This document shows, piece by piece, positions 1 through 64,000 of a DNA stretch of 64,000 nt. A program made the translations under genes and the position numbers. The stretch is from Escherichia coli. GTDB lineage: Bacteria; Pseudomonadota; Gammaproteobacteria; Enterobacterales; Enterobacteriaceae. The notes beneath the pieces are model-generated. The model saw nothing but the letters and a program-made list of their open reading frames with translations. It was not told the origin of the DNA and searched no databases. The stretch lies in assembly GCF_013122565.1 (NCBI RefSeq), contig NZ_CP053258.1; one strand, written 5' to 3'. Position 1 is the stretch's first letter, and each line of letters opens with the position of its first letter.

Positions 1-2160
1 GTTCGCCACACGAGTATTCTCTGCGCCTGGTGCTGCAATCAGAACGTTAGTTTCCCCCAGCGATTGCCCCAGGGTAATGCCCTGTGAATGGGCAACTAAA
101 CTGCCTGAAAGAGCGTAGTTCAGTTGTTGTTGACTGCCGTTATCGCTGTAGTTGTAGCCCACTCGGGCATCCGCAAACGCCCCTTTGTAATCCATGCTGG
201 CGCTACCATTAGCCGTTTTCCCCTCGCTGTTATATCCCTGTTGCACGCTGTAGCTCAGGTTACCGTCATCGAGTAGTGTCTCCGTTAAACCCAGGTTTTG
301 TGTAGTGTGCCCTTCGTTATCGATACTGGTGTTAGAGGTCATCCAGGCGTAATTTTTTTTCCTGGTATAGCTATCATTACTTCTGGGGAGCAACAGATTG
401 AGCGGCAGGGAAAAATTAAGTGCAAACACCTGATCAGCATCAGGTTGACCACGGGACTTACTGTAATTCCAGGAAACCCCTAGCGAGAGATCTTTAATTT
501 GCGTGTTGTAGCCAAACTGTAATAGCCGATCCTGTTGATCGGTATGCCAGTAAGTTTGCTGGCTACCACTTAAATAAAACGAACCGTACTCGCCTAATTG
601 CTGGGAGATATTGACCTGCAGTTTGCCACGTTTGGTGTAAAACAAATTGTAATAACGCGACCACATCGGCGTATCTTCATCATCACCGTCATTAAATTCG
701 TAGCCATCCATATGTTTATACATGGTGTCGGAAAGGGTGTAGAAACCCGACGTCGAATAGCGATAGCCCATCAATTGAAAGTTAGTACCCAATTGGTTGA
801 GCGTTTTGGCATACAGAAAACGATATGACTGACCTTTATGTTCGCTTTGGTCTGCCAGCGTACTCTTCGCCTGGGTCACATCGAACGAAATTGCTCCGAA
901 ATCGCCGAGGTTAAATCCCAGACCAAACATGGCGGCACGGTAATATTCAGCATATTGTCCACCACCATACCAGGTCGTTCCCCACGGTCCGCCCCACTGC
1001 AACGTGGCCTGGGCAAATTTGCTCTCCTGCTGTTCATTAGTATTGGTTCTGTATTTCGCCAGTGTCACCGCGTATTTGATTCGCCCCTGACGCTGGAGTA
1101 ATGGCACGCTGGAAAAGGGTACGCTGTAGCTATTGACGCTGCCGTCCGCTTCTTTGATTTCAACTAACAAATCACCGCTCGACGACGTGGAATAGAGATC
1201 ACTAATTTCAAAAGCACCAGGCGATACATAAGTTTGGTAAATGGTGTAACCATTTTGCTTAATCGTTATCTGGGCATTGCTTTTGGCGATACCACGCACC
1301 ACAGGCGCAAACCCTTTCAGGCTGTCTGGCAGCATGTTGTCATCTGACGCCAGCTGCACACCACGAAAGCTGACACTATCGAAAAAATCGCCTGCAGTAT
1401 AATCATCACCTACGGTCAGTTCGCCTTTCAGAGGAATAACCGCCCGTTGCAAATAGCTGCTGAGATTCTTCCATTCTGCGGTTTGGCCACTACTACGACT
1501 CCATGTTGAATTGTTGCGCAATCTCCATGGGCCTAAATTAACGCCACTGTTTAAATTCAGAAAATAGCTGTCGCCAGAATCACTGTCTGCGCTGCTATGA
1601 ATAGTGTTAGCCCCGCTAAACGAATATCCCAGTAATAGCGCGTTGATCCCTTCATCCCAACGTTCAGGGGGGACATAACCACGGGCATTACTTTTGATGG
1701 CAATTTGCGGTACTGAAATTTCCAGACGGAGTTTATTCACATTAAAAGTTACGCTGGCATCCGGAATAATCTCCGCCAATGGCGCACACGCTTGTTTGTC
1801 CAGTTGTTTAAAAGCCGGAAACGCATCAGTATTCACACCCATTGCATCCAGGCTTTCAGTCGTCAAACAGGCGGCAATCCCCTTCTCTGGCGTTATCTCA
1901 ACAAAATTGACGTTGCGCGTATCTACAATTGTCTGATTCAGAACAATATCGACTCGATAAACCCCTGGCGTTATTTTTTGCCCTTTTTCGAAACGGGACA
2001 AATCGGCCACCATTGAGGGATCATCTTTGAAAAAAGCTGGATCGAACCAGGTTTCAGCTTGTGCATTGAACGCTGCCGACACAAACACCACCAGCCCACC
2101 AATAAACGATGGCACTCCTCCAGAGCATAACAGGCTGTGTTGTCGGTGAGTTCTATACAT
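1..2160 (-). CDS. elfC: Fimbrial outer-membrane usher ElfC (YcbS); partial, 720 N-terminal codons present, 3' end lies beyond window start
   Basis: Reverse-strand frame read open from ATG at 2160 (MYRTHRQHSLLSSGGVPSFIGG...) to position 1; sits directly downstream of chaperone and subunit genes; only short ORFs on the opposite strand. Confidence 0.85.
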   Translation of the reverse strand, partial: MYRTHRQHSLLCSGGVPSFIGGLVVFVSAAFNAQAETWFDPAFFKDDPSMVADLSRFEKGQKITPGVYRVDIVLNQTIVDTRNVNFVEITPEKGIAACLTTESLDAMGVNTDAFPAFKQLDKQACAPLAEIIPDASVTFNVNKLRLEISVPQIAIKSNARGYVPPERWDEGINALLLGYSFSGANTIHSSADSDSGDSYFLNLNSGVNLGPWRLRNNSTWSRSSGQTAEWKNLSSYLQRAVIPLKGELTVGDDYTAGDFFDSVSFRGVQLASDDNMLPDSLKGFAPVVRGIAKSNAQITIKQNGYTIYQTYVSPGAFEISDLYSTSSSGDLLVEIKEADGSVNSYSVPFSSVPLLQRQGRIKYAVTLAKYRTNTNEQQESKFAQATLQWGGPWGTTWYGGGQYAEYYRAAMFGLGFNLGDFGAISFDVTQAKSTLADQSEHKGQSYRFLYAKTLNQLGTNFQLMGYRYSTSGFYTLSDTMYKHMDGYEFNDGDDEDTPMWSRYYNLFYTKRGKLQVNISQQLGEYGSFYLSGSQQTYWHTDQQDRLLQFGYNTQIKDLSLGVSWNYSKSRGQPDADQVFALNFSLPLNLLLPRSNDSYTRKKNYAWMTSNTSIDNEGHTTQNLGLTETLLDDGNLSYSVQQGYNSEGKTANGSASMDYKGAFADARVGYNYSDNGSQQQLNYALSGSLVAHSQGITLGQSLGETNVLIAAPGAENTRVAN

Positions 2161-2184
2161 CTCGCTCTCTTAACTGAAGACGTC

Positions 2185-2886
2185 TTACGATTTACAGTTG
2201 AGTTGCGGCGTTTCCGCCCCGTAGTCATTGATAGTTCGGTACGTTACGCTGCTGCTTTGTGCTCCCTTTGGCAGAGAGAATTGGTATTTATCAAAGGGAG
2301 AAATCATTTGATTTTTAACTACTTTTCCACCAATTTTCAGGTCTGTCAGGGTAATGAAATAAGGTGTTGGGTTACTGACCGTAACCATGTCAGCTGACGA
2401 AGTGCAACGCAGTTTCGCCGGAGCCTCGGCTAAGGGATACGCTAAACCTTTTGGTCGCCAGAAAAGTTTGATGACGCTTTGTGTGGCAATCTTCAGGGTA
2501 TTTCCCTCTTCCCGCTTCGTTGTTGAAGGGACTGCCCGTACGCTAGTGAAGAAAAGGGTTTCTCTGTCTTTCGGCAACGGCGCGCCAATGTACATAATGC
2601 GTAACAGATTCTCATTTGCCGGATTCAGCACAAATAGCGGTGGTGTAATAATAAAGTCTGCTGATTTTTTATTATCTGGGGTCATCACCCATGACTGAAT
2701 AAGATAAGGAACATCCGGACTGGTGTTACGTACACCCAGTGAAATTTGCTCTTCACCTTCTGAATAAACAAGACGTGTTGCTGCAAGTCCAATCCCGCCT
2801 TTACCTGCCGCCCATGCGGATGAGCAGCTGAGCAATATTGCCGTTAAACTTACGGTCACAATTCCCTTTGTTATGCAAGTTTTCAT
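2185..2886 (-). CDS. elfD: Periplasmic fimbrial chaperone ElfD (YcbR)
   Basis: 233-aa ORF with signal peptide and PapD-like chaperone sequence (…RIMYIGAPLPKDRETLFF…). Confidence 0.9.
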   Translation of the reverse strand: MKTCITKGIVTVSLTAILLSCSSAWAAGKGGIGLAATRLVYSEGEEQISLGVRNTSPDVPYLIQSWVMTPDNKKSADFIITPPLFVLNPANENLLRIMYIGAPLPKDRETLFFTSVRAVPSTTKREEGNTLKIATQSVIKLFWRPKGLAYPLAEAPAKLRCTSSADMVTVSNPTPYFITLTDLKIGGKVVKNQMISPFDKYQFSLPKGAQSSSVTYRTINDYGAETPQLNCKS

Positions 2887-2968
2887 AAATAGTCACTCTT
2901 AAAAAATATGAATATCCCCTCCAGAACACTGGAGGGGTACTAATTAATAAAACAATTAATGAGTTCTA

Positions 2969-3508
2969 TTAATAATAGTTAATATGGAAATTTGTTACCG
3001 CATTCACATTACCAGAAGTCGCTTTCCCCGTAGCGATATAATCAACTTTAAAAGTCAACGTCTGATCTCCATCTTGCAACAAAATGTTCCCGGTTTCTGT
3101 GTCTGGCGTGATGGCCGTTCTACCATCATTCATATACATTTGCAGGGCCACGTTTGTAGCAGCATCAGATGAGGCCTGGTTAGCAAACGCTGTAATCTGA
3201 GTAGTATCCGCAGTGCCATTAAAGGTGAACGTTGCATTTTTTGTTACGGTAGTATCACAATCTTTTAATTCAATTGGCACATCAGTTTGCACGCCAGAAA
3301 CCTGACCATTGGTTTGCAACTTCGTGGCACTAACATCTGGCAAAGTCACCACGGAATCTTTCGTCGCAGCGACCAGAGTACAAGCTGGAGCAATAACTTT
3401 ACCATTAAATGTTACTGAGCCATCCGTGATAGCATTATCATCAGCAGCCATAACGCTGGACGTTGCACATACCACAGTTATAAACGCCGTCAATACACTT
3501 TTTTTCAT
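2969..3508 (-). CDS. elfA: Fimbrial major subunit ElfA (YcbQ)
   Basis: ORF 2969..3517; start placed at MKKSVLTAFITVVCATSSVMA signal peptide (179 aa); fimbrillin-like. Confidence 0.88.
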   Translation of the reverse strand: MKKSVLTAFITVVCATSSVMAADDNAITDGSVTFNGKVIAPACTLVAATKDSVVTLPDVSATKLQTNGQVSGVQTDVPIELKDCDTTVTKNATFTFNGTADTTQITAFANQASSDAATNVALQMYMNDGRTAITPDTETGNILLQDGDQTLTFKVDYIATGKATSGNVNAVTNFHINYY

Positions 3509-3863
3509 CGTTATCATCCTGATCTCTTCGTAAATATGATAATGCCTTTAAATGACATTAGACTTAATAATAACAATAATTGTCCGCCATTTAAATCAAG
3601 CATACTAAATCCAATAAGTGACAAATCTTTAATTTATAGATTTCATGAATATTTAAATATTAACTGAACGAGTAATTCATTGATTCAACATCTAATGACT
3701 ATCCAATAAATCAATATGCGTGATATATAAAGCCCTTTCTTTAGTTTATTTTCAGAAAAAGATACACAAAATTTATATTTGGCATTTTCTTGTCTCTCCG
3801 ACAGACTGACCGAATTGTTATCAATGTTAACAAAAAAAGAACAATTGGTTATAAGGAGAGAGT

Positions 3864-4439
3864 ATGCGTGTCATCACCCTGGCGGGTAGTCCTCGCTTTC
3901 CTTCTCGCTCCAGCTCCTTGCTGGAATATGCGCGGGAAAAACTAAATGGCCTGGATGTAGAGGTTTATCACTGGAATCTGCAAAACTTCGCCCCGGAAGA
4001 TCTACTTTATGCTCGTTTCGATAGTCCGGCACTCAAGACCTTCACCGAACAGCTGCAACAGGCCGATGGGCTGATTGTCGCCACGCCTGTGTATAAAACC
4101 GCCTATTCCGGTGCGCTGAAAACCCTGCTCGACCTGCTGCCAGAACGCGCTTTGCAAGGCAAAGTGGTGCTACCGCTGGCGACGGGCGGTACGGTGGCTC
4201 ATCTGCTGGCGGTCGATTATGCCCTTAAGCCAGTTTTAAGTACGATGAAAGCCCAGGAGATCCTGCACGGCGTGTTTGCCGATGACTCACAAGTTATTGA
4301 TTACCATCACAAACCCCAGTTCACGCCAAATCTGCAAACCCGTCTTGATACCGCGCTAGAAACTTTCTGGCAGGCATTGCACCGCCGCGATGTTCAGGTT
4401 CCTGACCTTCTGTCTCTGCGAGGTAATGTCCATGCGTAA
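3864..4439 (+). CDS. ssuE: NADPH-dependent FMN reductase SsuE
   Basis: 191-aa ORF MRVITLAGSPRFPSRSS…; first gene of sulfonate-sulfur utilisation operon. Confidence 0.95.
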   Translation: MRVITLAGSPRFPSRSSSLLEYAREKLNGLDVEVYHWNLQNFAPEDLLYARFDSPALKTFTEQLQQADGLIVATPVYKTAYSGALKTLLDLLPERALQGKVVLPLATGGTVAHLLAVDYALKPVLSTMKAQEILHGVFADDSQVIDYHHKPQFTPNLQTRLDTALETFWQALHRRDVQVPDLLSLRGNVHA

Positions 4440-5391
4440 CATCATTAAACTGGCGCTGGCGGGATTGCTTAGCGTCTCTACGATTGTGGTTGCTGCAGAA
4501 TCCTCGCCTGAAGCGTTAAGGATTGGCTATCAGAAAAGCAATATCAGTTCTGTGCTGGCGAAAAATTACCAAATGCTGGAAAAACGCTATCCGCAAACAA
4601 AAATCTCGTGGGTGGAGTTTCCCGCGGGACCGCAAATGTTGGAAGCGTTAAACGTTGGCAGTATTGATCTCGGCAGTACCGGGGATATTCCGCCAATCTT
4701 TGCCCAGGCTGCCGGGGCTGATTTGGTATATGTGGGCGTCGAGCCACCGAAGCCCAAAGCCGAAGTGATTCTGGTGGCAGAAAACAGCCCGATCAAAACC
4801 GTAGCCGATCTTAAAGGTCACAAAGTTGCCTTTCAGAAAGGTTCCAGTTCACACAACCTTTTACTGCGTGCACTGCGTCAGGCCGGACTTAAGTTTACCG
4901 ATATACAACCCACTTACCTGACACCCGCTGATGCCCGCGCCGCGTTCCAGCAAGGTAACGTTGACGCCTGGGCTATCTGGGATCCCTACTACTCTGCTGC
5001 ATTATTACAGGGCGGCGTGCGGGTGTTGAAAGACGGCACCGATCTCAATCAAACCGGATCGTTTTATCTGGCAGCTCGCCCCTATGCAGAAAAAAACGGC
5101 GCTTTTATTCAGGGCGTACTGGCAACTTTCAGCAAGGCTGATGCGTTAACTCGCAGCCAGCGTGAGCAAAGCATCGCTTTACTGGCCAAAACAATGGGTT
5201 TACCGGCACCGGTGATTGCCTCGTATCTGGATCATCGTCCTCCCACCACCATCAAACCGGTGAGCGCTGAAGTTGCCGCCTTACAGCAGCAAACGGCAGA
5301 TCTGTTTTATGAAAACCGTCTGGTGCCGAAAAAAGTCGATATTCGCCAGCGCATCTGGCAGCCCACTCAACTGGAAGGAAAACAATTATGA
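4432..5391 (+). CDS. ssuA: Aliphatic sulfonate ABC transporter periplasmic binding protein SsuA
   Basis: ORF 4390..5391; start chosen at [21 protein letters not shown] signal peptide (319 aa); overlaps ssuE stop by 8 nt. Confidence 0.93.
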
Positions 5392-6533
5392 GTCTGAATA
5401 TGTTCTGGTTTTTACCGACCCACGGTGACGGGCACTATCTGGGAACGGAAGAAGGTTCACGCCCGGTTGATCACGGTTATCTGCAACAAATTGCGCAAGC
5501 GGCGGATCGTCTGGGTTATACCGGTGTGCTGATCCCAACGGGGCGCTCCTGCGAAGATGCGTGGCTGGTGGCGGCGTCGATGATCCCGGTGACGCAGCGG
5601 CTGAAGTTTCTTGTCGCCCTGCGCCCCAGCGTAACCTCACCTACCGTTGCCGCTCGCCAGGCCGCCACGCTTGACCGTCTCTCAAATGGTCGTGCGTTGT
5701 TTAATCTGGTCACAGGCAGCGATCCACAAGAGCTGGCAGGCGACGGCGTGTTCCTTGATCATAGCGAGCGCTACGAAGCCTCGGCGGAATTTACCCAGGT
5801 CTGGCGGCGCTTATTGCTGGGGGAAACCGTCGATTTCAACGGTAAACATATTCATGTGCGGGGAGCCAAACTGCTCTTCCCGCCGATTCAACAGCCGTAT
5901 CCTCCGCTTTACTTTGGCGGATCGTCAGACGTCGCCCAGGAGCTGGCGGCAGAACAAGTTGATCTCTACCTCACCTGGGGCGAACCGCCAGAACTGGTTA
6001 AAGAGAAAATCGAACAAGTGCGGGCGAAAGCTGCCGCGCATGGACGCAAAATTCGTTTCGGTATTCGTCTGCATGTGATTGTTCGTGAAACCAACGACGA
6101 AGCGTGGCAGGCCGCCGAGCGGTTAATCTCGCATCTTGATGATGAAACTATCGCCAAAGCACAGGCCGCATTCGCCCGGACGGATTCCGTAGGACAACAG
6201 CGAATGGCGGCGTTACATAATGGCAAGCGCGACAATCTGGAGATCAGCCCCAATTTATGGGCGGGCGTTGGCTTAGTGCGCGGCGGTGCCGGGACGGCGC
6301 TGGTGGGCGATGGTCCTACGGTCGCTGCGCGAATCAACGAATACGCTGCACTTGGCATCGACAGCTTTGTGCTTTCGGGCTACCCGCATCTGGAAGAAGC
6401 GTATCGGGTCGGCGAGTTACTGTTCCCGCATCTGGATGTCGCCATTCCGGAAATTCCCCAGCCGCAGCCGCTGAATCCGCAAGGCGAAGCGGTGGCAAAT
6501 GATTTTATCCCCCGTAAAGTCGCGCAAAGCTAA
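5388..6533 (+). CDS. ssuD: FMNH2-dependent alkanesulfonate monooxygenase SsuD
   Basis: 381-aa [22 protein letters not shown]…; ATGA overlap with ssuA. Confidence 0.95.
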
Positions 6534-6543
6534 GGAAGAAATA

Positions 6544-7335
6544 ATGGCAACGCCAGTGAAGAAGTGGTTATTGCGCGTTGCCCCCTGGTTTTTACCGGTG
6601 GGCATCGTGGCGGTGTGGCAACTGGCCTCCTCAGTTGGCTGGCTGTCGACGCGTATTTTGCCCTCACCGGAAGGGGTGGTGATGGCGTTCTGGACGCTCT
6701 CCGCCAGCGGCGAACTGTGGCAGCATCTGGCGATCAGCACCTGGCGGGCGCTGATTGGCTTTTCAATTGGCGGATCGCTGGGCTTGATTCTGGGACTGAT
6801 TAGCGGGCTGTCACGCTGGGGAGAACGGCTGCTGGATACCTCCATTCAGATGTTGCGCAACGTGCCGCATCTGGCGCTGATCCCGCTGGTGATTTTGTGG
6901 TTTGGCATTGATGAATCCGCAAAAATCTTTCTGGTGGCGCTCGGTACGCTATTCCCCATTTATATCAACACCTGGCACGGCATCCGTAATATCGATCGCG
7001 GGTTGGTGGAAATGGCGCGTAGCTATGGATTATCCGGCATACCGCTGTTTATCCATGTGATCCTGCCTGGTGCCCTGCCCTCAATTATGGTCGGCGTGCG
7101 TTTTGCGTTGGGCCTGATGTGGCTGACGCTGATTGTTGCCGAAACCATTTCTGCCAATTCAGGCATTGGTTATCTGGCGATGAATGCGCGGGAGTTTTTG
7201 CAAACGGACGTGGTGGTAGTCGCTATTATTCTTTACGCCTTGCTCGGCAAACTTGCTGACGTCAGCGCGCAGCTGTTAGAGCGCCTCTGGTTGCGCTGGA
7301 ATCCGGCTTATCATTTGAAGGAGGCCACGGTATGA
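6544..7335 (+). CDS. ssuC: Aliphatic sulfonate ABC transporter permease SsuC
   Basis: ORF 6499..7335; start at [19 protein letters not shown] (263 aa); multi-TM permease. Confidence 0.92.
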
Positions 7336-8099
7336 ATACTGCTCGTCTGAACCAGGGCACGCCATTGTTGCTCAATGCAGTAAGCAAACATTACGCGGAA
7401 AATATCGTCCTGAACCAACTGGATTTACATATTCCGGCAGGTCAGTTTGTGGCGGTGGTGGGCCGCAGCGGTGGTGGCAAAAGTACCCTGCTGCGCCTGC
7501 TGGCAGGGCTGGAAACGCCAACCGCTGGCGATGTGTTAGCGGGCACCACACCGCTGGCTGAAATTCAGGAAGACACGCGAATGATGTTTCAGGATGCGCG
7601 TCTGCTGCCGTGGAAATCGGTGATTGATAACGTTGGGTTAGGCCTTAAAGGCCAGTGGCGCGATGCCGCGCGTCGGGCGTTGGCTGCGGTAGGACTGGAG
7701 AATCGCGCCGGGGAATGGCCTGCCGCACTTTCAGGCGGGCAGAAACAGCGAGTGGCGCTGGCAAGAGCATTGATTCATCGACCGGGTTTATTGTTGCTTG
7801 ATGAACCGCTCGGGGCACTGGACGCCTTAACGCGACTCGAGATGCAGGATTTGATTGTGTCACTTTGGCAGGAGCACGGCTTTACCGTACTGTTGGTGAC
7901 GCATGATGTGAGCGAAGCGGTAGCAATGGCTGACCGGGTGTTATTAATTGAAGAGGGAAAAATTGGTCTGGATTTGACAGTGGATATCCCCCGTCCGCGC
8001 CGGTTAGGGTCAGTGCGATTAGCGGAGCTGGAAGCGGAAGTGTTGCAAAGGGTGATGCAGCGTGGTGAATCTGAAACTCGCCTGAGAAAACAGGGATAA
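7332..8099 (+). CDS. ssuB: Aliphatic sulfonate ABC transporter ATPase SsuB
   Basis: 255-aa ORF with Walker [10 protein letters not shown] and ABC signature LSGGQKQR; ATGA overlap with ssuC. Confidence 0.95.
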
Positions 8100-8104
8100 A
8101 TTCC

Positions 8105-8143
8105 CCGAATGGCGGCGCTATTGCCGCCATTCGGTTATTTATT
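8105..8143 (+). terminator. Rho-independent terminator after ssuB (hairpin shared with convergent pepN)
   Basis: 12-bp perfect stem CCGAATGGCGGC / GCCGCCATTCGG with 6-nt loop, followed by TTATTTATT. Confidence 0.6.
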
Positions 8144-10754
8144 AAGCCAGTGCTTTGGTGATCTTCTCGTACAGATCGCCAGAGAGATTTTCCAGCCCTT
8201 TCAACTGTTCCAGCGCCGCGCGCATTTTCTCCTGACGTTTGGCATCATAACGTTTCAGGCGAATCAGCGGTTCAATCAGACGTGAAGCTACCTGCGGGTT
8301 ACGGCTGTTGAGGTCGGTAAGCATTTCCACCAGGAACTGGTAACCGCTGCCATCTTCGGCATGGAACGCTGCCGGGTTGCTGCCCGCAAACGCACCAATC
8401 AACGAACGAATACGGTTCGGGTTGCTCATGGTAAATGAGCGATGCTGCAACAGACCACGCACCGTCTCCAGCACATTCGCCGCCGGGCTGGTGGCTTGCA
8501 GGATAAACCATTTATCCATCACCAGACCATCCTGATGCCACTTGTCGTCGTACTCCTGCATCAGCGCGTCACGGCAAGGCAGCTGTGCAGCAACCGCCGC
8601 AGAAAGCGCTGCCAGCGCATCGGTCATATTGTTTGCTTCATGGTATTGCTTGCTCACCAGCACGTCAGCCAGATGCGTTTCACCAAAAGCAAGGAAGCGC
8701 AGGCAGGCATTACGCAGAGTGCGTTTTGCAATATCTTCATGCTCAACACGGTACTCGCTCTGGTAATTCGCGTTGTAAATAGCCAGGAGCTCATCCGCCA
8801 GTTCAGTCGCCAGAGTACGAGTGAGTGCTTCGCGTACTTCGGCAATAGCAATCGGGTCGATGATATCGAACAGTTCAGCCATTTCATTGACAGAAGGCAG
8901 CGTCAGGATTTCTGCCGCCAGCGCCGGATCAATCTTCTCATCGAGCAGCACCGCGCGGAAAGCGTCAGCCACATGTACCGGCAGAGACAGCGGCTGCCCT
9001 TGCTGATGACGGGCGACGTTCAGCTTGATGTAGGTTGCCAGCAAACTTTGCGCCGCATCCCAACGGGAGAAATCATTACGCGCATGACGCATCAGGAAGG
9101 TCAGTTGCTGATCGCTCCACTTATATTCCAGTTTCACTGGCGCAGAGAATTCGCACAGCAGCGCAGGCACCGGCTGGAAGTAGACATTATCAAAAACAAA
9201 GGTCTGTTCCGCCTGAGTGACGTTCAGCACGGAATTCACCGGATGACCGCCTTTCTGCAACGGGATCACTTTGCCTTCGTTATCATACAGTTCGATGGCA
9301 AACGGAATATGCAGCGGCTGTTTTTCTGCCTGATCCGGCGTGGCTGGCGTGCGCTGGCTGATGGTCAGGGTGTACTGCTCGGTTTCCGGATTGTAGTCGT
9401 CTTTGACGGTCACAACCGGCGTACCGGACTGGCTGTACCAACGGCGGAAATGGGAGAGATCGACATTCGACGCATCTTCCATCGCCTGCACAAAGTCGTC
9501 GCAGGTTGCCGCGCTACCATCATGGCGCTCGAAATAGAGTTGCATCCCTTTCTGGAAGTTTTCCTCGCCAAGCAGGGTGTGGATCATGCGAATCACTTCC
9601 GCGCCCTTCTCGTAAACGGTCAGGGTGTAGAAGTTGTTCATCTCAATGACCATATCCGGGCGGATTGGGTGCGCCATCGGGCTGGCGTCTTCCGCAAACT
9701 GCAATCCGCGCATGGTGCGCACATTATTGATGCGGTTAACTGCACGGGAACCAAGGTCAGAGCTGAATTCCTGATCGCGGAAGACGGTTAAACCTTCTTT
9801 CAGGCTGAGCTGGAACCAGTCGCGGCAGGTCACTCGGTTACCGGTCCAGTTATGGAAATATTCATGGCCGATAACGCGTTCAATATCGAGGTAATCTTTG
9901 TCGGTGGCAGTATCGGTGCGGGCCAGCACATATTTGGAGTTAAAGATATTCAGCCCCTTATTCTCCATTGCGCCCATATTGAAGAAATCCACCGCGACGA
10001 TCATATAGATGTCGAGGTCATACTCCAGGCCAAAGCGTTCTTCATCCCATTTCATGGAGTTTTTCAGCGAGGTCATCGCCCACGGCGCGCGATCAAGGTT
10101 GCCGCGATCGACGTACAGCTCCAGTGCTACTTCGCGACCAGAACGCGTGGTAAAGGTATCGCGCAGTACATCAAAGTCGCCTGCCACCAGCGCAAACAGG
10201 TAGCACGGTTTCGGGAACGGGTCCTGCCACTGTACCCAATGACGTCCGTTTTCCAGTTCGCCTTGTGCAACGCGGTTACCGTTGGAAAGCAGGAAGGGAT
10301 ATTTGGTTTTATCGGCAATAATTTTGGTGGTAAAACGAGCCAGTACGTCCGGGCGGTCGAGATAATACGTAATGTGGCGGAAACCTTCGGCTTCACACTG
10401 GGTGCAAAGCGCATCGCCTGACTGATAAAGCCCTTCCAGCGCCGTATTCGCCGCCGGGCTTATTTCATTAATGATCTTAAGCGTAAAACGCTCCGGCAAA
10501 TTACTGATGACCAGTGCGCCCTCTTCTTCTTTCCAGGCGGTCCACGGCTCATCATTAATATGAACAGAAACCAGTTTGAGGTCTTCGCCGTTGAGACGAA
10601 GCGGAGCATCTGATGCACCATGACGGACAGCCTGGCTGACCGCGGTAACGACCGTCTTTTGCGCGTCGAGGTCAAAGGTCAAGTCAATATCAGTAATCTG
10701 GTAATCCGGCGCACGATAATCGTGACGGTATTTGGCTTGTGGCTGTTGAGTCAT
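8142..10754 (-). CDS. pepN: Aminopeptidase N
   Basis: 870-aa ORF MTQQPQAKYRHDYRAPDYQITD…; M1 zinc motif HEYFHNW…E present. Confidence 0.97.
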   Translation of the reverse strand: MTQQPQAKYRHDYRAPDYQITDIDLTFDLDAQKTVVTAVSQAVRHGASDAPLRLNGEDLKLVSVHINDEPWTAWKEEEGALVISNLPERFTLKIINEISPAANTALEGLYQSGDALCTQCEAEGFRHITYYLDRPDVLARFTTKIIADKTKYPFLLSNGNRVAQGELENGRHWVQWQDPFPKPCYLFALVAGDFDVLRDTFTTRSGREVALELYVDRGNLDRAPWAMTSLKNSMKWDEERFGLEYDLDIYMIVAVDFFNMGAMENKGLNIFNSKYVLARTDTATDKDYLDIERVIGHEYFHNWTGNRVTCRDWFQLSLKEGLTVFRDQEFSSDLGSRAVNRINNVRTMRGLQFAEDASPMAHPIRPDMVIEMNNFYTLTVYEKGAEVIRMIHTLLGEENFQKGMQLYFERHDGSAATCDDFVQAMEDASNVDLSHFRRWYSQSGTPVVTVKDDYNPETEQYTLTISQRTPATPDQAEKQPLHIPFAIELYDNEGKVIPLQKGGHPVNSVLNVTQAEQTFVFDNVYFQPVPALLCEFSAPVKLEYKWSDQQLTFLMRHARNDFSRWDAAQSLLATYIKLNVARHQQGQPLSLPVHVADAFRAVLLDEKIDPALAAEILTLPSVNEMAELFDIIDPIAIAEVREALTRTLATELADELLAIYNANYQSEYRVEHEDIAKRTLRNACLRFLAFGETHLADVLVSKQYHEANNMTDALAALSAAVAAQLPCRDALMQEYDDKWHQDGLVMDKWFILQATSPAANVLETVRGLLQHRSFTMSNPNRIRSLIGAFAGSNPAAFHAEDGSGYQFLVEMLTDLNSRNPQVASRLIEPLIRLKRYDAKRQEKMRAALEQLKGLENLSGDLYEKITKALA

Positions 10755-10972
10755 AAATAACCTTTAGCATCTTTTATAGAGTCTGGTGTTCAGTCTATTC
10801 CTGTTGCGTAAATCGCGCTATGCAGAATCTTCATCTTTTCAGGTACAAACGCCTTTATTGCTACATTTTTATAACATACACCGCGTAATGCCATCGACCA
10901 GAAAGGTGGCATATGGTGTGATCGGGGTTCAATAAATTGCGAAACAAGGTATACTCCAGCAGTTCCTGAAGA

Positions 10973-10990
10973 TGTTTATTGTACTAAACG
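10973..10990 (+). promoter_or_regulatory. Putative NadR operator in pncB leader
   Basis: TGTTTA-ttgtac-TAAACg matches the NadR box TGTTTA-N6-TAAACA; lies 30 nt upstream of the pncB start codon, just downstream of a TATACT -10-like hexamer (10950..10955). Confidence 0.5.
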
Positions 10991-11019
10991 CTCCTGTACG
11001 AGGACGCTACTGCGCACCT

Positions 11020-12222
11020 ATGACACAATTCGCTTCTCCTGTTCTGCACTCGTTGCTGGATACAGATGCTTATAAGTTGCATATGCAGCAAGCCGTGTTT
11101 CATCACTATTACGATGTGCATGTCGCGGCGGAGTTTCGTTGCCGAGGTGACGATCTGCTGGGTATTTATGCCGATGCTATTCGTGAACAGGTTCAGGCGA
11201 TGCAGCACCTGCGCCTGCAGGATGATGAATATCAGTGGCTTTCTGCCCTGCCTTTCTTTAAGGCCGACTATCTTAACTGGTTACGCGAGTTCCGCTTTAA
11301 CCCGGAACAAGTCACCGTGTCCAACGATAATGGCAAGCTGGATATTCGTTTAAGCGGCCCGTGGCGTGAAGTCATCCTCTGGGAAGTTCCTTTGCTGGCG
11401 GTTATCAGTGAAATGGTACATCGCTATCGCTCACCGCAGGCCGACGTTGCGCAAGCCCTCGACACGCTGGAAAGCAAATTAGTCGACTTCTCGGCGTTAA
11501 CCGCCGGTCTTGATATGTCGCGCTTCCATCTGATGGATTTTGGCACCCGTCGCCGTTTTTCTCGCGAAGTACAAGAAACCATCGTTAAGCGTCTGCAACA
11601 GGAATCCTGGTTCGTGGGCACCAGCAACTACGATCTGGCGCGTCGGCTTTCCCTCACGCCGATGGGAACACAGGCACACGAATGGTTCCAGGCACATCAG
11701 CAAATCAGCCCGGATCTAGCCAACAGCCAGCGAGCTGCACTTGCTGCCTGGCTGGAAGAATATCCCGACCAACTAGGCATTGCATTAACCGACTGCATCA
11801 CTATGGATGCTTTCCTGCGTGATTTCGGTGTCGAGTTCGCCAGTCGGTATCAGGGCCTGCGTCATGACTCTGGCGACCCGGTTGAATGGGGCGAAAAAGC
11901 CATTGCACATTATGAAAAGCTGGGAATTGATCCACAGAGTAAAACGCTGGTTTTCTCTGACAATCTGGATTTACGCAAAGCGGTCGAGCTATACCGCCAC
12001 TTCTCTTCCCGCGTGCAATTAAGTTTTGGTATTGGGACTCGCCTGACCTGCGATATCCCCCAGGTAAAACCCCTGAATATTGTCATTAAGTTGGTAGAGT
12101 GTAACGGTAAACCGGTGGCGAAACTTTCTGACAGCCCTGGCAAAACTATCTGCCACGATAAAGCGTTTGTGCGGGCGCTGCGCAAAGCGTTCGACCTTCC
12201 GCATATTAAAAAAGCCAGTTAA
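11020..12222 (+). CDS. pncB: Nicotinate phosphoribosyltransferase
   Basis: ORF 10972..12222; start at [24 protein letters not shown] (400 aa). Confidence 0.94.
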
Positions 12223-12230
12223 TATCATCA

Positions 12231-12255
12231 GGGAGCTAATCGGCTCCCTTTTTTT
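12231..12255 (+). terminator. Rho-independent terminator after pncB
   Basis: GGGAGC-taatcg-GCTCCC hairpin followed by T7 run. Confidence 0.6.
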
Positions 12256-12391
12256 ACCTTTAATTCCGAAATCTTTCGCTGCATTTGCGAATTCTGCTTG
12301 TCTGATTGCAGATGCCAGGTAACATAGGTATCCCCCCCATTTACGGGTGGACAAGTGTTTATTTTTTCCGACTATTAACAGAGAGAATATT

Positions 12392-13792
12392 ATGAGCGTT
12401 GTGCCTGTAGCCGACGTACTCCAGGGCCGCGTAGCCGTTGACAGCGAAGTCACCGTACGCGGATGGGTACGTACCCGCCGAGATTCAAAAGCTGGCATCT
12501 CCTTCCTCGCCGTTTATGACGGTTCCTGCTTTGATCCTGTACAGGCTGTCATCAATAATTCTCTGCCCAATTACAATGAAGACGTCCTGCGTCTGACCAC
12601 CGGTTGCTCGGTCATTGTGACGGGTAAAGTCGTGGCGTCGCCGGGCCAGGGGCAACAATTTGAAATTCAGGCCAGCAAGGTTGAAGTTGCTGGTTGGGTT
12701 GAAGATCCAGACACTTACCCGATGGCGGCAAAACGCCACAGCATTGAGTATCTGCGTGAAGTCGCTCACCTGCGTCCGCGCACAAACCTGATTGGTGCCG
12801 TCGCGCGCGTTCGTCATACGCTGGCGCAGGCGCTGCATCGCTTCTTTAACGAGCAGGGATTCTTCTGGGTTTCAACGCCACTGATTACTGCGTCTGATAC
12901 CGAAGGTGCTGGCGAAATGTTCCGCGTTTCTACGCTGGATCTGGAAAACCTGCCGCGTAACGATCAGGGCAAAGTGGATTTCGACAAAGACTTCTTTGGT
13001 AAAGAGTCTTTCCTGACCGTATCTGGCCAGTTGAACGGCGAAACCTACGCTTGCGCATTGTCCAAAATTTATACCTTCGGCCCGACTTTCCGTGCTGAAA
13101 ACTCCAACACCAGCCGTCACCTGGCGGAATTCTGGATGCTGGAGCCGGAAGTGGCGTTTGCTAACCTGAACGATATCGCGGGTCTGGCTGAAGCCATGCT
13201 GAAATATGTCTTCAAAGCGGTTCTCGAAGAACGCGCAGACGACATGAAATTCTTCGCTGAACGCGTAGATAAAGATGCCGTTTCACGTCTGGAACGCTTC
13301 ATTGAGGCCGATTTCGCGCAGGTGGATTACACCGACGCAGTGACCATTCTCGAAAACTGCGGCAGGAAGTTTGAAAACCCGGTTTACTGGGGCGTCGATC
13401 TCTCTTCTGAGCATGAGCGTTATCTGGCGGAAGAACACTTTAAAGCACCGGTAGTGGTTAAAAACTATCCGAAAGATATTAAAGCGTTCTATATGCGCCT
13501 CAACGAAGACGGTAAAACCGTTGCGGCTATGGACGTTCTGGCTCCGGGCATCGGTGAGATCATTGGTGGCTCCCAGCGTGAAGAACGTCTGGACGTGCTG
13601 GACGAGCGTATGCTGGAAATGGGCCTGAATAAAGAAGATTACTGGTGGTATCGCGATCTGCGTCGCTACGGTACTGTTCCGCATTCAGGTTTCGGTCTTG
13701 GTTTTGAACGCCTGATTGCTTACGTAACTGGTGTGCAAAACGTGCGTGATGTGATTCCGTTCCCACGTACTCCGCGTAACGCCAGCTTCTAA
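12392..13792 (+). CDS. asnS: Asparagine--tRNA ligase
   Basis: ORF 12347..13792; start at [25 protein letters not shown] (466 aa); class II aaRS. Confidence 0.95.
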
Positions 13793-13805
13793 TTTAGCGT
13801 CTACA

Positions 13806-13832
13806 AGAGCCAGCACCCGCTGGCTCTTTTTT
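13806..13832 (+). terminator. Rho-independent terminator after asnS
   Basis: AGAGCCAGC-accc-GCTGGCTCT hairpin followed by TTTTT. Confidence 0.7.
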
Positions 13833-14182
13833 ATCCTTTCTGTCAAGTTATCTGTTTGTTAAGTCAAGCAATCTATTTGCAACCCCGCCATAACGATCAT
13901 CCTGTTACGGAATATTACATTGCAACATTTACGCACAAAAAATAACCCGCATTCTTATTGCGGATTAGTTTTTTCTTAGCTGATAGCACAATTTTCATAC
14001 TATTTTTTGGCATTCTGGATGTCTGAAAGAAGATTTTGTGCCAGGTCGATAAAGTTTCCATCAGAAACAAAATTTCCGTTTAGTTAATTTAAATATAAGG
14101 AAATCATATAAATAGATAAAAATTGCTGTAAATATCATCACGCTTCTATGGAAATATGACGGTGTTCACAAAGTTCCTTAAT

Positions 14183-14245
14183 TTTTACTTTTGGTTACAT
14201 ATTTTTTCTTTTTGAAACCAAATCTTTATATTTGTAGCACTTTCA
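14183..14245 (+). promoter_or_regulatory. ompF promoter-proximal OmpR binding region (F1-F2-F3 tandem sites)
   Basis: TTTACTTTTGGTTACATATTT / TTTCTTTTTGAAACCAAATCT / TTATATTTGTAGCACTTTCAC: three tandem ~20-bp GTTACA/GAAAC-containing repeats located about -100 to -40 from the expected ompF start site (~110-nt leader). Confidence 0.55.
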
Positions 14246-14392
14246 CGGTAGCGAAACGTTAGTTTGAATGGAAAGATGCCTGCAGACACATAAAGACACC
14301 AAACTCTCATCAATAGTTCCGTAAATTTTTATTGACAGAACTTATTGACGGCAGTGGCAGGTGTCATAAAAAAACCATGAGGGTAATAAATA

Positions 14393-15481
14393 ATGATGAA
14401 GCGCAATATTCTGGCAGTGATCGTCCCTGCTCTGTTAGTAGCAGGTACTGCAAACGCTGCAGAAATCTATAACAAAGATGGCAACAAAGTAGATCTGTAC
14501 GGTAAAGCTGTCGGTCTGCATTATTTCTCCAAGGGTAACGGTGAAAACAGTTACGGTGGCAATGGCGACATGACCTATGCCCGTCTTGGTTTTAAAGGGG
14601 AAACTCAAATCAATTCCGATCTGACCGGTTATGGTCAGTGGGAATATAACTTCCAGGGTAACAACTCTGAAGGCGCTGACGCTCAAACTGGTAACAAAAC
14701 GCGTCTGGCATTCGCGGGTCTTAAATACGCTGACGTTGGTTCTTTCGATTACGGTCGTAACTACGGTGTGGTTTATGATGCACTGGGTTACACCGATATG
14801 CTGCCTGAGTTTGGCGGTGACACGGCATACAGCGATGACTTCTTCGTTGGTCGTGTTGGCGGCGTTGCTACCTATCGTAACTCCAACTTCTTTGGTCTGG
14901 TTGATGGCCTGAACTTCGCTGTTCAGTACCTGGGTAAAAACGAGCGTGACACTGCACGCCGCTCTAACGGCGACGGTGTTGGCGGTTCTATCAGCTACGA
15001 ATACGAAGGCTTTGGTATCGTTGGTGCTTATGGTGCAGCTGACCGTACCAACCTGCAAGAAGCTCAACCTCTTGGCAACGGTAAAAAAGCTGAACAGTGG
15101 GCTACTGGTCTGAAGTACGACGCGAACAACATCTACCTGGCAGCGAACTACGGTGAAACCCGTAACGCTACGCCGATCACTAATAAATTTACAAACACCA
15201 GCGGCTTCGCCAACAAAACGCAAGACGTTCTGTTAGTTGCGCAATACCAGTTCGATTTCGGTCTGCGTCCGTCCATCGCTTACACCAAATCTAAAGCGAA
15301 AGACGTAGAAGGTATCGGTGATGTTGATCTGGTGAACTACTTTGAAGTGGGCGCAACCTACTACTTCAACAAAAACATGTCCACCTATGTTGACTACATC
15401 ATCAACCAGATCGATTCTGACAACAAACTGGGCGTAGGTTCAGACGACACCGTTGCTGTGGGTATCGTTTACCAGTTCTAA
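14393..15481 (+). CDS. ompF: Outer membrane porin F
   Basis: 362-aa [25 protein letters not shown]…VGIVYQF; C-terminal Phe beta-barrel signature. Confidence 0.98.
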
Positions 15482-15507
15482 TAGCACACCTCTTTGTTAA
15501 ATGCCGA

Positions 15508-15536
15508 AAAAACAGGACTTTGGTCCTGTTTTTTTT
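15508..15536 (+). terminator. Rho-independent terminator after ompF
   Basis: AACAGGAC-tttg-GTCCTGTT hairpin followed by T8 run. Confidence 0.7.
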
Positions 15537-15665
15537 ATGCCTTCCAGAGCAATCTCACGTCTTGCAAAAACAGCCTGCGTTTTCATCAGTAATAGTTGGA
15601 ATTTTGTAAATCTCCCGTTACCCTGATAGCGGACTTCCCTTCTGTAACCATAATGGAACCTCGTC

Positions 15666-16856
15666 ATGTTTGAGAACATTACCGCCGCTCCTGCCGACCC
15701 GATTCTGGGCCTGGCCGATCTGTTTCGTGCCGATGAACGTCCCGGCAAAATTAACCTCGGGATTGGTGTCTATAAAGATGAGACGGGCAAAACCCCGGTA
15801 CTGACCAGCGTGAAAAAGGCTGAACAGTATCTGCTCGAAAATGAAACCACCAAAAATTACCTCGGCATTGACGGCATCCCTGAATTTGGTCGCTGCACTC
15901 AGGAACTGCTGTTTGGTAAAGGTAGCGCCCTGATCAATGACAAACGTGCTCGCACGGCACAGACTCCGGGTGGCACTGGCGCACTACGCGTGGCTGCCGA
16001 TTTCCTGGCAAAAAATACCAGCGTTAAGCGTGTGTGGGTGAGCAACCCAAGCTGGCCGAACCATAAGAGCGTCTTTAACTCTGCAGGTCTGGAAGTTCGT
16101 GAATACGCTTATTATGATGCGGAAAACCACACCCTTGACTTCGATGCACTGATTAACAGCCTGAACGAAGCTCAGGCTGGCGACGTAGTGCTGTTCCATG
16201 GCTGCTGCCATAACCCAACCGGTATCGACCCTACGCTGGAACAATGGCAGACACTGGCACAACTCTCCGTTGAGAAAGGCTGGTTACCGCTGTTTGACTT
16301 CGCTTACCAGGGGTTTGCCCGTGGTCTGGAAGAAGATGCTGAAGGACTGCGCGCTTTCGCGGCTATGCATAAAGAGCTGATTGTTGCCAGTTCCTACTCT
16401 AAAAACTTTGGCCTGTACAACGAGCGTGTTGGCGCTTGTACTCTGGTTGCTGCCGACAGTGAAACCGTTGATCGCGCATTCAGCCAAATGAAAGCGGCGA
16501 TTCGCGCTAACTACTCTAACCCACCAGCACACGGCGCTTCTGTTGTTGCCACCATCCTGAGCAACGATGCGTTACGTGCGATTTGGGAACAAGAGCTGAC
16601 TGATATGCGCCAGCGTATTCAGCGTATGCGTCAGTTGTTCGTCAATACGCTGCAGGAAAAAGGCGCAAACCGCGACTTCAGCTTTATCATCAAACAGAAC
16701 GGCATGTTCTCCTTCAGTGGCCTGACAAAAGAACAAGTGCTGCGTCTGCGCGAAGAGTTTGGCGTGTATGCTGTTGCTTCTGGTCGCGTAAACGTGGCCG
16801 GGATGACACCAGATAATATGGCTCCGCTGTGCGAAGCGATTGTGGCAGTGCTGTAA
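15666..16856 (+). CDS. aspC: Aspartate aminotransferase
   Basis: 396-aa [39 protein letters not shown]…. Confidence 0.97.
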
Positions 16857-16871
16857 ACGTTAAAAACAATG

Positions 16872-16897
16872 AAGCCCGCTGAAAAGCGGGCTTTTTT
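16872..16897 (+). terminator. Rho-independent terminator after aspC (in convergent gap with gloC)
   Basis: AAGCCCGCT-gaaa-AGCGGGCTT hairpin followed by TTTTT. Confidence 0.7.
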
Positions 16898-16905
16898 ATG
16901 CGCCT

Positions 16906-17553
16906 TTACCAGACGGGCATTTCGTCTTGCAGGAAGGGATTATGCAGGCGTTCATAACCAAGTGTGGATAATGGTCCGTGACCCGGAATAAATGTCACGT
17001 CATCCCCCAGTGGCAGCAATTTATCTTTGATTGAAGAAATCAGTTGATTATGATCGCCACGCGGGAAGTCACTGCGCCCTACTCCGCCTTTGAAAATAAC
17101 ATCGCCAGAAATCAGCAGCTTTGCCCGATCATCAAAAAACACGACATGACCCGGCGTATGCCCAGGGCAATGTAACACCTGTAAAGTCACATTCCCTATG
17201 CTGATAGTATCGCCTTCGTTCAGCCAACGATCTGGTGTCAGCGGCTGGCACTCTTCCAGACCAAACATACGACTTTGCGCAGGCAAGCCTTGCAGCCAGA
17301 ACTCATCTTCTTTTTCCGGGCCAAAAACCGGCACGCCGTAATGTTGCGCCAGTTCCGCCGCTGCGCCAACGTGGTCCAGATGACCATGCGTCAGCAGGAT
17401 CTGCATCAGTGTCAGGCCGCTGTCATCAACTTCCTGTTTGATTTTTTCCGCATCGCCGCCAGGATCGACCAGTGCGGCCAGGCGGGTTTGTTCACACCAG
17501 ATCAATGAACAGTTCTGGGAGAATGCGGTGACCGGAATAATACGATAGTTCAT
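16906..17553 (-). CDS. gloC: Metallo-beta-lactamase-fold hydroxyacylglutathione hydrolase (glyoxalase II-like) GloC/YcbL
   Basis: 215-aa ORF with HxHxDH motif ([12 protein letters not shown]). Confidence 0.9.
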
Positions 17554-17579
17554 ACTGCCCCTGTTTCGTTAAGCGATTA

Positions 17580-18128
17580 CTACCAGTGCCGTGCTGGCCC
17601 GGTATCAATATGCACAAAGTTACTACGTGGGTAATATCCTACACCACCTGCGCGCATAGATAACGCGGCTTTGCGAATATTGCTTAACGCGATACCTTCA
17701 ATATGGAAATCCATCGCCTGGCCTTTAGTGTGATAGCTTTTCTTCGCTACTCCACGGCTGCGGGCGCGTAGTTCATTGTTGGTATCAATAGAACGATAAC
17801 CGGAAATGAGTTGCACCGGTTTGCGAGTGCCTAACAACCCTTGCAGGCGATACAACTGGTCGAATAATCCTGGGTCGATGGACTTTATTTTGTTCGCGCG
17901 GTAATCGCGGAAAAAATGGTTAAGTTTTGCCAATTCTTCCTGAATATAGCCTCTGCCATCGAAAAACTCCGCTTTGATTGACTCTCCGGTATGAAGATTA
18001 TTGAGTGTCAAAATGCGCGGGCGTGGGGTAGAGAGTGTTGCAAACGCAGGGGTCGGCAGGATGGCGGCACCGAGTGCAACGCCACCAAGCGCCAGCAATT
18101 TGCGGCGATTAGCGTCGAATTTGTCCAT
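17580..18128 (-). CDS. mepK: Peptidoglycan L,D-endopeptidase MepK (YcbK)
   Basis: ORF 17580..18137; start at MDKFDANRRKLLALGGVALGAA (twin-arginine-type signal), 182 aa. Confidence 0.9.
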   Translation of the reverse strand: MDKFDANRRKLLALGGVALGAAILPTPAFATLSTPRPRILTLNNLHTGESIKAEFFDGRGYIQEELAKLNHFFRDYRANKIKSIDPGLFDQLYRLQGLLGTRKPVQLISGYRSIDTNNELRARSRGVAKKSYHTKGQAMDFHIEGIALSNIRKAALSMRAGGVGYYPRSNFVHIDTGPARHW

Positions 18129-18308
18129 GATAATCAAGTCTACAGGTCAATGTTATCGTTTATATGCACTTCTGGCGCACAAGAGGCACCTTAACCGCCC
18201 GTAAAGCAGACGTCAAGATGACTCAACCCCAGCAGTGACGGGGGCTGCAGAGAATTGCCCCCAATCATGCTAATTATTACGACAACTGATTTCCCCGAAC
18301 TACTTCAT

Positions 18309-20156
18309 TTACCTGATTAATTGTTCCGCTTTCGATACGATTTGCGAGCTGGATCGCGCAGGCAGATCATAATTGTAAATATCTGTACGATACTGGGTAC
18401 GACCATCTGCACCAACAAAGGCCGTCAGGTAGTAGAGATTCACCGGAATCGACTGCCGAATATTGACGTAACGTGTATCACCCTGCTTCAGCGCATCAGA
18501 AATACGTTTGTCATTCCAGCCTGCATCCTGCAACAGCATATTCGCCAGATCGGAAGCTTTATTCACTCGTACACAGCCTGAGCTCAATGCGCGTGTATCA
18601 CGCTTGAACAGATTGTGGTTCGGCGTGTCATGCAAATAAATGGCCTCTGAACTCGGCATATTGAATTTATAGCGCCCCAGCGAGTTTCGTGGGCCTGGAG
18701 CCTGCTGGAAGCGGAACGGTAAATTCGAGGCCGTGATTGTAGACCAGTCAACCTGCCATGGGTCAATCGCTTCTCTGCTGTTCCAGCCGCGCATCACCGT
18801 ATAGCCATGGCTTTCGAGATATCCCGGATCGTTGCGCACTTTCGGCAGAATATCTTTGCGTGCCAGAGTTGGTGGTACGTTCCACGGCGGGTTTACCACT
18901 ACGTTGTTAAGGGCACTGCTCATCATCGGCGTTTTGCGATCGGGGCGACCGACAATGACTCGCGAATCCAGCACCTGATTGCCGTTCTGATAATAAACCA
19001 GCGAATAGGCCGGAATGTTAACCATGATCCCGGTAGAAAGCTCTGTTGGCAGCAAGCGCAATCGCTGGATGTTGAGAGCCAACACGCCAGCACGCTGGGC
19101 GGGCGTTACGTTTAACCAGTCCCGCGTTGCCGGGCCAATAGCACCATCTGCCCCCAATCCTTGCCATGCCTGAAAACGTTTAACGGCTTCCACCAGTTCA
19201 TTATCGTAGGCGGCACGAACGGCAGGCGCAGGTTTACTACGAGACGTCGTTTGTTTGTCCATCGGTTTAGTTTCTGCTGTTTCAACAGTAACAGCGGATG
19301 GGCTGACTACCGCGTCACTTGGCGTGTCATCGCCAGGTAGAGTAATTTTCGGCCCCCCGTCCAACATGCCTGTGCGTTGCAATATTTCGCGCAACGCCGG
19401 TACGTCGTTACTCCACTGCCCTGGGCGCAACGTTGCTTTACCGGTCAGTTGAGGCCACGGTTTGGTGTCACTGAGTAAGGCCAGTAACGATTCATGCATC
19501 GCCGCATATTGCGGATGCTGCGGTGCCAGTCCTGCAACAAACGTAGGCAATTGACCTTTATCCAGCGCCAGCTGCCATTGGTTAATCACCGAAAGCGGCG
19601 GCGTTGAAAGCGCATAAGGTTTACTGCTATATAGCCAGCGAGTGCCTTTGACCGGAATATTTGCAATGAAATGGAGATAGCCCATCATCGCATCGGAGAG
19701 CACCACGTCGCGTGCCATCCCGTTAACACCAGGATCGGTCAGTAACTCTACCCATTTATTAAACTGCGGCTGGAAACCGGCAATCGCCACCTCTGCCAGC
19801 TGTTGCTGGAAGGCTTTAACAGCATCACGGTTTTCCCACATGGGTTGCATATCGCGTGCGGCATACAACAGTTGAAGCTGGTTAAGATAAACCGGCTTGT
19901 AACCTGCGGGTAATTGAGATTCGATTTGCGTGCGGGCTTTTTCAGCCGCACCTTCAGGCAATGGCTGGATCCCCGCCATTATTGCCGTGGCTTGCGCCTG
20001 CGGCAGTGCCTCGCCCTGTTCACTGACAGCCACCGGGCTGTCGCCAGGGATTACTTCAGGCTCATCGGCCTGCGCATTGAACAGTGGAGCGAATGTTACG
20101 GCCAGGCACAAACTGATTGCCGACAGCCGACGACCACACATCATATTAAGCAACAT
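18309..20156 (-). CDS. ldtD: L,D-transpeptidase LdtD (YcbB)
   Basis: 615-aa ORF with signal peptide and YkuD-type catalytic region (…ALSSGCVRV…). Confidence 0.92.
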
Positions 20157-20377
20157 CCCTTGCCCCCTGTTTTTATCATACTCTGAATAGCCAGGCTGTT
20201 ATTTTACGACTTGCCTGTACAACGCCAATACTCACGAAAGTATGACGAGCAAGCCTGTTACTCATCAGGCTTATCTTCAGTATATAAACGCCGATACGTT
20301 TTTACATAACCTAATGTAAAGAAGTTTAAAGAAAAGCGCGCCGTTATGTGCCATTTTTTTAGTGCAGAAACGGAGTT

Positions 20378-20412
20378 TTCGGAAAAAGAAAAGGCGGCAT
20401 TGCTGCCGCCTT
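20378..20412 (-). terminator. Rho-independent terminator after mukB
   Basis: AAGGCGGCA-ttgc-TGCCGCCTT hairpin; on the mukB strand followed by UUUUCUUUUUCC. Confidence 0.6.
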
Positions 20413-20416
20413 AATT

Positions 20417-23400
20417 TTAACTCGCCTGAGAAGGCGCTTCGTCACTTCCTGGAAGCGTTTCAGGGAGTTGCGGCGCAAATCCTCGCAGGCCGACGACATG
20501 AACGTGTTCGGTATTCTGGAAGACTTTACGTACCAGTTTATAGGTGGTGCCTTTTTCCGGACTGATATTTTCCGGCGCTGCGATGATGAGCTGCATTTGC
20601 AAACGTTCACACAATTCAAACAGCGTGGCGATAGAACGAGCATCCAGTCGCGCTGCTTCATCGAGGAACAGCAGGCGGCAAGGAGAGATATCTTTACCGC
20701 GCAGACGGCGAGATTCATCTTCCCAGCTTTGTACCACCATCACCAGAATCGACATACCGGTACCAATCGCCTCACCGGTCGACAATGCACCAGACTCTGC
20801 GCGCAACCAGCCATCGGAACCACGGTTAACCTCAACTTCCATTTCCAGATAGTTGCGGTAATCCAGCAGTTCTTCGCCAATGGTCTGCGGCGTGCGCTGC
20901 CCCATATCAATCTGCGGATTAAGACGCTGATACAATTTCGCCAGCGCTTCCGAGAAGGTCAGACGGTTGCTGTTAAACAGATCCTGATGCTGCTCGTGCT
21001 GTTCAGAGAGCACATCCAGCAGCATGGCGTGCGTTTCACGCACGTTCACGTTCAGGCGGACGCTGTTCACCTGACCGAACGATACGTTCTGCAAGCCCTG
21101 GTTGAGCATACGGATACGGTTCTGTTCGCGCTGAATAGTTTTGCGGATGATGTTCGCCACACTGCGGGAACTGATTGCCAGTTTCTGTTCACGGGAGGTT
21201 AACTCTTCGGTCAGACGGCTAAGTTCGATCTCCATCTGCTCGATAGCTTCCACTGGATCATCGGTACGAATAATATCCTGACGAATACGTTCACGCAGAT
21301 GCTGATAAACCGCCACGAAGAACTGGATTTTGCGCTCAGGTCGTTTCGGATCTTCCGACATACGCAGCACATCGCGCAGATGTTCGTTATCCGCCACCGC
21401 CAGACGCAGCGCACCCAACGCCTTATCCGACATGGAGCGCAAATCATCAGCGGAGAGATAAGCCAGCTCACGACGGTGTAAGCGGCGCTCAACGCCGTTA
21501 TCTTTCACCATGCGCATCACCGCACACCAGCCCGCTTTGGCGGTCACTACCTGCTCGCGCATCTCAAAGTAATCCCGCTCCAGCTTGCGCAGTTTGCGGG
21601 TCAGGTTGTCCATCTCCGCTTCGCAGAAGGTAAGCGCTTTTTCCAGTTGATTGCGGCGTGAACGGTTATTGCTCAGTTGCGCATGCAGCTCGTCACGGCG
21701 AATACGCGCCCGCTCTTCTGCCCCGCTATCAGCACGCACGCCGATATCCTGCAATTCACGTTGCAGATCGTTGAGTAGCTCTTTTTTGGTGTCGTAAGAA
21801 CTTTTCAGCGAAGCCAGCACCTGGTTGTACTGACTCAACTGCGCTGCGTGACCGCGCAACGCTTCGCGAGCGCGGGTACGCTCCGCTTCCGCCTGTTCCA
21901 GACGTTCACGCAGTTTTTCGTTGAGATCGCTGTTACCGCTAAGCATTTCTGCCGAGTCAGAGTAGCTAAAGTGCGCACGACGCTGCACCACTTCCGTCAG
22001 GGCAAACGCCTGCTGACGGGCATCACGCTGCATCTGCTGAGAGTACGCGTAATCTTCTTTTAACTGTTCGAACTGTTCCGGGTCGCTCTGCAACACTGAA
22101 ACAATCGGTTCCAGTTTCGCCAGTTGATTGCCAAACTGCTGAACAAAACGCGCGGCTTCCTGGGCTTCATCCAGACGTTCGCGGATTTCATCGACGCGAT
22201 CCGCCAGGCTGTCATCAGCCAACAGGTTGAGACGCGGCAGAATGCGGTTCAGCGCCGTAACGCCCTCTTTCGCCTGCTCAAATTGAATACGCTGCTGCTG
22301 GTTATCATTTTCATGATTACTCAGCGCCCGCTCCAGTTCGACGCGACGGCTGTTCAGTTGACGGATTTCTGCTTCCGGGTCAGACTCAAACGCCACCGCC
22401 AGATGACTGCCGATAAAGCGGCTGAACGCCTGATGCAGACGCTGGGTTTTCTGTACATCAAAGGAGAGCGTGGCGAAGCGTTCGGAAAGCACTTCACGCT
22501 CGGCATGGAGGCTTTCAATACGGCTTTCACGCGCAGCACGACCAAACAGCGGCACTTCCGGGAAACGTGAATAACGCCACTGACGATCGGCGATTTTCAC
22601 CACTACCGCTTTTTCCAGCTCATCAACGCTGAACACGCTGTCATCGAATGACTGCGGATCCCCTTCGATCAAATAGAGATCTTCCGGGCAATCGGTCAAG
22701 CCTTCCAGGTGTTCGGTTACCTGTGACAGATCTGGCACCACGATGGCGTGGCGTGACGGGCCATACAATGCCGAGAAGTACGGCGCATCTTCCAGGCTAA
22801 CGTCGTCATAAATTTCTGACAGCAGCACACCACCAAAACGCTCCGCCAGCGCGTTCAGACGCTGATCTTCCGAGCCGCCAGGCTGGCTTAAACGTTCGAT
22901 CTCTTCATCGACAGCGTTTTTGCGCGCGCCCACTTCATCGCGTTCAACAATCGCCTCTCGCTCACGCTCCAGCAACTGTTGCAGATATTCGGTAACGTCC
23001 TGGCTGGAGGTGAACTCTTCGCCGCACTGTTCGCTCAACTGGTTGAGACTGTTTTGCGCTGCCAGCCAAACCGGCGCACGCTGCATCAAACTCTGAATGC
23101 GAGACTGCAGCTGTTCCTGCTCCTGGCGCAGTGCCATACGCTCTTCGCGGGCGTTAGACACGCTATCGGAAAGAGAGGCAATACGCGCTTCCAGCTCCTG
23201 ATGCAGGGCTTCCAGTTCGTCGATATCAAAATTCTTGCCCTGACGTTTGCAGAAATCTGCCAGCAGGCGTTCGGCTTCTTGCTGCTCGCGCAGACGCTGT
23301 TCCAGTTCGCTTAAGCGCATCCGCAACGGCTGAACCTGCTCTGCCAGGTGACGCTGATCGACCCCTTCGCGCAATAGTTCGCGAGCGACATCCCACGCCT

Positions 23401-24877
23401 CGTTACGCGCCAGCGGGCCGTTGATTGCCACCACCAGCTGATAAGCCTGCTCAAACTGGCTGTGCGCGGTTTGCGCCATGCTCATTTTCTGCTCAAGAGA
23501 GAGCATTTTTTCAGTCGCTTCCAGCTCTTTCGCCTGGAAGGTTTCCAGCCATTCGGCGGCGCTGTCGGCGGTTAAGTCCGGCAGATGGCACAGTTCTTTG
23601 GCACGATTAAGCGCAGCAATCGCCTGGTTATACTGGATCGCGCGCGTTTGCTGGACGTCCAGCGCCTGCTGATAGTCAGCAAGCTGGCTTTTCAGCTCGT
23701 CCACTTCCAGTTCGGCAGCTTCCGCACGAGCCTCGTTCTCTTCCTGGCGTTCGATGGCTTCTGCCACCACTTCGTTTTGCTCTTCCAGACGGATCTGCAG
23801 CTCATCAAGATCCGCTTCGTAACGTTCGATCTTCTCCTGCTGACGTAGTGCGGTTTGCACCAGGTTCAGGTGATCGCTGGCCGCCTGATAATCTGCTTCC
23901 AGATCGCCTTCGGCACCGTTGTGCTCTGCCAGCTCACGCGCCATATCGACGTGTTTGTACTGCTCAGCCGCCAGTTGCTGACGCGAAGTATGTAGCTCGC
24001 GACGAAACTCCAGGGCTTTGTCGAGATGGACACGGCGCTCGTTGGCGTGACGCATGTAGTCCGCCGCCACGTAGTTGGTGGCTTCGCTGATCAGATGCTT
24101 AAACAGGTCACGGTCCGACTGGGTGACACGAATCGCTTCCAGCGTCATGCGATTTTCACGCAGTGCCGCTTCCATGTCCTGGAACGCTTTACGCACCCCG
24201 CTGTTTTCCGGCAACAGGTAGTCGCGCAGAGAACGGGTAATGGCACTGGAGATCCCGCCATACAGCGAAGCTTCGATCAGACGATAGAATTTGCTACGGT
24301 CAGATGCGGAGCGCAGACGACGCGCGATGATGCCCAGATCGAACATCAGCGAGTGGTAATCGGTAATGGAGTTGAACTGTTTAAACTGCACGCCTTCCAT
24401 CGCCTCGAGCTTGTCTTTCAGCTCGTTAAGCGGCAGCACGCGCGCCTGGCGTTCGTTCAGGGTTTCGGTCACCAACTGCGTCGGCTGCACCGACATCGGT
24501 AAACCCTGAATGGCAAACGGTTTGATATCGACTTTACGATCGCGTCCGGCAACCTGTTGCAGACGCACACCGACCACCACGCGCTGGTGGCGCGAGTTAA
24601 TGGTGTCGAGCATCGAATAACAGACACCCGCTTTCAGCTTACCGTGCAGACCTTTATCGCGCGAACCGCTGGTGGCCCCGGCTTCCGTAGTGTTACGGAA
24701 ATGCAGCAGGGTCAGGTCGGGGATCAGCGCCGTAACGAACGCCGCCATGGTGGTGGATTTACCCGCCCCGTTACCGCCAGAAAGCGTCGTGACCAGCTCG
24801 TCAAGGTCAAAAGTTCGGGCAAAAAAGCCGTTCCAGTTAATCAGCGTCAGTGAGCGAAATTTACCGCGTTCAATCAT
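20417..24877 (-). CDS. mukB: Chromosome partition (condensin) protein MukB
   Basis: 1486-aa [26 protein letters not shown]…; Walker [10 protein letters not shown]; long coiled-coil regions. Confidence 0.97.
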
Positions 24878-25581
24878 TATTCTTCCTCTCCGCTATCTGG
24901 CTGATTCTCTTCGGTTTCATCGTTGAGTTGCAGATGATTTTCAATCGGCATTGCTTCGCCATCACGAATCAGGCGACGCTGTGCTTCACGGGGATCGTCG
25001 CCAGCACGCACATCGGCTCCGAAGCGGAACACCGATTCGGTAATGCGGAACTTGCTGCTGTCGTGGCCCATAAACCACACCATGCCTAAACGACGCAGAC
25101 GGTTGAGCGAAGAACGTACTTTTTCCTGCAACTTCTGACGGTCAACGTCTGAACCGGTTGAACGGTTGTTCACCAGTTTCAGCAGTTTCGCTTCATCGGC
25201 CAGGGTGAGCAGTTCGTCGTACAGTTCCTGTTGAGTAAAAATCCCCTCATTCGCCAGCCGTTCCGGGCTGAGATAGAGATAACAGAGGATTTTCCCGACC
25301 ATCATATCCAGTTCCGACAAGACGGAACGAGGGATCAGCGTGGTGGAACGTGGACGTAAATAGAAGAACCCTTCCGGTGCACGAATAAGCTCAACGTTAT
25401 AACGCGCGTAAAACTCTTCCAGATATTCCTGAAAATCCATCAGGAATGCATGATTATCCAGTTCGTCGAGGCCAATATGGCGGCCTGAACGTAAGGCGCT
25501 GTCCAGCGCCGGAAATAACGGATTCGCCAGCGCCTGCGCCAGCTTAACCGGCATCACTTGTTCAATATTTGTCGATGACAT
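24877..25581 (-). CDS. mukE: Chromosome partition protein MukE
   Basis: ORF 24877..25608; start placed at [21 protein letters not shown] (234 aa); stop overlaps mukB ATG (TAATG). Confidence 0.88.
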
Positions 25582-26884
25582 GCGCCTGTACCTTGGCTCC
25601 GTAATCATTAATCGGCTGCCATTTCGCTGGCAGTCCGGTGAAATCTGCTTGCGCTACGCCAAGACGTACCGCCTGATCAATAACAATGCGCGCAACGTCA
25701 AAGTGACGTGCACGCGGATACTGTGACAGATATTCGCGTACCACCAGACCAAGATCCAGCGGCACTTGTCTGGTTTTGTACACAGCAAGTTGTTCTTCGA
25801 TGATCGCCGCCAGCTGTTCGCGGATCTCGTTAAATTCTTCGTATTCCAAATCTGGCGGAAGTTCCCCAGTCACTTCTTCATCGCGCAGTGCCATCTCTTC
25901 GTCACGCATATCCAGCAGACGATCGGCATTGGCATAAGTTAGCGCCCACGGCTCATCAAAATAGGTTTGTACCGACTGACGTAACCGCTGAGCAAAGACG
26001 CGGTTTTTATCCATATCGATCGCGGTACGAATAAATTTATGTACGTGGCGGTCGTAGCCAATCCACAAATCGATGGATTGCTGGCCCCAACTGATAATAC
26101 GGTCGAGTTTGCTCTGCAGATCGAACACCAGACGATCGACAAAATGCAGATCGTCATGAGTCATCGTCGCATCCTGAATGCGCAACAGATTAGCCTGCAA
26201 TTTGTCGCCTGCCGCTTCCAGCGTATCCTGCAATTCACGCAGCGTTCCGGAAGTTTCCGAAAGCAACAATTCACAGCTGGAAATCGCCGCCCGCCAGTCT
26301 TTGTTCAGCAACTGGGCAATATCGTCCTTCACCTGCTGCTGCTGTTCGTCCATCAGACGTTGCGTCAGGTCGATACTGTCGAAAATTTCTGCTACCGAAT
26401 ATTTCAGTGGCGCATAGACATTACGGTGCCAGTGAAATTCATCACCGCCCTCTTCGGCGGCATCTGCTGCGCGTTTTAGCTCACCCGCCACAATCGACAA
26501 CTGCATAGAAAGACGCAGCGTAGAAAACTCGCGCTGACGGATGTAATAGTCAGTAATGCCGATGCCGAGCGGCGTCAGACGGTAAATTGCGTTCCCTTCC
26601 GCCTGCTCGCTGGTAAAGCGGTTCAGCAGACGTTGACGCACCATGTCGTTGATCGCGTTGTTGGCGCGCACGCCGATGGTTTCGCTGGTTTGCTCAAACG
26701 CATCACTCACATGGCGGAATGCATCCACCAGCTCGCCTTCACTCATCTCACCATCCAGACGCTCGCTGTTCAGCGTGGCAACCGCCAGCAGAAAAGAGAG
26801 TCGGTCTACCGGCAGCGAGATGGAGAAGTCATTTTTTCTGGCCCAGGCAACCAGTTCGGGGACTGTCTGGGAAAATTCACTCAT
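25562..26884 (-). CDS. mukF: Chromosome partition protein MukF (kleisin)
   Basis: 440-aa [37 protein letters not shown]…. Confidence 0.95.
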
Positions 26885-27666
26885 ACTTTATCCTTGCTCT
26901 GCGGTTTGCGCGCGGTGACATGAATATAACGCCCCAGGGTAATATACGGTTCCTGACGGCAATAACGCGTTTCTAATTCAAGTAATGCTTCATAGCAGTC
27001 GCGCTGCTGGTGCTTCTCGCGCAGATAATCATGAAACACACGAACGCCTGTCTTACCCATAATTTGCCAACCAGCTTCTTCCAGCCACAGATAAACCTGC
27101 GCAGGGTCGCGTGGATAATCTGGCGAAAGCGTCCGTTTTTTCTTTTTCGGCATTCCCGCCTGCACGTAATCAAAATTCCCGGCGACCATGTTATGCATCA
27201 ACAAACCATGCGCATTGTAGAACATTAACGACAACACGCCGCCTGGACGCAACACTGACCACAGGGTCTGCAATACGCTGCGGGGATCAGCCACCCACTC
27301 GAGCACCGCATGGAACAATATCAGATCAACGGGCGTTTCCAAATGCGAAGCAACATCCTGAGCGGCGCAATGTATAAATTGCATGTTGTCGCTCACACCT
27401 TTTGCTTCTGCCGCCTGTTTTGCGCGGACGATCATCTGCGCAGAAAGATCGCATAAAATAACCTGATGCCCACGCTCGGCCATTTTGATTGCAGTCTGCC
27501 CTTCTCCACCGCCCGCATCCAGCACACGCAGTTTTTGCGGGCCCATTTCCGCCAGCACGCGATCGAGATCCTGCCACAGAATAGCCTGTCGAAGCTGTCC
27601 TTTGGTGGTGCCGTAAATGTTACGGGAAAACTTTTCCGCAATATCATCAAAATTGCGATCCTGCAT
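26881..27666 (-). CDS. cmoM: SAM-dependent tRNA methyltransferase CmoM (SmtA)
   Basis: ORF 26881..27678; start at [20 protein letters not shown] (261 aa); class I MTase motif LDAGGGEG; ATGA overlap with mukF. Confidence 0.9.
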
Positions 27667-27801
27667 TGCTTTCTCCACCGGTTGGCTAAGACGTTTTCTG
27701 ATAAAGACGCTATTTTGTCACAGCCACGGCGAGAATGAACCCGTCTGGTGTAATATCGCTGGCGATCCCTTGCTATATGGTCAAAAAAGGAACCAGAAAG
27801 G

Positions 27802-28581
27802 ATGCTTTTTACACTGAAAAAAGTGATCGGCGGTATGCTGCTGCCACTTCCGCTGATGTTGTTAATTATTGGCGCTGGCCTGGCGCTGCTGTGGTTTAGC
27901 CGTTTTCAAAAAACCGGGAAGATTTTTATTAGCATTGGGTGGCTGGCACTCTTGTTATTGAGTTTGCAACCGGTAGCCGACCGGCTGCTGCGTCCCATCG
28001 AAAGCACCTATCCGACATGGAATAATTCGCAAAAAGTGGACTATATCGTGGTGCTCGGAGGTGGTTATACCTGGAACCCACAGTGGGCACCGAGCTCTAA
28101 TTTAATCAATAACAGTCTGCCACGCCTGAATGAAGGTATTCGCTTATGGCGCGCAAATCCGGGATCAAAGCTGATCTTCACGGGAGGCGTAGCAAAAACC
28201 AATACGGTGAGTACAGCGGAAGTAGGTGCCAGAGTTGCGCAATCGCTGGGCGTGCCGCGCGAGCAAATTATCACCCTGGATTTGCCAAAAGATACCGAAG
28301 AAGAAGCTGCGGCAGTGAAACAGGCGATTGGTGTCGCCCCTTTCCTGCTGGTGACCTCCGCATCACATCTGCCGCGGGCGATGATCTTTTTTCAGCAGGA
28401 AGGGTTAAATCCGCTACCAGCCCCGGCGAATCAGCTGGCCATCGACTCGCCGCTTAACCCGTGGGAACGGGCAATCCCTTCTCCGGTCTGGTTAATGCAT
28501 AGCGACCGCGTTGGCTATGAAACGCTTGGTCGCATCTGGCAGTGGCTGAAAGGTTCGTCAGGCGAGCCACGGCAAGAGTGA
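27802..28581 (+). CDS. elyC: Envelope biogenesis factor ElyC (YcbC), DUF218 family
   Basis: 259-aa ORF MLFTLKKVIGGMLLPLPLMLLIIGAGLALLWF…. Confidence 0.9.
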   Translation: MLFTLKKVIGGMLLPLPLMLLIIGAGLALLWFSRFQKTGKIFISIGWLALLLLSLQPVADRLLRPIESTYPTWNNSQKVDYIVVLGGGYTWNPQWAPSSNLINNSLPRLNEGIRLWRANPGSKLIFTGGVAKTNTVSTAEVGARVAQSLGVPREQIITLDLPKDTEEEAAAVKQAIGVAPFLLVTSASHLPRAMIFFQQEGLNPLPAPANQLAIDSPLNPWERAIPSPVWLMHSDRVGYETLGRIWQWLKGSSGEPRQE

Positions 28582-29451
28582 TTTTGATGCCAGATCGAAG
28601 TTGCGCCGACTAAATCGTCCGGTATTAACCAGTTGCGCAACTTCATCCCATAACACATACAACCAACGCCGCCAGATGAACGACTCCGCCACTGGCGCGC
28701 GTTGCAGGTAACTCCAGAGCAAATCTTCCGCCAGAGAATTATCCATTAGTCGGAACAGTTCGTATTCCCGCGGTGCCCAAAGCATTAGTCCCGGCCCGAC
28801 CATCGCCAGTAACTGATCGCTGCGCGAATCTTTCAGCATGCTGCGTAAACAGAAGTTACCGTGAATCAGCACACAATTGTCGTTAAAGCCTTCAAATAAT
28901 GCCGGGAGACATTCGCGAGTGCGGAACAGGATCCGCTTATCCTGCATCGTCAGACCGGTGTTATTGAACTGATTGAGCGTGGTCCATAGCACTTCAACAT
29001 GTTGCCGGTACCATGAGGGCCAGAAATTTTCCTGAGTATTGTCGACCGCGCCGACGCAACCGCGACTGTCCTGACGGTGCCAGGCCAGTAAGGCTTCAAC
29101 GATTTGGTCTTTGAGCTGTTCCCAGCGTTCTGGTGTTCGGGCTGGTGCTTCCACCGAAACACCACGCATCCGCTCCAGTAGCAGGACATCGGGGCCGGAG
29201 TGTTCTTCATGCGTCATCACACCATAAATAGTCGGCATACGGACAGTCCCACTTCTTGCCAGCATGGTGGTTTTCCATGCCAGCTGTCGGGCTTTTCCGG
29301 GCGTACTAAAGCTTCTTGCCATTAACGGCATTGGGTTTCCCTGGCTGTCATACAAAGCCCACAACGCCGTATCCGCTTTTTCATTGACGCACTCAATACG
29401 ACTGAGTTTTTCGCCCAGTAAATGGCTTAATTCGGCACGCAGCTGTTCCAT
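28558..29451 (-). CDS. ycbJ: Uncharacterised kinase-fold (APH/choline-kinase-like) protein YcbJ
   Basis: 297-aa ORF MEQLRAELSHLLGEKLSRIECVNEKADTALWALYD…; 3' end overlaps elyC 3' end by 24 nt (convergent). Confidence 0.88.
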   Translation of the reverse strand: MEQLRAELSHLLGEKLSRIECVNEKADTALWALYDSQGNPMPLMARSFSTPGKARQLAWKTTMLARSGTVRMPTIYGVMTHEEHSGPDVLLLERMRGVSVEAPARTPERWEQLKDQIVEALLAWHRQDSRGCVGAVDNTQENFWPSWYRQHVEVLWTTLNQFNNTGLTMQDKRILFRTRECLPALFEGFNDNCVLIHGNFCLRSMLKDSRSDQLLAMVGPGLMLWAPREYELFRLMDNSLAEDLLWSYLQRAPVAESFIWRRWLYVLWDEVAQLVNTGRFSRRNFDLASKSLLPWLA

Positions 29452-29561
29452 TCAGATTACCCTCATAAAAGCTACTGCTTTCATAATGAGCGCCAATATA
29501 AAAGATGTCACCTGAATGAGATCAATTGTTGAAAAGAAAAATTGAGGAAAATCGTAACGGT

Positions 29562-29595
29562 ACGACACTCCTCCCAAAATTGTCTGGAGTGTCGT
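29562..29595 (-). terminator. Candidate terminator hairpin after kdsB
   Basis: 10-bp stem ACGACACTCC / GGAGTGTCGT with 14-nt loop; moderately U-rich tract follows on kdsB strand. Confidence 0.4.
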
Positions 29596-29604
29596 GAAGT
29601 GAAA

Positions 29605-30530
<926 letters not shown>

Positions 30531-30581
30531 AGTTCCTCCAGATGGATCGGGTTATGAATGCATAAATCTTATCATAATCAT

Positions 30582-31814
30582 TTATGCGACGGGGTCTATT
30601 TCCCAGCCAGTGCGGCAATCAGTAAAGAGACCTTGCGGGCAGCGTCCTAATGTCACCCGCGTTGCCTGCTGCCAGCTCGCGAAATCAGTAATCGCCTGAC
30701 GTAACCCTTTTTGCAGCGTTGTCGTTGGTTTAATACCTTCCTGTAACCACAGAGAGATAACTTCAAGGATGCCTATCTGGCGATGCATTTTGGCATCCAT
30801 TCGCCCAACTAATTGCCCACGATGTAATAACGGCAGAACAAAATAGCCATACTGACGTTTCGGCGCTGGGGTATAGCACTCCAGCCGGTAGCTAAAATCA
30901 AAAAGCTGCTCTGCGCGTTTGCGATCCCAGACAACAGGATCAAAAGGCGAAAGTACCGCGCTGTGCGTTGCAGTGAGCTTTCCGGCCAGCGCACGCTCGA
31001 GTAGCGGCAGCAAATCAGCATGCAGCCAAAGATTGCCCAATTTTTCAACATGCACAGCAATGATTTGCTGCTGTTCAGCCCTCGCTTCACGCCACGCCGC
31101 CAGTGCCGGACGTTTCAGCCGATAGTAATCTGCCAGCCACTGTTCGCGGAATATTCCCAGGCTACGCGCACTGTTATCCAGCATGCTGATTTCTGCTTCT
31201 GTTTGCGAAACGAGATCGCGCTCATCATCCCAGTCAGGCATGACACGGTGGGTTAAATCATAAACGCGCTGGAAGTTACGCCGTTCAATCACCATCACCT
31301 TTCCGGCAGTAAATAAACCTTCCAGATGCCGTTTATGCGGCTTCCATTCCCACCAGCCGCTTGCACCTTTACGAGGATGCTCAAAATCGGCTGAACGTAC
31401 CGGCCCCTTATCATGAATATGCTGAATTAACTGTGCAATTTCCGCCTCATGTTCCTGCATCCAGGCGTCTTTGTATTTCCAGCCCATTTTTTCAGGTGCC
31501 AGCATGCGGTGGCGAATAAGACGAAAGTCGCTACGCGGCATAAAGCAGGCTTCATGCGCCCAGTATTCCATTAATTCGCCACGCGCCAGAGACTCATCCA
31601 GCCACTGGGCAGGATAATTTCCCAGACGACTGAAAAGCACCAGATATGGACTACGGGCAACAATATTGATGGTATCGATTTGCAGCAAGGACATGCGGGA
31701 GATAGTTGCCGGAATATCCTCCAACGACGCTCGACGGCGGGGTTTGTTTAACAGGCCTTGTGCGGCAAGGTGAAGATTACGCGCATCAGCAAGGGAGAGG
31801 TGCGGCAGCGACAT
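30582..31814 (-). CDS. ycaQ: Winged-helix DNA glycosylase YcaQ (AlkZ-like)
   Basis: 410-aa ORF MSLPHLSLADARNLHLAAQGLLNKPRRRASLEDIP…. Confidence 0.88.
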   Translation of the reverse strand: MSLPHLSLADARNLHLAAQGLLNKPRRRASLEDIPATISRMSLLQIDTINIVARSPYLVLFSRLGNYPAQWLDESLARGELMEYWAHEACFMPRSDFRLIRHRMLAPEKMGWKYKDAWMQEHEAEIAQLIQHIHDKGPVRSADFEHPRKGASGWWEWKPHKRHLEGLFTAGKVMVIERRNFQRVYDLTHRVMPDWDDERDLVSQTEAEISMLDNSARSLGIFREQWLADYYRLKRPALAAWREARAEQQQIIAVHVEKLGNLWLHADLLPLLERALAGKLTATHSAVLSPFDPVVWDRKRAEQLFDFSYRLECYTPAPKRQYGYFVLPLLHRGQLVGRMDAKMHRQIGILEVISLWLQEGIKPTTTLQKGLRQAITDFASWQQATRVTLGRCPQGLFTDCRTGWEIDPVA

Positions 31815-31850
31815 TCATGACTCCATCAATCGAACGCTGCCGCGGCGTAA

Positions 31851-32837
31851 CTAGTTGCCAGAAGCCAGCGAGGTTAGTTGCGTAAGCAGTTTCGCTGGTT
31901 CTTCACCTGAAAGCTGTGCGTCAACGGGCAAATACCACCAATTTTCTTCTGCAAAGGCCCGGCATTTCACCGCATCTTTTTCAGTCATTACCAGCGTTTG
32001 CCCGGTGCTTACCAACGCGCTGACATCCGCATGGTTCAAAGACTGATGATCGGCCAGCGGTACACATTTTTCCGGTTGTACGCCGCACATCTTCAGCGTG
32101 GCAAAAAAGCGCGGCGGATGCCCAATCCCCGCCATCGCCACTACATGTTCAAGCTGAGCAACGTCACAACGCGTACCGGTACGTAAATTCACCGCCTGAC
32201 CCGGCAGCAGATGCATGGGGATTTCACCGCTGCGGGGGACACCGCCGTTGACGATTACCGCATCAACCGACTTTAAGCGCCCCGCTCGCTCACGCATTGG
32301 CCCCGCCGGCAACCACCAGCCATTGCCAAAGCGACGCACACCATCAATAACGACAATTTCCACATCACGCGCCAGACGGTAATGCTGTAAACCGTCGTCG
32401 GTTACGATGATCTGCACATCAGGGTGTTGCGCCAGAATGGCTTTTACCGCATCAGAACGCACGGGAGAAACCGCAACGGGCGCGCCAGTGCGTTGATAAA
32501 TCAACACAGGTTCATCACCCGCCTGTGCTGTGGTGGTATCTGCCGACAATAACAGCGGATAAGATTCAGCCTTACCACCATATCCCCGCGATACGACCCC
32601 CACGCGAATACCGCGCTGTTGCAACTGTTCCACCAGCCAGACAACGACCGGGGTTTTTCCGTTGCCGCCTGCGGTGAGATTACCAACCACGACAACCGGT
32701 ACGGGGGCACGCCAGGCGCGCTTCAGTTTTAGTTTATAGCAAAGACGGATCGCGCCACTCACCAGGCCATACAAGCAGGAGAGTGGCAGCAATAGCCGCC
32801 ACAAAGGGGATTCACCAGACCAGATTTTTTCGATCAT
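31851..32837 (-). CDS. lpxK: Tetraacyldisaccharide 4'-kinase
   Basis: 328-aa ORF with P-loop [12 protein letters not shown]; 4-nt overlap with msbA stop. Confidence 0.95.
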
Positions 32838-34582
32838 TGGCCAAACTGCATTTTGTGAAGTTGCGCGTAAACGCCACGGTGCTCAAGCAAATCGTTATGC
32901 GTACCGCGTTCCACAATGACACCATCCTCGACGACCACGATTTCGTCTGCCTTTTCAATGGTAGACAAGCGGTGGGCAATCACCAGAGAGGTACGGTTTT
33001 TCTGCAACTCATCCAGTGCCGCCTGAATCGCACGTTCGGATTCGGTATCCAGAGCCGAGGTAGCTTCGTCCAGAATCAGAATCGGGCTATCACGCAGCAA
33101 GGCTCGAGCGATAGCAATACGCTGACGCTGACCGCCAGAGAGCAGCACGCCGTTTTCACCAATCACTGTATCGAGACCGTTATCCATCTTATTGATGAAG
33201 TCCATGGCGTAGGCCATACGCGCCGCTTCTTCAATTTGCTCACGGCTGTACTGTTCAGTCCGTGCGTAAGCAATGTTGTTAGCAACCGTATCGTTAAACA
33301 GATGGACATTCTGCGACACCAGAGCAACCTGGTTACGTAACGACGCCAGGGTATACTCGCGCAGATCGTGACCATCCATCAGGATTTCGCCTTCATCAAT
33401 ATCGTAAAAACGCGTGATCAGGCTGGCGATAGTTGATTTACCTGAACCAGAGCGTCCAACCAGAGCAACCGTCTTCCCTGCCGGAATTTTCAGGTTGATG
33501 TTACGCAATGCGGGTACGTCACGTCCCGGATAAGTAAAGGTGACATTGCGGAATTCCACGTCGCCAGTCGCACGCTCGATCACGCGCTTACCTTCGTCTT
33601 TCTCCTGCTCACTGTCCAGAATGGTAAACAGCGTCTGACAAGCCGCCATACCGCGCTGGAACTGGGCGTTAACGTTGGTCAGCGATTTCAGTGGACGCAT
33701 CAGTGCAATCATTGAAGAGAAAACAACGGTAATCGTACCGGCAGTCAGGCTATCCATGACACTTGGGAAGCTCGCCGCATACAGAACAAACGCCAGCGCC
33801 AAAGAGGCGATCAGCTGAATGATCGGATCAGAGATGGAAGAGGCTGAAACCATTTTCATCCCCTGAAGACGCATTCGGTTACTGACTTTATCGAAGCGTT
33901 TCGTTTCCACTTCCTGACCACCGAAAATCAATACTTCTTTGTGGCCCTTCAGCATTTGTTCTGCGCTGGTGGTCACCTGCCCCATTGTGTTCTGCATGTT
34001 TTTACTGATGTTACGAAAACGCTTCGATACAACGCGAATCGCAATCGAAACAATCGGTGCCAGCACAATCAAAATGATCGACAGTTGCCAGCTGTAATAG
34101 AACATCATGATGAACAGGCCGATGATCGACGCACCTTCACGCACAACAGTAATCAGTGCGCTGGAAGAAGAAGAAGCAACCTGTTCGGAATCGTAGGTGA
34201 TACGTGACAACAGCGTACCCGTTGACTGTTTGTCAAAAAATGAAACAGGCATTCCCATCATGTGACCAAACAGGCGGCGACGCATAGTCATTACCACCTT
34301 TCCTGATACCCAGGAGATACAGTAGCTGGAGACATAGCTGGTGATACCACGTAAAATCATCAGCCCGATCACCACCAGCGGCATCCACACCAGCACGGAG
34401 CGATCTGTTTTACCAAAGCCATCATCAAGAAGTGGCTTAAGGAGCGATAACATGAAGGTATCGCTGGCTGCGTTGAGGATTAACGCTACGCCCGCCACGA
34501 TCAGACCCGCTTTAAAAGGCGCAATGGTTGGCCACAGTCGGCGGAACGTCTGCCACGTAGAGAGATCTTTGTCGTTATGCAT
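32834..34582 (-). CDS. msbA: Lipid A / phospholipid ABC exporter MsbA
   Basis: 582-aa ORF; Walker [13 protein letters not shown] signature LSGGQRQR, six-TM N-terminal domain. Confidence 0.97.
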
Positions 34583-34618
34583 TCAAAAAACCAGCATTTG
34601 TTGAAATAGCCGCATATT

Positions 34619-36883
34619 CTACCCGTTATCCACTGGCACGCCAAACCACTGATGATACCAACGAGGTAAAATTTGCTCCCTGAGGCTGCTAATCCGCCAG
34701 CCTTGCGCTGAAAAATTGACCGCTATTTGCCCCTGATGAGGAGTATCAAGCCACGTATAACCCTGTTGTTGATAGCGATGTTTAACTTTGCTTGAGGGCA
34801 ATCGCCATGCGTTATAGCGCGATGCCGATGCGAGTGCCACTTTTCCATTCACCCGCTGAATTAATGGTAACGATGATGAGGTATTACTGCCATGGTGAGG
34901 TACCTGAAGCAATGTTGCCTGCACTTGCTGCCAGTAACGGCTTAGCATCTTTTGTTCAGCGGGGACTTCAATATCACCGGTTAGAAGAATGCTATTCGTC
35001 CCGTCATCAACCTTAACCACACAGGAATGGTTATTTCCTTTATCGTTGCTAGCTTGTAAAGGCCAGTGCACGCTGAAACGCAATCCTTGCCATTGCCACG
35101 CTTCGCCACGCACACAGGGCTGATGATGTTCCCAGTTTAACGGACTTCTGATCCATAACATCGGCCATGTGTGCAATATTGAGTCCAGCCCTCCCCGGTG
35201 ATCCAGATGTTCATGACTCAGAATAACGCCTTCCGGTTCAAGATTATGCCAGTGGAGCCAGGGGATAATCAGTTGTTGCCCACTATCCCCTTCAGGCCAG
35301 GCCAATCCCGTGTCATAGAGAATCGCTTTGCCGTTTCTGGCTATCACCATTGCCAGCCCTTGCCCGACATCAAGCATGTACACTTGCCACTCGTCAGGTC
35401 GAGGTTTTTGCCACAGCGGCCAGCACATCAGCAAGCCTACAGCCACACACATTGCTGGCAACGTTCGCCAGGCGTTTAATCGCCATACCACCAGTAAGAA
35501 CCATGGGGAAAATGATAGCCATTGCCAACGTTCAGCAATGTTGATCCACCCTTCTGGCAAACTCTTTAACCCCCAGAAAAGTAAAGCCAAAGACCGGTCG
35601 GCAAGAAACCATAACCCTTGCTCCAGGATTAACAGCCCGCTTAAATGCACAACCATCGCGGCGAGGATCAACGGAACCGTGATAAATGTCACCAAGGGAA
35701 TTGCTAATAGATTTGCAATAAACGAGGTCAGACTAATGCCATGAAATATGACGATTTGCACGGGCATAAGCAGAAGTGTGATTCCCAGTTGCAGATGGAT
35801 GAGGGAAACAACTGCACGCAATACCGGCGGCAGTTGCCACTCAGGACAGGGAAACCACTGATACCAAAATATCAATGCCGCGACCGCAGCGGCAGAGAGC
35901 CATAAACTTTGCGAGAGAATGGCAACAGGATCCATCAGCAAAATTGCCGCCAGACAACATATCCATACATCCCAGCCACTCCACTGTCGCCCACTTAACT
36001 TAAGCATTCCCCACGTAGCAAGCGCCACAACGGTACGCAATGCAGGAGGTTGCATTCCCGTCAGCCAGGCATAAAAAGCAGCACAGCAGATTCCGCCAAT
36101 TAATGGCATTTGCCAGTGGATCCAGCGCCCAGGCAGAAAAATTTGTCCACTGCGAATGAGTCCGGCAGCCAGCAACGCCGCAAAAGCGATGTGCAATCCC
36201 GATATCGCCATTAAATGCGCCGTTCCAGTATCACGCATGATATTTTTGATTTCTTTAGGGACGGATAACCGTTCCCCCATACCTAAACCAAGAATAACCG
36301 CATTCCACATATAGGGTTGCAGCGTTGTTTGTAGTGACGCCAGATACTGTGCCCGCAGGCTACAATTCGGTTCAATGACACTTGCCTGCAGAAAGCGGCC
36401 GGTGAGCGGCTGATGCTGGGCAATGGCATAACGCTGGCTATCAAAGCCGCCATCATTAAGTTGACCATGAACTGCACGAACTTTGAGTTTCATTGACCAC
36501 AGTTGTCCGGCACAAACCGCTTGCGGAAGATATTCGCCATACAGCACAAGGCCTGGCGCAGGGAATATACGTCGACCTTGTAGATAAGTAATTTGACCGT
36601 AATGAGTGGTCATGCCGTCAGTAGCAGTGATCTCAACAATTGCATCCTGCGTCGCGCCAGTTAAGGTTTCTCCTGCCCACAAAATTTGCTTTGCTGATAA
36701 TATGCCCCAAACGAAAAACAGCAACGTCAGCGCGATATAACGGACGGTTTTAACAGGGATAAATGCCAGTACGCAGGCGAAGAGAGTCAGAAACGCAAGG
36801 GTTAATGTCCCAGGCAATTGGGGCAAAATCAGCAACGGAAAAATTCCGCAAATTATGCATACGCCGACTGTCGTTATTTTCAT
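34619..36883 (-). CDS. ycaI: ComEC/Rec2-family DNA internalisation-related membrane protein YcaI
   Basis: ORF 34619..36961; start placed at MKITTVGVCIICGIFPLLILPQL (754 aa); polytopic membrane domain plus C-terminal metallo-beta-lactamase motif HEHLDHRGG. Confidence 0.88.
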   Translation of the reverse strand: MKITTVGVCIICGIFPLLILPQLPGTLTLAFLTLFACVLAFIPVKTVRYIALTLLFFVWGILSAKQILWAGETLTGATQDAIVEITATDGMTTHYGQITYLQGRRIFPAPGLVLYGEYLPQAVCAGQLWSMKLKVRAVHGQLNDGGFDSQRYAIAQHQPLTGRFLQASVIEPNCSLRAQYLASLQTTLQPYMWNAVILGLGMGERLSVPKEIKNIMRDTGTAHLMAISGLHIAFAALLAAGLIRSGQIFLPGRWIHWQMPLIGGICCAAFYAWLTGMQPPALRTVVALATWGMLKLSGRQWSGWDVWICCLAAILLMDPVAILSQSLWLSAAAVAALIFWYQWFPCPEWQLPPVLRAVVSLIHLQLGITLLLMPVQIVIFHGISLTSFIANLLAIPLVTFITVPLILAAMVVHLSGLLILEQGLWFLADRSLALLFWGLKSLPEGWINIAERWQWLSFSPWFLLVVWRLNAWRTLPAMCVAVGLLMCWPLWQKPRPDEWQVYMLDVGQGLAMVIARNGKAILYDTGLAWPEGDSGQQLIIPWLHWHNLEPEGVILSHEHLDHRGGLDSILHTWPMLWIRSPLNWEHHQPCVRGEAWQWQGLRFSVHWPLQASNDKGNNHSCVVKVDDGTNSILLTGDIEVPAEQKMLSRYWQQVQATLLQVPHHGSNTSSSLPLIQRVNGKVALASASRYNAWRLPSSKVKHRYQQQGYTWLDTPHQGQIAVNFSAQGWRISSLREQILPRWYHQWFGVPVDNG

Positions 36884-37029
36884 GCACCCCTCCCTGTTTA
36901 TGGAAAGTGTGCAACTTTGTTGAGCGGTTGTCTGGTGGGAATTTTGCGTTCCCCGAGGCACATTCAGAAGAATTTAACGAAAGGGTGAAAACTGCTCAAA
37001 ACTCTGCGAGGCAGCTTCCAGTTCCTGAT

Positions 37030-37064
37030 TAGAGAAATGAAAAAAGCACCCGACAGGTGCTTTT
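37030..37064 (-). terminator. Rho-independent terminator after ihfB
   Basis: AAAAGCACC-cgaca-GGTGCTTTT hairpin; U-rich tract follows on ihfB strand. Confidence 0.6.
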
Positions 37065-37089
37065 CTCGCGTTCAAGTTTGAGTAAAAAC

Positions 37090-37374
37090 TTAACCGTAAA
37101 TATTGGCGCGATCGCGCAGTTCTTTACCAGGTTTAAAGTGAGGAACGTATTTTCCTTCCAGTTCTACTTTATCGCCAGTCTTCGGATTACGTCCGGTACG
37201 TGGTGCGCGGTAGTGCAAAGAGAAACTGCCGAAACCGCGGATTTCAATACGCTCGCCCTGCGCAAGAGTCGAGGCCATATGCTCCAGCATCTCTTTTACT
37301 GCATCTTCAACCGTCTTGGCGGGAATGTGCGATTGCTGGGTGGCAAGTCTTTCTATCAATTCTGACTTGGTCAT
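37090..37374 (-). CDS. ihfB: Integration host factor beta subunit
   Basis: 94-aa [37 protein letters not shown]…. Confidence 0.98.
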
Positions 37375-37428
37375 GATTCCTCCGGTTCCTTAAAGGCAAA
37401 TTAAGCGGCTGCTGTTGCTGCATTGATT

Positions 37429-37450
37429 AAGGGCGGCCGTAGCCGCCCTT
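37429..37450 (-). terminator. GC-rich hairpin between rpsA and ihfB (possible partial terminator/attenuator)
   Basis: AAGGGCGGC-cgta-GCCGCCCTT perfect 9-bp stem, 80 nt downstream of rpsA stop; no strong U tract. Confidence 0.4.
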
Positions 37451-37533
37451 AGTGCTTGATTACAGGACGAAACCTGCAATCTGTCAAGTAAACTCAACAA
37501 ACTTCGGAATAAAAATCCCGAAGAGTCAGAGAA

Positions 37534-39207
37534 TTACTCGCCTTTAGCTGCTTTGAAAGCTTCAGCCATTGCGTTGTTGGAGAAGTTTGCATCTTCCTGT
37601 TTGTTAACAGTTGCGATTGCATCTTTCTCGTCAGCTTCGTCTTTCGCACGAACAGACAGGCTGATTGCGCGGTTTTTACGATCAACGCCGGTGAATTTAG
37701 CTTCAACTTCGTCGCCAACGCTCAGAACCAGGGTAGCGTCTTCAACGCGGTCACGGGATGCTTCAGAAGCACGCAGGTAACCTTCAACGCCGTCAGCCAG
37801 TTCTACGGTTGCGCCTTTAGCGTCAACTGCAGTTACTTTACCGGTTACGATAGCGCCTTTCTTGTTCAGAGCAACCCAGTTGTTGAACGGATCTTCTGCG
37901 AGCTGTTTAACGCCCAGGGAGATACGTTCACGTTCTGCGTCGACCTGCAGAACAACTGCAGCGATTTCGTCGCCTTTTTTGTATTCACGAACTGCTTCTT
38001 CGCCTGCAACGTTCCAGGAGATGTCAGACAGGTGAACCAGGCCGTCGATGCCGCCGTCCAGGCCGATGAAGATACCGAAGTCAGTGATAGACTTGATTTT
38101 ACCTTCAACACGGTCGCCCTTGTTGTGGGTTTCCGCGAACTGCTGCCACGGGTTAGCTTTGCACTGTTTCAGACCCAGGGAGATACGACGACGTTCTTCG
38201 TCGATATCCAGAACCATAACTTCCACTACATCGCCAACGTTAACAACTTTGGACGGGTGGATGTTTTTGTTGGTCCAATCCATTTCGGAAACGTGTACCA
38301 GGCCTTCAACGCCTTCTTCGATTTCAACGAAGCAGCCGTAGTCGGTCAGGTTGGTCACGCGACCAGTCAGTTTGGTACCTTCCGGATAACGTTTAGCGAT
38401 AGCTACCCACGGATCTTCGCCCAGCTGTTTCAGGCCCAGGGATACACGGGTACGTTCGCGGTCGAACTTCAGCACTTTAACAGTGATTTCGTCGCCCACG
38501 TTGACGATTTCGCTCGGATGCTTAACGCGTTTCCAGGCCATGTCAGTGATGTGCAGCAGGCCGTCAACGCCGCCCAGATCAACGAATGCACCGTAGTCAG
38601 TGAGGTTCTTAACGATACCTTTAACTTCCATGCCTTCCTGCAGGTTTTCCAGCAGCTGATCGCGCTCTGCGCTGTTTTCGGATTCGATAACGGCACGACG
38701 AGAAACAACAACGTTGTTGCGCTTCTGATCCAGCTTGATTACTTTGAATTCAAGCTCTTTGCCTTCCAGGTGCAGAGTGTCACGCACCGGACGAACGTCT
38801 ACCAGAGAACCTGGCAGGAACGCACGAATACCGTTCAGCTCAACAGTGAAGCCGCCCTTAACTTTGCCGTTGATAACACCGGTAACAGTTTCAGCATCTT
38901 CGTAAGCTTTTTCCAGCGTGATCCAGGCTTCGTGACGTTTAGCTTTCTCACGGGACAGCAGAGTTTCACCGAAGCCGTCTTCTACTGCGTCCAGAGCAAC
39001 GTCAACTTCGTCACCTACCTGGATTTCCAGCTCGCCCTGGGCGTTTTTGAACTGCTCAGCCGGGATGGCGGACTCAGATTTCAGACCAGCGTCAACCAGT
39101 ACTACGTCTTTGTCGATAGCAACAACAACGCCACGAACGATAGAACCCGGGCGGGTTTCGATTTCTTTTAAGGACTCTTCAAAGAGTTGAGCAAAAGATT
39201 CAGTCAT
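37534..39207 (-). CDS. rpsA: 30S ribosomal protein S1
   Basis: 557-aa [35 protein letters not shown]…; six S1 repeats. Confidence 0.98.
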
Positions 39208-39317
39208 GTTTAATCTTCAGGTTTATATTTAACGTCCACCTGGCTCCATGCCGGATGGGGTTGTTTAACATACCCGCTGTCATTCCATTGCAACGGGGGT
39301 ACTGCAAATTCGGTCGC

Positions 39318-40001
39318 TTATGCGAGAGCCAATTTCTGGCGCGCGTATTGTAGCGCTTTTTCAATCACTTGCTCAATGCTTAAGGTGGTGGAATCCAACA
39401 CTAAAGCATCGGCTGCCGGAACCAGTGGCGCTACCGCTCGGTTACGATCGCGGTCGTCGCGTTCTTTGATCTCGGCCAAAAGGCGCTCAAAGTTAACACT
39501 AAAGCCCTTCTCCTGCAACTGTAGCATGCGGCGATGCGCACGTTCTTCCGAGGAGGCGTCAAGGAAAATTTTCACTGGCGCATCAGGGAATACCACCGTT
39601 CCCATGTCGCGGCCATCGGCAATCAGGCCTGGTAATTCGCGAAACGCGCGTTGGCGACGCAATAATGCTTCACGAACGCGTGGGAATGCCGCGACTTGTG
39701 AAGCTGCATTCGCCACTTCCTGAGTACGAATTTCGCCGCTGACATCTTCCCCTTCGAGGATCACTTCCAGATTGCCATTGGTCGACACAAAACGTACATC
39801 CAGATGGGATGCCAGCGGTACCAGCGCATCTTCCGACGCAACATCGACATGGTGATGTAATGCCGCTAGTGCCAGTACGCGATAAATTGCACCCGAATCC
39901 AGCAGATGCCATTGCAATGCTTCCGCCATAGCCTTACACAAGGTGCCTTTCCCTGCACCGCTTGGGCCATCAATGGTAATAACCGGGGCAATTGCCGTCA
40001 T
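39318..40001 (-). CDS. cmk: Cytidylate kinase
   Basis: 227-aa [32 protein letters not shown]…; P-loop. Confidence 0.97.
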
Positions 40002-40173
40002 CTTTATCTCCTTAAAACAGGCGTACCGTTAACATAACCGCGCGCATTATACGCGCCGACGCCACAAATCGTTAACGTTGTGTGCAAAAACCAGTTTTGT
40101 CTGTATTCAGATGGGGATTTATTGCGCAATTATAGCGGGCTGGCAGAAGACCAGCCCGAAAGATGACAATGAT

Positions 40174-40938
40174 TTACTTACCAGAGGCGATACGATCACG
40201 GATGTGTTGCGCACGCTCTGTTGATGGTGGGTGAGAGTCAAACATGGACTGGGTGCGACCGCCATCCAGGCTAGCCAGTTTTTCAAAGCTGCCAACCAGC
40301 CCCTGGGTGCTGATGCCACGTTTCTTCAACAGATCAAAGGAGAAATCATCTGCTTCGGACTCTTTATCGCGGGAGTATTTCGCATTGATAGCGCCTTCTG
40401 CGATATCGCCTAATTGTGAGCGAGAAAGCTGGGAAGCCACACCGCTGGTAGCGGAAATCGCATCACGTGCGGCCACGATCGCATAAGAAGCTTTCATTTC
40501 AGCCAGAGAGTGACCCAACGCGACGTGGCCCAGTTCATGGCCCAGAACGCCTTCAATTTCGTTGTCGTTCATCATGTCCATCAGGCCACTGTAGACACGA
40601 ACACAGCCGTTCGCCATCGCCCATGCGTTGACGTCGCTGGTCATATAAACCTTATAGTTGACCGGCGTGCCATTAATATTGTTACCCAATGCTTTGGCGA
40701 TTTTTGCCAGACGTTTACCGTACTTGCTGGATTTACTTGCGACTTGATTGCCGCTGTCCATTTCGGCACAGCCCTGATTGGCAATCGCTTTTGCATCGGC
40801 ATCGCTTAATGTTGCTGCTTTATAGGCATTTAAACCGGAGCTGATAGCCATATTGGTATCAATACCGTGGGTATTTTGACACCCTGTCAGTAATGCTGCA
40901 GAGACCGCAATCGCCAGCAGTAATTTAGTATTCTTCAT
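40174..40938 (-). CDS. loiP: Outer-membrane metalloprotease LoiP (YcaL), M48 family
   Basis: ORF 40174..40962; start at MKNTKLLLAIAVSAALLTGC (lipoprotein signal with Cys); HELGH zinc motif. Confidence 0.9.
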   Translation of the reverse strand: MKNTKLLLAIAVSAALLTGCQNTHGIDTNMAISSGLNAYKAATLSDADAKAIANQGCAEMDSGNQVASKSSKYGKRLAKIAKALGNNINGTPVNYKVYMTSDVNAWAMANGCVRVYSGLMDMMNDNEIEGVLGHELGHVALGHSLAEMKASYAIVAARDAISATSGVASQLSRSQLGDIAEGAINAKYSRDKESEADDFSFDLLKKRGISTQGLVGSFEKLASLDGGRTQSMFDSHPPSTERAQHIRDRIASGK

Positions 40939-41025
40939 GTGAATCATCCGTTGATTAATCATATATAAATATTATGTATCAACAACTTACATTGACAAGC
41001 GACGCTACCATTAATCAAAATGACT

Positions 41026-41058
41026 CACAAGGTCCGAAAAAAAACGCCGGCAATGTGC
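41026..41058 (-). terminator. Rho-independent terminator after aroA
   Basis: Near-perfect hairpin (A)CGCCGGCA-atg-TGCCGACG(T) followed on aroA strand by U8 (A8 run 41026..41033 on + strand). Confidence 0.55.
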
Positions 41059-41106
41059 CGACGTTTTGATAAAGAAAGATTTGGCTATTTATTGCCCGTT
41101 GTTCAT

Positions 41107-42390
41107 TCAGGCTGCCTGGCTAATCCGCGCCAGCTGCTCGAAATAATCCGGAAATGTTTTGGCCGTACATTTGGGATCAAGAATCGTCACTGGTGTATCT
41201 GACAACGCCACCAGCGAGAAACACATCGCCATCCGGTGATCATTGTATGTCGCGATCTCGGCAAAGTTCAGTTTTTCCGGTGGAGTGATACGAATGTAAT
41301 CGTGCCCCTCTGCTACTTCTGCACCGACTTTACGCAGTTCTGTTGCCATCGCAAACAGGCGATCGGTCTCTTTAACACGCCAGTTATAGATATTGCGCAG
41401 CGTGGTGGTGCCTTTTGCAAATAACGCCGCGGTGGCAATGGTCATCGCCGCATCGGGAATATGGTTCATATCCATATCAATAGCGTTCAGTTCACCACGC
41501 GTGCAGGAAATATAATCATCGCCCCAGCAAATGGTCGCGCCCATTTTTTCCAGCACATCAGCAAAGCGAATATCACCCTGCATACTGTTGCGTCCAATGC
41601 CGGTCACTTTTACAGTGCCGCCTTTGATTGCTGCTGCTGCCAGAAAGTAAGAAGCGGAAGATGCATCGCCTTCGACCAAATAAGTACCCGGAGACTGATA
41701 AGACTGCCCGCCTTTAACGACAAATTGTTGATAGTGCTGATTTTCAATTTCAACACCAAACGTCTTCATCAGATTGAGTGTGATGTCGATATAAGGTTTA
41801 GAAACCAGATCGCCTTTAATACGAATCACCGTATCTTCCGGCGCAAGAGGCGCAGTCATTAATAGTGCGGTGAGGAACTGGCTGGAAACAGAGCCATCAA
41901 CGTCAACGTTGCCGCCAGTAAAGCCGCCCTGTAAACGCAATGGCGGATAATTTTCTTGTTCCAGGTAAGTGATCTTCGCCCCGCCCAGGCGCAGCGCATC
42001 CACCAGATGACCAATCGGGCGCTCTTTCATACGCGGCTCACCGGTCAGCACAATATCATTGCTACCCAGACAAAGAGCTGCCGCCAGCGGACGCATTGCC
42101 GTTCCGGCGTTACCGAGGAACAACTCCAGGGCGCTTTTTGCGTGTAATGGACCGCCGTTACCGATAATTTCGCAACGCGTACGATCGGCTGAAAGCGTAT
42201 AGCTTACCCCTAACGCTGCTAATGCATTCAGCATATGGCGCACGTCATCGCTATCCAGCAGATTGGTTAATACTGTTTTGCCGTGTGCTAATGCCGCCAG
42301 CAATAAAGCGCGGTTAGAAACGCTCTTGGAACCGGGCAGATTAATAGTGCCATCGACACGAGCGATGGGTTGTAACGTCAGGGATTCCAT
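41107..42390 (-). CDS. aroA: 3-phosphoshikimate 1-carboxyvinyltransferase (EPSP synthase)
   Basis: 427-aa [38 protein letters not shown]…. Confidence 0.98.
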
Positions 42391-42406
42391 GAACTCAACT
42401 CTCTAC

Positions 42407-42441
42407 AACAGAAATAAAAACCCCACAGGCTGGCTGTGGGG
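42407..42441 (-). terminator. Intercistronic terminator/attenuator hairpin between serC and aroA
   Basis: CCCCACAG-gctgg-CTGTGGGG stem followed on coding strand by UUUUUAUUUCUGUU, ending 17 nt before aroA ATG. Confidence 0.55.
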
Positions 42442-42460
42442 ATTAAGCAAAATTTCGGCA

Positions 42461-43549
42461 TTAGCCGTGACGGCGTTCGAACTCAACCATGAAGTCTGTC
42501 AGCGCTTTAACGCCTTCCAGTGGCATGGCGTTATAAATGGACGCGCGCATTCCGCCGACCACACGGTGACCTTTCAGTGCATGAAGGCCAGCAGCAAAAG
42601 ACTCTTCAAGGAACAATTTGTCAAGCGCACTGTCTGCCAACTGGAAGGGTACGTTCATCCGCGAACGGTTAGGTTTCGCCACGTCGTTGCGGTAGAAATC
42701 GCTGTTATCAATCACCCCATACAGCAGTTCTGCTTTTTGCTGATTGATTTTATCCATTGCACCTACACCGCCGTTCGCTTTCAGCCATTTAAAGACCAGA
42801 CCAGACAGATACCAGGCAAATGTCGGTGGCGTGTTAAACATGGAGTCGTTATCGTTGAGGATGGAATAATCCAGAATCGACGGACACGCGATATTCGCTT
42901 TGCCCAGCAAATCTTCACGAACGATGACGATTGTCAGGCCTGCCGGGCCGATATTTTTCTGCGCGCCAGCGTAAATCACACCATAACGGTTAACATCGAT
43001 TGGACGAGAAAGAATGGTTGAAGAGAAGTCGGCGGCAACCACCACATCTTTGCCGAAGTCTGGCGTTTCGTCGATGGCGATACCGTCGATGGTTTCATTC
43101 GGGCAGTAATGCATATAAGCAGCATTATCAGAGAGTTGCCATTCACGCATTGGCTTAACCGCGCGCAGACCATCAACAGTCACTTTGGCGTCAAAGACAT
43201 TAGGCGTGCAGTATTTTTTCGCTTCTTTAATGGCACTTGCCGCCCAGTAACCGGCATCAACATAATCTGCGGTGGTTTTATCACCGAGAATATTCAGCGG
43301 TACCGCAGCAAACTGACCGCGACCACCGCCATGGCAGAATAATACCTTGTAGTTGGAGGGGACATTAAGAAGATCGCGAAAATCCTTCTCGGCTTCCTCT
43401 GCAACCTGAATGAACTCTTTGCCACGGTGACTCACTTCCATCACCGACGTACCAAGACCGTTCCAGTCGCGCAGTTCCTGTTGAGCCTGTTTAAGCACCT
43501 CTGCCGGTAGCATTGCCGGACCAGAACTAAAATTGAAGATTTGAGCCAT
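42461..43549 (-). CDS. serC: Phosphoserine aminotransferase
   Basis: 362-aa [36 protein letters not shown]…. Confidence 0.98.
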
Positions 43550-43747
43550 TTCCCCTCACCACGTTGCGTTGCTATTAACCCGCGGTCAATCGATTGCGAC
43601 CACAGGTAATACATTATTCCTGTGGCTATCGGTTTTATCATTCAGTGACACACATCGCAATGAGTAAAACCGTTGAGGGCAAAAATGTGGCTTGCATCAC
43701 ACAAAAGAATCTCTCGGATTATTAGCAAAAAGCCGATGTTTTTACTG

Positions 43748-44440
43748 TCAGGTCACCCGTTTTGCCCGACTTGCCTTCGTCCATTCTGGATTTGCACAGC
43801 GCGGACATAATTGTTTTTCCCCCGCGTTCATATGAATGATTTCACTACAACGAATGCAGGCATAGTCCGCCGACTCCGGCACCACTTTGTAACGCTGCGT
43901 ACAATCACTGGGTAAAATAAGTAAACCCGGTTTCACCTTGTCATCTTCAAAGAAATAGACACTGATTTGCCCGTTGGTTTCGAGAATTGCCAGACGTACT
44001 TGCCCCAACTGCTCTACACCACGCAATCGTAGCTCCATAAAGAACTCAAATTCCGTCATGTTGGAGTTATTGAGTTTCGACCAGGCCAGCTCGCCATCTT
44101 CAATAATAACAACCGGCTTGCCTTCCAGAAGATCTTCCAGTTTTTCACTGTGCGCCATCAACCACATTACCAGGCGGTATAACAACGCCAGAGTCATAAA
44201 GACGATAAGTACCGGCACCATCGGCACATCATCATAAAACGCCACATCTCCCGCCGCTGAACCCAGCGTCAGAATGATTAACACTTCAAAAAGCGACATC
44301 TGCCGCACTCCGCGTCGTCCGGTCATTTTGAGGAACAAAAAGACCAGTACAAAGGTATAAAGACTACGTAGTGCAACTTCGCCAAGGAAATCAAAAGGCA
44401 CTTTATCAAATGCCATACGGTGGAGATCGAACGCCTTCAT
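43748..44440 (-). CDS. ycaP: DUF421-family inner membrane protein YcaP
   Basis: 230-aa ORF with N-terminal TM helices and C-terminal CxxC…CxxC (CIRCSEIIH…CPRCANP). Confidence 0.85.
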   Translation of the reverse strand: MKAFDLHRMAFDKVPFDFLGEVALRSLYTFVLVFLFLKMTGRRGVRQMSLFEVLIILTLGSAAGDVAFYDDVPMVPVLIVFMTLALLYRLVMWLMAHSEKLEDLLEGKPVVIIEDGELAWSKLNNSNMTEFEFFMELRLRGVEQLGQVRLAILETNGQISVYFFEDDKVKPGLLILPSDCTQRYKVVPESADYACIRCSEIIHMNAGEKQLCPRCANPEWTKASRAKRVT

Positions 44441-44569
44441 TTTTATGCTCTTATCGTGGTTTATCCGCTAAAAGCATAGTCAACAGTTCATCGGCATGGC
44501 GGCGGTGATAGCGCCTTTGAGATAAAACCCGTATTATTGCGCGCTTTCCGTACGACTAAAGTGATTTTC

Positions 44570-46330
44570 ATGACGCAAACATTTATCCCCGGCAAAGATG
44601 CCGCTCTGGAAGATTCCATCGCTCGCTTCCAGCAAAAACTTTCAGACCTCGGCTTTCAGATTGAAGAGGCCTCCTGGCTGAATCCCGTGCCTAACGTCTG
44701 GTCTGTACATATTCGCGACAAAGAGTGCGCACTGTGTTTTACCAACGGTAAAGGCGCAACCAAAAAAGCAGCGCTGGCTTCTGCACTCGGTGAATATTTC
44801 GAGCGTCTCTCAACCAACTACTTTTTTGCTGATTTCTGGCTGGGCGAAACCATCGCCAACGGCCCGTTCGTACATTACCCCAACGAAAAATGGTTCCCTC
44901 TGACAGAAAATGACGATGTGCCAGAAGGGCTGCTCGATGACCGTCTGCGTGCTTTTTACGATCCGGAAAATGAACTGACCGGCAGCATGCTAATTGACCT
45001 GCAATCCGGTAACGAAGATCGTGGTATTTGCGGTCTGCCGTTTACACGCCAGTCTGATAATCAAACCGTTTATATTCCGATGAATATCATTGGTAACCTG
45101 TACGTTTCTAACGGTATGTCCGCTGGCAATACCCGCAACGAAGCGCGCGTTCAGGGATTATCTGAAGTTTTCGAACGCTACGTGAAAAACCGCATTATTG
45201 CTGAAAGCATCAGCCTGCCAGAGATCCCGGCAGAGGTGCTTGCGCGTTATCCAGCGGTGGTTGAAGCGATCGAAACACTGGAAGCGGAAGGTTTCCCGAT
45301 CTTCGCTTATGATGCCTCGCTTGGCGGTCAATATCCGGTGATCTGCGTGGTACTGTTCAATCCAGCTAATGGTACCTGCTTTGCATCCTTCGGTGCACAT
45401 CCTGATTTTGGCGTTGCACTGGAACGTACCGTGACCGAGTTGCTGCAAGGACGCGGTCTAAAAGATTTGGATGTGTTTACTCCGCCAACCTTCGATGATG
45501 ATGAAGTCGCTGAACATACTAACCTCGAAACGCACTTTATCGATTCCAGCGGTTTAATCTCCTGGGACCTGTTCAAGCAGGATGCCGATTATCCGTTTGT
45601 GGACTGGAGCTTCTCCGGCACCACGGAAGAAGAGTTTGCTACGCTGATGGCTATCTTCAACAAAGAAGATAAAGAAGTTTATATTGCCGATTACGAGCAT
45701 CTGGGCGTTTATGCTTGCCGCATTATCGTGCCTGGCATGTCCGATATTTATCCGGCAGAAGATCTGTGGCTGGCGAATAACAGCATGGGCAGCCATTTAC
45801 GTGAAACGATTCTTTCGCTCCCAGGCAGCGAGTGGGAAAAAGAAGATTACCTGAACCTTATCGAGCAACTGGATGAAGAAGGTTTTGATGACTTTACCCG
45901 CGTGCGTGAGCTATTGGGTCTGGCGACCGGGTCGGATAACGGTTGGTACACCCTGCGTATCGGTGAATTAAAAGCCATGCTGGCGCTGGCTGGTGGCGAT
46001 CTGGAACAGGCTCTGGTCTGGACCGAATGGACGATGGAGTTTAACTCATCAGTATTTAGTCCGGAACGCGCCAACTATTATCGCTGCCTGCAAACGTTGT
46101 TATTACTGGCGCAGGAAGAAGATCGCCAGCCGCTGCAATATTTGAATGCGTTTGTTCGCATGTACGGCGCAGATGCCGTGGAAGCCGCCAGTGCGGCAAT
46201 GAGCGGCGAAGCGGCGTTTTATGGCTTGCAACCAGTAGATAGCGATCTGCACGCGTTTGCTGCACATCAGTCGTTGTTGAAAGCCTACGAAAAGCTGCAG
46301 CGCGCCAAAGCAGCATTCTGGGCAAAATAA
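44570..46330 (+). CDS. ycaO: YcaO-domain protein (ATP-dependent; ribosomal protein S12 methylthiolation accessory factor)
   Basis: ORF 44537..46330; start at MTQTFIPGKDAALEDSIARFQQ (586 aa). Confidence 0.9.
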   Translation: MTQTFIPGKDAALEDSIARFQQKLSDLGFQIEEASWLNPVPNVWSVHIRDKECALCFTNGKGATKKAALASALGEYFERLSTNYFFADFWLGETIANGPFVHYPNEKWFPLTENDDVPEGLLDDRLRAFYDPENELTGSMLIDLQSGNEDRGICGLPFTRQSDNQTVYIPMNIIGNLYVSNGMSAGNTRNEARVQGLSEVFERYVKNRIIAESISLPEIPAEVLARYPAVVEAIETLEAEGFPIFAYDASLGGQYPVICVVLFNPANGTCFASFGAHPDFGVALERTVTELLQGRGLKDLDVFTPPTFDDDEVAEHTNLETHFIDSSGLISWDLFKQDADYPFVDWSFSGTTEEEFATLMAIFNKEDKEVYIADYEHLGVYACRIIVPGMSDIYPAEDLWLANNSMGSHLRETILSLPGSEWEKEDYLNLIEQLDEEGFDDFTRVRELLGLATGSDNGWYTLRIGELKAMLALAGGDLEQALVWTEWTMEFNSSVFSPERANYYRCLQTLLLLAQEEDRQPLQYLNAFVRMYGADAVEAASAAMSGEAAFYGLQPVDSDLHAFAAHQSLLKAYEKLQRAKAAFWAK

Positions 46331-46338
46331 AATCAAAT

Positions 46339-46357
46339 AGCCTACGCAATGTAGGCT
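46339..46357 (+). terminator. Hairpin immediately after ycaO stop (weak terminator candidate)
   Basis: AGCCTAC-gcaat-GTAGGCT; a second hairpin GGGGCAT-N7-ATGCCCC lies at 46383..46403. Confidence 0.35.
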
Positions 46358-46661
46358 TAATGATTCGTCTGAGTTATATTATGGGGCATTTTTTTAATGC
46401 CCCGCTTTACATATATTTGCATTAATAAAATAATTGTAATTATAAAGTTAAATATCGGTAATTTGTATTTAATAAATACGATCGATATTGTTACTTTATT
46501 TGCCTGATGCTCCCTTTTAATTAACTGTTTTAGCGGAGGATGCAGAAAAAATTCAACTCATTTGTTAATTTTTAAAATTTATTTTTATTTGGATAATCAA
46601 ACATTTACTCCGTATTTGCATAAAAACCATGCGAGTTACGGGCCTATAAGCCAGGCGAGAT

Positions 46662-46675
46662 ATGATCTATATCAA
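46662..46675 (+). promoter_or_regulatory. Putative FNR box upstream of focA-pflB
   Basis: aTGAT-ctat-ATCAA (13/14 match to TTGAT-N4-ATCAA) about 70 nt upstream of focA GTG, followed by -10-like TAGTAT (46698..46703). Confidence 0.4.
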
Positions 46676-46735
46676 TTTCTCATCTATAATGCTTTGTTAG
46701 TATCTCGTCGCCGACTTAATAAAGAGAGAGTTAGT

Positions 46736-47593
46736 GTGAAAGCTGACAACCCTTTTGATCTTTTACTTCCTGCTGCAATGGCCAAAGTGGCCGAAGAGGC
46801 GGGTGTCTATAAAGCAACGAAACATCCGCTTAAGACTTTCTATCTGGCGATTACTGCCGGTGTTTTCATCTCAATCGCATTCGTCTTCTATATCACAGCA
46901 ACCACTGGCACAGGCACAATGCCCTTCGGCATGGCAAAACTGGTTGGCGGCATTTGCTTCTCTCTGGGGCTGATTCTTTGTGTTGTCTGCGGAGCCGATC
47001 TCTTTACTTCCACAGTGTTGATTGTTGTTGCTAAGGCGAGTGGGCGCATCACCTGGGGTCAGTTGGCGAAAAACTGGCTAAATGTCTATTTCGGCAACCT
47101 GGTCGGCGCACTGCTGTTTGTACTTTTAATGTGGCTTTCCGGCGAGTATATGACCGCAAATGGTCAATGGGGACTAAACGTCCTACAAACCGCCGACCAC
47201 AAAGTGCACCATACTTTTATTGAGGCCGTCTGCCTTGGTATCCTGGCAAACCTGATGGTATGTCTGGCAGTATGGATGAGTTATTCTGGCCGTAGCCTGA
47301 TGGACAAAGCGTTCATTATGGTGCTGCCGGTCGCGATGTTTGTTGCCAGCGGTTTTGAGCACAGTATCGCAAACATGTTTATGATCCCGATGGGTATTGT
47401 AATCCGCGACTTCGCATCTCCGGAATTCTGGGCCGCTGTCGGTTCTGCACCGGAAAATTTTTCTCACCTGACCGTGATGAACTTCATCACTGATAACCTG
47501 ATTCCGGTTACGATCGGTAATATTATCGGCGGTGGTTTGTTGGTTGGGTTGACATACTGGGTCATTTATCTGCGTGAAAACGATCACCATTAA
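46736..47593 (+). CDS. focA: Formate channel FocA
   Basis: In-frame GTG start at 46736 giving (M)KADNPFDLLLPAAMAKVAEEAGVYKATKHP…, 285 aa; FNT family; no ATG in frame nearby. Confidence 0.9.
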   Translation: MKADNPFDLLLPAAMAKVAEEAGVYKATKHPLKTFYLAITAGVFISIAFVFYITATTGTGTMPFGMAKLVGGICFSLGLILCVVCGADLFTSTVLIVVAKASGRITWGQLAKNWLNVYFGNLVGALLFVLLMWLSGEYMTANGQWGLNVLQTADHKVHHTFIEAVCLGILANLMVCLAVWMSYSGRSLMDKAFIMVLPVAMFVASGFEHSIANMFMIPMGIVIRDFASPEFWAAVGSAPENFSHLTVMNFITDNLIPVTIGNIIGGGLLVGLTYWVIYLRENDHH

Positions 47594-47647
47594 TGGTTGT
47601 CGAAGTACGCAGTAAATAAAAAATCCACTTAAGAAGGTAGGTGTTAC

Positions 47648-49930
47648 ATGTCCGAGCTTAATGAAAAGTTAGCCACAGCCTGGGAAGGTTTTACCAAAGG
47701 TGACTGGCAGAATGAAGTAAACGTCCGTGACTTCATTCAGAAAAACTACACTCCGTACGAGGGTGACGAGTCCTTCCTGGCTGGCGCTACTGAAGCGACC
47801 ACCACCCTGTGGGACAAAGTAATGGAAGGCGTTAAACTGGAAAACCGCACTCACGCGCCAGTTGACTTTGACACCGCTGTTGCTTCCACCATCACCTCTC
47901 ACGACGCTGGCTACATCAACAAAGCGTTGGAAAAAGTTGTTGGTCTGCAGACTGAAGCTCCGCTGAAACGTGCTCTTATCCCGTTCGGTGGTATCAAAAT
48001 GATCGAAGGTTCCTGCAAAGCGTACAACCGCGAACTGGACCCGATGATCAAAAAAATCTTCACTGAATACCGTAAAACTCACAACCAGGGCGTGTTCGAC
48101 GTTTACACTCCGGACATCCTGCGTTGCCGTAAATCCGGTGTTCTGACCGGTCTGCCAGATGCTTATGGCCGTGGTCGTATCATCGGTGACTACCGTCGCG
48201 TTGCACTGTACGGTATCGACTACCTGATGAAAGACAAATACGCTCAGTTCACCTCTCTGCAGGCTGATCTGGAAAACGGCGTAAACCTGGAACAGACTAT
48301 CCGTCTGCGCGAAGAAATCGCTGAACAGCACCGCGCTCTGGGTCAGATGAAAGAAATGGCTGCGAAATACGGCTACGACATCTCTGGTCCGGCTACCAAC
48401 GCTCAGGAAGCTATCCAGTGGACTTACTTCGGCTACCTGGCTGCTGTTAAGTCTCAGAACGGTGCTGCAATGTCCTTCGGTCGTACCTCCACCTTCCTGG
48501 ATGTGTACATCGAACGTGACCTGAAAGCTGGTAAGATCACCGAACAAGAAGCGCAGGAAATGGTTGACCACCTGGTCATGAAACTGCGTATGGTTCGCTT
48601 CCTGCGTACTCCGGAATACGATGAACTGTTCTCTGGCGACCCGATCTGGGCAACCGAATCTATCGGTGGTATGGGCCTTGACGGTCGTACCCTGGTTACC
48701 AAAAACAGCTTCCGTTTCCTGAACACCCTGTACACCATGGGTCCGTCTCCGGAACCGAACATGACCATTCTGTGGTCTGAAAAACTGCCGCTGAACTTCA
48801 AGAAATTCGCCGCTAAAGTGTCCATCGACACCTCTTCTCTGCAGTATGAGAACGATGACCTGATGCGTCCGGACTTCAACAACGATGACTACGCTATCGC
48901 TTGCTGCGTAAGCCCGATGATCGTTGGTAAACAAATGCAGTTCTTCGGTGCGCGTGCAAACCTGGCGAAAACCATGCTGTACGCAATCAACGGCGGCGTT
49001 GACGAAAAACTGAAAATGCAGGTTGGTCCGAAGTCTGAGCCGATCAAAGGCGATCTCCTGAACTACGATGAAGTGATGGAGCGCATGGATCACTTCATGG
49101 ACTGGCTGGCTAAACAGTACATCACTGCACTGAACATCATCCACTACATGCACGACAAGTACAGCTACGAAGCCTCTCTGATGGCGCTGCACGACCGTGA
49201 CGTTATCCGTACCATGGCGTGTGGTATCGCTGGTCTGTCCGTTGCTGCTGACTCCCTGTCTGCAATCAAATATGCGAAAGTTAAACCGATTCGTGACGAA
49301 GACGGTCTGGCTATCGACTTCGAAATCGAAGGCGAATACCCGCAGTTTGGTAACAACGATCCGCGTGTAGATGACCTGGCTGTTGACCTGGTAGAACGTT
49401 TCATGAAGAAAATTCAGAAACTGCACACCTACCGTGACGCTATCCCGACTCAGTCTGTTCTGACCATCACGTCTAACGTTGTGTATGGTAAGAAAACTGG
49501 TAACACCCCAGACGGTCGTCGTGCTGGCGCGCCGTTCGGACCGGGTGCTAACCCGATGCACGGTCGTGACCAGAAAGGTGCTGTAGCGTCTCTGACTTCC
49601 GTTGCTAAACTGCCGTTTGCTTACGCTAAAGATGGTATCTCCTACACCTTCTCTATCGTTCCGAACGCACTGGGTAAAGACGACGAAGTTCGTAAGACCA
49701 ACCTGGCTGGTCTGATGGATGGTTACTTCCACCACGAAGCGTCCATCGAAGGTGGTCAGCACCTGAACGTTAACGTGATGAACCGTGAAATGCTGCTCGA
49801 CGCGATGGAAAACCCGGAAAAATATCCGCAGCTGACCATCCGTGTATCTGGCTACGCAGTACGTTTCAACTCGCTGACTAAAGAACAGCAGCAGGACGTT
49901 ATTACTCGTACCTTCACTCAATCTATGTAA
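47648..49930 (+). CDS. pflB: Pyruvate formate-lyase (formate C-acetyltransferase 1)
   Basis: 760-aa [27 protein letters not shown]…; C-terminal glycyl-radical motif RVSGYAV. Confidence 0.98.
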
Positions 49931-49971
49931 TTAGATTTGACTGAAATCGTACAGTAAAAAGCGTACAATAA

Positions 49972-49998
49972 AGGCTCCACGAAAGTGGGGCCTTTTTT
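49972..49998 (+). terminator. Rho-independent terminator after pflB
   Basis: AGGCTCCAC-gaaa-GTGGGGCCT hairpin followed by TTTTTT. Confidence 0.7.
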
Positions 49999-50121
49999 AG
50001 CACGAGAGCCTTTTTTGTCAGCTATCTATACTTTAAGGTGACTGCCAAAACAGACTCGACGTAGCCTTCGAGCTGCGCACCAACACGGCCTCAGATGGGC
50101 CACATCTGGAGAAACACCGCA

Positions 50122-50862
50122 ATGTCAGTTATTGGTCGCATTCACTCCTTTGAATCCTGTGGAACCGTAGACGGCCCGGGTATTCGCTTTATCACCTTTT
50201 TCCAGGGCTGCCTGATGCGCTGCCTGTATTGTCATAACCGCGACACCTGGGATACGCATGGCGGTAAAGAAGTTACCGTTGAAGATTTGATGAAGGAAGT
50301 GGTGACCTATCGCCACTTTATGAACGCTTCCGGCGGCGGCGTTACCGCATCCGGCGGTGAAGCAATCCTGCAAGCTGAGTTTGTTCGTGACTGGTTCCGC
50401 GCCTGCAAAAAAGAAGGCATTCATACCTGTCTGGACACCAACGGTTTTGTTCGTCGTTACGATCCGGTGATTGATGAACTGCTGGAAGTAACCGACCTGG
50501 TAATGCTCGATCTCAAACAAATGAACGACGAGATCCACCAAAATCTGGTTGGAGTTTCCAACCACCGCACGCTGGAGTTCGCCAAATATCTGGCGAACAA
50601 AAATGTGAAGGTGTGGATCCGCTACGTTGTTGTCCCAGGCTGGTCTGACGATGACGATTCAGCGCATCGCCTCGGTGAATTTACCCGTGATATGGGCAAC
50701 GTTGAGAAAATCGAACTCCTCCCCTACCACGAGCTGGGCAAACACAAATGGGTGGCAATGGGTGAAGAGTACAAACTCGACGGTGTTAAACCACCTAAGA
50801 AAGAGACCATGGAACGCGTGAAAGGCATTCTTGAGCAGTACGGTCATAAGGTAATGTTCTAA
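50122..50862 (+). CDS. pflA: Pyruvate formate-lyase activating enzyme (radical SAM)
   Basis: ORF 50095..50862; start at [20 protein letters not shown] (246 aa); CxxxCxxC (CLMRCLYC). Confidence 0.95.
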
Positions 50863-50871
50863 TTTCCCCGT

Positions 50872-50904
50872 AAAGCGGCAACTTTATTGAGTTGCCGCTT
50901 TTTT
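50872..50904 (+). terminator. Rho-independent terminator after pflA (in convergent gap with ycaK)
   Basis: AAAGCGGCAAC-tttattga-GTTGCCGCTTT hairpin followed by TTTT. Confidence 0.65.
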
Positions 50905-50943
50905 ATTCCGCGCTTCATTCTGCTACAGCGTTTTTAACACATT

Positions 50944-51534
50944 TTATAGTGCATCTACCATATCCCGTACCTGAGATAATAACGACTGATAATAGCTCGC
51001 ATGAAGTTCTTGCCCATCGAATACCACTGTATTACACAAGAAAGTGACATCGGCATCTTCAATACCAAGATAACTGCACATATTTATCAAATAATCGCTT
51101 ATATTTTTTTCCCAGCCCATCTGGACAAATGATTCTTTGTCTCCTCCAACCAGCGCCACCCAACGAACTTTATTGAATGGTAATTTGTGCCCATCTCCAT
51201 AAGCCAGCCCATTATTCCATACTCTGTCAATATATCCTTTTAGCATTGCCGGGAAGCTGTACCACCAGAGAGGAAAAACCACCACTAACGTGTCATGTTC
51301 AAGCAGCTCTGAATAAAGCTGATGAACCTCTGGAGAATAACGTTTATCCATATTCTTCCAGTCTGGTTCATCTTCTGGCGTCATCACCGGGTTGAAATTA
51401 CGCCGATATAAATCGAGTTCCGTCACCTGTATTTTCCGCTCCATTGCCCGCTGATGGATCGCATCAGCAATATGTGCGGTCAATGAATCATGACGAGGAT
51501 GGGCCCATACCAAATAAATACGTTCAGACTGCAT
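50944..51534 (-). CDS. ycaK: Flavodoxin-like NAD(P)H dehydrogenase (quinone)-family protein YcaK
   Basis: 196-aa ORF MQSERIYLVWAHPRHDSLTAHIADAIHQRAMERK…. Confidence 0.88.
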   Translation of the reverse strand: MQSERIYLVWAHPRHDSLTAHIADAIHQRAMERKIQVTELDLYRRNFNPVMTPEDEPDWKNMDKRYSPEVHQLYSELLEHDTLVVVFPLWWYSFPAMLKGYIDRVWNNGLAYGDGHKLPFNKVRWVALVGGDKESFVQMGWEKNISDYLINMCSYLGIEDADVTFLCNTVVFDGQELHASYYQSLLSQVRDMVDAL

Positions 51535-51583
51535 AATTTTACCTCCACGTTAAGTTCTGGAGCGCACTTTACGCAGGCGGCAT

Positions 51584-51604
51584 AATCATGTAAACGTGAT
51601 GATT
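51584..51604. promoter_or_regulatory. Interrupted dyad in ycaK-ycaN divergent promoter region (candidate LysR-type operator)
   Basis: AATCAT-gtaaacgtg-ATGATT (6-N9-6 perfect inverted repeat) 30 nt upstream of ycaN start and 50 nt upstream of ycaK start. Confidence 0.3.
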
Positions 51605-51633
51605 CAGGATGAGTTAATGAAGGATTTTCACTA

Positions 51634-52542
51634 ATGCGGATGAATATGTCTGACTTTGCCACTTTCTTTGCTGTGGCCCGTAATCAAAGCTTTCGTGCAG
51701 CGGGCGATGAGTTAGGCTTATCCTCGTCCGCCATTAGCCATAGTATTAAAACACTGGAACAACGTCTTAAAATTCGCTTATTCAATCGGACAACCCGAAG
51801 CGTATCGTTAACGGAAGCGGGTTCTAATCTCTATGAACGATTGCGCCCAGCTTTCGACGAAATTCAGATCATGTTAGATGAAATGAATGATTTTCGTCTG
51901 ACACCGACAGGAACGCTCAAAATCAATGCCGCCCGGATAGCTGCACGTATATTTTTAATGCCTTTACTGGTTGGTTTCACACGTGAATATCCTGATATTA
52001 AAGTCGAGCTCACAACTGACGACTCTCTTATCGATATCGTCCAGCAGGGCTTTGACGCTGGCGTTCGACTTAGTGGCATCGTCGAAAAAGATATGATCAG
52101 CGTGGCGATCGGCCCGCCAGTGAAATTATGTGTAGCAGCAACGCCAGAGTACTTTACAAGATATGGCAAACCCCGCCATCCTCATGATCTGCTTAATCAT
52201 CAATGTGTTGTTTTTCGTTATCCCAGCGGTAAACCTTTCCACTGGCAATTTGCAAAGGATCTGGAAATTGCTGTCGCAGGGAATATCATTCTGGATGATG
52301 TTGATGCTGAACTGGATGCCGTTTTGATGGGGGCTGGTATCGGGTATCTGCTCTATGAACAGATCAAGGAGTACCTTGATACCGGTCGTTTAGAATGTGT
52401 ACTGGAAGACTGGATCACAGAGCGTCCAGGCTTCCAGGTCTATTACCCAAACCGCCAGTATATGTCCTGCGGCTTGCGCGCATTTCTCGATTATGTAAAA
52501 ACGGGCCAGATCTGCCAGAGTCAGCGTCACCGACCACAATAA
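51634..52542 (+). CDS. ycaN: LysR-family transcriptional regulator YcaN
   Basis: 302-aa ORF with N-terminal HTH (FRAAGDELGLSSSAISHSIKTLEQRLKIRLFNRTTRSVSLTEAG); divergent from ycaK. Confidence 0.9.
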   Translation: MRMNMSDFATFFAVARNQSFRAAGDELGLSSSAISHSIKTLEQRLKIRLFNRTTRSVSLTEAGSNLYERLRPAFDEIQIMLDEMNDFRLTPTGTLKINAARIAARIFLMPLLVGFTREYPDIKVELTTDDSLIDIVQQGFDAGVRLSGIVEKDMISVAIGPPVKLCVAATPEYFTRYGKPRHPHDLLNHQCVVFRYPSGKPFHWQFAKDLEIAVAGNIILDDVDAELDAVLMGAGIGYLLYEQIKEYLDTGRLECVLEDWITERPGFQVYYPNRQYMSCGLRAFLDYVKTGQICQSQRHRPQ

Positions 52543-53973
52543 TTATTTACTATTCGCTTTACGCGCCAGCAGCGGGAATATCAGTCCTAATCCTACCAGC
52601 ACAAACGGCGTTGCAACATTCAGCGCCAACTGGAAGGTCCACTCTGCAGTGAAGGCTTCCATTTTCGGGAAGATCCCCGTCAAACAGGCAAAGGCGGTAA
52701 AGGCAAAACACCAAATCCCGACGGTCATTGCCAGAGACTTATTACGAATAAAGACATATTCTGGTTTATATTTCTGCGCCAGGCGAACGACTGCAATAAA
52801 TGCAACAAATACCCATAAATAACGCAGCGGCATCACTACCGAGTTAAGATTCAACAGCCATTTATAGAGATTGTTCATATCACCGATGCCGAGAGTCGGC
52901 AGCATAATCAGGATCGCCACCAGCACCAGGGTCAGAAAATAGCCATTAACGGGCGTACCAGAAGCGTTGGTACGACATAAACTGGCAGGAATATATTTGC
53001 TGTCAGCGTCGCCTAATAGCACTTTAAGCGGGGCATCAATCGAGAATACCAGCGCAGCTACTTGTCCCAGGGTATTCGCAATGGCGTAAATCACCATTAA
53101 AGTATTCCCCATGTTGTAATACTCGCCCAGCTTCTGAAAGGCGTAATACTGACCGTTAGTCATTAAGTCATCCGGGATATTACGCGAGTCAAACATCATT
53201 CCCATCGCCAGTGAGCCCAGAATGGCACAAACCGCAACCATCACCGCCAGGCATAGCATCCCTTTTGGAAATTCTTTTCCTGGGTTGCGCGTTTGATTAA
53301 CGTAAGGAGAAATCTTCTCTGCTCCGCCAACCGCGAAAACCAGCATTGAAATAGTGGTAATGTAGGTAAAGTCGATATGAGGAATGAACGTTTCCCAGGT
53401 AATGTTTGTGGTCGCAATATGCACTTCAGTAATCGCAGGCGCGGTTACTGCCATCGCCACATACAGGAGCGACATAACAAACATCGCAATCCCTGCCACA
53501 GAACCGACGATTTTCAGCGATTTCATACCGCGTGAAGCAACCCACATAAAGAAGATAAACAGCACCAGCGTTAACCCCTGTAACGCTACGACTGAATATT
53601 CTTTGATTAGCGAACCGTCGCCTTTCATCGCCCAACCGAGCGCAATCAGAATTGCCTGGGGTTTTTGTGCCAGATAGGGAATATGCACCACCCAGTAGGT
53701 CCACGCGGCGAGATAAGCCAGTCCGGGTCCCATCGTGTGTTTAATCCAGGTACTGACCCCGCCCTTCCCATCTTTGAAGGTCGAGCCTAACTGTCCAACA
53801 ATTAGCGCATAAGGTGTGAAATAGAGCGCAAAGATAAACACCCATGAAAAAACAACCACCAGCCCCTGGTTGGCATAGTTATTAACAACATTGCCAAAAC
53901 CCCAGACAGTGATAAAAGACATCAGCGCAATGTTGTACCATCGCAGCTGTTTTTCCTGAACATTCCCAGCCAT
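52543..53973 (-). CDS. ycaM: APC-superfamily amino acid/polyamine transporter YcaM
   Basis: ORF 52543..54165; start placed at MAGNVQEKQLRWYNIALMSF (476 aa) with AAGGA SD upstream; polytopic membrane protein. Confidence 0.85.
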   Translation of the reverse strand: MAGNVQEKQLRWYNIALMSFITVWGFGNVVNNYANQGLVVVFSWVFIFALYFTPYALIVGQLGSTFKDGKGGVSTWIKHTMGPGLAYLAAWTYWVVHIPYLAQKPQAILIALGWAMKGDGSLIKEYSVVALQGLTLVLFIFFMWVASRGMKSLKIVGSVAGIAMFVMSLLYVAMAVTAPAITEVHIATTNITWETFIPHIDFTYITTISMLVFAVGGAEKISPYVNQTRNPGKEFPKGMLCLAVMVAVCAILGSLAMGMMFDSRNIPDDLMTNGQYYAFQKLGEYYNMGNTLMVIYAIANTLGQVAALVFSIDAPLKVLLGDADSKYIPASLCRTNASGTPVNGYFLTLVLVAILIMLPTLGIGDMNNLYKWLLNLNSVVMPLRYLWVFVAFIAVVRLAQKYKPEYVFIRNKSLAMTVGIWCFAFTAFACLTGIFPKMEAFTAEWTFQLALNVATPFVLVGLGLIFPLLARKANSK

Positions 53974-54130
53974 AGACAAATCCTTCGCCAAAATTAAAGG
54001 GGCATCTGTAAAACGAGGGATTATGCGCGGCAAATAAGAAGTGCGGAAATAGCGAAATGCAAAATTATAACCTGCTGCACATTTTATTTTTAAACGAATA
54101 AAATTTGGAAAAAAGCAAGTCAGATAGAAG

Positions 54131-54168
54131 AAACAAAAAAGCAGAGTGTGAAACAGTAAGTTCACACT
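54131..54168 (-). terminator. Rho-independent terminator after ycaD
   Basis: AGTGTGAA-acagtaag-TTCACACT hairpin; on ycaD strand followed by UGCUUUUUUGUUUCUUC. Confidence 0.55.
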
Positions 54169-54182
54169 TTGCTTGAATTCAT

Positions 54183-55331
54183 TTACACGTGAGCAACGGG
54201 TTTCGGCGTATGACCGGCGTTGCGAAGCAACATCAGCAAATAGATAAACGATACGCTGGCGATCATGATAAACAATAAATTATCGGAGAAATTCTGCATT
54301 AGCATAGCGGTAAATGACGGGCCAAGCAGACTTCCCACGGTATAGCTCAACAGTAAGGCCTGGTTCATCGCCACCAGTTGATGATGTTCAACTTTCTCGC
54401 AAGCCCAGGCCATCGCCACCGGATATAGCGTAAAGCCAGCGGCACCGAGGATGAATAACGCTGGGGCCATCGCCGCCTGGCTAAGCATCGCGATACTGCC
54501 GAGAATGACGACAAAGACCTGAACACGCAACACCAGCAGTCGACCAAACTTATCCGCCAGACGTCCGATCGGCCATTGTCCGAGGATACCCGCACTGACC
54601 AGTACCGCCATCCAGAAACCAATGCTGGCATTGCTCACCCCTTTGTGATTGAGGTACAGCGGCATCAGGCCATATAGAGATCCCAGAACGATTCCTGAGA
54701 TAATGCAGCCATTCACGCCAAGCCGCGCCTGACGGAGTTTTAGCATTGACGTAATTGACGTCGAATCATGGTTTTCAGCCTGCTGATTCAGGACACGTGT
54801 AAACAACAGCGGTAAGATCCCTGCCAACGTCAAACCTGTAACCCACGGCAATACGCTCATCAGCTCGGTTGAGACTTTGCTGACCAGTAACTGGCCTAAA
54901 AATGTTCCCACGTAATAAACCATCATATACGCAGCAAGCAAACGCCCACGGTTACGTGACGTTCCACTGCACATCAGCGCGCTCTCAACGACTACCCAAA
55001 TCATGGCACAGCCGACGCCCGCGACAAAACGCCACGCCAACCAGCTCCAGAAACCAATCATCAGGCCAAGGCCGGCACAGCCAGCGGCAAAAATGAAGGA
55101 GGCCAGATAATAGCTGCGGTTAAAGCCAATGCGTTTAATGACATACCCTGTCAGCAATGTACCGACAAGGTTGCCGGTAAAATAGGATGAGCTGACAACG
55201 CCTACCTGCCATGTGGACATGTGTTCCTGGGCGAGCCAAAGCGGCACGAGTGTATTTAACACCGCGATCGCCAGAGTCAACAAAAGCAGGCCAGACAGCA
55301 AAAGCATGACAGGCCGGGTATACGTGGACAT
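54183..55331 (-). CDS. ycaD: MFS transporter YcaD
   Basis: 382-aa [36 protein letters not shown]…; 12-TM MFS pattern. Confidence 0.9.
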
Positions 55332-55645
55332 GAATTAAAACCGTGAGGAAGTTCAAATTTCATGCGCATCATGCCACCGCCAAAAACATTGTCAATGGGT
55401 GAAAATACGCGCATATCGCAGCGGCGGTATTATCGATTTATATTACTCATTCATAACGCTAATGCTGAAGAGATGATTAGTCTCATCTGATTGTTTTTAT
55501 TGATCTAACACAAATTTCATACGCTTCGTTCAGTCGAAAAATTTCATGGTCACAGCAAACTCATATTTCCCGTCTATGCTTTCAGAGCAATGCATCGCGT
55601 CTGACCGATTTCAGACGTACCACTGACTCTCGAAAGGAGAAGAGG

Positions 55646-56272
55646 ATGACCAAACCGTATGTTCGTCTTGATAAAAATGATGCTGCCGTTTTGCTTGTTG
55701 ATCACCAGGCTGGTTTACTTTCCCTTGTACGGGATATCGAACCCGATAAGTTTAAAAATAACGTGCTGGCGCTGGGTGACCTGGCTAAGTATTTCAACTT
55801 ACCAACTATTCTTACCACCAGTTTTGAAACCGGTCCTAACGGCCCATTAGTTCCAGAACTGAAAGCACAATTCCCCGATGCACCTTACATTGCTCGCCCG
55901 GGCAATATTAACGCCTGGGATAACGAAGATTTTGTAAAAGCAGTCAAAGCGACAGGTAAAAAACAGTTAATTATTGCCGGTGTGGTAACCGAAGTTTGCG
56001 TGGCATTCCCGGCGCTTTCAGCCATTGAAGAGGGGTTTGATGTGTTTGTCGTGACTGACGCATCAGGGACCTTTAATGAAATTACCCGGCATTCGGCGTG
56101 GGATCGCATGTCGCAAGCTGGTGCGCAATTGATGACATGGTTCGGCGTGGCTTGCGAGCTGCACCGTGACTGGCGTAATGATATTGAAGGACTGGCGACG
56201 TTGTTCTCTAACCACATTCCTGATTATCGTAATTTGATGACCAGTTATGACACGTTAACGAAGCAGAAATAA
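55646..56272 (+). CDS. ycaC: Isochorismatase-family hydrolase YcaC
   Basis: 208-aa ORF MTKPYVRLDKNDAAVLLVDHQAGLL…; catalytic Cys context VVTEVCVAFPA. Confidence 0.9.
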   Translation: MTKPYVRLDKNDAAVLLVDHQAGLLSLVRDIEPDKFKNNVLALGDLAKYFNLPTILTTSFETGPNGPLVPELKAQFPDAPYIARPGNINAWDNEDFVKAVKATGKKQLIIAGVVTEVCVAFPALSAIEEGFDVFVVTDASGTFNEITRHSAWDRMSQAGAQLMTWFGVACELHRDWRNDIEGLATLFSNHIPDYRNLMTSYDTLTKQK

Positions 56273-56299
56273 AAGAGAACCGGGGCCGAAACCCCGGTT
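56268..56299 (-). terminator. Rho-independent terminator after dmsC (in convergent gap with ycaC)
   Basis: AACCGGGG-ccgaaa-CCCCGGTT hairpin; U-rich tract follows on dmsC strand. Confidence 0.55.
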
Positions 56300-56307
56300 G
56301 TTACTGA

Positions 56308-57171
56308 TTAGCTTGCGACGGCCATCCCCACGGTCATATGCAAACCATAGAATACGCCGCGACCGATTAATTCCCCTGCCAGAAGCAGAATGAATGAGAC
56401 AGATAGTAGCGGAACCGCAGGCTGATAACCTTTTAGCTGTGGTGCAATCCACAAGCACAGGGCAACAGCCAAAAGCACGATCCGCCAGGACATCAGCGCA
56501 CCATAGTCCGGCACCAGCGCTGCGGCCTGCTGCACAGAACTATGAATAGTCGCCAGCTCAGCGCCCTGCATCACTGACATCACTCCACTCACTACTAGTG
56601 CAAGTACAGAAATGGCTGGCAGCAGACGCATCGCCCAGCCATCGACGCCAGACAGACTCAGCAACAGGTAACCCAGTAACGGGCCGCCCATAAACATTGT
56701 CAGGAAGAAGCCCATCGGCGTCCAGATGCTGTACCAGGTCGGAACGGTATCAATGCTGTTATACACACGCACCATCATCCAGACAAAGATGACGCCAAGA
56801 ACCATCGTCACTACCAGCCACAGCGTACGCAATGCCGGTGACAGCTTTTTCAGCATTGCCAGCAACCAGCCGATGCCGCCTACGGCAAAAAAGATCGAAC
56901 CGCTGGCGATTTCGTTACTGAGTGCTGAAGCCCCTACCCGGTTGAGCGAGTTAAAAGCGCGCATCGGTGAACCAAGATGGAGCATAGAGGCGATAAAGCC
57001 AATGCCCATCAGCACCCATAAGCCAAACATGCAGGCGATAACACGCTGCTGGGCTTCTGCTCGCAGGTCGCCTTTGAGCAGCGCCAAAGCCAGAACGATA
57101 AAACCACCCGCCACACATTGCCCGAAGACCGTGAAGATCATCAGCGGCCATTCATGCCATCCACTTCCCAT
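56308..57171 (-). CDS. dmsC: DMSO reductase membrane anchor subunit DmsC
   Basis: ORF 56308..57234; start at MGSGWHEWPLMIFTVFGQCVAGGF (287 aa). Confidence 0.9.
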   Translation of the reverse strand: MGSGWHEWPLMIFTVFGQCVAGGFIVLALALLKGDLRAEAQQRVIACMFGLWVLMGIGFIASMLHLGSPMRAFNSLNRVGASALSNEIASGSIFFAVGGIGWLLAMLKKLSPALRTLWLVVTMVLGVIFVWMMVRVYNSIDTVPTWYSIWTPMGFFLTMFMGGPLLGYLLLSLSGVDGWAMRLLPAISVLALVVSGVMSVMQGAELATIHSSVQQAAALVPDYGALMSWRIVLLAVALCLWIAPQLKGYQPAVPLLSVSFILLLAGELIGRGVFYGLHMTVGMAVAS

Positions 57172-57172
57172 C

Positions 57173-57790
57173 TCACACCTCCTTCGGGTTTGCCAGATAG
57201 CCAGTGGTATCCCCGGTCGGGCGGCTATTGGCATTGGGTTTGATCACAATATTCGGTTTGGTAAAGTGAGCTCGCGGCAACGGCGCAACGGCCGCCAGAT
57301 CGCCATGTTTTTTACGCAGCTCGTCGATAGGGCCGAAATCCAGCGCCCGCAGCGGACAAGATTCAACACAGATCGGCTTTTTACCCTCCGCAACACGGTC
57401 ATAACAACCATCGCATTTGGTCATATGGCCTTTCGTTTCGTTATATTGCGGTGCGCCATACGGGCAAGCCATATGGCAGTAGCGGCAGCCAATGCACACA
57501 TCCTCATCGACCACAACAAAACCATCTTCACGTTTATGCATCGCACCGCTCGGGCAGACTTTAGTACAAGCCGGATCTTCGCAGTGGTTGCACGAGATCG
57601 ACAGATAGTAGGCAAACACGTTCTGGTGCCAGACACCGTTATCTTCCTGCCAGTCGCCACCAGCATATTCATAAATGCGGCGGAAGCTGACTTCTGGTGT
57701 CAAATCTTTGTAGTCTTTACAAGCCAGCTCGCAGGTTTTGCAACCGGTGCAACGGCTGGAATCAATAAAAAATCCATACTGGGTTGTCAT
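57173..57790 (-). CDS. dmsB: DMSO reductase iron-sulfur subunit DmsB
   Basis: 205-aa ORF MTTQYGFFIDSSRCTGCKTCELACKDY…; multiple 4Fe-4S Cys clusters. Confidence 0.97.
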   Translation of the reverse strand: MTTQYGFFIDSSRCTGCKTCELACKDYKDLTPEVSFRRIYEYAGGDWQEDNGVWHQNVFAYYLSISCNHCEDPACTKVCPSGAMHKREDGFVVVDEDVCIGCRYCHMACPYGAPQYNETKGHMTKCDGCYDRVAEGKKPICVESCPLRALDFGPIDELRKKHGDLAAVAPLPRAHFTKPNIVIKPNANSRPTGDTTGYLANPKEV

Positions 57791-57800
57791 CGGTTACTCC

Positions 57801-60245
57801 TTACACCTTTTCAACCTGAACAAGGTTTGTATGTGACGGATTCCCCTTAGCGAGAGGAGACGGACGTTGAGTGGTCAGTACGTTAATACAACCACCCTTA
57901 TCGACACGTTTTGCATCCGGGTCATACCAGGCACCTTCACCCAGTGCGACCACACCCGGCATCATTCGTGGCGTCACTTTCGCCTCAATATGAACCTCAC
58001 CACGATCGTTAAAGATCCTGACTTTATCGCCGTTGTGGATACCGCGTTTTTGGGCATCAAGCGGGTTGATCCACATTTCCTGACGGCAAGCCGCTTTCAG
58101 CACATCAACGTTGCCGTAAGTTGAGTGAACGCGAGATTTATAGTGGAAACCTGTAAGCTGCAGCGGATACTGTTTGTTCAGCGGATCCTGATAACTTTCA
58201 AAGCCCGGCGTGTAGATCGGCAGTGGATCGATCACATCGCCTTCTGGCAATTCCCAGGTAGCGGCAATGTCAGCCAGCGCCTGCGAATAAATCTCAATTT
58301 TGCCCGATGGCGTAGTCAGTGGGTTTGCCTGCGGATCTTCACGGAAGGCTTTATAAGCAACGTGATGCCCTTGTGGGTCGCGCTTTTTAAAGATCCCCTG
58401 CTTGCGGAACTCTTCAAACGTTGGCAGTTCAGGAATCGCTTCCCGCGACTGGGCATACAGATGCCGCATCCACTCTTCCTGGGTACGGCCTTCAGTAAAC
58501 TGTTGCTCAACGCCAAGACGTTTTGCCAGTTCGCTGGTCATTTCATAGATGGTCTTACATTCAAAGCGCGGTTTAATCACCTGATCGTTGAAAATCACGT
58601 AAGACATATTCCCGCAGGATGCATCCAGTGCAAAGTCCATCTGTTCGGAAGCGGTGCAGTCAGGCAGCAGGATGTCAGCATATTTCGCCGATGAGGTCAT
58701 GTGGCAGTCGATAACCACAATCAGCTCGCACTTCTTATCATCCTGGAGGATTTCATGGGTACGGTTGATTTCAGAATGCTGGTTAATCAGGCAGTTACCG
58801 GCATAGTTCCAGATCATTTTGATCGGCACATCCAGCTTATCTTTCCCGCGCACACCATCACGCAGCGCCGTCATTTCCGGGCCACGTTCAATGGCATCGG
58901 TCCACATAAACATAGAAATGCTGGTCTGGATCGGGTTTTCCAAGGTCGGCATACGGACAAACGGTAAGCTGTATGAACCTTCACGCGCGCCGCTGTTCCC
59001 TCCATTAATACCAACGTTACCGGTCAGAATCGCCAGCATCGAGATAGCACGGGTTGCGATTTCACCGTTAGCGTGACGCTGCGGGCCCCATCCCTGGCTG
59101 ATAAACGCCGGTTTGGTACTGCCGATTTCACGAGCCAGTTTGATGATTTTGTCTGCCGGAACACCGGTGATTTGCGAGGCCCATTCCGGTGTTTTAGCCA
59201 CGCCATCTGGCCCTTCACCCAGAATATAAGCTTTATAGTGGCCATTTTTCGGCGCACTGGCTGGCAGGGTTTTCTCATCGTAGCCAACGCAATATTTATC
59301 GAGGAATGCCTGATCCACCAGGTTTTCGGTGATCATGACATACGCCAGACCGTTAACCAGTGCGGCATCTGTTCCCGGACGAATAGGGATCCACTCATCT
59401 TCGCGCCCGGCACCGGTGTCGGTATAGCGCGGATCGATGATGATCATGCGGGCATTAGATTTCTGGCGTGCCTGTTCAAGATAGTAAGTCACCCCACCGC
59501 CACTCATTCGCGTTTCGCCAGGGTTATTACCAAACAGCACTACCAGTTTACTGTTTTCGATATCCGACGGGCTGTTACCATCTGCCCAGCCGCCGTAGGT
59601 ATAGTTCAAACCTTCCGCAATTTGCGCGGAAGAGTAGTCACCGTAATGGTTCAGATAACCGCCGCAGCAGTTCATCAGGCGCGCAACCAGGGTATTTCCC
59701 GGGGGCCAGGAGCGGGTCATGGTGCCGCCCAGCGTACCGGTGCCATAGTTCAGATAGATGGATTCGTTGCCGTACTCTTTGATCAGGCGCTGCATATTGG
59801 TCGCGATGATGTCGTAGGCTTCTTCCCAGCTAATGCGCTCGAATTTGCCTTCACCGCGCGCCCCGACTCGTTTCATCGGATATTTCAGGCGGTCCGGATT
59901 ATAGACACGGCGACGCATGGAACGCCCACGCAAACAGGCGCGAACCTGGTGCAGGCCGTCGTAATTGTCATCGCCGGTATTGTCCGTTTCGACATATTTG
60001 ATTTCACCGTCCACGACGTGCATACGTAGCGGGCAGCGACTACCACAGTTAACTGTACAGGCGCTCCAGATAACCTTTTCGTCTGATTTTGTTGGAATGG
60101 CGCTATCGACAGCGTGCGCAATCCGACTAAAAGGTAATGTTAATGCGCTGCTGGCCATTGCCAGGCCGCCGATCGCTGTCGTTTTTACCAAACCACGGCG
60201 ACTCACCTCAGCAGCCAATACCGCATCAGGGATTTTCGTTTTCAT
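57801..60245 (-). CDS. dmsA: DMSO reductase catalytic molybdopterin subunit DmsA
   Basis: 814-aa ORF with long Tat signal peptide (…VSRRGLVKTTAIGGLAMASSALTLPFSRIAHA). Confidence 0.97.
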   Translation of the reverse strand: MKTKIPDAVLAAEVSRRGLVKTTAIGGLAMASSALTLPFSRIAHAVDSAIPTKSDEKVIWSACTVNCGSRCPLRMHVVDGEIKYVETDNTGDDNYDGLHQVRACLRGRSMRRRVYNPDRLKYPMKRVGARGEGKFERISWEEAYDIIATNMQRLIKEYGNESIYLNYGTGTLGGTMTRSWPPGNTLVARLMNCCGGYLNHYGDYSSAQIAEGLNYTYGGWADGNSPSDIENSKLVVLFGNNPGETRMSGGGVTYYLEQARQKSNARMIIIDPRYTDTGAGREDEWIPIRPGTDAALVNGLAYVMITENLVDQAFLDKYCVGYDEKTLPASAPKNGHYKAYILGEGPDGVAKTPEWASQITGVPADKIIKLAREIGSTKPAFISQGWGPQRHANGEIATRAISMLAILTGNVGINGGNSGAREGSYSLPFVRMPTLENPIQTSISMFMWTDAIERGPEMTALRDGVRGKDKLDVPIKMIWNYAGNCLINQHSEINRTHEILQDDKKCELIVVIDCHMTSSAKYADILLPDCTASEQMDFALDASCGNMSYVIFNDQVIKPRFECKTIYEMTSELAKRLGVEQQFTEGRTQEEWMRHLYAQSREAIPELPTFEEFRKQGIFKKRDPQGHHVAYKAFREDPQANPLTTPSGKIEIYSQALADIAATWELPEGDVIDPLPIYTPGFESYQDPLNKQYPLQLTGFHYKSRVHSTYGNVDVLKAACRQEMWINPLDAQKRGIHNGDKVRIFNDRGEVHIEAKVTPRMMPGVVALGEGAWYDPDAKRVDKGGCINVLTTQRPSPLAKGNPSHTNLVQVEKV

Positions 60246-60415
60246 AATGGCTCACTCAAGCTTGCTCACGATTGATTCCAGTAACAAACCGTATTGTGTA
60301 ATTATTTCTATAGCAGTTCGCTATATAGGCTTGTATACATCGAATGATTTGAAAATCAAAGAGATAGGTAGATTTTCACTCGAAAGTAGTATTACGTGTA
60401 AGTGAGGAGTAATTA

Positions 60416-60429
60416 TTGTTCGGTATCAA
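60416..60429 (-). promoter_or_regulatory. FNR box of the dmsABC promoter
   Basis: On dmsA strand reads TTGAT-accg-AACAA (TTGAT-N4-ATCAA family), about 175 nt upstream of dmsA ATG. Confidence 0.5.
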
Positions 60430-60430
60430 A

Positions 60431-60462
60431 GGGAGACAAAAAAAGCGCCCGCAGGCGCTTTT
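60431..60462 (-). terminator. Rho-independent terminator after serS
   Basis: AAAGCGCC-cgca-GGCGCTTT hairpin; on serS strand followed by UUUUUUGUCUCC. Confidence 0.65.
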
Positions 60463-60483
60463 TAGATTCAGAAAAATTGGGTA

Positions 60484-61797
<1,314 letters not shown>

Positions 61798-61866
61798 TTA
61801 AATGGGAGATGTGGCCACAGCCTGCGACCACAGGGATACAGTAACAACATTACCGCAACGATAACA

Positions 61867-63210
61867 TTAACGGTAGCGTTTTATGGGGCTATTTTGATCC
61901 TGTTCAGCCAGCCAGGCGAGCTTTTCGCCAATCTTGCCTTCAAGGCCCCTGTTTGTCGGGAAATAATAGCGTGTTTGTGCTATTTCCGGCGGGAAGTAAA
62001 CCTCACCGGCAGCATAAGCGTTTGCTTCATCATGAGCGTAACGATATTCCTGCCCGTAGCCCATTTCCTTCATTAATTTCGTCGGCGCATTACGCAAATG
62101 AACCGGTACGTCATAATCCGGACGTTCGCGAGCATCTGCCAACGCGGCTTTAAACGCAGTGTAGACAGCGTTACTTTTTGGCGCGCAGGCCAGGTAAACA
62201 ATCGCCTGGGCAATGGCGCGTTCACCTTCCGCCGGGCCAACGCGAGTAAAGCAATCCCAGGCCGCAATTGCCACCTGCATCGCTCGTGGATCAGCATTAC
62301 CCACATCTTCAGACGCTATCGCCAAACAGCGACGCGCGACATATAACGGATCGCCACCGGCGGTAATAATTCGCGCATACCAGTATAGCGCCGCATCGGG
62401 TGCGCTACCACGTACCGACTTATGCAGTGCGGAAATGAGATCGTAAAAGCGATCGCCTTTGTTATCAAAGCGGGCGCTTCGCTCACCGGCGATTTCGGTC
62501 AGTAATTCAGGCTTCAGGACCCGCTTACCGCTATCATCGACTTCGGCCATATCCGCCATCATTTCCAGCGTATTTAACGCCCGGCGCGCGTCGCCATTCA
62601 CCAGTTCAGCAATGGCGCGTCGTGTTTCATCTGGCAGAACAATATCCTGACCACCATAGCCACGGGTTTTGTCTTCCATCGCCTGAGTTAGTACTTGCTC
62701 AATATCCTCTGTACTCAGGGATTTCAACAGATAGACACGGGCACGGGAAAGCAGTGCCGAATTAAGCTCAAACGACGGGTTTTCAGTGGTTGCGCCAATA
62801 AAAGTGATGGTGCCGTCTTCAATATGTGGCAGGAATGCATCCTGCTGGCTTTTGTTGAAACGGTGAACTTCGTCAACAAAAAGAATAGTGCGGCGACCTG
62901 CATTGCGGTTTTGCCGGGCGCGCTCGATCGCCTCGCGAATCTCTTTCACGCCAGAGGTGACGGCAGAAATACGTTCCACATCAGCGTTCGCATAGCGGGC
63001 AATCACTTCAGCGAGGGTTGTTTTGCCGGTACCCGGTGGCCCCCAGAGGATCATAGAATGTAAATGCCCGGCTTCGATAGCGCGCGGCAACGGCTTCCCC
63101 GCAGCCAGCAAATGTTGCTGACCGATATACTGTGCTAAATTTTCTGGCCGCATACGCGCGGCCAGAGGTTGAAAAGTATTATCCGAAAAATCGAGCGACA
63201 GATTGCTCAC
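61867..63210 (-). CDS. rarA: Replication-associated recombination protein A (AAA+ ATPase; MgsA/YcaJ)
   Basis: 447-aa ORF; Walker [10 protein letters not shown]. Confidence 0.96.
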
Positions 63211-63220
63211 TCAGGTGCCT

Positions 63221-63832
63221 CTACTTACGTTGATCATCTACCGTGACGCCTTGCGGCGGGGTGAAGGTAAATTTCGCTGCATCCACAGCCCCATTTTGCT
63301 GGGATTTCAGCTGATAACTGCTGCGCTGATCGTCCTGCTCCACCGCGCTAAACTGATGGATTGTGCCATCACGTCCCACGTTAATGGTGAACTGCTTCAG
63401 ATTGCCATTGCTGGCTTTCGGCGTCAGGACAAAATCATCGCCATTCTGTTTGATATTGTACTGCTGCCAGTCGCTGGACTGGTTGCGGGCAATCAGCATA
63501 AACGGCGTATTACCGGTGGCATCTTTCAGCCAGGTTGCCGTAGCTTGCTCAACGAACGGGTTATAGAACCACAGTGTTTTACCGTCAGAAACCAGAATGC
63601 TTTCATCAGGTTGTGTCATATGCCAGTTGAATAAGTTTGGACGTTTCACCCACAGATCGCCCTGACCTTCCTGCACCGCCGCGCCGCTACCGTCAGTCAC
63701 TTTTTGTGTGAAGCTGGCGTGGAAGCTGCTGACTTTATCCAGGCGGCTTTTCAGATCGCTTGCGGCATCAGCCCAAACGCTGCTTGCTACTAAGCTTGAG
63801 AGTAATGCACAGGTGATGGCAATTTTTTTCAT
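63221..63832 (-). CDS. lolA: Periplasmic lipoprotein carrier LolA
   Basis: ORF 63221..63835; start at [21 protein letters not shown] (203 aa). Confidence 0.95.
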
Positions 63833-63944
63833 CATTATTCCTCAAATTACGTCACTCCCGATCGGGAGTTCCCTCTACTCTCTATTCCAGGCTAATAATC
63901 AGCTTGAGGAAAGAAGAAAATACTGAATTTTCAGTTGATAGAGT

Positions 63945-63976
63945 GCCGGATGCGACGCTACCGCGCCTTATCCGGC
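63945..63976. repeat. REP (repetitive extragenic palindromic) element between lolA and ftsK
   Basis: GCCGGATGCGACGCTACCGCGCCTTATCCGGC matches the E. coli REP consensus (GCCGGATG…CGCCTTATCCGGC). Confidence 0.55.
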
Positions 63977-63986
63977 AATGCATTAA

Positions 63987-64000
63987 TTAGTCAAACGGCG
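63987..64000 (-). CDS. ftsK: DNA translocase FtsK, extreme 3' end only (last 4 codons …PFD-stop)
   Basis: Reverse complement of 63987..63998 reads CCG TTT GAC TAA (P F D stop), matching the FtsK C-terminus as I recall it; position fits the known neighbour of lolA. Confidence 0.5.

What the first reader, a model, noticed from the sequence alone, without database searches (positions are those of the whole stretch)
1..3863. AT-rich cryptic chaperone-usher fimbrial cluster (elfA-elfD-elfC) with a 355-bp AT-rich control region shared with ssuE
This is the only accessory-like segment in the window. The elf genes and the 3509..3863 gap are visibly AT-rich (long A/T runs such as 3540..3800), typical of H-NS-silenced, horizontally acquired fimbrial operons. 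The same gap must also carry the divergent, sulfate-starvation-controlled ssu promoter, so two unrelated regulatory programmes are packed into one intergenic region.
Basis: partly seen in the sequence, partly recalled or inferred. Interest (0 to 1): 0.3.

Follow-up and report, generated by a model that had tools for sequence, protein, structure and literature searches.

The report
Known E. coli elf fimbrial island
This is the already well-described E. coli elf (ycb) fimbrial gene cluster and the 355-bp AT-rich spacer it shares with the sulfonate-utilisation operon ssuEADCB; it really is a horizontally inserted, H-NS-bound island, but that has been published, so the finding is ordinary.

Summary
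Window 1-3508 (minus strand) carries elfC (cut by the window edge), elfD and elfA. Positions 3509-3863 are the 355-bp spacer to ssuE.

The spacer has 27.6% G+C, the lowest of any 355-bp stretch in the window. The elf genes have 46.0% G+C against 50.9% for the rest.

Comparative data show a true insertion. In 75 of 80 Enterobacteriaceae species, and in B2-type E. coli, pyrD and ssuE are direct neighbours. The elf segment is found in 4042 of 5426 complete E. coli genomes. The 7.1-kb island carries 287 of the spacer's 355 bp. Only 3796-3863 is ancestral ssuE promoter DNA.

The published record already covers the interpretation:
- The same 355-bp fragment binds SlyA.
- Both operons are H-NS-associated and SlyA-inducible.
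- Ycb fimbriae are cryptic, functional and clade-specific.

The segment is not the only accessory-like one, because ycaK-ycaN-ycaM is also low in G+C and variable. The two programmes are not unrelated, because they share H-NS/SlyA control.

One small addition is that the island replaced the conserved upstream part of the ancestral ssuE control region.

Novelty: already known. Interest is low.

The parts
1..2160 (-). elfC (ycbS), outer-membrane usher. These are the N-terminal 720 codons; the 3' end runs off the window's left edge.
   Evidence: The frame is open to the window edge. Pfam gives PapC_N plus Usher, E 6.5e-196, covering profile positions 2-492 of 549. K-12 annotation agrees. dN/dS against K-12 is 0.09.
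2185..2886 (-). elfD (ycbR), periplasmic PapD-type fimbrial chaperone.
   Evidence: ORF. Pfam gives PapD_N (9e-37) and PapD_C (6e-15). K-12 annotation agrees. G+C 0.458, GC3 0.429.
2916..2937 (-). G+C-rich hairpin (CCCCUCCAG-UGUU-CUGGAGGGG) in the 82-bp elfA-elfD spacer, followed within 15 nt by a U-run. It is a likely attenuator or mRNA-stabilising stem that sets the ratio of major subunit to assembly proteins (inferred).
   Evidence: Perfect 9-bp inverted repeat. RNA fold of 2887-2968 gives -25.3 kcal/mol, z -4.1, with 0 of 200 shuffles as stable. There are no differences from K-12 anywhere in the 82 bp. Shimada 2014 lists the transcription unit as 'elfAD'.
2969..3508 (-). elfA (ycbQ), FimA-like major fimbrial subunit, 179 aa. 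It has a signal peptide, two cysteines (C43 and C84) and a C-terminal NYY.
   Evidence: Translation. Pfam Fimbrial, 3e-17. The best solved relatives are type-1 FimA pilins, E 3e-17. It has the lowest GC3 in the window, 0.379.
3509..3795 (.). The part of the elfA-ssuE spacer that belongs to the island: 287 bp, G+C 0.258. It is the elf control region and the most likely H-NS nucleation zone.
   Evidence: Absent from ST131, where 69 unrelated bp stand in its place. Homologous along its length to the Escherichia sp. E1V33 spacer, with conserved patches at 3494-3545, 3586-3597, 3620-3648 and 3747-3787. A profile of the ancestral pyrD-ssuE spacer finds no match in it.
3511..3522 (-). TCAGGATGATAA, the SlyA-like site proposed by Curran et al. 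2017, 8 bp upstream of elfA and overlapping its ribosome-binding site.
   Evidence: Site and position given in PMC5797941. The sequence is read directly in the window.
3567..3595 (-). Candidate elfA promoter TTTAAA-17-TATTAT with TG before the -10 hexamer. The predicted start is about 50 nt upstream of the elfA ATG.
   Evidence: Consensus scan, 9 of 12 matches. It is the same pair of hexamers that Shimada 2014 assigned to elfA from RpoD holoenzyme SELEX. The -35 part lies in a patch conserved with E1V33. No transcript start was verified here.
3552..3580 (+). Promoter-like site ATGACA-17-AATAAT pointing toward ssuE, 284 bp upstream of its ATG. It is probably a spurious or constitutive polymerase-binding site inside the island, not the Cbl-dependent promoter.
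   Evidence: Consensus scan, 10 of 12 matches. Shimada 2014 assigned it to ssuEADCB. It lies in DNA that is absent from B2 strains.
3796..3863 (+). Ancestral ssuE promoter-proximal region, 68 bp, G+C 0.353. It contains the conserved blocks CAGACTG, AATTGTTATCAATGTTA (which holds the dyad TTGTTA-N7-TAACAA at 3815-3833) and AACAATTGGTTATAAGGAG (ribosome-binding site).
   Evidence: 194 of 200 positions are identical to ST131 from 3796 onward. The blocks are at least 75-90% conserved in the 76 aligned empty-site sequences. The hexamers and transcript start could not be fixed from sequence alone.
3864..4439 (+). ssuE, NAD(P)H-dependent FMN reductase, first gene of ssuEADCB (3864-8099).
   Evidence: ORF. 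Pfam FMN_red, 1e-35. K-12 annotation agrees. Found in at least 5415 of 5426 E. coli genomes.

Best explanation
The segment is the promoter-proximal end of the E. coli elfADCG-ycbUVF (ycbQRST-ycbUVF) operon. This is a type-1-like (gamma-1) chaperone-usher fimbrial operon, transcribed away from ssuEADCB.

It is a 7.1-kb insertion into the ancestral pyrD-ssuE spacer. The insertion brought its own 287-bp, 26% G+C control region. That region now abuts the last 68 bp of the original ssuE promoter.

In K-12-type strains this AT-rich DNA is bound by H-NS, which keeps elf almost silent in the laboratory. SlyA binds the same 355-bp fragment and raises both operons (published work).

ssuEADCB is additionally switched on by the LysR-type activator Cbl under sulfate starvation. 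That rests on van der Ploeg 1999 and Bykowski 2002, which I cite from other papers and from memory because I could not read them here.

A stable hairpin after elfA probably lets the major subunit be made in excess over chaperone and usher.

Shown here: gene identity, composition, island boundaries, the empty site in outgroups, and purifying selection. Taken from the literature: H-NS and SlyA binding, cryptic status, and Cbl control. Inferred: that H-NS reaches ssuE because of the island DNA, and the role of the hairpin.
For: **Identity**
- 98.5% ungapped identity to K-12 with the same annotated genes.
- Pfam families fit. ElfA is closest to solved FimA pilins.

**Composition**
- The spacer has G+C 0.276, the minimum for the window. 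The elf coding DNA has 0.460 against 0.509.

**Insertion**
- In 75 of 80 species loci recovered with SsuE, pyrD and ssuE are 231-356 bp apart with nothing between them.
- The same holds in ST131, where homology to the window breaks at K-12 locus positions 2708/2709 and 9795/9796, the latter being window 3795/3796.
- The elf segment is found in 4042 of 5426 complete E. coli genomes, while ssuE is found in at least 5415.
- Wurpel 2013 independently classed Ycb as clade-specific: present in phylogroups A, B1, D and E, with B2 carrying Auf instead.
- Elf-like clusters sit at the identical pyrD-side junction in Escherichia sp. E1V33 and in Pseudocitrobacter.

**Maintained function**
- dN/dS is 0.09-0.15 for the elf genes.
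- Fimbriae are assembled when the operon is expressed artificially.

**Regulation**
- Curran 2017 shows a SlyA band shift on the 355-bp fragment, a 3.6-fold rise for ssu and 2.7-fold for elf, and H-NS association of both operons in three data sets.
- The hairpin has z -4.1.
Against: - The compositional signal in the coding DNA is only about 4-5 points of G+C, and it overlaps other genes in the window.
- GIST and IslandViewer did not flag elf as an island in K-12; that column is blank in Curran's Table 2.
- No H-NS occupancy data exist for this strain. The primary ChIP tables could not be opened.
- Matches to the 10-bp H-NS motif in the spacer are few: two, with 1 and 2 mismatches.
- The window's strain is only 98.6-99.1% identical to the closest of 5426 complete genomes. 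K-12 regulation is therefore extrapolated, although the spacer differs from K-12 at only 2 of 355 positions.
- The transcription starts of elfA and ssuE were not verified.
Confidence: 0.9

Rival explanations
1. elf is ancestral core DNA that B2 strains and other genera lost by deletion. On this view the AT-richness is ordinary promoter and surface-protein composition, not a sign of foreign origin.
For: The elf-like cluster occupies the same pyrD-side junction in three separate lineages (E. coli, Escherichia sp. E1V33, Pseudocitrobacter), which could reflect one old event. Deletions do occur: strain KFu022 lost elfA to elfG through IS1. G+C is only 4-5 points below the flanks.
Against: 75 of 80 species loci and ST131 have an uninterrupted spacer of 231-356 bp (all but one within 231-255 bp). 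That spacer carries a shared middle segment, including a GATAAATCATTT block that is at least 90% conserved, and elf-positive E. coli lack it. A deletion cannot recreate that sequence, so the empty sites are ancestral alleles and not scars. dS of the elf genes against K-12 (0.03-0.06) is lower than that of the flanking ssuA, ssuD, ssuB and pepN genes (0.10-0.18). This fits a more recent shared origin for the island.
Confidence: 0.05
2. The spacer holds two independent, insulated control systems: fimbrial silencing on one side and Cbl/CysB sulfate-starvation control on the other, with no cross-talk.
For: The candidate elfA promoter (3567-3595) and the conserved ssuE-proximal blocks (3796-3863) are about 200 bp apart. 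ssu is known to depend on Cbl. The middle of the spacer (3655-3704) is the part least conserved with E1V33, at 47-57%.
Against: Both operons rise together when SlyA is overproduced. SlyA shifts the whole fragment, and both operons are listed as H-NS-associated in three data sets. The AT-rich island DNA reaches to within 68 bp of the ssuE ATG.
Confidence: 0.2
3. The spacer contains an invertible, phase-variable promoter switch like fimS of type-1 fimbriae.
For: elf is a FimA-like gamma-1 system, and many such operons are phase-variable.
Against: No inverted repeats bracket the candidate promoter; only short scattered pairs were found. The single 10-bp pair (3432-3441 and 3536-3545) brackets the start codon, not a promoter. 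No recombinase gene lies next to the operon in K-12.
Confidence: 0.02

Closest known systems
E. coli K-12 / O157:H7 elfADCG-ycbUVF (ycbQRST-ycbUVF; ELF or Ycb fimbriae)
   Same: Same locus, gene order and strand relationship to ssuE. Nucleotide identity to K-12 is 98.5% with no gaps, and the 355-bp spacer is identical in length with 2 differences. The Pfam architecture is the same.
   Different: Nothing structural differs. There are 29, 15 and 6 point differences in elfC, elfD and elfA, mostly synonymous. Only the first three genes lie in the window.
Type-1 fimbriae (fimAICDFGH), the model gamma-1 chaperone-usher system
   Same: The order major subunit, then chaperone, then usher is shared. 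ElfA aligns with solved FimA structures at E about 1e-16 to 1e-17. Published work describes Ycb as rigid, gamma-1-class fimbriae.
   Different: There is no fimS-type invertible switch and there are no fimB/fimE recombinases. The chromosomal site is different. elf is silent in laboratory culture, whereas fim is phase-variable.
Other H-NS-silenced, SlyA/LeuO-counter-silenced cryptic fimbrial operons of K-12 (yad, yeh, sfm)
   Same: AT-rich control region, H-NS association, and induction by SlyA overproduction.
   Different: The elf control region is fused head-to-head with the promoter of a core metabolic operon. Wurpel 2013 classes yad and yeh as 'core-associated' and ycb as clade-specific.
Elf-like clusters of Escherichia sp. 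E1V33 and Pseudocitrobacter faecalis at the same pyrD-ssuE site
   Same: Same seven-gene order and the same pyrD-side junction, after GCAAACGTTTTC.
   Different: Protein identity to the E. coli genes is 73-86% for E1V33 and 54-73% for Pseudocitrobacter. Pseudocitrobacter keeps the ancestral ssuE upstream segment (profile E 0.006). The window, K-12 and E1V33 do not.

Membership tests
Chaperone-usher fimbrial operon | Outer-membrane usher with PapC_N, Usher and PapC_C domains | tested here: met
   PapC_N (5e-49) and Usher (6.5e-196) are present in the 720 residues inside the window. The C-terminal domain lies beyond the window edge, but the gene is full length in K-12 at 98.7% nucleotide identity.
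Chaperone-usher fimbrial operon | Periplasmic two-domain PapD-like chaperone | tested here: met
   PapD_N 9e-37 and PapD_C 6e-15 in ElfD.
Chaperone-usher fimbrial operon | Secreted pilin subunit of the Fimbrial family, with signal peptide, cysteine pair and C-terminal aromatic residues | tested here: met
   Pfam PF00419, 3e-17. The sequence reads MKKSVLTAFITVVCATSSVMA..., with C43, C84 and a ...INYY end. It matches FimA structures.
Chaperone-usher fimbrial operon | Fimbriae actually assembled on the cell surface | not testable with these tools
   Published for the K-12 and O157 Sakai operons under artificial promoters (PMC7098969; Korea 2010 as cited).
elf/ycb orthologue group of E. coli | Located between pyrD and ssuE, divergent from ssuE, with near-identical sequence | tested here: met
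   Ungapped 98.5% identity and the same neighbours on the ssuE side. The pyrD side is outside the window.
Horizontally acquired, H-NS-silenced island | Presence/absence polymorphism with an intact empty site in relatives | tested here: met
   The elf segment is found in 4042 of 5426 E. coli genomes. The site is empty in ST131 and in 75 of 80 species loci.
Horizontally acquired, H-NS-silenced island | Lower G+C than the host chromosome | tested here: met
   The K-12 island has G+C 0.465, the window's elf coding DNA 0.460 and the control region 0.258, against 0.509 for the rest. The signal is modest in the coding part.
Horizontally acquired, H-NS-silenced island | H-NS occupancy, and derepression without H-NS | not testable with these tools
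   Reported for K-12 second-hand: H-NS association in three data sets and repression per Korea 2010, both as cited by Curran 2017. The primary tables are not held. The motif count in the spacer is uninformative.
Horizontally acquired, H-NS-silenced island | Mobility genes or a tRNA/att site at the borders | tested here: not met
   K-12 has no integrase, transposase or tRNA annotated next to the island. Rfam finds nothing in 1-4600. The only candidate is an 8-bp repeat, AACGTTTT, at both junctions in Pseudocitrobacter, and it is not preserved in the window. The transfer mechanism is therefore unknown, and recombination through the conserved flanks is likely.
Cbl-dependent sulfate-starvation promoter (ssu) | Lies directly upstream of an intact ssuEADCB operon, with promoter-proximal sequence conserved across species | tested here: met
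   The operon is intact at 3864-8099. Positions 3796-3863 are conserved in the aligned empty-site loci.
Cbl-dependent sulfate-starvation promoter (ssu) | Cbl binding site upstream of the -35 hexamer, and APS-sensitive activation | not testable with these tools
   This is known for K-12 only through citations. The papers with the footprints are not held, so the site could not be placed relative to the 3795/3796 junction.
fimS-type invertible phase switch | Inverted repeats flanking the promoter, plus dedicated recombinases | tested here: not met
   There are no flanking repeats and no recombinase genes.

The most novel reading that the evidence does not exclude
The elf insertion did more than land beside ssuE. 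It removed the upstream 69 bp of the ancestral ssuE control region, including the GATAAATCATTT block that is at least 90% conserved across the empty-site alignment (74 other species plus B2-type E. coli).

If so, elf-positive E. coli drive the sulfonate operon from a chimeric promoter whose activator-binding part is island DNA. That group includes K-12, where the Cbl, CysB and IHF footprints were mapped.

The H-NS/SlyA control of ssu would then be a by-product of the island. B2 strains would regulate ssu differently: no H-NS silencing and a different Cbl site.
Probability: 0.35. Interest if true: 0.35.

Novelty: already known. Interest (0 to 1): 0.1.

Why it matters
It matters little as a discovery. 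The operon, its cryptic state, its H-NS/SlyA control, the exact 355-bp fragment and its clade-specific distribution are all published.

The residual value is as a clean example of a horizontally acquired adhesin island welded onto the promoter of a core metabolic operon. This makes a testable prediction: E. coli lineages with and without the island (about 3:1 among complete genomes) should differ in how the sulfonate-utilisation operon is silenced and activated.

It also cautions that the K-12 ssu promoter model may not describe the ancestral enterobacterial promoter.

Tried and rejected
- **Rfam.** A scan of 1-4600 at E up to 1 gave no RNA family.
- **fimS-like switch.** I searched for inverted repeats. 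Only short scattered pairs turned up and none bracket a promoter.
- **Long-range stem in the elfA leader.** The 10-bp inverted pair at 3432-3441 and 3536-3545 could sequester the elfA leader. The fold of 3420-3562 has z -0.51, with 54 of 200 shuffles as stable, so I dropped it.
- **H-NS high-affinity motif TCGATAAATT.** There are two near-matches in the spacer. The whole window has 88 against 63 expected. This is too weak to use.
- **Is window 3722-3795 a diverged copy of the ancestral 69 bp?** Local and global alignments against B2, Citrobacter, Kosakonia, Raoultella and Pseudocitrobacter segments scored no better than dinucleotide shuffles. A profile of 75 empty-site sequences found no hit in the window, K-12 or E1V33. 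I therefore treat the segment as replaced or diverged beyond recognition.
- **ssuE core promoter.** Two hexamer pairs fit poorly: CCGACA-15-TATCAA and CTGACC-16-TAACAA with TG. The scan tool lists neither. I left this unresolved.
- **Primary sources for the ssu footprints and transcript start.** The JBC 1999 paper is not held. Literal sequence strings from the promoter match no held paper.
- **H-NS ChIP supplements.** Those of Grainger 2006 and Kahramanoglou 2011 are not held.
- **Source organism.** I tried to name it. The best identity to any complete E. coli genome is 98.6-99.1%, to O145:H28-like and O18ac:H14 strains. It is not S. flexneri 2457T, where ycbQ is a pseudogene. This remains unresolved.

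Full report
**What is there**

The window is an Escherichia coli-type chromosome segment, in the reverse of the usual K-12 orientation. Window 1-4500 aligns without a single gap to K-12 MG1655 at 98.5% identity. The K-12 annotation places these features on it:
- elfC at 1-2160, minus strand, cut by the window edge
- elfD at 2185-2886
- elfA at 2969-3508
- a 355-bp spacer at 3509-3863
- ssuEADCB at 3864-8099, plus strand

Pfam confirms an usher (PapC_N plus Usher, E 6.5e-196), a PapD-type chaperone, a Fimbrial-family pilin and an FMN reductase. ElfA has a signal peptide, two cysteines and a C-terminal NYY. Its closest solved relatives are type-1 FimA pilins.

The rest of the window is colinear with K-12, running from pepN to the dms genes. 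The remaining four genes of the operon (elfG, ycbU, ycbV, ycbF) lie beyond the left edge of the window.

**Check of the observation**

The coordinates and the 355-bp length are exact. The spacer has 27.6% G+C and is the most AT-rich 355-bp stretch in the 64 kb. Only 0.06% of such windows are as low, and all of them overlap it. The next lowest are the asnS-ompF spacer (0.296) and the region upstream of focA (0.285).

The elf coding DNA has 46.0% G+C against 50.9% for the rest. elfA has the lowest third-position G+C of all 48 long ORFs (0.379), and elfD is third lowest. A codon-usage index built from the window's own genes puts the elf genes at the low end (0.59-0.66). That range overlaps the ssu genes (0.63-0.70). 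Composition is therefore suggestive for the genes and striking only for the spacer.

**Is it really foreign?**

- A megablast search with 1-3508 finds the elf segment in 4042 of 5426 complete E. coli genomes. ssuE is found in at least 5415.
- In B2-type strains (ST131, E2348/69, APEC O1, LF82), similarity to the window begins only 62-68 bp upstream of the ssuE ATG.
- In ST131, pyrD and ssuE are direct neighbours with a 236-bp spacer.
- Aligning ST131 with K-12 gives sharp junctions. Homology runs from pyrD to 100 bp beyond its ATG (ending ...GCAAACGTTTTC) and resumes at window 3796. In between, K-12-type genomes have 7087 bp where ST131 has 69 bp.
- A scan of one genome per bacterial species with SsuE returned 80 loci. 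In 75 of them, pyrD and ssuE are adjacent. These cover Citrobacter, Enterobacter, Leclercia, Kosakonia, Klebsiella, Raoultella, Kluyvera, Buttiauxella, Cedecea and three further Escherichia genomes, among others. The spacers are 231-356 bp with median G+C 0.418.
- Two of the 80 loci are cut by contig ends.
- Three carry an elf-like cluster at the same place: Escherichia sp. E1V33 (73-86% protein identity) and two Pseudocitrobacter genomes (54-73%). The pyrD-side junction is identical in all of them.

The empty sites share a conserved middle segment. This includes the block GATAAATCATTT, which is at least 90% conserved. A profile built from that segment finds it in Pseudocitrobacter (E 0.006) but not in the window, K-12 or E1V33. 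Pairwise tests against shuffles agree.

Empty sites are therefore ancestral alleles and not deletion scars, and elf is an insertion. Wurpel et al. 2013 had already classed Ycb as clade-specific: phylogroups A, B1, D and E, with Auf instead in B2.

No mobility gene, tRNA or clear target duplication marks the island in E. coli. Spread by recombination through the conserved flanks is the most economical idea. The lower synonymous divergence of the elf genes (0.03-0.06) than of ssuA, ssuD, ssuB and pepN (0.10-0.18) against K-12 fits that idea.

**Anatomy of the spacer**

Of the 355 bp, 287 (3509-3795, G+C 0.258) belong to the island and 68 (3796-3863, G+C 0.353) are ancestral ssuE DNA.

*Island part.* Comparison with E1V33 shows conserved patches:
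- 3494-3545, which covers the elfA ribosome-binding site and leader. It includes TCAGGATGATAA, which Curran et al. proposed as a SlyA site.
- 3586-3597
- 3620-3648
- 3747-3787

A promoter-like TTTAAA-17-TATTAT with an upstream TG lies at 3595-3567 on the elfA strand. These are the same hexamers that Shimada et al. assigned to elfA from RpoD holoenzyme SELEX. That paper's 'ssuE' promoter (ATGACA-17-AATAAT, 3552-3580) lies 284 bp from the ssuE ATG, inside island DNA that B2 strains lack. It is therefore unlikely to be the physiological ssu promoter.

*Ancestral part.* It holds three blocks conserved across Enterobacteriaceae, including the dyad TTGTTA-N7-TAACAA at 3815-3833 and the ribosome-binding site. 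I could not fix the -35 and -10 hexamers or the transcript start from sequence alone.

*Downstream of elfA.* The 82-bp elfA-elfD spacer folds into a 9-bp G+C-rich hairpin followed by a U-run (-25.3 kcal/mol, z -4.1). It is identical to K-12. By analogy with other fimbrial operons, it probably favours excess major subunit.

**How it most likely works**

The published record answers most of this for K-12.
- Curran et al. 2017 amplified exactly this 355-bp fragment. Their primers match window 3509-3528 and 3842-3863.
- They showed that SlyA binds it, with an apparent Kd of about 50-100 nM.
- SlyA overproduction raised ssuEADCB 3.6-fold and elfADCG-ycbUVF 2.7-fold.
- They listed both operons as H-NS-associated in the Grainger, Kahramanoglou and Oshima data sets.
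- They cite Korea et al. 2010 for poor laboratory expression, function under a constitutive promoter and H-NS repression.
- Ycb fimbriae of O157 Sakai assemble and promote early biofilm and adhesion when expressed artificially.

The elf genes are under purifying selection between this strain and K-12 (dN/dS 0.09-0.15), so 'cryptic' here means silent, not decaying.

The mechanism I commit to has three parts:
- H-NS nucleates on the 26% G+C island control region and silences elf.
- SlyA, and probably other counter-silencers, relieve the silencing in both directions.
- Cbl supplies the sulfate-starvation signal to ssu.

Confidence is 0.9 for identity and origin. It is lower, and borrowed from K-12, for regulation in this particular strain, whose spacer differs from K-12 at 2 of 355 positions.

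First, elf is not the only accessory-like segment. ycaK, ycaN and ycaM (about 50.9-54.2 kb) have G+C 0.43-0.47. A 5.4-kb query spanning ycaK to ycaC is covered at 80% or more in only 3323 of 5426 genomes, with two recurrent deletion types.

Second, the two regulatory programmes are not unrelated. They share the H-NS/SlyA layer.

**The one small new point**

The island did not simply land next to ssuE. The ancestral 69 bp upstream of window position 3796, which holds the most conserved element of the enterobacterial ssuE upstream region, is missing from elf-positive E. coli. AT-rich island DNA stands in its place.

My recollection, which I could not verify, is that the K-12 Cbl footprint lies just upstream of the -35 hexamer. 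If that is right, the textbook ssu promoter is a chimera. The H-NS/SlyA sensitivity of ssu would then be a side effect of the island, and B2 strains should behave differently.

I put this at about 0.35 probability. The papers with the footprints were not available, so the Cbl site could not be placed.

**Verdict**

Interest is low (0.1).

Noticed in passing
window 50900-54200 (ycaK 50944-51534, ycaN 51634-52542, ycaM within 52543-54165): This is a second low-G+C (0.43-0.47), variable segment. A 5.4-kb query (50900-56300) is covered at 80% or more in only 3323 of 5426 complete E. coli genomes. O157:H7-type genomes lack roughly 50900-52430, and another group lacks roughly 50900-54130.
   Followed up: partly
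whole window: The best identity to any of 5426 complete E. coli genomes is only 98.6-99.1%. The closest are O18ac:H14 strain 873.10 and O145:H28 strains. The source is therefore a lineage poorly represented among complete E. coli genomes, or a Shigella-like relative. It was not identified.
   Followed up: partly
window 4432-6533 (ssuA, ssuD): Divergence from K-12 is uneven. ssuA differs at 5.5% of nucleotides (dS 0.18) and ssuD at 3.3%. The elf genes differ at 1.1-2.1% (dS 0.03-0.06) and the spacer at 0.6%. This looks like a recombination mosaic across the locus.
   Followed up: partly
window 16857-16905 (aspC-gloC spacer): The window lacks about 173 bp that K-12 has here. The K-12 extra is a REP/BIME-like insert between two copies of AAGCGGGCT, next to the aspC terminator.
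   Followed up: partly
window 3815-3833: The dyad TTGTTA-N7-TAACAA lies inside the block AATTGTTATCAATGTTA, which is at least 90% conserved upstream of ssuE in the aligned empty-site loci. It has the T-N11-A shape of a LysR-type box, but it sits only 31-49 bp from the ATG. Its binding partner is unknown.
   Followed up: no
L027 (Pseudocitrobacter faecalis) about 2770 and about 9840; L004 (Escherichia sp. E1V33): In Pseudocitrobacter the elf-like island is flanked on both sides by AACGTTTT, a possible 8-bp target duplication. E1V33 retains only AACGT on the ssuE side, and the window has GCGT.
   Followed up: partly
elf locus in other E. coli genomes (hits H3, H4, H5, H55, H71, H73; locus L002): The elf cluster is a frequent target of insertion sequences. 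Several strains carry IS1, IS5 or IS30 copies within or next to elfA, elfD or elfC. Strain KFu022 has an IS1-mediated deletion running from elfA codon 19 into elfG.
   Followed up: partly
window 13767-14112 and 46213-46472: These are the two other very AT-rich non-coding stretches in the window. One is the asnS-ompF spacer (minimum G+C 0.296). The other is the region upstream of focA (minimum 0.285).
   Followed up: no
elfA alleles across E. coli (query window 2969-4439): Identity to the 1471-bp elfA-spacer-ssuE query (window 2969-4439) falls into discrete classes of about 98%, 96% and 92% in elf-positive genomes. In the 92% class the gene is annotated only as 'fimbrial protein'. This suggests distinct major-subunit alleles.
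   Followed up: no

Follow-up and report, generated by a model that had tools for sequence, protein, structure and literature searches.

The ssu operon of Escherichia coli, whose function has been described, is induced solely under sulfur starvation (PMC6906117). It is a well-known operon, and the layout of its junctions is standard and has been annotated before. The E. coli gene pairs known for termination–reinitiation (hyfHI, astDB, ydbH/ynbE as well as menDH; Huber et al. 2019, 2023) are co-directional, overlap by 4 nt (a spacing of −4) and carry the Shine-Dalgarno (SD) site of the downstream gene inside the upstream one. Four of the five native −4 pairs tested in E. coli were coupled (Huber et al. 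2019). More generally, spacings of −8 to +10 are taken as predictive of termination–reinitiation and are 4.5-fold enriched for heteromeric complexes in E. coli (PMC10666635). Coupling is efficient near −4 to +3 and lasts at short positive spacings (PMC12548453), while −8 overlaps are rated less efficient for reinitiation than −4 (PMC12548453, PMC10666635), and Huber et al. (2023) read the +9 to +12 class as likely independent initiation (PMC10666635). Our literature search for coupling or polarity in ssuEADCB returned no experiment and, among the papers listed, no study of its translation.

In the window analysed here (the whole 64,000-nt stretch of E. coli contig NZ_CP053258.1), five co-directional genes lie at 3864–8099 in the order ssuE-ssuA-ssuD-ssuC-ssuB, which is the same in E. 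coli genomes. This is the canonical operon for the use of aliphatic sulfonates as a sulfur source, and its features are listed in Table 1. All five products exceed the curated NCBIfam cut-offs: SsuE (NF007859, 354 bits versus 225, full length), SsuA (NF008588, 644 versus 299, profile positions 1–318 of 319), SsuD (TIGR03565, 632 versus 518), SsuC (NF008470, 580 versus 347, profile positions 1–263) and SsuB (NF008420, 498 versus 395). The coordinates of ssuE match the PGAP annotation of strain S10, and the chain in PDB 2X26 starts with SPEALRIG, which is residue 25 of SsuA. The K-12 operon (b0937–b0933) has the same gene order, the same protein lengths, all four junction strings and spacings, and elf and pepN as flanks; identity is 96.9% at the nucleotide level over 4.8 kb, and the differences are solely allelic. 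The genes appear to form a single transcription unit ending at the hairpin 3′ of ssuB. The interior of the operon shows no excess of promoter-like or terminator-like matches over shuffled sequence, and an Rfam search gave no match in the operon. For the Cbl/CysB-dependent promoter expected of such an operon, the search yielded only a weak promoter-like match, at 3751–3779.

Table 1. Genes, junctions, SD sites and rejected start codons of the ssu locus (window positions; junctions are read from the sequence, and duplex energies refer to the anti-SD)
Feature	Position	Strand	Description
ssuE	3864–4439	+	NADPH-dependent FMN reductase, 191 aa; stop TAA 4437–4439; ORF
ssuA	4432–5391	+	periplasmic sulfonate-binding protein precursor, 319 aa
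ssuD	5388–6533	+	FMNH2-dependent alkanesulfonate monooxygenase, 381 aa
ssuC	6544–7335	+	ABC transporter permease, 263 aa
ssuB	7332–8099	+	ABC transporter ATP-binding protein, 255 aa
Terminator-like hairpin	8105–8144 with T-rich tail (hairpin 8105–8134)	+	13-bp stem; between ssuB and convergent pepN
ssuE/ssuA overlap ATGCGTAA	4432–4439	+	8 nt (−8); ssuA start and ssuE stop
ssuA/ssuD overlap ATGA	5388–5391	+	−4
ssuD/ssuC spacer	6534–6543	+	10 nt (+10)
ssuC/ssuB overlap ATGA	7332–7335	+	−4
SD of ssuE ATAAGGAGA	3851–3859	+	−9.3 kcal/mol at −13 to −5
SD of ssuA CGAGGTA	4419–4425	+	within ssuE; −7.2 kcal/mol at −13 to −7 from 4432
SD of ssuD GAAGGAA	5374–5380	+	within ssuA; −5.7 kcal/mol at −14 to −8
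SD of ssuC CTAAGGAA	6530–6537	+	−6.0 kcal/mol; includes ssuD stop TAA (6531–6533)
SD of ssuB GAAGGAGGC	7317–7325	+	within ssuC; −11.7 kcal/mol, strongest of the operon; conserved
Rejected ATG, long ssuA ORF	4390–4392	+	in frame; −2.5 kcal/mol, no SD
Rejected second in-frame ATG	4426–4428	+	−14 from ssuE stop
Rejected ATG, long ssuC ORF	6499–6501	+	SD −5.1 kcal/mol at 2-nt spacing; weak, mis-spaced

The sequence-only reading of this stretch had described an 8-nt overlap at ssuE/ssuA, ATGA overlaps at ssuA/ssuD and ssuC/ssuB and a 10-nt gap at ssuD/ssuC, and this description is correct to the base. The same layout is present in the RefSeq/PGAP annotations of four E. coli strains (S10, the K-12 strain TOP10, Z0117EC0055 and PEC1021), with 10 or 11 nt between ssuD and ssuC. 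That gap had been singled out as the one junction without overlap. The gap is real, but it is not a true exception to coupling, since the ssuD stop lies inside the ssuC SD and the spacing falls within the coupling-permissive range of the literature.

We also observed that the spacings are ordinary. The commonest overlaps in E. coli are −4, −1 and −8 (Huber et al. 2023, PMC10666635), the same three spacings are reported as enriched elsewhere (PMC12548453), and of 2,987 unidirectional E. coli pairs 707 fall between −8 and +6 and 203 between +9 and +12 (PMC10666635). As the ssu spacings belong to these commonest classes, three overlaps in four junctions are unremarkable. The same 50 kb of strain S10 holds 11 further same-strand pairs less than 60 nt apart, of which 5 overlap, and at this rate at least three overlaps in four junctions are expected about one time in four. 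The overlap pattern is not beyond chance expectation.

The start codons of the five genes are at 3864, 4432, 5388, 6544 and 7332, and we give our reading of the operon as a whole, with the mode of initiation proposed below, a probability of roughly 85%. The chosen starts have SD duplexes of −5.7 to −11.7 kcal/mol at −15 to −5, against an operon-wide background mean of −2.9. Each downstream gene has its own SD within the final 15 nt of the gene before it or, for ssuC, spanning the upstream stop, and this is conserved in relatives; GAGG or AAGGAG is present at the position of the ssuA SD in 16 loci. In published in vitro retapamulin profiling (INRI-seq; PMC9825163, Table S2), which used isolated fragments from −30 to +150 of the K-12 sequence, peaks are seen at the annotated starts of ssuE, ssuD, ssuC and ssuB with no upstream translation. 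The signal is 42–58 CPM for ssuD (a peak in all five replicates), 16–28 CPM for ssuC and 74–101 CPM for ssuB, the strongest peak of the operon; ssuA, the only ssu gene without a peak, gave zero in all five. In vivo Ribo-RET values (Meydan et al., copied in the same Table S2) are zero for all five genes, presumably because the operon is induced under sulfur starvation only, and the TRAINSPOTTER N-terminomics supplements hold no ssu entries. The shorter starts had been favoured on account of the overlaps. The choice itself stands on the SD sites, the stops found in relatives and the NCBIfam profiles, but the overlaps are not the main reason for it. Confirmation of the standard ssuA and ssuC starts has little import beyond annotation quality.

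Translational coupling, which the sequence-only reading had drawn from the overlaps, is plausible from the spacings and SD sites. In its strict form it seems unlikely for ssuD, ssuC and ssuB: on isolated fragments these starts are used de novo, which shows that initiation there can do without coupling, at least in vitro. The INRI-seq data thus speak against strict coupling of these three genes and are compatible with strict coupling of ssuA. Overlap alone is no proof of coupling, since in vitro three of the four downstream starts are used independently. Most likely, initiation at every ssu start would be ordinary and SD-driven, and would be supplemented by termination–reinitiation by ribosomes leaving the upstream gene. 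The junctions are all co-directional, and their spacings (−8, −4, +10 and −4) place them within the range in which coupling works in E. coli. With each downstream SD this close to the upstream stop, or across it, a ribosome that ends one gene sits on the binding site from which the following gene is translated. The ssu operon has in common with the pairs of Huber et al. the co-directional −4 arrangement with an internal SD, and the products of ssuC and ssuB are subunits of one complex, a class enriched among short-spaced pairs; it differs in that coupling has been measured in those pairs, whereas in ssu it is plausible, with three downstream starts active on their own in vitro. A model in which upstream translation opens RNA structure found no support, as the −30 to +15 region around each start folds no more stably than its dinucleotide-shuffled versions (z 0.0 to +1.4) and no TIR is unusually structured.

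The overlaps might instead be devoid of function, left behind as the genome was compacted and stop codons drifted, with purely independent SD-driven initiation. This is possible, although we lean against it. It is favoured by the ability of ssuD, ssuC and ssuB to initiate de novo in vitro, by the presence of an SD of its own at every start and by the genome-wide abundance of these spacing classes. The comparison of 31 ssuEADCB loci bears on both sides. The −8 at ssuE/ssuA and the −4 at ssuA/ssuD (16 of 31 loci) are confined to the Escherichia-Citrobacter-Enterobacter group, and both are invariant in all 16 of its members, which argues against absence of function; ATGNNTAA/TAG at ssuE/ssuA is conserved in Escherichia, Citrobacter, Leclercia, Enterobacter, Pluralibacter and Cedecea. 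In Pantoea, Erwinia, Serratia, Rahnella and Pseudomonas these two junctions are gaps of 9–101 nt. The range from −8 to +101 between genera favours absence of function, and the replacement of overlaps by gaps means that the system works without them. As judged from these 31 loci, the two overlaps are a trait of the Escherichia-Citrobacter-Enterobacter lineage.

The two downstream junctions are kept more widely. In 28 of the 31 loci ssuC follows ssuD at a spacing of +7 to +11, usually with the ssuD stop within the ssuC SD (TAAGGAG), and in the alignment of 22 of these junctions, from Escherichia to Serratia and Rahnella, most have the stop followed by GGAG or GAGG. (The Stenoxybacter ssuC row of the table was not used, as its automatic start at +191 is misplaced and the ATG is actually at +95.) At ssuC/ssuB, ATGA (−4) is present in 29 of 31 loci. 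This holds across Enterobacterales, Pseudomonas and Stenoxybacter despite differing SsuC C-termini, which, like the coupling measured in native −4 pairs and the lack of independent initiation of ssuA in vitro, stands against absence of function. The small gaps found there instead in the sampled Betaproteobacteria, Firmicutes and Alphaproteobacteria point the other way, at least for the first two. Pseudomonas ssuEADCB(F) shares the gene order, an ssuD/ssuC spacing of +9 and the ssuC/ssuB ATGA with E. coli, but its ssuE and ssuA are 90–101 nt apart and its ssuA and ssuD 25 nt apart. For selection on an overlap, ssuC/ssuB is the best case, its products forming one transporter complex. The loci together give a small comparative view of junction evolution, with a deeply conserved ssuC/ssuB ATGA beside the lineage-specific overlaps at ssuE/ssuA and ssuA/ssuD.

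Translation of ssuA could also depend strictly on that of ssuE through the 8-nt overlap, with the other three junctions loosely coupled or uncoupled. We hold this to be less likely than not. The missing INRI-seq signal argues for it, as the ssuA template was present at 38.5 CPM, comparable to the 32.8 CPM of ssuB with its strong peak, and of the five SD sites that of ssuA is predicted to be the least accessible (0.22). However, about 30% of E. coli genes are without an INRI-seq peak, for which many causes are possible, and the ssuA TIR is not unusually stable (z = 0.0). The lower rating of −8 than of −4 for reinitiation and the distance of 10–101 nt from ssuE to ssuA in Pantoea, Serratia and Pseudomonas also weigh against it. 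In an evolutionary form, which we consider rather improbable, ssuA of the Escherichia-Citrobacter-Enterobacter group would no longer initiate on its own and would be obligately coupled to ssuE via the conserved overlap, ssuA of Pantoea, Serratia and Pseudomonas being uncoupled. If so, how much binding protein is made would depend on how far the reductase gene is translated.

The longer ORFs, from 4390 in the ssuA frame and 6499 in the ssuC frame, had been noted correctly and are present in the ORF list; both begin with an in-frame ATG and are stop-free up to the chosen start in this window, and both lie beyond the reach of INRI-seq, whose oligos begin at −30. It is nevertheless very improbable that either is real; comparison with relatives effectively refutes them, and they are six-frame artefacts. 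Neither has a usable SD, and in relatives the extensions are absent or lost to in-frame stops or frame shifts. Citrobacter sp. FP75, Enterobacter cloacae and also Enterobacter sp. ENT03 have stops in the ssuA frame between 4390 and the chosen start; the ssuC extension is closed even within the species, in E. coli Z0117EC0055 and PEC1021, as it is in most other genera. The NCBIfam profiles begin at the internal Met residues, namely residue 15 of the long SsuA (4432) and residue 16 of the long SsuC (6544). The ATG at 4390 is part of the GAT-GTT (Asp-Val) codon pair of ssuE, and a hydrophobic extension of 14 residues before MRNIIK would probably spoil the SsuA signal peptide. The second in-frame ATG at 4426, which had been missed in the first reading, was rejected too; it shares the GAGG site with 4432 at a spacing of merely ∼1–2 nt, and it is an ATG in E. 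coli only, relatives having TTG or no start codon there. Within ssuA itself, a dimorphic patch at window positions 4500–4600 encodes the PEC1021-type protein variant, not the K-12 type.

The five genes form the already known ssuEADCB operon and carry its standard annotation (table). The arrangement described in the sequence-only reading, an 8-nt ssuE/ssuA overlap, ATGA overlaps at ssuA/ssuD and ssuC/ssuB and a 10-nt ssuD/ssuC gap, was borne out by the window sequence and by the PGAP annotations of four E. coli genomes (S10, TOP10 (K-12), Z0117EC0055 and PEC1021). The layout is identical in these, the ssuD/ssuC gap being 10 or 11 nt. The ssu region (4.8 kb) has a match, with 90-97.5% identity, in 5,424 of the 5,426 complete E. 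coli genomes.

Genes and junctions of the ssuEADCB operon (+ strand), from the window sequence; anti-SD duplex energies are for the chosen starts, INRI-seq values are from Table S2 of PMC9825163, and spacings are those in the loci compared
Feature	Coordinates	Window sequence	Anti-SD duplex (kcal/mol)	INRI-seq CPM at annotated start (replicates)	Spacing across loci
ssuE	3864-4439	ATG start, single terminal stop	-9.3	14-18 (5/5)	
ssuE/ssuA		8 nt common to both, ATGCGTAA			-8 in 16/16 loci of Escherichia, Citrobacter, Leclercia, Enterobacter, Pluralibacter, Cedecea (strings ATGCGTAA, ATGCTTAA, ATGTTTAA); +10 to +101 in Pantoea, Erwinia, Serratia, Rahnella, Pseudomonas, two Neisseriales
ssuA	4432-5391	ATG start, single terminal stop	-7.2	0 (0/5)	
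ssuA/ssuD		4 nt common to both, ATGA			-4 in the 16 loci with -8 at ssuE/ssuA; -1 to +66 in others
ssuD	5388-6533	ATG start, single terminal stop	-5.7	42-58 (5/5)	
ssuD/ssuC	6534-6543	10-nt spacer			+7 to +11 in 28/31
ssuC	6544-7335	ATG start, single terminal stop	-6.0	16-28 (5/5)	
ssuC/ssuB		4 nt common to both, ATGA			ATGA in 29/31, including Pseudomonas and Stenoxybacter
ssuB	7332-8099	ATG start, single terminal stop	-11.7	74-101 (5/5)	

The six-frame list indeed contains long ORFs from ATG 4390 (ssuA frame) and ATG 6499 (ssuC frame), and the earlier preference for the internal starts was right: 4432 and 6544 are favoured by four independent lines, namely Shine-Dalgarno (SD) sites, comparison with relatives, family profiles and the signal peptide. 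A third in-frame ATG at 4426 (MSMRNIIK...) had been overlooked. We scored the anti-SD duplex energy in the 20 nt preceding each candidate start (operon-wide background mean, -2.9 kcal/mol), and the SD lies at -15 to -5 for every chosen start. The value for 4390 (-2.5 kcal/mol) is at background level. The 6499 ATG scored -5.1 kcal/mol, but through an interrupted GGUGG just 2 nt away, and 4426 reached -7.2 kcal/mol by using ssuA's own GAGG with nearly no spacer.

Among relatives, Citrobacter sp. FP75, Enterobacter cloacae and Enterobacter sp. ENT03 have an ssuA-frame ORF that opens only 3-24 nt ahead of the conserved ATG, so that a 4390-like start is impossible there; an ATG at the 4426 position was found in E. 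coli only. The ssuC-frame extension is closed in most other genera and also in E. coli Z0117EC0055 and PEC1021, where the spacer is 1 nt longer and the frame therefore shifted. Position 1 of the NCBIfam profiles for SsuA (NF008588) and SsuC (NF008470) aligned to residues 15 and 16 of the respective long ORFs. The SsuA N-terminus from 4432 looks like a signal peptide, which a 14-residue hydrophobic extension would, we infer, disturb; crystallised E. coli SsuA (2X26) begins with SPEALRIG, residue 25 counted from 4432.

The junction pattern is not unusual for E. coli. Unidirectional pairs most often have a spacing of -4, with -1 and -8 next in frequency; 707 of 2,987 pairs lie at -8 to +6, and a secondary peak at +9 to +12 holds 203 (Huber et al. 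2023, PMC10666635). Brown and Wade 2025 (PMC12548453) likewise name -4, -1 and -8 as enriched motifs. Of the 11 other same-strand pairs less than 60 nt apart in the 50 kb surrounding the S10 operon, 5 overlap (mukB/E, mukE/F, mukF/cmoM, kdsB/ycaR and lpxK/msbA).

We scanned for SsuD in one genome per species and obtained 80 loci; counting the window and the four E. coli genomes, 31 of these carry all five genes in the order E-A-D-C-B. Two of the three overlaps are traits of a single enterobacterial lineage. The ssuC/ssuB ATGA is replaced by small gaps in the sampled Betaproteobacteria, Firmicutes and Alphaproteobacteria. In most ssuD/ssuC junctions aligned, GGAG or GAGG immediately follows the ssuD stop codon, so that TAAGGAG or TGAGGAG doubles as stop and SD. 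This fusion and the conserved spacing make the gapped junction a conserved arrangement in its own right rather than an exception; a ribosome terminating at the ssuD stop covers the ssuC ribosome-binding site. Sorting the junctions into three with an overlap and one with a gap has little functional meaning.

A literature search found nothing on translation of the ssuEADCB operon. INRI-seq, a cell-free retapamulin profiling of a synthetic pool in which each E. coli K-12 gene is represented by a single RNA spanning about -30 to +150 (Hör et al. 2022, PMC9825163), gave peaks at four of the five ssu starts. Since its oligos begin at -30, the equivalents of 4390 and 6499 lie outside them. The peaks indicate that the ssuD, ssuC and ssuB ribosome-binding sites can recruit ribosomes without upstream translation, which argues against strict coupling there. 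The lack of a peak at ssuA, whose template abundance was 38.5 CPM (ssuB, 32.8 CPM), is compatible with dependence on ssuE translation, and also with membership of the ~30% of genes that are peakless for various reasons. In vivo Ribo-RET values (Meydan et al. 2019, within INRI-seq Table S2) are 0 for all five genes, as would be explained by up-regulation of the operon solely under sulfur starvation (PMC6906117). Folding of -30 to +15 around each ssu start revealed no structure above shuffled controls (z 0.0 to +1.4), and hence no sign of an RNA-unfolding switch. Translational coupling, as proposed earlier, is reasonable by analogy with the native -4 pairs of Huber et al. 2019, four of five of which were coupled; it is probably partial, adding to independent SD-driven initiation.

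INRI-seq Table S3 also lists a putative extra initiation site at an out-of-frame GTG (3868-3870, +), 4 nt past the ssuE ATG (ATGCGTG), with 107 CPM in 5/5 replicates against 14-18 CPM at the annotated start. It falls within the +/-3 nt tolerance of the method and may be the same initiation complex.

The differences from K-12 and S10 cluster in two patches of ssuA: 4500-4600 has 18-19 per 100 nt, 5100-5300 has 10, and most of the remaining 100-nt bins have 0-5. In the first patch, a 14-residue window peptide replaces K-12 GSIGMVLAKSHQLL, PEC1021 shares the window protein variant, and the DNA at 4470-4650 is at most about 92% identical to any complete E. coli genome. This patch looks like a dimorphic, recombining segment close to the mature SsuA N-terminus. 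The top identity among the 5,426 genomes was 97.5% over the ssu region (3600-8400 tested) and 98.7% across the 24 kb from mukB to aroA, which are core genes (20000-44000 tested); the window lineage thus seems unrepresented among them, and is possibly Shigella or an outlying Escherichia lineage.

Upstream of ssuE, the start of the fimbrial gene elfA (3508-3517, - strand) contains a pair of in-frame ATGs at a distance of 9 nt (MITMKKSVL). PGAP chose the inner one in S10, and INRI-seq peaks were about 150 CPM at the annotated start and 75 CPM at the -9 ATG. The elf genes adjoin ssuE in the window, S10 and K-12; in Z0117EC0055 pyrD lies directly upstream of ssuE and the elf genes are absent there. 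Another ssu locus (CAAEEE010000380.1, 'MAG: Clostridia bacterium HGM13476'), with E. coli junctions and SsuD and SsuC 99-100% identical to those of the window, almost certainly comes from Escherichia and was mis-binned into a Clostridia MAG. Between aspC and gloC (S10 annotation), the window lacks about 170 nt relative to S10; the alignment breaks at about 16874-16892 and restarts 172 nt on in S10. The sole Rfam match in the window is the enterobacterial sRNA STnc130 (60336-60470, +; 138.8 bits, full length).

Follow-up and report, generated by a model that had tools for sequence, protein, structure and literature searches.

A NadR-type operator in the transcribed leader of pncB, in the gap between the divergent genes pepN and pncB of Escherichia coli

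The gap between pepN and pncB in Escherichia coli contains an 18-bp inverted repeat that resembles the binding site of the repressor NadR, and it raises two questions: whether NadR represses pncB by way of this repeat, and where it lies relative to the promoters of the two genes. We addressed both in a window of 64,000 nucleotides (the whole stretch of E. coli DNA that was analysed, to which coordinates refer unless stated otherwise). The inverted repeat at 10973-10990 is very probably the operator for NadR repression of pncB. The observation made in a first-pass annotation of this DNA is thus confirmed and its interpretation as a NadR operator is supported, with the geometry corrected to +12 to +29 of the pncB transcript. 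The element itself is already known, and its regulation is textbook material and not a new finding. The discovery value is accordingly little, and what is added is a coordinate-exact map of the operator against the pncB and pepN starts.

The 801-bp stretch around the repeat is 100% identical to that of strain TB06052, and similar sequence, carrying the pepN and pncB annotations, recurs in 5425 of the 5426 complete E. coli genomes. The two coding sequences are placed both by the list of open reading frames and by the RefSeq annotation of the identical strain and of K-12:

8142..10754, minus strand: pepN coding sequence, aminopeptidase N, the divergent neighbour
11020..12222, plus strand: pncB coding sequence, nicotinate phosphoribosyltransferase, 400 aa

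With the pepN ATG at 10754 and the pncB ATG at 11020, the intergenic gap spans 10755-11019. The first-pass description of pepN and pncB as divergent and 265 bp apart agrees with both sources.

The operator consensus of NadR is a palindromic 18-bp TGTTTA-N6-TAAACA, to which NadR binds as a dimer, NAD serving as corepressor (PMC2330246, PMC2330245). NadR represses pncB, which is listed among its targets together with nadB, nadA and pnuC (PMC12421817, PMC5343134), and the membership of pncB in the NadR regulon is described as variable (PMC5343134). Gel shifts published in 2025 covered the nadB and nadA promoters only (PMC12421817). We take NadR recognition of the consensus, repression of pncB and the role of NAD as corepressor from this literature; our own analysis concerns the sequence of the box, its uniqueness, its position relative to mapped transcription starts, its conservation, and the presence of a NadR with a helix-turn-helix. 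Residues 7-59 of K-12 NadR form an HTH_3 domain, after which come a cytidylyltransferase-like (adenylyltransferase) domain and an AAA_28 (kinase) domain, and the nadR gene is found in 5424 of the 5426 complete E. coli genomes. Repression of pncB by NadR through a box of this kind has been known since the 1990s and belongs to the standard E. coli regulon annotation. The original work on the operator at pncB is reportedly that of Wubbolts (1990), Penfound and Foster (1999) and Gerasimova and Gelfand (2005), the last of which is said to have catalogued it. This exact site is presumably the pncB NadR operator catalogued for K-12 and Salmonella in RegulonDB and RegPrecise; on that assumption, the catalogued operator and the window site are the same element, with no difference between them. 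The exact 18-mer returned no paper from the searchable full-text literature.

The element is as follows:

10973..10990, no strand assigned: NadR operator (NadR box), very probable; TGTTTA-TTGTAC-TAAACG; unique top-scoring match, conserved, fitting the published consensus

On the plus strand the box reads TGTTTATTGTACTAAACG and leaves 29 nt before the pncB ATG. The first-pass annotation thus placed it correctly upstream of the start codon, at a distance (30 nt) that our measurement does not reproduce. Eleven of the twelve specified positions of TGTTTA-N6-TAAACA are matched, the exception being the final base of the right half-site, where the box has G and the consensus A. The form TGTTTA-N6-TAAACG occurs exactly once in the 64-kb window, at pncB, and in none of 100 shuffled windows. 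When TGTTTA-N6-TAAACA is searched with at most one mismatch, the pncB box is again the sole site in the 64 kb, against 0.13 expected, and 12 of 100 shuffled windows contain at least one such site; at two mismatches there are five sites in the window, a number within chance. Extrapolation from the window to the whole E. coli genome gives about nine sites of this quality expected by chance. A motif match by itself would not suffice to call a NadR operator.

A second comparison uses known NadR sites. For a scan of the 64 kb we derived a small weight matrix from the nadA and nadB sites plus the niaP site published for Proteus, and the pncB site was kept out of it. The pncB box ranks first with 17.5 bits, whereas 30 shuffles reach a maximum of 16.5 bits and a mean maximum of 12.4 bits. 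A scan of this kind had been proposed in the first-pass annotation, and its claim of a NadR-type operator in the gap is borne out by this top score and by the sole exact match. The second-best match, TGTCAAGTAAACTCAACA at 37482-37499 (14.5 bits), falls between minus-strand open reading frames of 557 aa and 94 aa, which by size are probably rpsA and ihfB. Its score lies inside the shuffle range, and we therefore treat this match as probably due to chance.

The position of the box relative to the pncB promoter follows from two published start-site maps, which place these features:

10927..10932, plus strand: pncB -35 element GTTCAA (PATSER -35 GGGGTTCAA), a weak match, spacer 17 bp
10950..10955, plus strand: pncB -10 element TATACT (PATSER -10 GGTATACT, Mendoza-Vargas 2009 Table S1)
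10962, plus strand: pncB transcription start, a G (Kim 2012 and Mendoza-Vargas 2009)
10962..11019, plus strand: pncB leader, 58 nt, holding the operator and the Shine-Dalgarno sequence GAGGA (11000-11004)

Table S1 of Kim 2012 gives a single pncB start at K-12 position 989637, with 180 reads and a 5'UTR of 58 (PMC3415461), and its 51-mer aligns exactly to the window, which sets the start at G10962. Table S1 of Mendoza-Vargas 2009 likewise has pncB starting at -58 from the ATG, with a distance of 17 between -35 and -10, in a row flagged 'Known' with promoter distance 0 (PMC2760140). The two independent datasets thus agree on a start 58 nt ahead of the ATG. The pncB promoter assignment rests on these published data. 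A scan of 10600-11200 for consensus promoters and terminators gave no match, the pncB promoter being missed because its -35 element is poor and falls below threshold.

Relative to this start the NadR box covers +12 to +29, with its centre at +20.5, and so lies within the transcribed leader. The first-pass annotation had the box immediately downstream of the -10 hexamer, which does not hold: between TATACT and the box there are 17 nt, within which the start at 10962 falls, so that the operator follows the start and is not adjacent to the -10. The mapping of the operator against each promoter, which the same annotation had called for, can in this way be given from published starts.

Some minor features of the leader may be noted here. 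An ATG at 10972-10974, in frame with pncB, overlaps the start of the operator and gives rise to a mechanical open reading frame of 416 aa; it is only 10 nt past the transcript start, and the annotated start differs. The distance of 15 nt from the Shine-Dalgarno GAGGA to the pncB ATG is unusually long, and a small CGC-UACU-GCG hairpin is possible between the two.

Transcription towards pepN is more dispersed, with four starts listed in Table S1 of Kim 2012 (PMC3415461):

10861, minus strand: strongest pepN start, 12 reads, 107-nt leader, extended -10 TGTTATAAA ending at 10868
10785, minus strand: pepN start, 7 reads
10754, minus strand: pepN start, 7 reads, at the ATG itself
10970, minus strand: minor start in the pepN direction, 5 reads, 216-nt leader, -10 TACAAT at 10983..10978

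These starts agree with the earlier suggestion that the pepN promoter shares the gap with the box. The centre of the box is at about -120 of the main start at 10861, and given this distance of about 120 bp an effect of NadR on the main pepN promoter is unlikely. The minor start at 10970 lies next to the operator. On the minus strand the box reads CGTTTA-GTACAA-TAAACA, and its spacer forms the TACAAT found at -13 to -8 of this start, with the box as a whole covering -3 to -20. If real, the 10970 start would be occluded by NadR, its five reads being thin evidence; it may be noise, or it may mark a NadR-sensitive antisense or long-leader pepN transcript.

We next consider how the box is conserved. 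One genome per species was scanned, yielding 80 Enterobacteriaceae pncB loci with protein identities of 82-98%. In 54 of these 80 other loci the same 18-mer, with at most one or two changes in the spacer, precedes the ATG by 28-29 nt, and its carriers include Escherichia, Salmonella, Citrobacter, Enterobacter, Lelliottia, Leclercia, Kluyvera, Kosakonia, Phytobacter, Pluralibacter and Pseudocitrobacter. Among the box-bearing loci identity reaches at least 90% in each of the 18 columns, the spacer and the final G included, while most columns of the 10 nt just upstream (10963-10972) are less than 50% identical. A conserved island of this kind beside a variable stretch is the signature of a protein-binding site. 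The -10 element TATACT is also nearly invariant, with at least 90% identity in each column across the window and the 80 loci. Among E. coli genomes, the 78 bp from promoter to ATG are identical in 5404 of 5425.

The remaining 26 of the 80 loci lack the left half-site and retain the -10, the start region and the 3' leader (AAACGCTCC...GAGGA...). The 3' part of the box (AAACG...) is conserved even in these species, and part of the conservation of the box is therefore due to another constraint on the leader. From the retention of the 3' leader in the 26 box-less loci it follows that the final G of the box is an older leader feature onto which the operator was fitted.

The E. coli-type box is absent or relocated in Klebsiella and Raoultella, Atlantibacter, Mangrovibacter and others. 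Nine loci from Klebsiella, Raoultella and Trabulsiella (L037, L040, L051, L055, L056, L058, L059, L062 and L064) are without the E. coli-type box and have 62 bp inserted upstream of the conserved -10. A different palindrome that resembles a NadR site, TGTTCAATATATTAAACT, lies about 138 nt before the pncB ATG in loci of these genera. The end of the insertion also supplies a better -35 (GGGACA), the region concerned being about 75-140 nt before the ATG. In Enterobacter sp. Ag1 the leader box is absent and a perfect box, TGTTTAGTACTCTAAACA, is found 179 nt upstream of pncB (L077, positions 2805-2822), where the upstream neighbour is a same-strand open reading frame and not pepN. Gain, loss or relocation of the NadR site at pncB has therefore occurred several times, in agreement with the variable regulon membership described for this gene (PMC5343134). 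One large group of Enterobacteriaceae keeps the site invariant, and in others it is replaced or has moved, which makes it a small example of regulatory-site turnover within a conserved gene pair.

Other readings of the palindrome have to be weighed against these observations. Since the box is transcribed within the 58-nt leader, and a stem of six A-U and G-U pairs closed by a 6-nt loop is possible, the palindrome might be an RNA hairpin that controls the stability or translation of the pncB mRNA. This reading is barely credible: the hairpin is worth just -2.0 kcal/mol (z = -0.94), the full leader shows no gain in folding over shuffled sequence (z = 0.15 and -0.05), and an Rfam scan gives no family matching the leader. 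Moreover, conservation is equally strong in loop and stem, with no sign of compensatory changes, a pattern that fits a protein-DNA site. We therefore reject an RNA-structure reading of the box and of the leader, their folding energies being no better than those of shuffles. It is also very improbable, if slightly less so, that the sequence serves mainly as the core of a weak divergent promoter for the long-leader pepN transcript, with its likeness to a NadR box incidental. Such a promoter would account for the Kim 2012 start at 10970 and for the TACAAT at the appropriate distance from it. However, this start has 5 reads against 180 for pncB and is without a recognisable -35, the conserved unit is the full 18-bp inverted repeat and extends beyond the hexamer, and pncB is a documented NadR target (PMC12421817, PMC5343134). 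Any promoter role of TACAAT is at most secondary.

The palindrome could finally be a functionless product of chance, given that an expectation of 0.13 sites at up to one mismatch per 64 kb amounts to several per genome, and that the second-best matrix match is itself within the shuffle range. Against this, the box sits in the leader of an NAD-salvage gene, its matrix score exceeds that of all shuffles, and it is invariant over many genera beside a fast-evolving stretch. We regard the probability of a chance origin as negligible, and the conservation pattern has effectively refuted it.

Returning to the NadR operator, the reading of the box as a site of NAD-responsive repression of pncB, which the first-pass annotation had also proposed, is supported by the match to the consensus, the listing of pncB as a target, the location in the leader, the invariance of the box and the helix-turn-helix of NadR. 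When NAD is plentiful, NAD-bound NadR, a trifunctional protein acting as helix-turn-helix repressor, NMN adenylyltransferase and ribosylnicotinamide kinase, would occupy the operator, with a dimer on the two half-sites TGTTTA and TAAACG if the binding mode described in the literature applies. From its position at +12 to +29, bound NadR would hinder RNA polymerase, either by clashing with the contacts that the polymerase makes with downstream DNA or by blocking promoter escape. We infer such steric or roadblock repression, acting on the open complex or on promoter escape, from the location of the site near +20. A block at the single strong pncB promoter would lower the amount of nicotinate phosphoribosyltransferase. 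When NAD is low and NadR is ATP-bound, the operator would be vacated and salvage derepressed.

Comparison with known operators places the pncB site within a family and also sets it apart. The pncB box of K-12 (NC_000913.3, 990386-990403) is identical to that of the window. The nadB and nadA-pnuC operators of E. coli and Salmonella share with the pncB box the common 18-bp TGTTTA-N6-TAAACA near the start of an NAD-synthesis gene. In K-12 the nadA box, TGTTTAGCATATAAAACA, has one mismatch to the consensus and the nadB box, TGTTTAGTAAATTAAACA, has none, and each sits a short way ahead of its gene. Taken from the minus strand, the spacer of the pncB box begins with GTA, as in the nadB and niaP sites. 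Unlike the nadA and nadB operators, the pncB site has G in the last position and lies inside the leader. The nadA box is upstream of the one nadA start in Kim 2012 and ends at -37, whereas the pncB box is downstream of its start. A further difference is that nadB carries more than its main box, with a second and weaker box upstream and an isolated half-site. In the K-12 nadB upstream region these are TGTTTAGCAACTGTAACA at 523-540 and a lone TGTTTA at 558-563 (coordinates of locus L003), both upstream of the main box, which ends 6 nt before the nadB ATG.

A parallel outside the regulon is the lac operator O1, centred at +11, which like the pncB box is a palindromic repressor site just downstream of the start and overlapping the polymerase footprint. 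The two differ in their repressors, LacI in one case and an Xre-type HTH_3 protein fused to enzymes in the other, and in position, the centre of the pncB box being further downstream. To our knowledge, no auxiliary operators of the kind invoked in a lac-type comparison have been shown at pncB.

A possible additional half-site was noticed upstream of the box:

10941..10946, plus strand: candidate extra NadR half-site GAAACA, at -21 to -16 of the pncB promoter, between -35 and -10; status uncertain

The hexamer reads GAAACA in the window and TAAACA in most other genera. The form [T/G]AAACA is present in all 55 sequences that have the box, one of them the window, and is missing from all 26 that lack the box, and the association involves 5 parsimony changes on the pncB tree. 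Many neighbouring promoter positions, however, co-vary identically with the box, so the association of the half-site is non-specific. We reject this co-variation as specific evidence for a second half-site, the linked positions representing two promoter haplotypes. The co-occurrence of [T/G]AAACA with the box, together with the doubling of the spacer as a TACAAT -10, still allows a reading in which NadR binds cooperatively over the pncB core promoter and ties the minor long-leader pepN transcript to NAD status, which we consider unlikely.

Elsewhere in the gap, an invariant TGTGATC (10917-10923) is found just upstream of the pncB -35. As a CRP site it fails, since compared with TGTGA-N6-TCACA its right half, TTCAA, has three mismatches, and the pattern TGTGA-N6-TCACA at up to two mismatches has no match anywhere in the gap. 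The sole match of an Rfam scan of the gap is the PepN 5' UTR thermometer RF02779 (10725-10852, minus strand), which is sub-threshold. This candidate was also rejected: it scores 21.3 bits against a gathering threshold of 83 with several non-standard pairs, and the match spans the pepN leader and first codons and is driven mostly by coding-sequence homology. In four blocks of the gap (10791-10806, 10818-10842, 10861-10876 and 10912-10935, the last of which includes the TGTGATC) conservation over the window and the 80 loci is about 90% or more, and they are kept also in the genomes without the NadR box.

Follow-up and report, generated by a model that had tools for sequence, protein, structure and literature searches.

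Background

The ompF control region is the classic model of one response regulator that both activates and represses a gene, and the ompF leader is the target of the earliest-described trans-acting antisense RNA. How readily nutrients, bile salts, and many antibiotics enter the cell depends on the level of OmpF, and natural alleles of the region can therefore shift permeability. Among the OmpR sites of the gene, F4 is the distal, low-affinity site that serves repression at high osmolarity.

Four OmpR boxes of ompF are listed in Additional file 3 of PMC3050692, in which Yoshida et al. 2006 is cited as the source. The 260-bp spacing between F4 and F1 is described in the same paper, and a loop model is presented both there and in PMC3050693. 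Outside of E. coli, F4 is absent in Yersinia (PMC3050692, PMC3050693). In Y. pestis, the sequence ACTTTGTGACTTAGATCGAATTT at -131..-109 of ompF has been footprinted with DNase I and cAMP-CRP, and CRP activates the gene directly, whereas the effect of CRP on ompF in E. coli is described as indirect, via ompR (PMC3050693). At the RNA level, RybB lowers the amount of ompF mRNA in Salmonella (PMC1804206) and has been cited as regulating ompF in E. coli (PMC5491885). Finally, PMC1489923 describes a leader motif in two parts: a long stem-loop that begins 5-10 nt downstream of the 5' end, and a small hairpin at the ribosome-binding site.

Here, this system is analysed in a window of 64,000 nucleotides of E. 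coli DNA (contig NZ_CP053258.1), by which is meant the whole stretch of sequence under study. The ompF control region and leader that it contains are already known, and nothing in them is new in kind. The regulatory functions discussed below are transferred by analogy from K-12, Salmonella, and Yersinia on the basis of exact sequence identity and conservation.

The asnS-ompF Gap and Its Genomic Context

The genes that frame the region, assigned from the list of open reading frames (ORFs) and the gene order of the K-12 annotation, are given below, together with a terminator that was returned by a terminator scan and an inverted-repeat search.

10972-12222, plus strand: pncB
ending at 13792, plus strand: asnS
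13805..13834, plus strand: predicted intrinsic terminator of asnS, with a 10-bp stem (AAGAGCCAGC/GCTGGCTCTT), a 4-nt loop, and a T-run
14393-15481, plus strand: ompF porin ORF, 362 aa
3' of ompF, plus strand: aspC

The gap between the end of asnS at 13792 and the start of the porin ORF at 14393 spans 13793-14392 and is exactly 600 bp long. The original prediction had described a 600-bp, AT-rich gap that is large for the genome, and each part of this description is borne out by the exact coordinates, by a GC content of 0.30-0.38 (vs. ~0.50 in the flanking genes), and by its rank as the largest of the window's 46 inter-ORF gaps (ORFs of ≥100 aa; median gap, 92.5 bp).

The K-12 annotation shows the identical order, pncB-asnS-ompF-aspC, which is the synteny by which the ompF control region is recognised. 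The encoded porin is 100% identical to K-12 OmpF over 362 aa, with nine synonymous base differences between the two genes. A match to the gap is present in 5,424 of the 5,426 complete E. coli genomes, with identities of up to 99.0%, and the surrounding 24 kb is collinear with E. coli (identity up to 98.6%). A scan with AsnS returned loci across the Enterobacterales; 25 loci were compared, in all of which a porin gene follows asnS, and 13 Enterobacteriaceae sequences were aligned. The gap is almost certainly the orthologue of the well-studied E. coli ompF regulatory region.

The stem of the asnS terminator is kept in 12 Enterobacteriaceae with both of its arms changed (GAGCCAGC/GCTGGCTC vs. GGCCAGC/GCTGGCC), and a predicted terminator belonging to asnS itself is evident from the sequence. 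The genes for the regulators all lie elsewhere: ompR/envZ, micF, and rybB are located outside the window, with micF far from the ompF locus and beside ompC. In a search of the whole window with Rfam, STnc130 was the only match, and none was obtained for micF. Permissive Rfam matches within the gap (STnc240, Thr and Trp leaders, and a KRAS 3' UTR) were below threshold and driven by terminators, and were rejected as chance. Likewise, the small ORFs at 13915-14070 (minus strand), 14185-14313 (minus strand), and 14332-14472 (plus strand), which run across conserved DNA sites or, in a different frame, across the ompF start, were taken as non-coding.

Four OmpR Boxes

The reference sequences for boxes F1-F4 were taken from PMC3050692 Additional file 3. 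Each finds its counterpart in the gap, with positions numbered from the start site at 14284 that is derived in the following section.

13904..13923, plus strand: F4, GTTACGGAATATTACATTGC, at -380..-361; exact match to the published box
14184..14203, plus strand: F1, TTTACTTTTGGTTACATATT, at -100..-81; exact match to the published box
14204..14223, plus strand: F2, TTTTCTTTTTGAAACCAAAT, at -80..-61; exact match to the published box
14224..14243, plus strand: F3, CTTTATATTTGTAGCACTTT, at -60..-41; one mismatch, A for C at 14230

The published form of F3 is CTTTATCTTTGTAGCACTTT (PMC3050692 Additional file 3). Each of the four boxes is unique in the window: elsewhere, no sequence comes closer to any of them than five to six mismatches. 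The distance from the end of F4 to the start of F1 is 260 bp. A total of four predicted OmpR boxes, with F4 at -380..-361 and a contiguous F1-F2-F3 array at -100..-41, can be read from the sequence itself. The claims that had been made for this array hold up well, with some trimming. Three tandem OmpR-type repeats of ~20 bp had been proposed at 14183..14245; these are indeed F1-F3, although the proposed range extends beyond them by one base on the left and by two bases on the right, and the self-similarity of the repeats is weak. Their proposed location at -100 to -40 agrees with the span of -100..-41 relative to the inferred start, alignment to the published F1-F3 gave two exact matches and one with a single mismatch, and the room that had been foreseen for a distal F4 site is in fact occupied by an exact copy of it, 260 bp 5' of F1.

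To avoid circularity, the ompF sites were left out of an independent scoring matrix, for which 17 OmpR boxes from other genes served as input. Among the ~128,000 positions of the window, this matrix ranked F1 1st, F4 13th, F3 50th, and F2 297th. When the scores of three boxes in a 20-bp register were summed, F1-F3 reached 22.6 and ranked first among 127,882 positions, with the next best at 5.6; in 500 shuffles of the gap, the score never exceeded 8.6.

It could be argued that F1-F3 are nothing but chance similarity in AT-rich DNA to which no protein binds. The pairwise identity among the three boxes is only 11-13 of 20 positions, a self-similarity repeat search of the window did not report them as repeats, and F2 scores poorly when taken alone (rank 297 with the independent matrix). 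Against this stand the exact or near-exact matches to published, footprint-derived boxes, the first rank of the triple among 127,882 positions with 0 of 500 shuffles equal to it, and the half-sites GTTACA and TTTGTAGCAC, which are conserved across 13 genera. By the box matches and the triple score, the chance reading is already refuted, and its probability is negligible. F1-F3 are recognisable only against known OmpR boxes, and the term “repeats” refers to a repeated binding-site architecture.

Conservation adds further detail to F1-F3 and F4 as OmpR boxes. The alignment of 13 Enterobacteriaceae shows conservation of GTTACA and TTTGTAGCAC, the key half-sites of F1-F3; TTTGTAGCAC, which belongs to F3, is invariant, and the TGTTAC core of F4 is conserved in most members of the family. 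A scan with the CpxR consensus returned one match with one mismatch, which overlaps F1.

The Promoter and the Leader

The ompF start site of K-12 has been placed at 987092 (promoter table, PMC12360894 supplement), 110 nt upstream of the ATG (986982). Because the window sequence matches K-12 at every position from -53 to +82, with one A fewer in an A-run of the leader, the start transfers to A14284 and the leader becomes 109 nt long. A leader of ~110 nt beginning at 14283 had been proposed; its length was right to within one nucleotide, and its start is moved by one base to 14284. The features of the promoter and leader are as follows.

14249..14277, plus strand: predicted weak core promoter, with -35 hexamer TAGCGA (14249-14254), a 17-bp spacer, and -10 hexamer AAAGAT (14272-14277); identical to K-12
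14284..14392, plus strand: ompF 5' leader, 109 nt, with the start at A14284 transferred from K-12
14295..14365, plus strand: long, imperfect stem-loop predicted within the leader (-23.9 kcal/mol for the minimum-energy fold)
14350..14358, plus strand: putative RybB seed target GGCAGTGGC, pairing with nt 1-9 of K-12 RybB at -18.4 kcal/mol
14376..14403, plus strand: putative MicF target, covering GAGGG (14379-14383) and ATGATG (14393-14398), pairing with nt 1-34 of K-12 MicF at -27.4 kcal/mol

From their spacing to the start site, the hexamers TAGCGA and AAAGAT are inferred to be the -35 and -10 elements, and the promoter motifs GGTAGCGAA and GGAAAGATGCCT are conserved across the Enterobacteriaceae. 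A scan of the sigma-70 consensus did not call the ompF promoter because its hexamers are weak, as would be expected for a promoter that depends on an activator such as OmpR.

The sequence of the leader is nearly invariant among the 25 Enterobacterales compared. Its fold, which also shows a small hairpin at the ribosome-binding site, fits the leader motif of PMC1489923 outlined above. Across the 25 species, 89.6% of the cells in the long stem-loop pair, vs. 35-48% with slid partners, and six pairs have changed on both sides. These values come from counting pairs on the single-sequence fold, which replaced an RNAalifold analysis of the 25 leaders; the latter gave a poor consensus (-3.5 kcal/mol) on account of indels and one outlier.

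The leader contains sequences complementary to the 5' ends of two small RNAs, namely MicF, at the ribosome-binding site and AUG, and RybB, and both are predicted targets on this basis. The complementarity to MicF has a local score of 35, the best in the window (the next, unrelated site scores 26), and the target block is invariant in all 25 species. Duplexes computed with full-length MicF were long and ridden with loops, with the true site at -27.4 kcal/mol vs. other tiles at -27.3, and were replaced by the duplex of the 5' end and the local complementarity score. The leader had been proposed as the target of an antisense sRNA, to be examined by folding with micF, and the pairing of the MicF 5' end with 14376-14403 supports this as a putative target. 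The A that is missing from the leader lies just 5' of the MicF duplex. For RybB, GCAGTGGC at 14351-14358 is the exact complement of nt 1-8, only 0.7% of shuffled seeds formed a duplex as good, and the target sequence GGCAGTGGCAGGTGTC is nearly invariant across the Enterobacterales.

A CRP-Type Site Upstream of the Boxes

A further conserved element is found on the 5' side of F1.

14155..14170, no strand assigned: CRP-type site TATGA-CGGTGT-TCACA, centred at -121.5; TATGACGGTGTTCACA matches 9 of the 10 core bases of TGTGA-N6-TCACA

In 22 of 25 Enterobacterales loci, representing several families, the sequence TCACAAAG(T/C)T(C/T)C occurs equally far from the ATG, and the site in the window is orthologous to the one footprinted in Y. 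pestis. In a catalogue of K-12 CRP promoters, the ompF CRP site is placed at -92.5, essentially in F1, and not at -121.5. The site at -121.5 is a reasonable candidate for a direct CRP input to ompF, one that may be under-documented. As a more modest alternative to the small-transcript reading of the distal half taken up below, this order-wide conserved site could be the real, direct cAMP-CRP input to ompF in E. coli, in place of the -92.5 site or a purely indirect route.

The Distal Half of the Gap

Two features stand out in the DNA between F4 and the CRP-type site.

13943..13967, both strands: terminator-like hairpin from the terminator scan, at -341..-317, preceded by an A-run and followed by a T-run
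14086..14116, no strand assigned: most conserved distal block, AATTTAAATATAAGGAAATCATATAAATAGA, at ~-198..-168; candidate for an IHF or DNA-bending site within the loop between F4 and F1

Many columns of 14086-14116 are invariant across 13 Enterobacteriaceae, and TTCACAAAGTTCC is likewise invariant in these 13. When compared by eye with the IHF consensus WATCAANNNNTTR, the segment AAATCATATAAATAG at ~-184..-170 shows two mismatches; a consensus scan that allowed one mismatch did not return this site. The block at ~-180 is reportedly where an IHF footprint lies (Ramani et al. 1992). The consensus scan found one match with one mismatch, at -68..-56, and the number of matches did not exceed that in shuffled sequences. 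The original prediction had also left room for distal IHF sites, for which the match to the consensus is thus weak and at the level of chance. Further conserved distal blocks in the 13 Enterobacteriaceae are AATAGCAC and GGCAnTCnGGA, and large parts of the distal half, including 14031-14075, are not conserved.

The length of the gap differs among families. Of the 12 fetched Enterobacteriaceae loci, 11 have a gap of 591-618 bp (544 bp in Mangrovibacter and 786 bp in Superficieibacter); it spans only 245-321 bp in Erwiniaceae, Pectobacteriaceae, Yersiniaceae, and others, where the asnS terminator is followed almost directly by the proximal elements. On these comparisons, the 600-bp gap is specific to the Enterobacteriaceae, and the gaps of ~300 bp in other families leave no room for F4. 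The published absence of F4 in Yersinia (PMC3050692, PMC3050693) agrees with the short gap there. By the same comparison, the gap became twice as long in the Enterobacteriaceae, and this lengthening coincides with F4.

It could be suggested that the distal ~300 bp (13835-14150), apart from F4, is a functionless spacer, an insertion in the ancestral Enterobacteriaceae that merely sets the length of the loop. This would account for the gap of 245-321 bp in the other families of the order, which runs from the asnS terminator straight to the CRP-type site, as well as for the lack of conservation over large distal parts such as 14031-14075 and the lack of enrichment in matches to the IHF consensus. 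It does not sit well with the conservation across 13 genera of 14086-14116, AATAGCAC, and GGCAnTCnGGA, nor with the narrow range of 591-618 bp in 11 of 12 fetched loci, a constancy that suggests constrained geometry. On balance, this explanation seems unlikely. Less likely still, and in our view quite improbable, is that the distal half encodes an unannotated short transcript whose 3' end is marked by the hairpin at 13943-13967, inside the F4-F1 repression loop; this would be either a divergent minus-strand RNA from ~14096 or a plus-strand asnS read-through or 3'-UTR RNA. In its favour, the terminator scan found three sites in the region where 0.6 were expected, the hairpin has a T-run on both strands, and on the minus strand it is kept stable by G-U wobbles within Escherichia (-13.7 kcal/mol here, -11.0 in E. 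albertii, and -19.7 in K-12). A promoter-like sequence on that strand, TTTACA-18-TATGAT at 14132-14103, lies ~160 nt upstream of the hairpin, and ompC-micF offers a precedent for a divergent small RNA beside a porin promoter. Promoter-like matches, however, are below chance in this AT-rich stretch (one vs. 2.9 expected), no Rfam family reaches threshold, K-12 RefSeq has no annotation there, and a literature search on the asnS-ompF region yielded mainly strain- and source-typing papers, along with one porin-evolution paper.

The restriction of the hairpin to Escherichia also speaks against a short transcript. The hairpin energy in the window is -9.3 kcal/mol on the plus strand, in comparison to -20.2 (plus) and -19.7 (minus) in K-12, with z of ~-7 on both strands. 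In E. albertii it survives on the minus strand only, and among the species compared outside Escherichia, no significant structure was found. The stem in K-12 is strengthened by two substitutions that are derived, which argues against an ancient structured RNA. The promoter-like site at 14132-14103 was itself rejected, with matches fewer than chance and a -35 that is not conserved outside Escherichia. The hairpin may be an Escherichia-specific terminator, serving as a back-up for asnS or as the end of a divergent transcript, or an element acting at the DNA level. If a transcript did end there, transcription into the loop would interact with OmpR/F4 repression of ompF, in an arrangement that recalls micF beside ompC.

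Comparison with K-12 and Allelic State

Taken as the ompF control region, the gap aligns over its full length with the 602-bp gap of K-12, with 12 substitutions and two one-base indels (14 differences). The flanking genes and their orientation are alike, and F1, F2, F4, and the MicF and RybB targets are identical. The differences include an A in F3 at 14230 (-54), where K-12 has C; a T at -102, just before F1, where K-12 has A; a leader of 109 nt vs. 110 nt, with one A fewer; and two substitutions that weaken the hairpin at -341..-317 in the window.

At most of the 14 differences, the window shares the state of E. albertii and/or Citrobacter, and K-12 is the derived form at several positions. 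An A at 14230, for example, is also found in E. albertii, Citrobacter, and others. Only ~3-5 of 5,262 complete E. coli genomes contain the exact 61-mer around F3; almost all E. coli therefore carry the derived C, and the genome examined here keeps the ancestral A. The A/C difference in F3 and the missing A of the leader could alter the quantitative behaviour of the gene.

Proposed Regulation

By analogy with the systems outlined above, a small amount of phosphorylated OmpR (OmpR-P) at low osmolarity would fill F1-F2, and perhaps F3, cooperatively and recruit RNA polymerase. At high osmolarity, OmpR-P would additionally occupy the weak, distal F4, and the 260 bp of DNA between F4 and F1 would be looped, probably with the aid of a bending protein at the conserved block at ~-180, shutting off transcription. 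MicF would act on the message by blocking the initiation of ompF translation, and RybB, under sigma-E envelope stress, would promote decay of the mRNA. The conserved CRP-type site at -121.5 probably adds a direct cAMP-CRP input, as in Y. pestis.

The rare ancestral allele of F3, the derived state of K-12, the doubling of the gap together with F4, and the order-wide CRP-type site may perhaps be useful to specialists, and none of them is surprising. The RybB target, the conserved CRP-type site, and a second hairpin go beyond the list of features in the original prediction.

Relationship to Other Porin Promoters

The ompF promoter of Y. pestis shares with the present locus the tandem F1-F2-F3 arrangement, and both its OmpR and its CRP sites have been footprinted. 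The CRP-type site lies immediately upstream in both, at ~-120 there and -121.5 here, with TCACAAAGT in common, and the MicF and RybB target sequences are the same in both leaders. Unlike the window, the Y. pestis promoter has no F4, and its leader is without the ~13-nt apical insertion of the Enterobacteriaceae.

In the ompC-micF region, which offers a second parallel, a weak porin promoter and a long leader targeted by a small RNA are preceded by three contiguous 20-bp OmpR boxes (C1-C2-C3), each composed of a pair of 10-bp half-sites. The OmpR sites of ompC are shared with a divergent small-RNA gene, and there is no distal repressing box. For ompF in the window, by contrast, no divergent gene is established, and it is the distal F4 that would turn the activator into a repressor.

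Architecture of the asnS-ompF Intergenic Region

The length of the gap between asnS and the downstream porin gene differs by family. When the window's gap (13793-14392) was compared with the asnS-porin loci of other Enterobacterales (L003-L025, L036, and L072), Enterobacteriaceae were found to possess a gap of approximately 600 bp (range 544-786), and in the same comparison that of Erwiniaceae, Pectobacteriaceae, Yersiniaceae, and others spanned approximately 300 bp (245-321). The distal OmpR box F4 sits in the additional distal half of the longer Enterobacteriaceae gap. Elements recognized in the gap and leader, together with the small RNA located elsewhere in the window, are as follows:

13842-13879: two 17-nt direct repeats, GTCAAGTTATCTGTTTG and GTCAAGCAATCTATTTG, 21 bp apart, directly 3' of the asnS terminator
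13943-13967: terminator-like hairpin, the second in the gap, within the F4-F1 interval, with an A-run 5' and a T-run 3'
13981-13996 and 14010-14030: distal-half blocks AATAGCACAATTTT and GGCAnTCnGGAnGnCTAAA, both conserved within the family
14155-14177: CRP-type site TATGA-N6-TCACA, including the invariant TCACAAAGTTCC, centred at -121.5
14326-14338: apical insertion of ~13 nt in the leader's long stem-loop, TTTTTATTGACA
60336-60470 (+): STnc130, an enterobacterial small RNA (Rfam, 138.8 bits)

The 17-nt repeats are shared with K-12 and E. albertii and are absent in other genera. The hairpin is very stable in its K-12 version and weaker in the window, and no significant structure was found at this position in comparison species beyond Escherichia. 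The leader insertion occurs in most Enterobacteriaceae leaders and is missing both from the non-Enterobacteriaceae families and from Enterobacter sp. Ag1.

Allelic State and Genomic Setting

At 14230, 13935, 13942, 13946, and 14143-14144, the window carries the state seen in E. albertii and Citrobacter, and K-12 differs. Of 5,262 complete E. coli genomes, only about 3-5 have the A at 14230 that defines this F3 allele, so the derived C is what nearly all E. coli have in F3. The surrounding 5000-29000 segment (mukF, mukB, ldtD, pepN, asnS, and others) is collinear with E. coli, but none of the 5,426 complete E. coli genomes exceeds 98.6% identity to it; Shigella, or an E. coli lineage missing from that set, is the probable source. 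Across the entire window, STnc130 was the sole Rfam family above threshold, and no tRNA genes were found.

Separately, in E. coli strain MEW (NZ_CM192120.1, 3636691-3638003), an IS200C-family insertion splits the asnS-ompF gap, naturally disrupting the region upstream of ompF.

Comparison with Known CRP Sites

The CRP-type site, together with its TCACAAAGTTCC element, is retained in 22 of the 25 Enterobacterales loci. The footprinted CRP site of Yersinia pestis ompF is the orthologue of this site at -121.5, whereas a K-12 catalogue places the ompF CRP site at -92.5.

Follow-up and report, generated by a model that had tools for sequence, protein, structure and literature searches.

The window analysed here, a 64-kb stretch of Escherichia coli DNA, carries the genes ldtD, mepK and gloC, and this region is the already characterised locus of E. 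coli K-12. The three products are 99-100% identical to those of K-12 b0925 (ldtD), b0926 (mepK) and b0927 (gloC), and RefSeq gives the genes the same names in E. coli genomes, K-12 b0925-b0927 included. As in K-12 MG1655, the locus lies between mukB and aspC, with the same genes, order, strand and flanks. The gap between ldtD and mepK differs from that of K-12 by a single base, located in the loop of a hairpin, and the only other notable difference is the distance between gloC and aspC, which is about 49 nt here versus about 221 nt in K-12. The features of the locus are as follows:

16872..16893, strand not assigned: inverted repeat between the convergent genes gloC and aspC; 9-bp stem with 6 GC pairs and a T-rich tail on the minus strand
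16906..17553, minus strand: gloC (ycbL), 215 aa; metallo-beta-lactamase-fold hydrolase of the glyoxalase II type (Lactamase_B, 1.1e-40)
17554..17579, minus strand: mepK-gloC spacer, 26 nt, with a GGGG Shine-Dalgarno-like run
17580..18128, minus strand: mepK (ycbK), 182 aa from ATG; Tat-exported M15 L,D-endopeptidase
18163..18181, minus strand: stem-loop UGUGCGC-CAGAA-GUGCAUA, where the mepK mRNA is predicted to begin
18188..18216, minus strand: sigma-70-type promoter-like motif, TTGACG (18216..18211), 17-nt spacer and TAAGGT (18193..18188)
18230..18272, minus strand: extended hairpin in the ldtD 3' region, with core GGGGGC-N11-GCCCCC at 18240..18262 and no U-tract
18273..18308, minus strand: conserved block ATGAAGTAGTTC...TGTCGTAA, directly 3' of the ldtD stop
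18309..20156, minus strand: ldtD (ycbB), 615 aa; L,D-transpeptidase
20316..20330, plus strand: CpxR-box-like sequence GTAAAgaagtTTAAA, preceding the ldtD start by about 160 nt

A sequence-only reading of the window had described the three genes as adjacent and co-oriented, with 26 bp between mepK and gloC and 170 bp between ldtD and mepK. The open reading frames, all on the minus strand, confirm the arrangement, and the 26-bp gap is exact (17554..17579). The 170 bp was an approximation, since the distance from the ldtD stop is 180 nt to the mepK ATG (18129..18308) and 171 nt to the TTG at 18137, upstream of the ATG, where the mechanical open reading frame of mepK begins. Beyond gloC, 12 nt past its stop, the inverted repeat between gloC and aspC resembles a terminator when read on the minus strand, and it is likely to be the end of the mepK-gloC unit.

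Family matches and identity to K-12 agree with the enzyme classes that had been proposed for the three products (L,D-transpeptidase, L,D-endopeptidase and glyoxalase-II-like protein). LdtD contains YkuD (4.6e-26), Scaffold (1.6e-17) and PG_binding_1 (6.2e-10) domains, scores 1200 bits against the PRK10594 equivalog model (cut-off 425) and carries the catalytic SSGCVRV motif in its translation, all of which place it among the YcbB/LdtD-type proteins. MepK belongs to its family by domain (Peptidase_M15_2), by equivalog score (274.9 bits with NF053624, cut-off 185), by conserved metal and catalytic residues and by a twin-arginine signal: H133, D140, H173 and D175 are invariant in alignments of 30 and of 10 sequences, and the RR of its NRRKLL motif, at residues 8-9, is invariant among the 10 aligned sequences, while in the 30-sequence alignment R9 is invariant and R8 nearly so. 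The H133A variant of MepK has been reported as inactive (bioRxiv 10.1101/2021.02.12.430937). Cleavage of 3-3 cross-links by the MepK of this window is presumed from the literature on the identical K-12 protein. GloC is 100% identical to its K-12 counterpart by tblastn and has the HxHxDH motif in the form THGHLDH, as expected for GloC; identification as GloB was rejected, with GloB equivalog models remaining below their cut-offs (111 vs 200.8). Many proteins of 500-730 aa with an N-terminal MepK domain were considered as possible LdtD-MepK fusions, but a Pfam scan of 10 of them found neither YkuD nor any other domain in the remainder, and the idea was rejected.

The functional relation between the two peptidoglycan enzymes is well described, with LdtD forming and MepK cutting meso-DAP-meso-DAP (3-3) cross-links (Voedts et al. 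2021, bioRxiv 10.1101/2021.02.12.430937; review PMC12729407), and production of YcbB (LdtD) in the absence of MepK has been shown to be lethal (bioRxiv 10.1101/2021.02.12.430937). Voedts et al. contains no passage on an operon, the locus or gene adjacency, its lone uses of "adjacent" and "downstream" concerning other matters, and the word "operon" is absent from the review (PMC12729407). Our comparison showed that ldtD lies upstream of mepK in all 77 Enterobacterales loci with enough flank to be informative, and that gloC lies downstream in 80 of 80, at a median distance from mepK of 39 nt (range 13-181). Of 10 informative distant lineages, 6 likewise have a same-strand gene of the YcbB/LdtD type immediately upstream of the MepK homologue; tight linkage of gloC is restricted to Enterobacterales and one relative. 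These results support the view that the adjacency of ldtD and mepK is not accidental. LdtD, MepK and their functional link were already known, and it is the breadth of conservation of the pair that is shown here. In several distant lineages the ldtD-type and mepK genes overlap or are separated by 35-66 nt, without a structured gap, and therefore the 180-nt structured gap is a derived addition and not a minimal operon junction.

The earlier reading had placed a GGGGGC-N11-GCCCCC hairpin of unclear role at 18233..18256; the hairpin is real, but its core lies at 18240..18262, 6-7 nt away. With its flanks it folds at -20.4 to -21.5 kcal/mol, and in 70 of 79 intergenic regions the same segment, about 36-80 nt past the ldtD stop, contains a hairpin of -15 kcal/mol or lower, whose sequence varies. 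It has the GC-rich stem-loop of an intrinsic terminator, and in genera such as Erwinia, Klebsiella, Phytobacter and Superficieibacter it bears a terminator-like U-run. A TTTT accompanies the hairpin in 22 of the 79 regions, none of them from Escherichia or Salmonella, and the E. coli tail, GUCACUGCUG, lacks the U-run. A simple consensus terminator scan did not list the hairpin, and Term-seq tables (PMC7815308) hold no RNA 3' end near K-12 982934-982956, which low ldtD expression could mask; the missing 3' end fits read-through and also low ldtD expression in the media used. A role for the hairpin as an attenuator is plausible.

The promoter-like motif starts 13 nt downstream of the hairpin. 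The pattern TTGACN-N17-TANNNT was found in 79 of 79 regions, with diverging flanks, and the spacer measures 17 nt in 78 of them. In E. coli the -35 hexamer (TTGACG) matches the consensus at 5/6 positions and the -10 hexamer (TAAGGT) at 3/6, and hexamers and spacing together are those of a sigma-70 promoter. The motif was unlisted by a simple consensus scan, and SMRT-Cappable-seq supplements have no entry for ldtD, mepK or gloC. Judged from its conservation, it would be the mepK promoter, with a predicted start near 18181. Readings of the motif as a sigma-54, sigma-32 or sigma-28 site were dropped by eye, given variable spacing or missing key bases. At the predicted start there is a small stem-loop, which in most genera begins 6-8 nt past the -10 hexamer; 86% of its cells are paired in the alignment, and its arms differ in sequence in Pantoea, Dickeya and Erwinia. 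The leader was folded sequence by sequence, as RNAalifold gave no consensus on the promoter-to-ATG alignment, where loop indels shift the 3' arm. Further downstream, the mepK-gloC spacer (17554..17579) contains no promoter- or terminator-like site.

Published regulatory data treat the two parts of the locus separately. ldtD is a member of the Cpx regulon (PMC12729407), whereas ycbK-ycbL (mepK-gloC) has been listed, apart from ycbB, as one operon, with 9.7- and 6.6-fold induction by sigma-E (Bury-Mone et al. 2009, PMC2731931), the main text of that work making no mention of ycbB. In Salmonella, sigma-E ChIP-seq showed a peak at ycbK (PMC4577112), and ycbK and ycbL had an equal fold change in a transcriptome (PMC4924334). 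Co-transcription of mepK and gloC fits with this co-induction and equal fold change and with the short spacer free of sites. The sigma-E unit consists of the same two genes as here, but no canonical GGAACTT-N16-TCAAA-type motif was found upstream of mepK and the motif in the gap is sigma-70-like. No sigma-E promoter (GGAACTT-like -35, TCNAA-like -10, 15-17 nt apart) could be detected in E. coli, either in the gap or in the 700 nt preceding mepK, and strict and relaxed motif scans across loci found nothing conserved, which leaves the reported sigma-E induction without an explanation in the anatomy of the locus. Separately, Cedecea-like loci have a sigma-E motif match at the block after the ldtD stop, which E. 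coli does not share.

As for Cpx control, the box upstream of ldtD, GTAAAgaagtTTAAA, has one mismatch to the CpxR consensus used here, GTAAA-N5-GTAAA, and matches of this kind are frequent by chance. The same box occurs in the mukB-ldtD gap of 31 of 72 loci. The candidate box is to be taken as a lead.

Taken together, we consider it probable that this conserved functional gene pair is organised as two adjacent same-strand units, ldtD and mepK-gloC. The first would be driven by its own upstream control region bearing the CpxR box, and the hairpin at 18230..18272 would be either a terminator, weak or leaky, or a stem-loop protecting the 3' end of the ldtD message. The TTGACG-N17-TAAGGT promoter would start the mepK-gloC transcript near 18181, with the small stem-loop at its 5' end, and this transcript would cross the spacer of 26 nt and stop at the inverted repeat that lies between gloC and aspC. 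With no U-tract behind the E. coli hairpin, some polymerases arriving from ldtD probably read on into mepK. The supply of MepK would thus be the sum of a baseline independent of ldtD and an increment upon ldtD induction; the promoter activity, start site, partial termination and read-through of this scheme are what we infer, while the identities of the genes, their conserved order, the conserved placement of the hairpin and the promoter-like motif are direct results. The E. coli operon rpsU-dnaG-rpoD is organised in a comparable way, a leaky terminator inside it preceding an internal promoter. The likeness lies in same-strand genes with a stem-loop and a secondary promoter between them and in partly coupled expression, which for the locus studied here is predicted from sequence.

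A single ldtD-mepK-gloC operon would account for the common strand and the conserved order, and in that case the hairpin would be an attenuator that adjusts the share of ldtD-promoter transcription passed on to mepK-gloC, with no significant internal promoter. The missing U-tract and the absence of a listed 3' end at the hairpin are compatible with it, as is suggestive covariation for a helix that could form only in a read-through transcript. We nevertheless regard a single operon as distinctly unlikely, given that the promoter-like motif is invariant in the 79 regions, that the published regulons differ (Cpx for ldtD, sigma-E for mepK-gloC), that RNA coverage is higher downstream than upstream (110 reads in the 800 nt upstream vs 225 in the 800 nt downstream of mepK +46; PMC7815308, supplement 3), and that distant lineages have the genes overlapping or 35-66 nt apart without such a gap. 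It had been suggested that the linkage reflects coordinated control of 3-3 cross-link turnover. Conserved adjacency and the published lethality support a linkage that is not accidental, but coordinated control through one transcript is not supported, because of the ubiquitous promoter-like motif, the separate regulons and the higher downstream coverage. That the hairpin is functionless, a GC-rich inverted repeat that arose by chance in non-coding sequence, is very improbable. Across a genome, 6-bp GC stems with 11-nt loops are not rare, and while the GGGGGC-N11-GCCCCC pattern has a sole match in the window, 5 of 100 shuffled windows contain at least one; the short hairpin segment alone reaches only z = -2.4. 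Against chance stand the recurrence of a stable hairpin at the same offset in 70 of 79 regions despite considerable differences in sequence and the 95-100% conservation of the region in 5425 of 5426 E. coli genomes.

The two-unit organisation does leave part of the gap unaccounted for. The -35 box lies strictly 90-93 nt past the ldtD stop, and neither this fixed distance nor the conserved post-stop block is explained by a plain terminator-plus-promoter model. The gap (18129..18308) had no Rfam match, either at an E-value threshold of 1 or at the gathering threshold; by eye, no convincing or conserved CpxR, Fur or CRP-like site was seen in the block, and a two-codon mini-ORF past the ldtD stop (ATG-AAG-TAG) was rejected as it is not kept across genera. 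Positions 18279..18286 of the block are complementary to 18152..18159, and a longer stem, 18279..18308 with 18133..18159, could exist only on read-through RNA, where it would enclose the hairpin, the promoter region and the 5' stem-loop, end a few nt from the mepK start codon and control mepK translation or processing. We consider this reading doubtful, though less so than a single operon. The 180-nt gap folds at -66.4 kcal/mol (z = -4.0), 66% of the cells of the long-range structure are paired versus 26-50% with the partner columns slid, and none of 500 shuffles reached the observed percentage paired or covariation score. Within the 8-bp helix, 6 of the 8 pairs show changes on both sides, and duplexes with the own partner beat cross-clade ones at z < -1.64 in about one third of species, among them Escherichia, Citrobacter and Serratia, whose sequences differ. 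However, the more robust counts did not reach significance, at 17/500 and 56/500 for the structure as a whole and 96/500 and 70/500 for the helix, and since the structure was built on the E. coli sequence, the slid control is biased. Several of the long-range pairs are unpaired in at least half of the species, the own-partner signal is absent in Pantoea, Erwinia, Pectobacterium and Cedecea, and both helix strands are conserved sequence blocks for which other purposes are conceivable. The comparisons hint at a long-range RNA helix specific to read-through transcripts. In its wider form, that in Enterobacteriaceae and Yersiniaceae the post-stop block pairs with the mepK leader by the ribosome-binding region, on read-through RNA only, and so makes an RNA switch, the proposal is a tentative one that we would not expect to hold. 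If it were true, the stem would act as a gate on MepK translation or give rise to a processing site, and Cpx-induced ldtD transcription would be coupled to, or insulated from, MepK output by something other than plain co-transcription.

These results add detail to a characterised system and open no new question. The 3-3 cross-linking by LdtD underlies beta-lactam bypass and survival of outer-membrane assembly defects, and wall growth in this mode depends on the hydrolase MepK for its viability. A broadly conserved pair that is arranged in separate and possibly partly coupled units would help in the reading of stress transcriptomes, and separate-unit wiring would help in designing ldtD or mepK deletions free of polar effects.

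Genome annotation and the K-12 identity of all three products show that the ldtD-mepK-gloC cluster is a known, already characterised locus, lying between aspC and mukB:

15666..16856, plus strand: aspC, one flank of the cluster
16906..17553, minus strand: gloC (ycbL), 215 aa; Pfam Lactamase_B, NCBIfam GloB equivalogs below their cut-offs
17580..18128, minus strand: mepK (ycbK), 182 aa from ATG; Pfam Peptidase_M15_2, NCBIfam MepK equivalog 274.9 bits (cut-off 185)
18309..20156, minus strand: ldtD (ycbB), 615 aa; Pfam YkuD, Scaffold and PG_binding_1, NCBIfam PRK10594 1200 bits (cut-off 425)
20417..24877, minus strand: mukB, the other flank

Of 5426 complete E. coli genomes, 5425 match the 3.7-kb stretch, the listed records name ldtD, mepK and gloC (b0925, b0926 and b0927 in K-12), and the three proteins are 99-100% identical to those of K-12. 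These families and identities bear out the same-strand cluster of the sequence-only reading, and its 26 bp between mepK and gloC are 26 nt exactly; the 170 bp it placed between ldtD and mepK are 180 nt if counted to the annotated start codon ATG and 171 nt if counted to an in-frame TTG further upstream. Just 49 nt separate gloC from aspC here (16857..16905), with one inverted repeat common to both, vs ~221 nt in K-12, which therefore has extra sequence absent from this strain and from L003, one of the loci compared. Within gloC, TGTCAGGCCGCTGTCATC (17410..17427, plus strand) is the same sequence as a published intragenic PhoB binding site (PMC10294691). Across the window, Rfam gives a single match that exceeds its gathering score, to the enterobacterial sRNA STnc130 (60336..60470, plus strand, 138.8 bits).

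Simple co-transcription of the three genes is not supported: the separate regulation, the transcript coverage and a promoter-like motif conserved between ldtD and mepK speak against it, and two adjacent units are the best-supported picture. Upstream of ldtD lies a CpxR-box-like sequence, GTAAAgaagtTTAAA (20316..20330, plus strand), present in the mukB-ldtD gap of 31/72 Enterobacterales loci; single matches to the CpxR-box consensus are common by chance. It agrees with the published inclusion of ldtD in the Cpx regulon; DeaD also controls ldtD at the translational level (PMC12729407, a review from which the word "operon" is absent). Sigma-E, for its part, induces ycbK and ycbL 9.7- and 6.6-fold, given as one operon, in a paper whose main text nowhere mentions ycbB (PMC2731931). 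A sigma-E ChIP-seq peak is found at ycbK in Salmonella (PMC4577112), and ycbK and ycbL change by an equal factor in another transcriptome (PMC4924334). No canonical sigma-E promoter was found upstream of mepK in E. coli, nor as a conserved feature across loci, which leaves the reported induction without a visible cis element.

The case for a putative mepK promoter rests on the conservation of a motif within the gap, followed by a small stem-loop:

18216..18188, minus strand: promoter-like TTGACG-N17-TAAGGT, 13 nt downstream of the gap hairpin
18181..18163, minus strand: stem-loop starting 6-8 nt past the -10, at the expected start site

Taken in one genome, the motif does not stand out (once in the window; at least one in 84 of 100 shuffles), and a consensus scan missed it because its -10 agrees with the consensus at just 3 of 6 positions. 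Across loci, TTGACN-N16-18-TANNNT occurs in 79/79 regions, 78 of which have a spacer of 17 nt, and lies 84-95 nt ahead of the mepK ATG in most; the alignments show no variation in TTGAC or in the T, A and last T of the second hexamer, while the spacer varies. The stem-loop has 86% of cells paired in the Enterobacteriaceae and Yersiniaceae alignment, and its arms differ at the same site in Pantoea (UGUGUAC/ACACA), Dickeya (GGUAC/GUACC) and also Erwinia. Without bicyclomycin, Term-seq coverage rises across mepK +46, from 110 reads over the 800 nt before it to 225 over the 800 nt after it (PMC7815308, supplement 3), which fits a transcription start within the gap. The same study reports a weak RNA 3' end 46-50 nt into the mepK ORF (K-12 983121/983125, window ~18082) with a borderline Rho effect (983121 score 1.81, "No"; region 983123 score 2.0, p = 6e-5); it falls in the Tat signal-peptide codons and may arise from early termination where the leader is poorly translated.

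Between ldtD and this motif lies the hairpin of the original proposal, whose repeat is present, 6-7 nt away from the 18233..18256 assigned to it:

18240..18262: inverted repeat GGGGGC-N11-GCCCCC, the only copy in the window
18230..18272, minus (gene) strand: extended hairpin, its stem lengthened by the flanks, -20.4 to -21.5 kcal/mol
18308..18273, minus strand: conserved block, ATGAAGTAGTTC...TGTCGTAA, the first ~36 nt past the ldtD stop, in Enterobacteriaceae and Yersiniaceae

Such a repeat is expected by chance in ~5% of shuffled windows. When 66 distinct gaps were aligned the layout was fixed: a single stem-loop of -15 kcal/mol or below falls within the stretch from the ldtD stop to the -35 box in 70/79 regions, mostly at ~nt 36 to 80 after the stop, and the stop to -35 spacing stays at 90-93 nt in most genera, though the enclosed hairpin sequence varies by genus. 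In Erwinia, Klebsiella, Phytobacter, Superficieibacter and others the 3' arm enters UUUU(U) and resembles a classical terminator; TTTT is present in only 22/79 regions, Escherichia and Salmonella being without it. The E. coli stem is followed by GUCACUGCUG, not a U-run, the hairpin was not called by a consensus terminator scan, an Rfam search of the gap matched no family, and the E. coli Term-seq tables give no RNA 3' end at the hairpin (PMC7815308). In the two-unit picture, the Cpx-controlled ldtD unit would end in this positionally conserved hairpin, which in E. coli lacks terminator features, the mepK-gloC unit would start at the promoter-like motif, and read-through from ldtD into mepK would be possible. 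One of the 5426 E. coli genomes, F2_81 (NZ_CP043542.1), has the gap broken at position 88, between hairpin and -35 box, with an IS481-family transposase annotated under the match; the mepK and ldtD units are naturally separated there.

No protein-binding motif or ORF was found to account for the conservation of the 18273..18308 block. The whole 180-nt gap has an unusually stable fold (-66.4 kcal/mol, z = -4.0) in which the block is base-paired to the leader immediately ahead of the mepK ribosome-binding region, the best helix joining 18279..18286 with 18152..18159.

Pairing of the long-range stem in a 39-sequence alignment (whole stem, 21 pairs; helix, 8 bp)
Cells paired: whole stem 66%; helix 70%
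Cells paired, partner slid 1-3 columns: 26-50%; 28-54%
Shuffles attaining the observed percentage paired: 0/500; 1/500
Shuffles attaining the covariation score: 0/500; 3/500
Pairs changed on both sides: 13/21; 6/8
Shuffles attaining that count: 17/500; 96/500
Shuffles attaining the count of further pair types: 56/500; 70/500

In about one species in three, Escherichia, Citrobacter and Serratia among them, duplexes with the own partner outperform those with cross-clade partners (z < -1.64), an advantage not seen in Pantoea, Erwinia, Pectobacterium and Cedecea. Since the structure was derived from the E. coli sequence and relatedness of the sequences inflates pairing and covariation scores, we treat the stem as a lead only, and one unlikely to prove real. 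If real, it could form only on read-through transcripts from ldtD, which would show that read-through itself matters. The finding is otherwise ordinary, this possible RNA structure being its sole non-trivial point.

The gene linkage itself is conserved. A MepK alignment run against a single genome of each species gave 80 loci, every one in Enterobacterales, from Escherichia to Edwardsiella, Dickeya, Pantoea, Yersinia and Serratia; ldtD is directly upstream of mepK in 77/77 with enough flank, gloC directly downstream in 80/80, and mukB and aspC flank most. Among distant MepK homologues (42-56% identity, drawn from the 1.8 billion representative proteins searched), a same-strand YcbB-type gene (Scaffold and/or PG_binding_1 plus YkuD) lies directly upstream in 6 of 10 informative lineages:

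P0124, P0126, P0135, P0153, P0157, P0190: YcbB-type gene upstream, the gap ranging from overlap to 240 nt
P0139, P0159, P0131, P0143: no YcbB-type neighbour
P0261: contig too short for a call, left out of the informative lineages

A GloC-like gene adjoins in only one of these distant loci and is 3 kb off in one other. Since Enterobacterales loci and six of the ten distant lineages keep an LdtD-type gene upstream, the ldtD-mepK pair is of long standing and widely distributed, and gloC is an addition of narrower reach. Long proteins that begin with a MepK domain were ruled out as LdtD fusions, a Pfam scan of ten having detected no YkuD in them; many MepK-domain proteins of 500-730 aa (P0148, P0158, P0162, P0165 and others) have 350-550 further residues at the C-terminus, in which Pfam recognises no domain. 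In L088, L089 and L094, loci of a distant lineage, the LdtD-type/MepK pair adjoins a TANGO2-family gene, opposite ptsP-like and NUDIX genes, a context common to two MepK clusters with 42-47% identity to E. coli.

The 3-3 cross-links are cut by MepK, without which YcbB/LdtD production is lethal (bioRxiv 10.1101/2021.02.12.430937); nothing was found in that preprint about an operon, the locus or the adjacency of the genes, its lone uses of "adjacent" and "downstream" concerning glycan strands and a cloning vector. The suggestion that adjacency reflects function was right and already had genetic backing, and the comparative data here show the ldtD-mepK pairing to be kept far outside E. coli.
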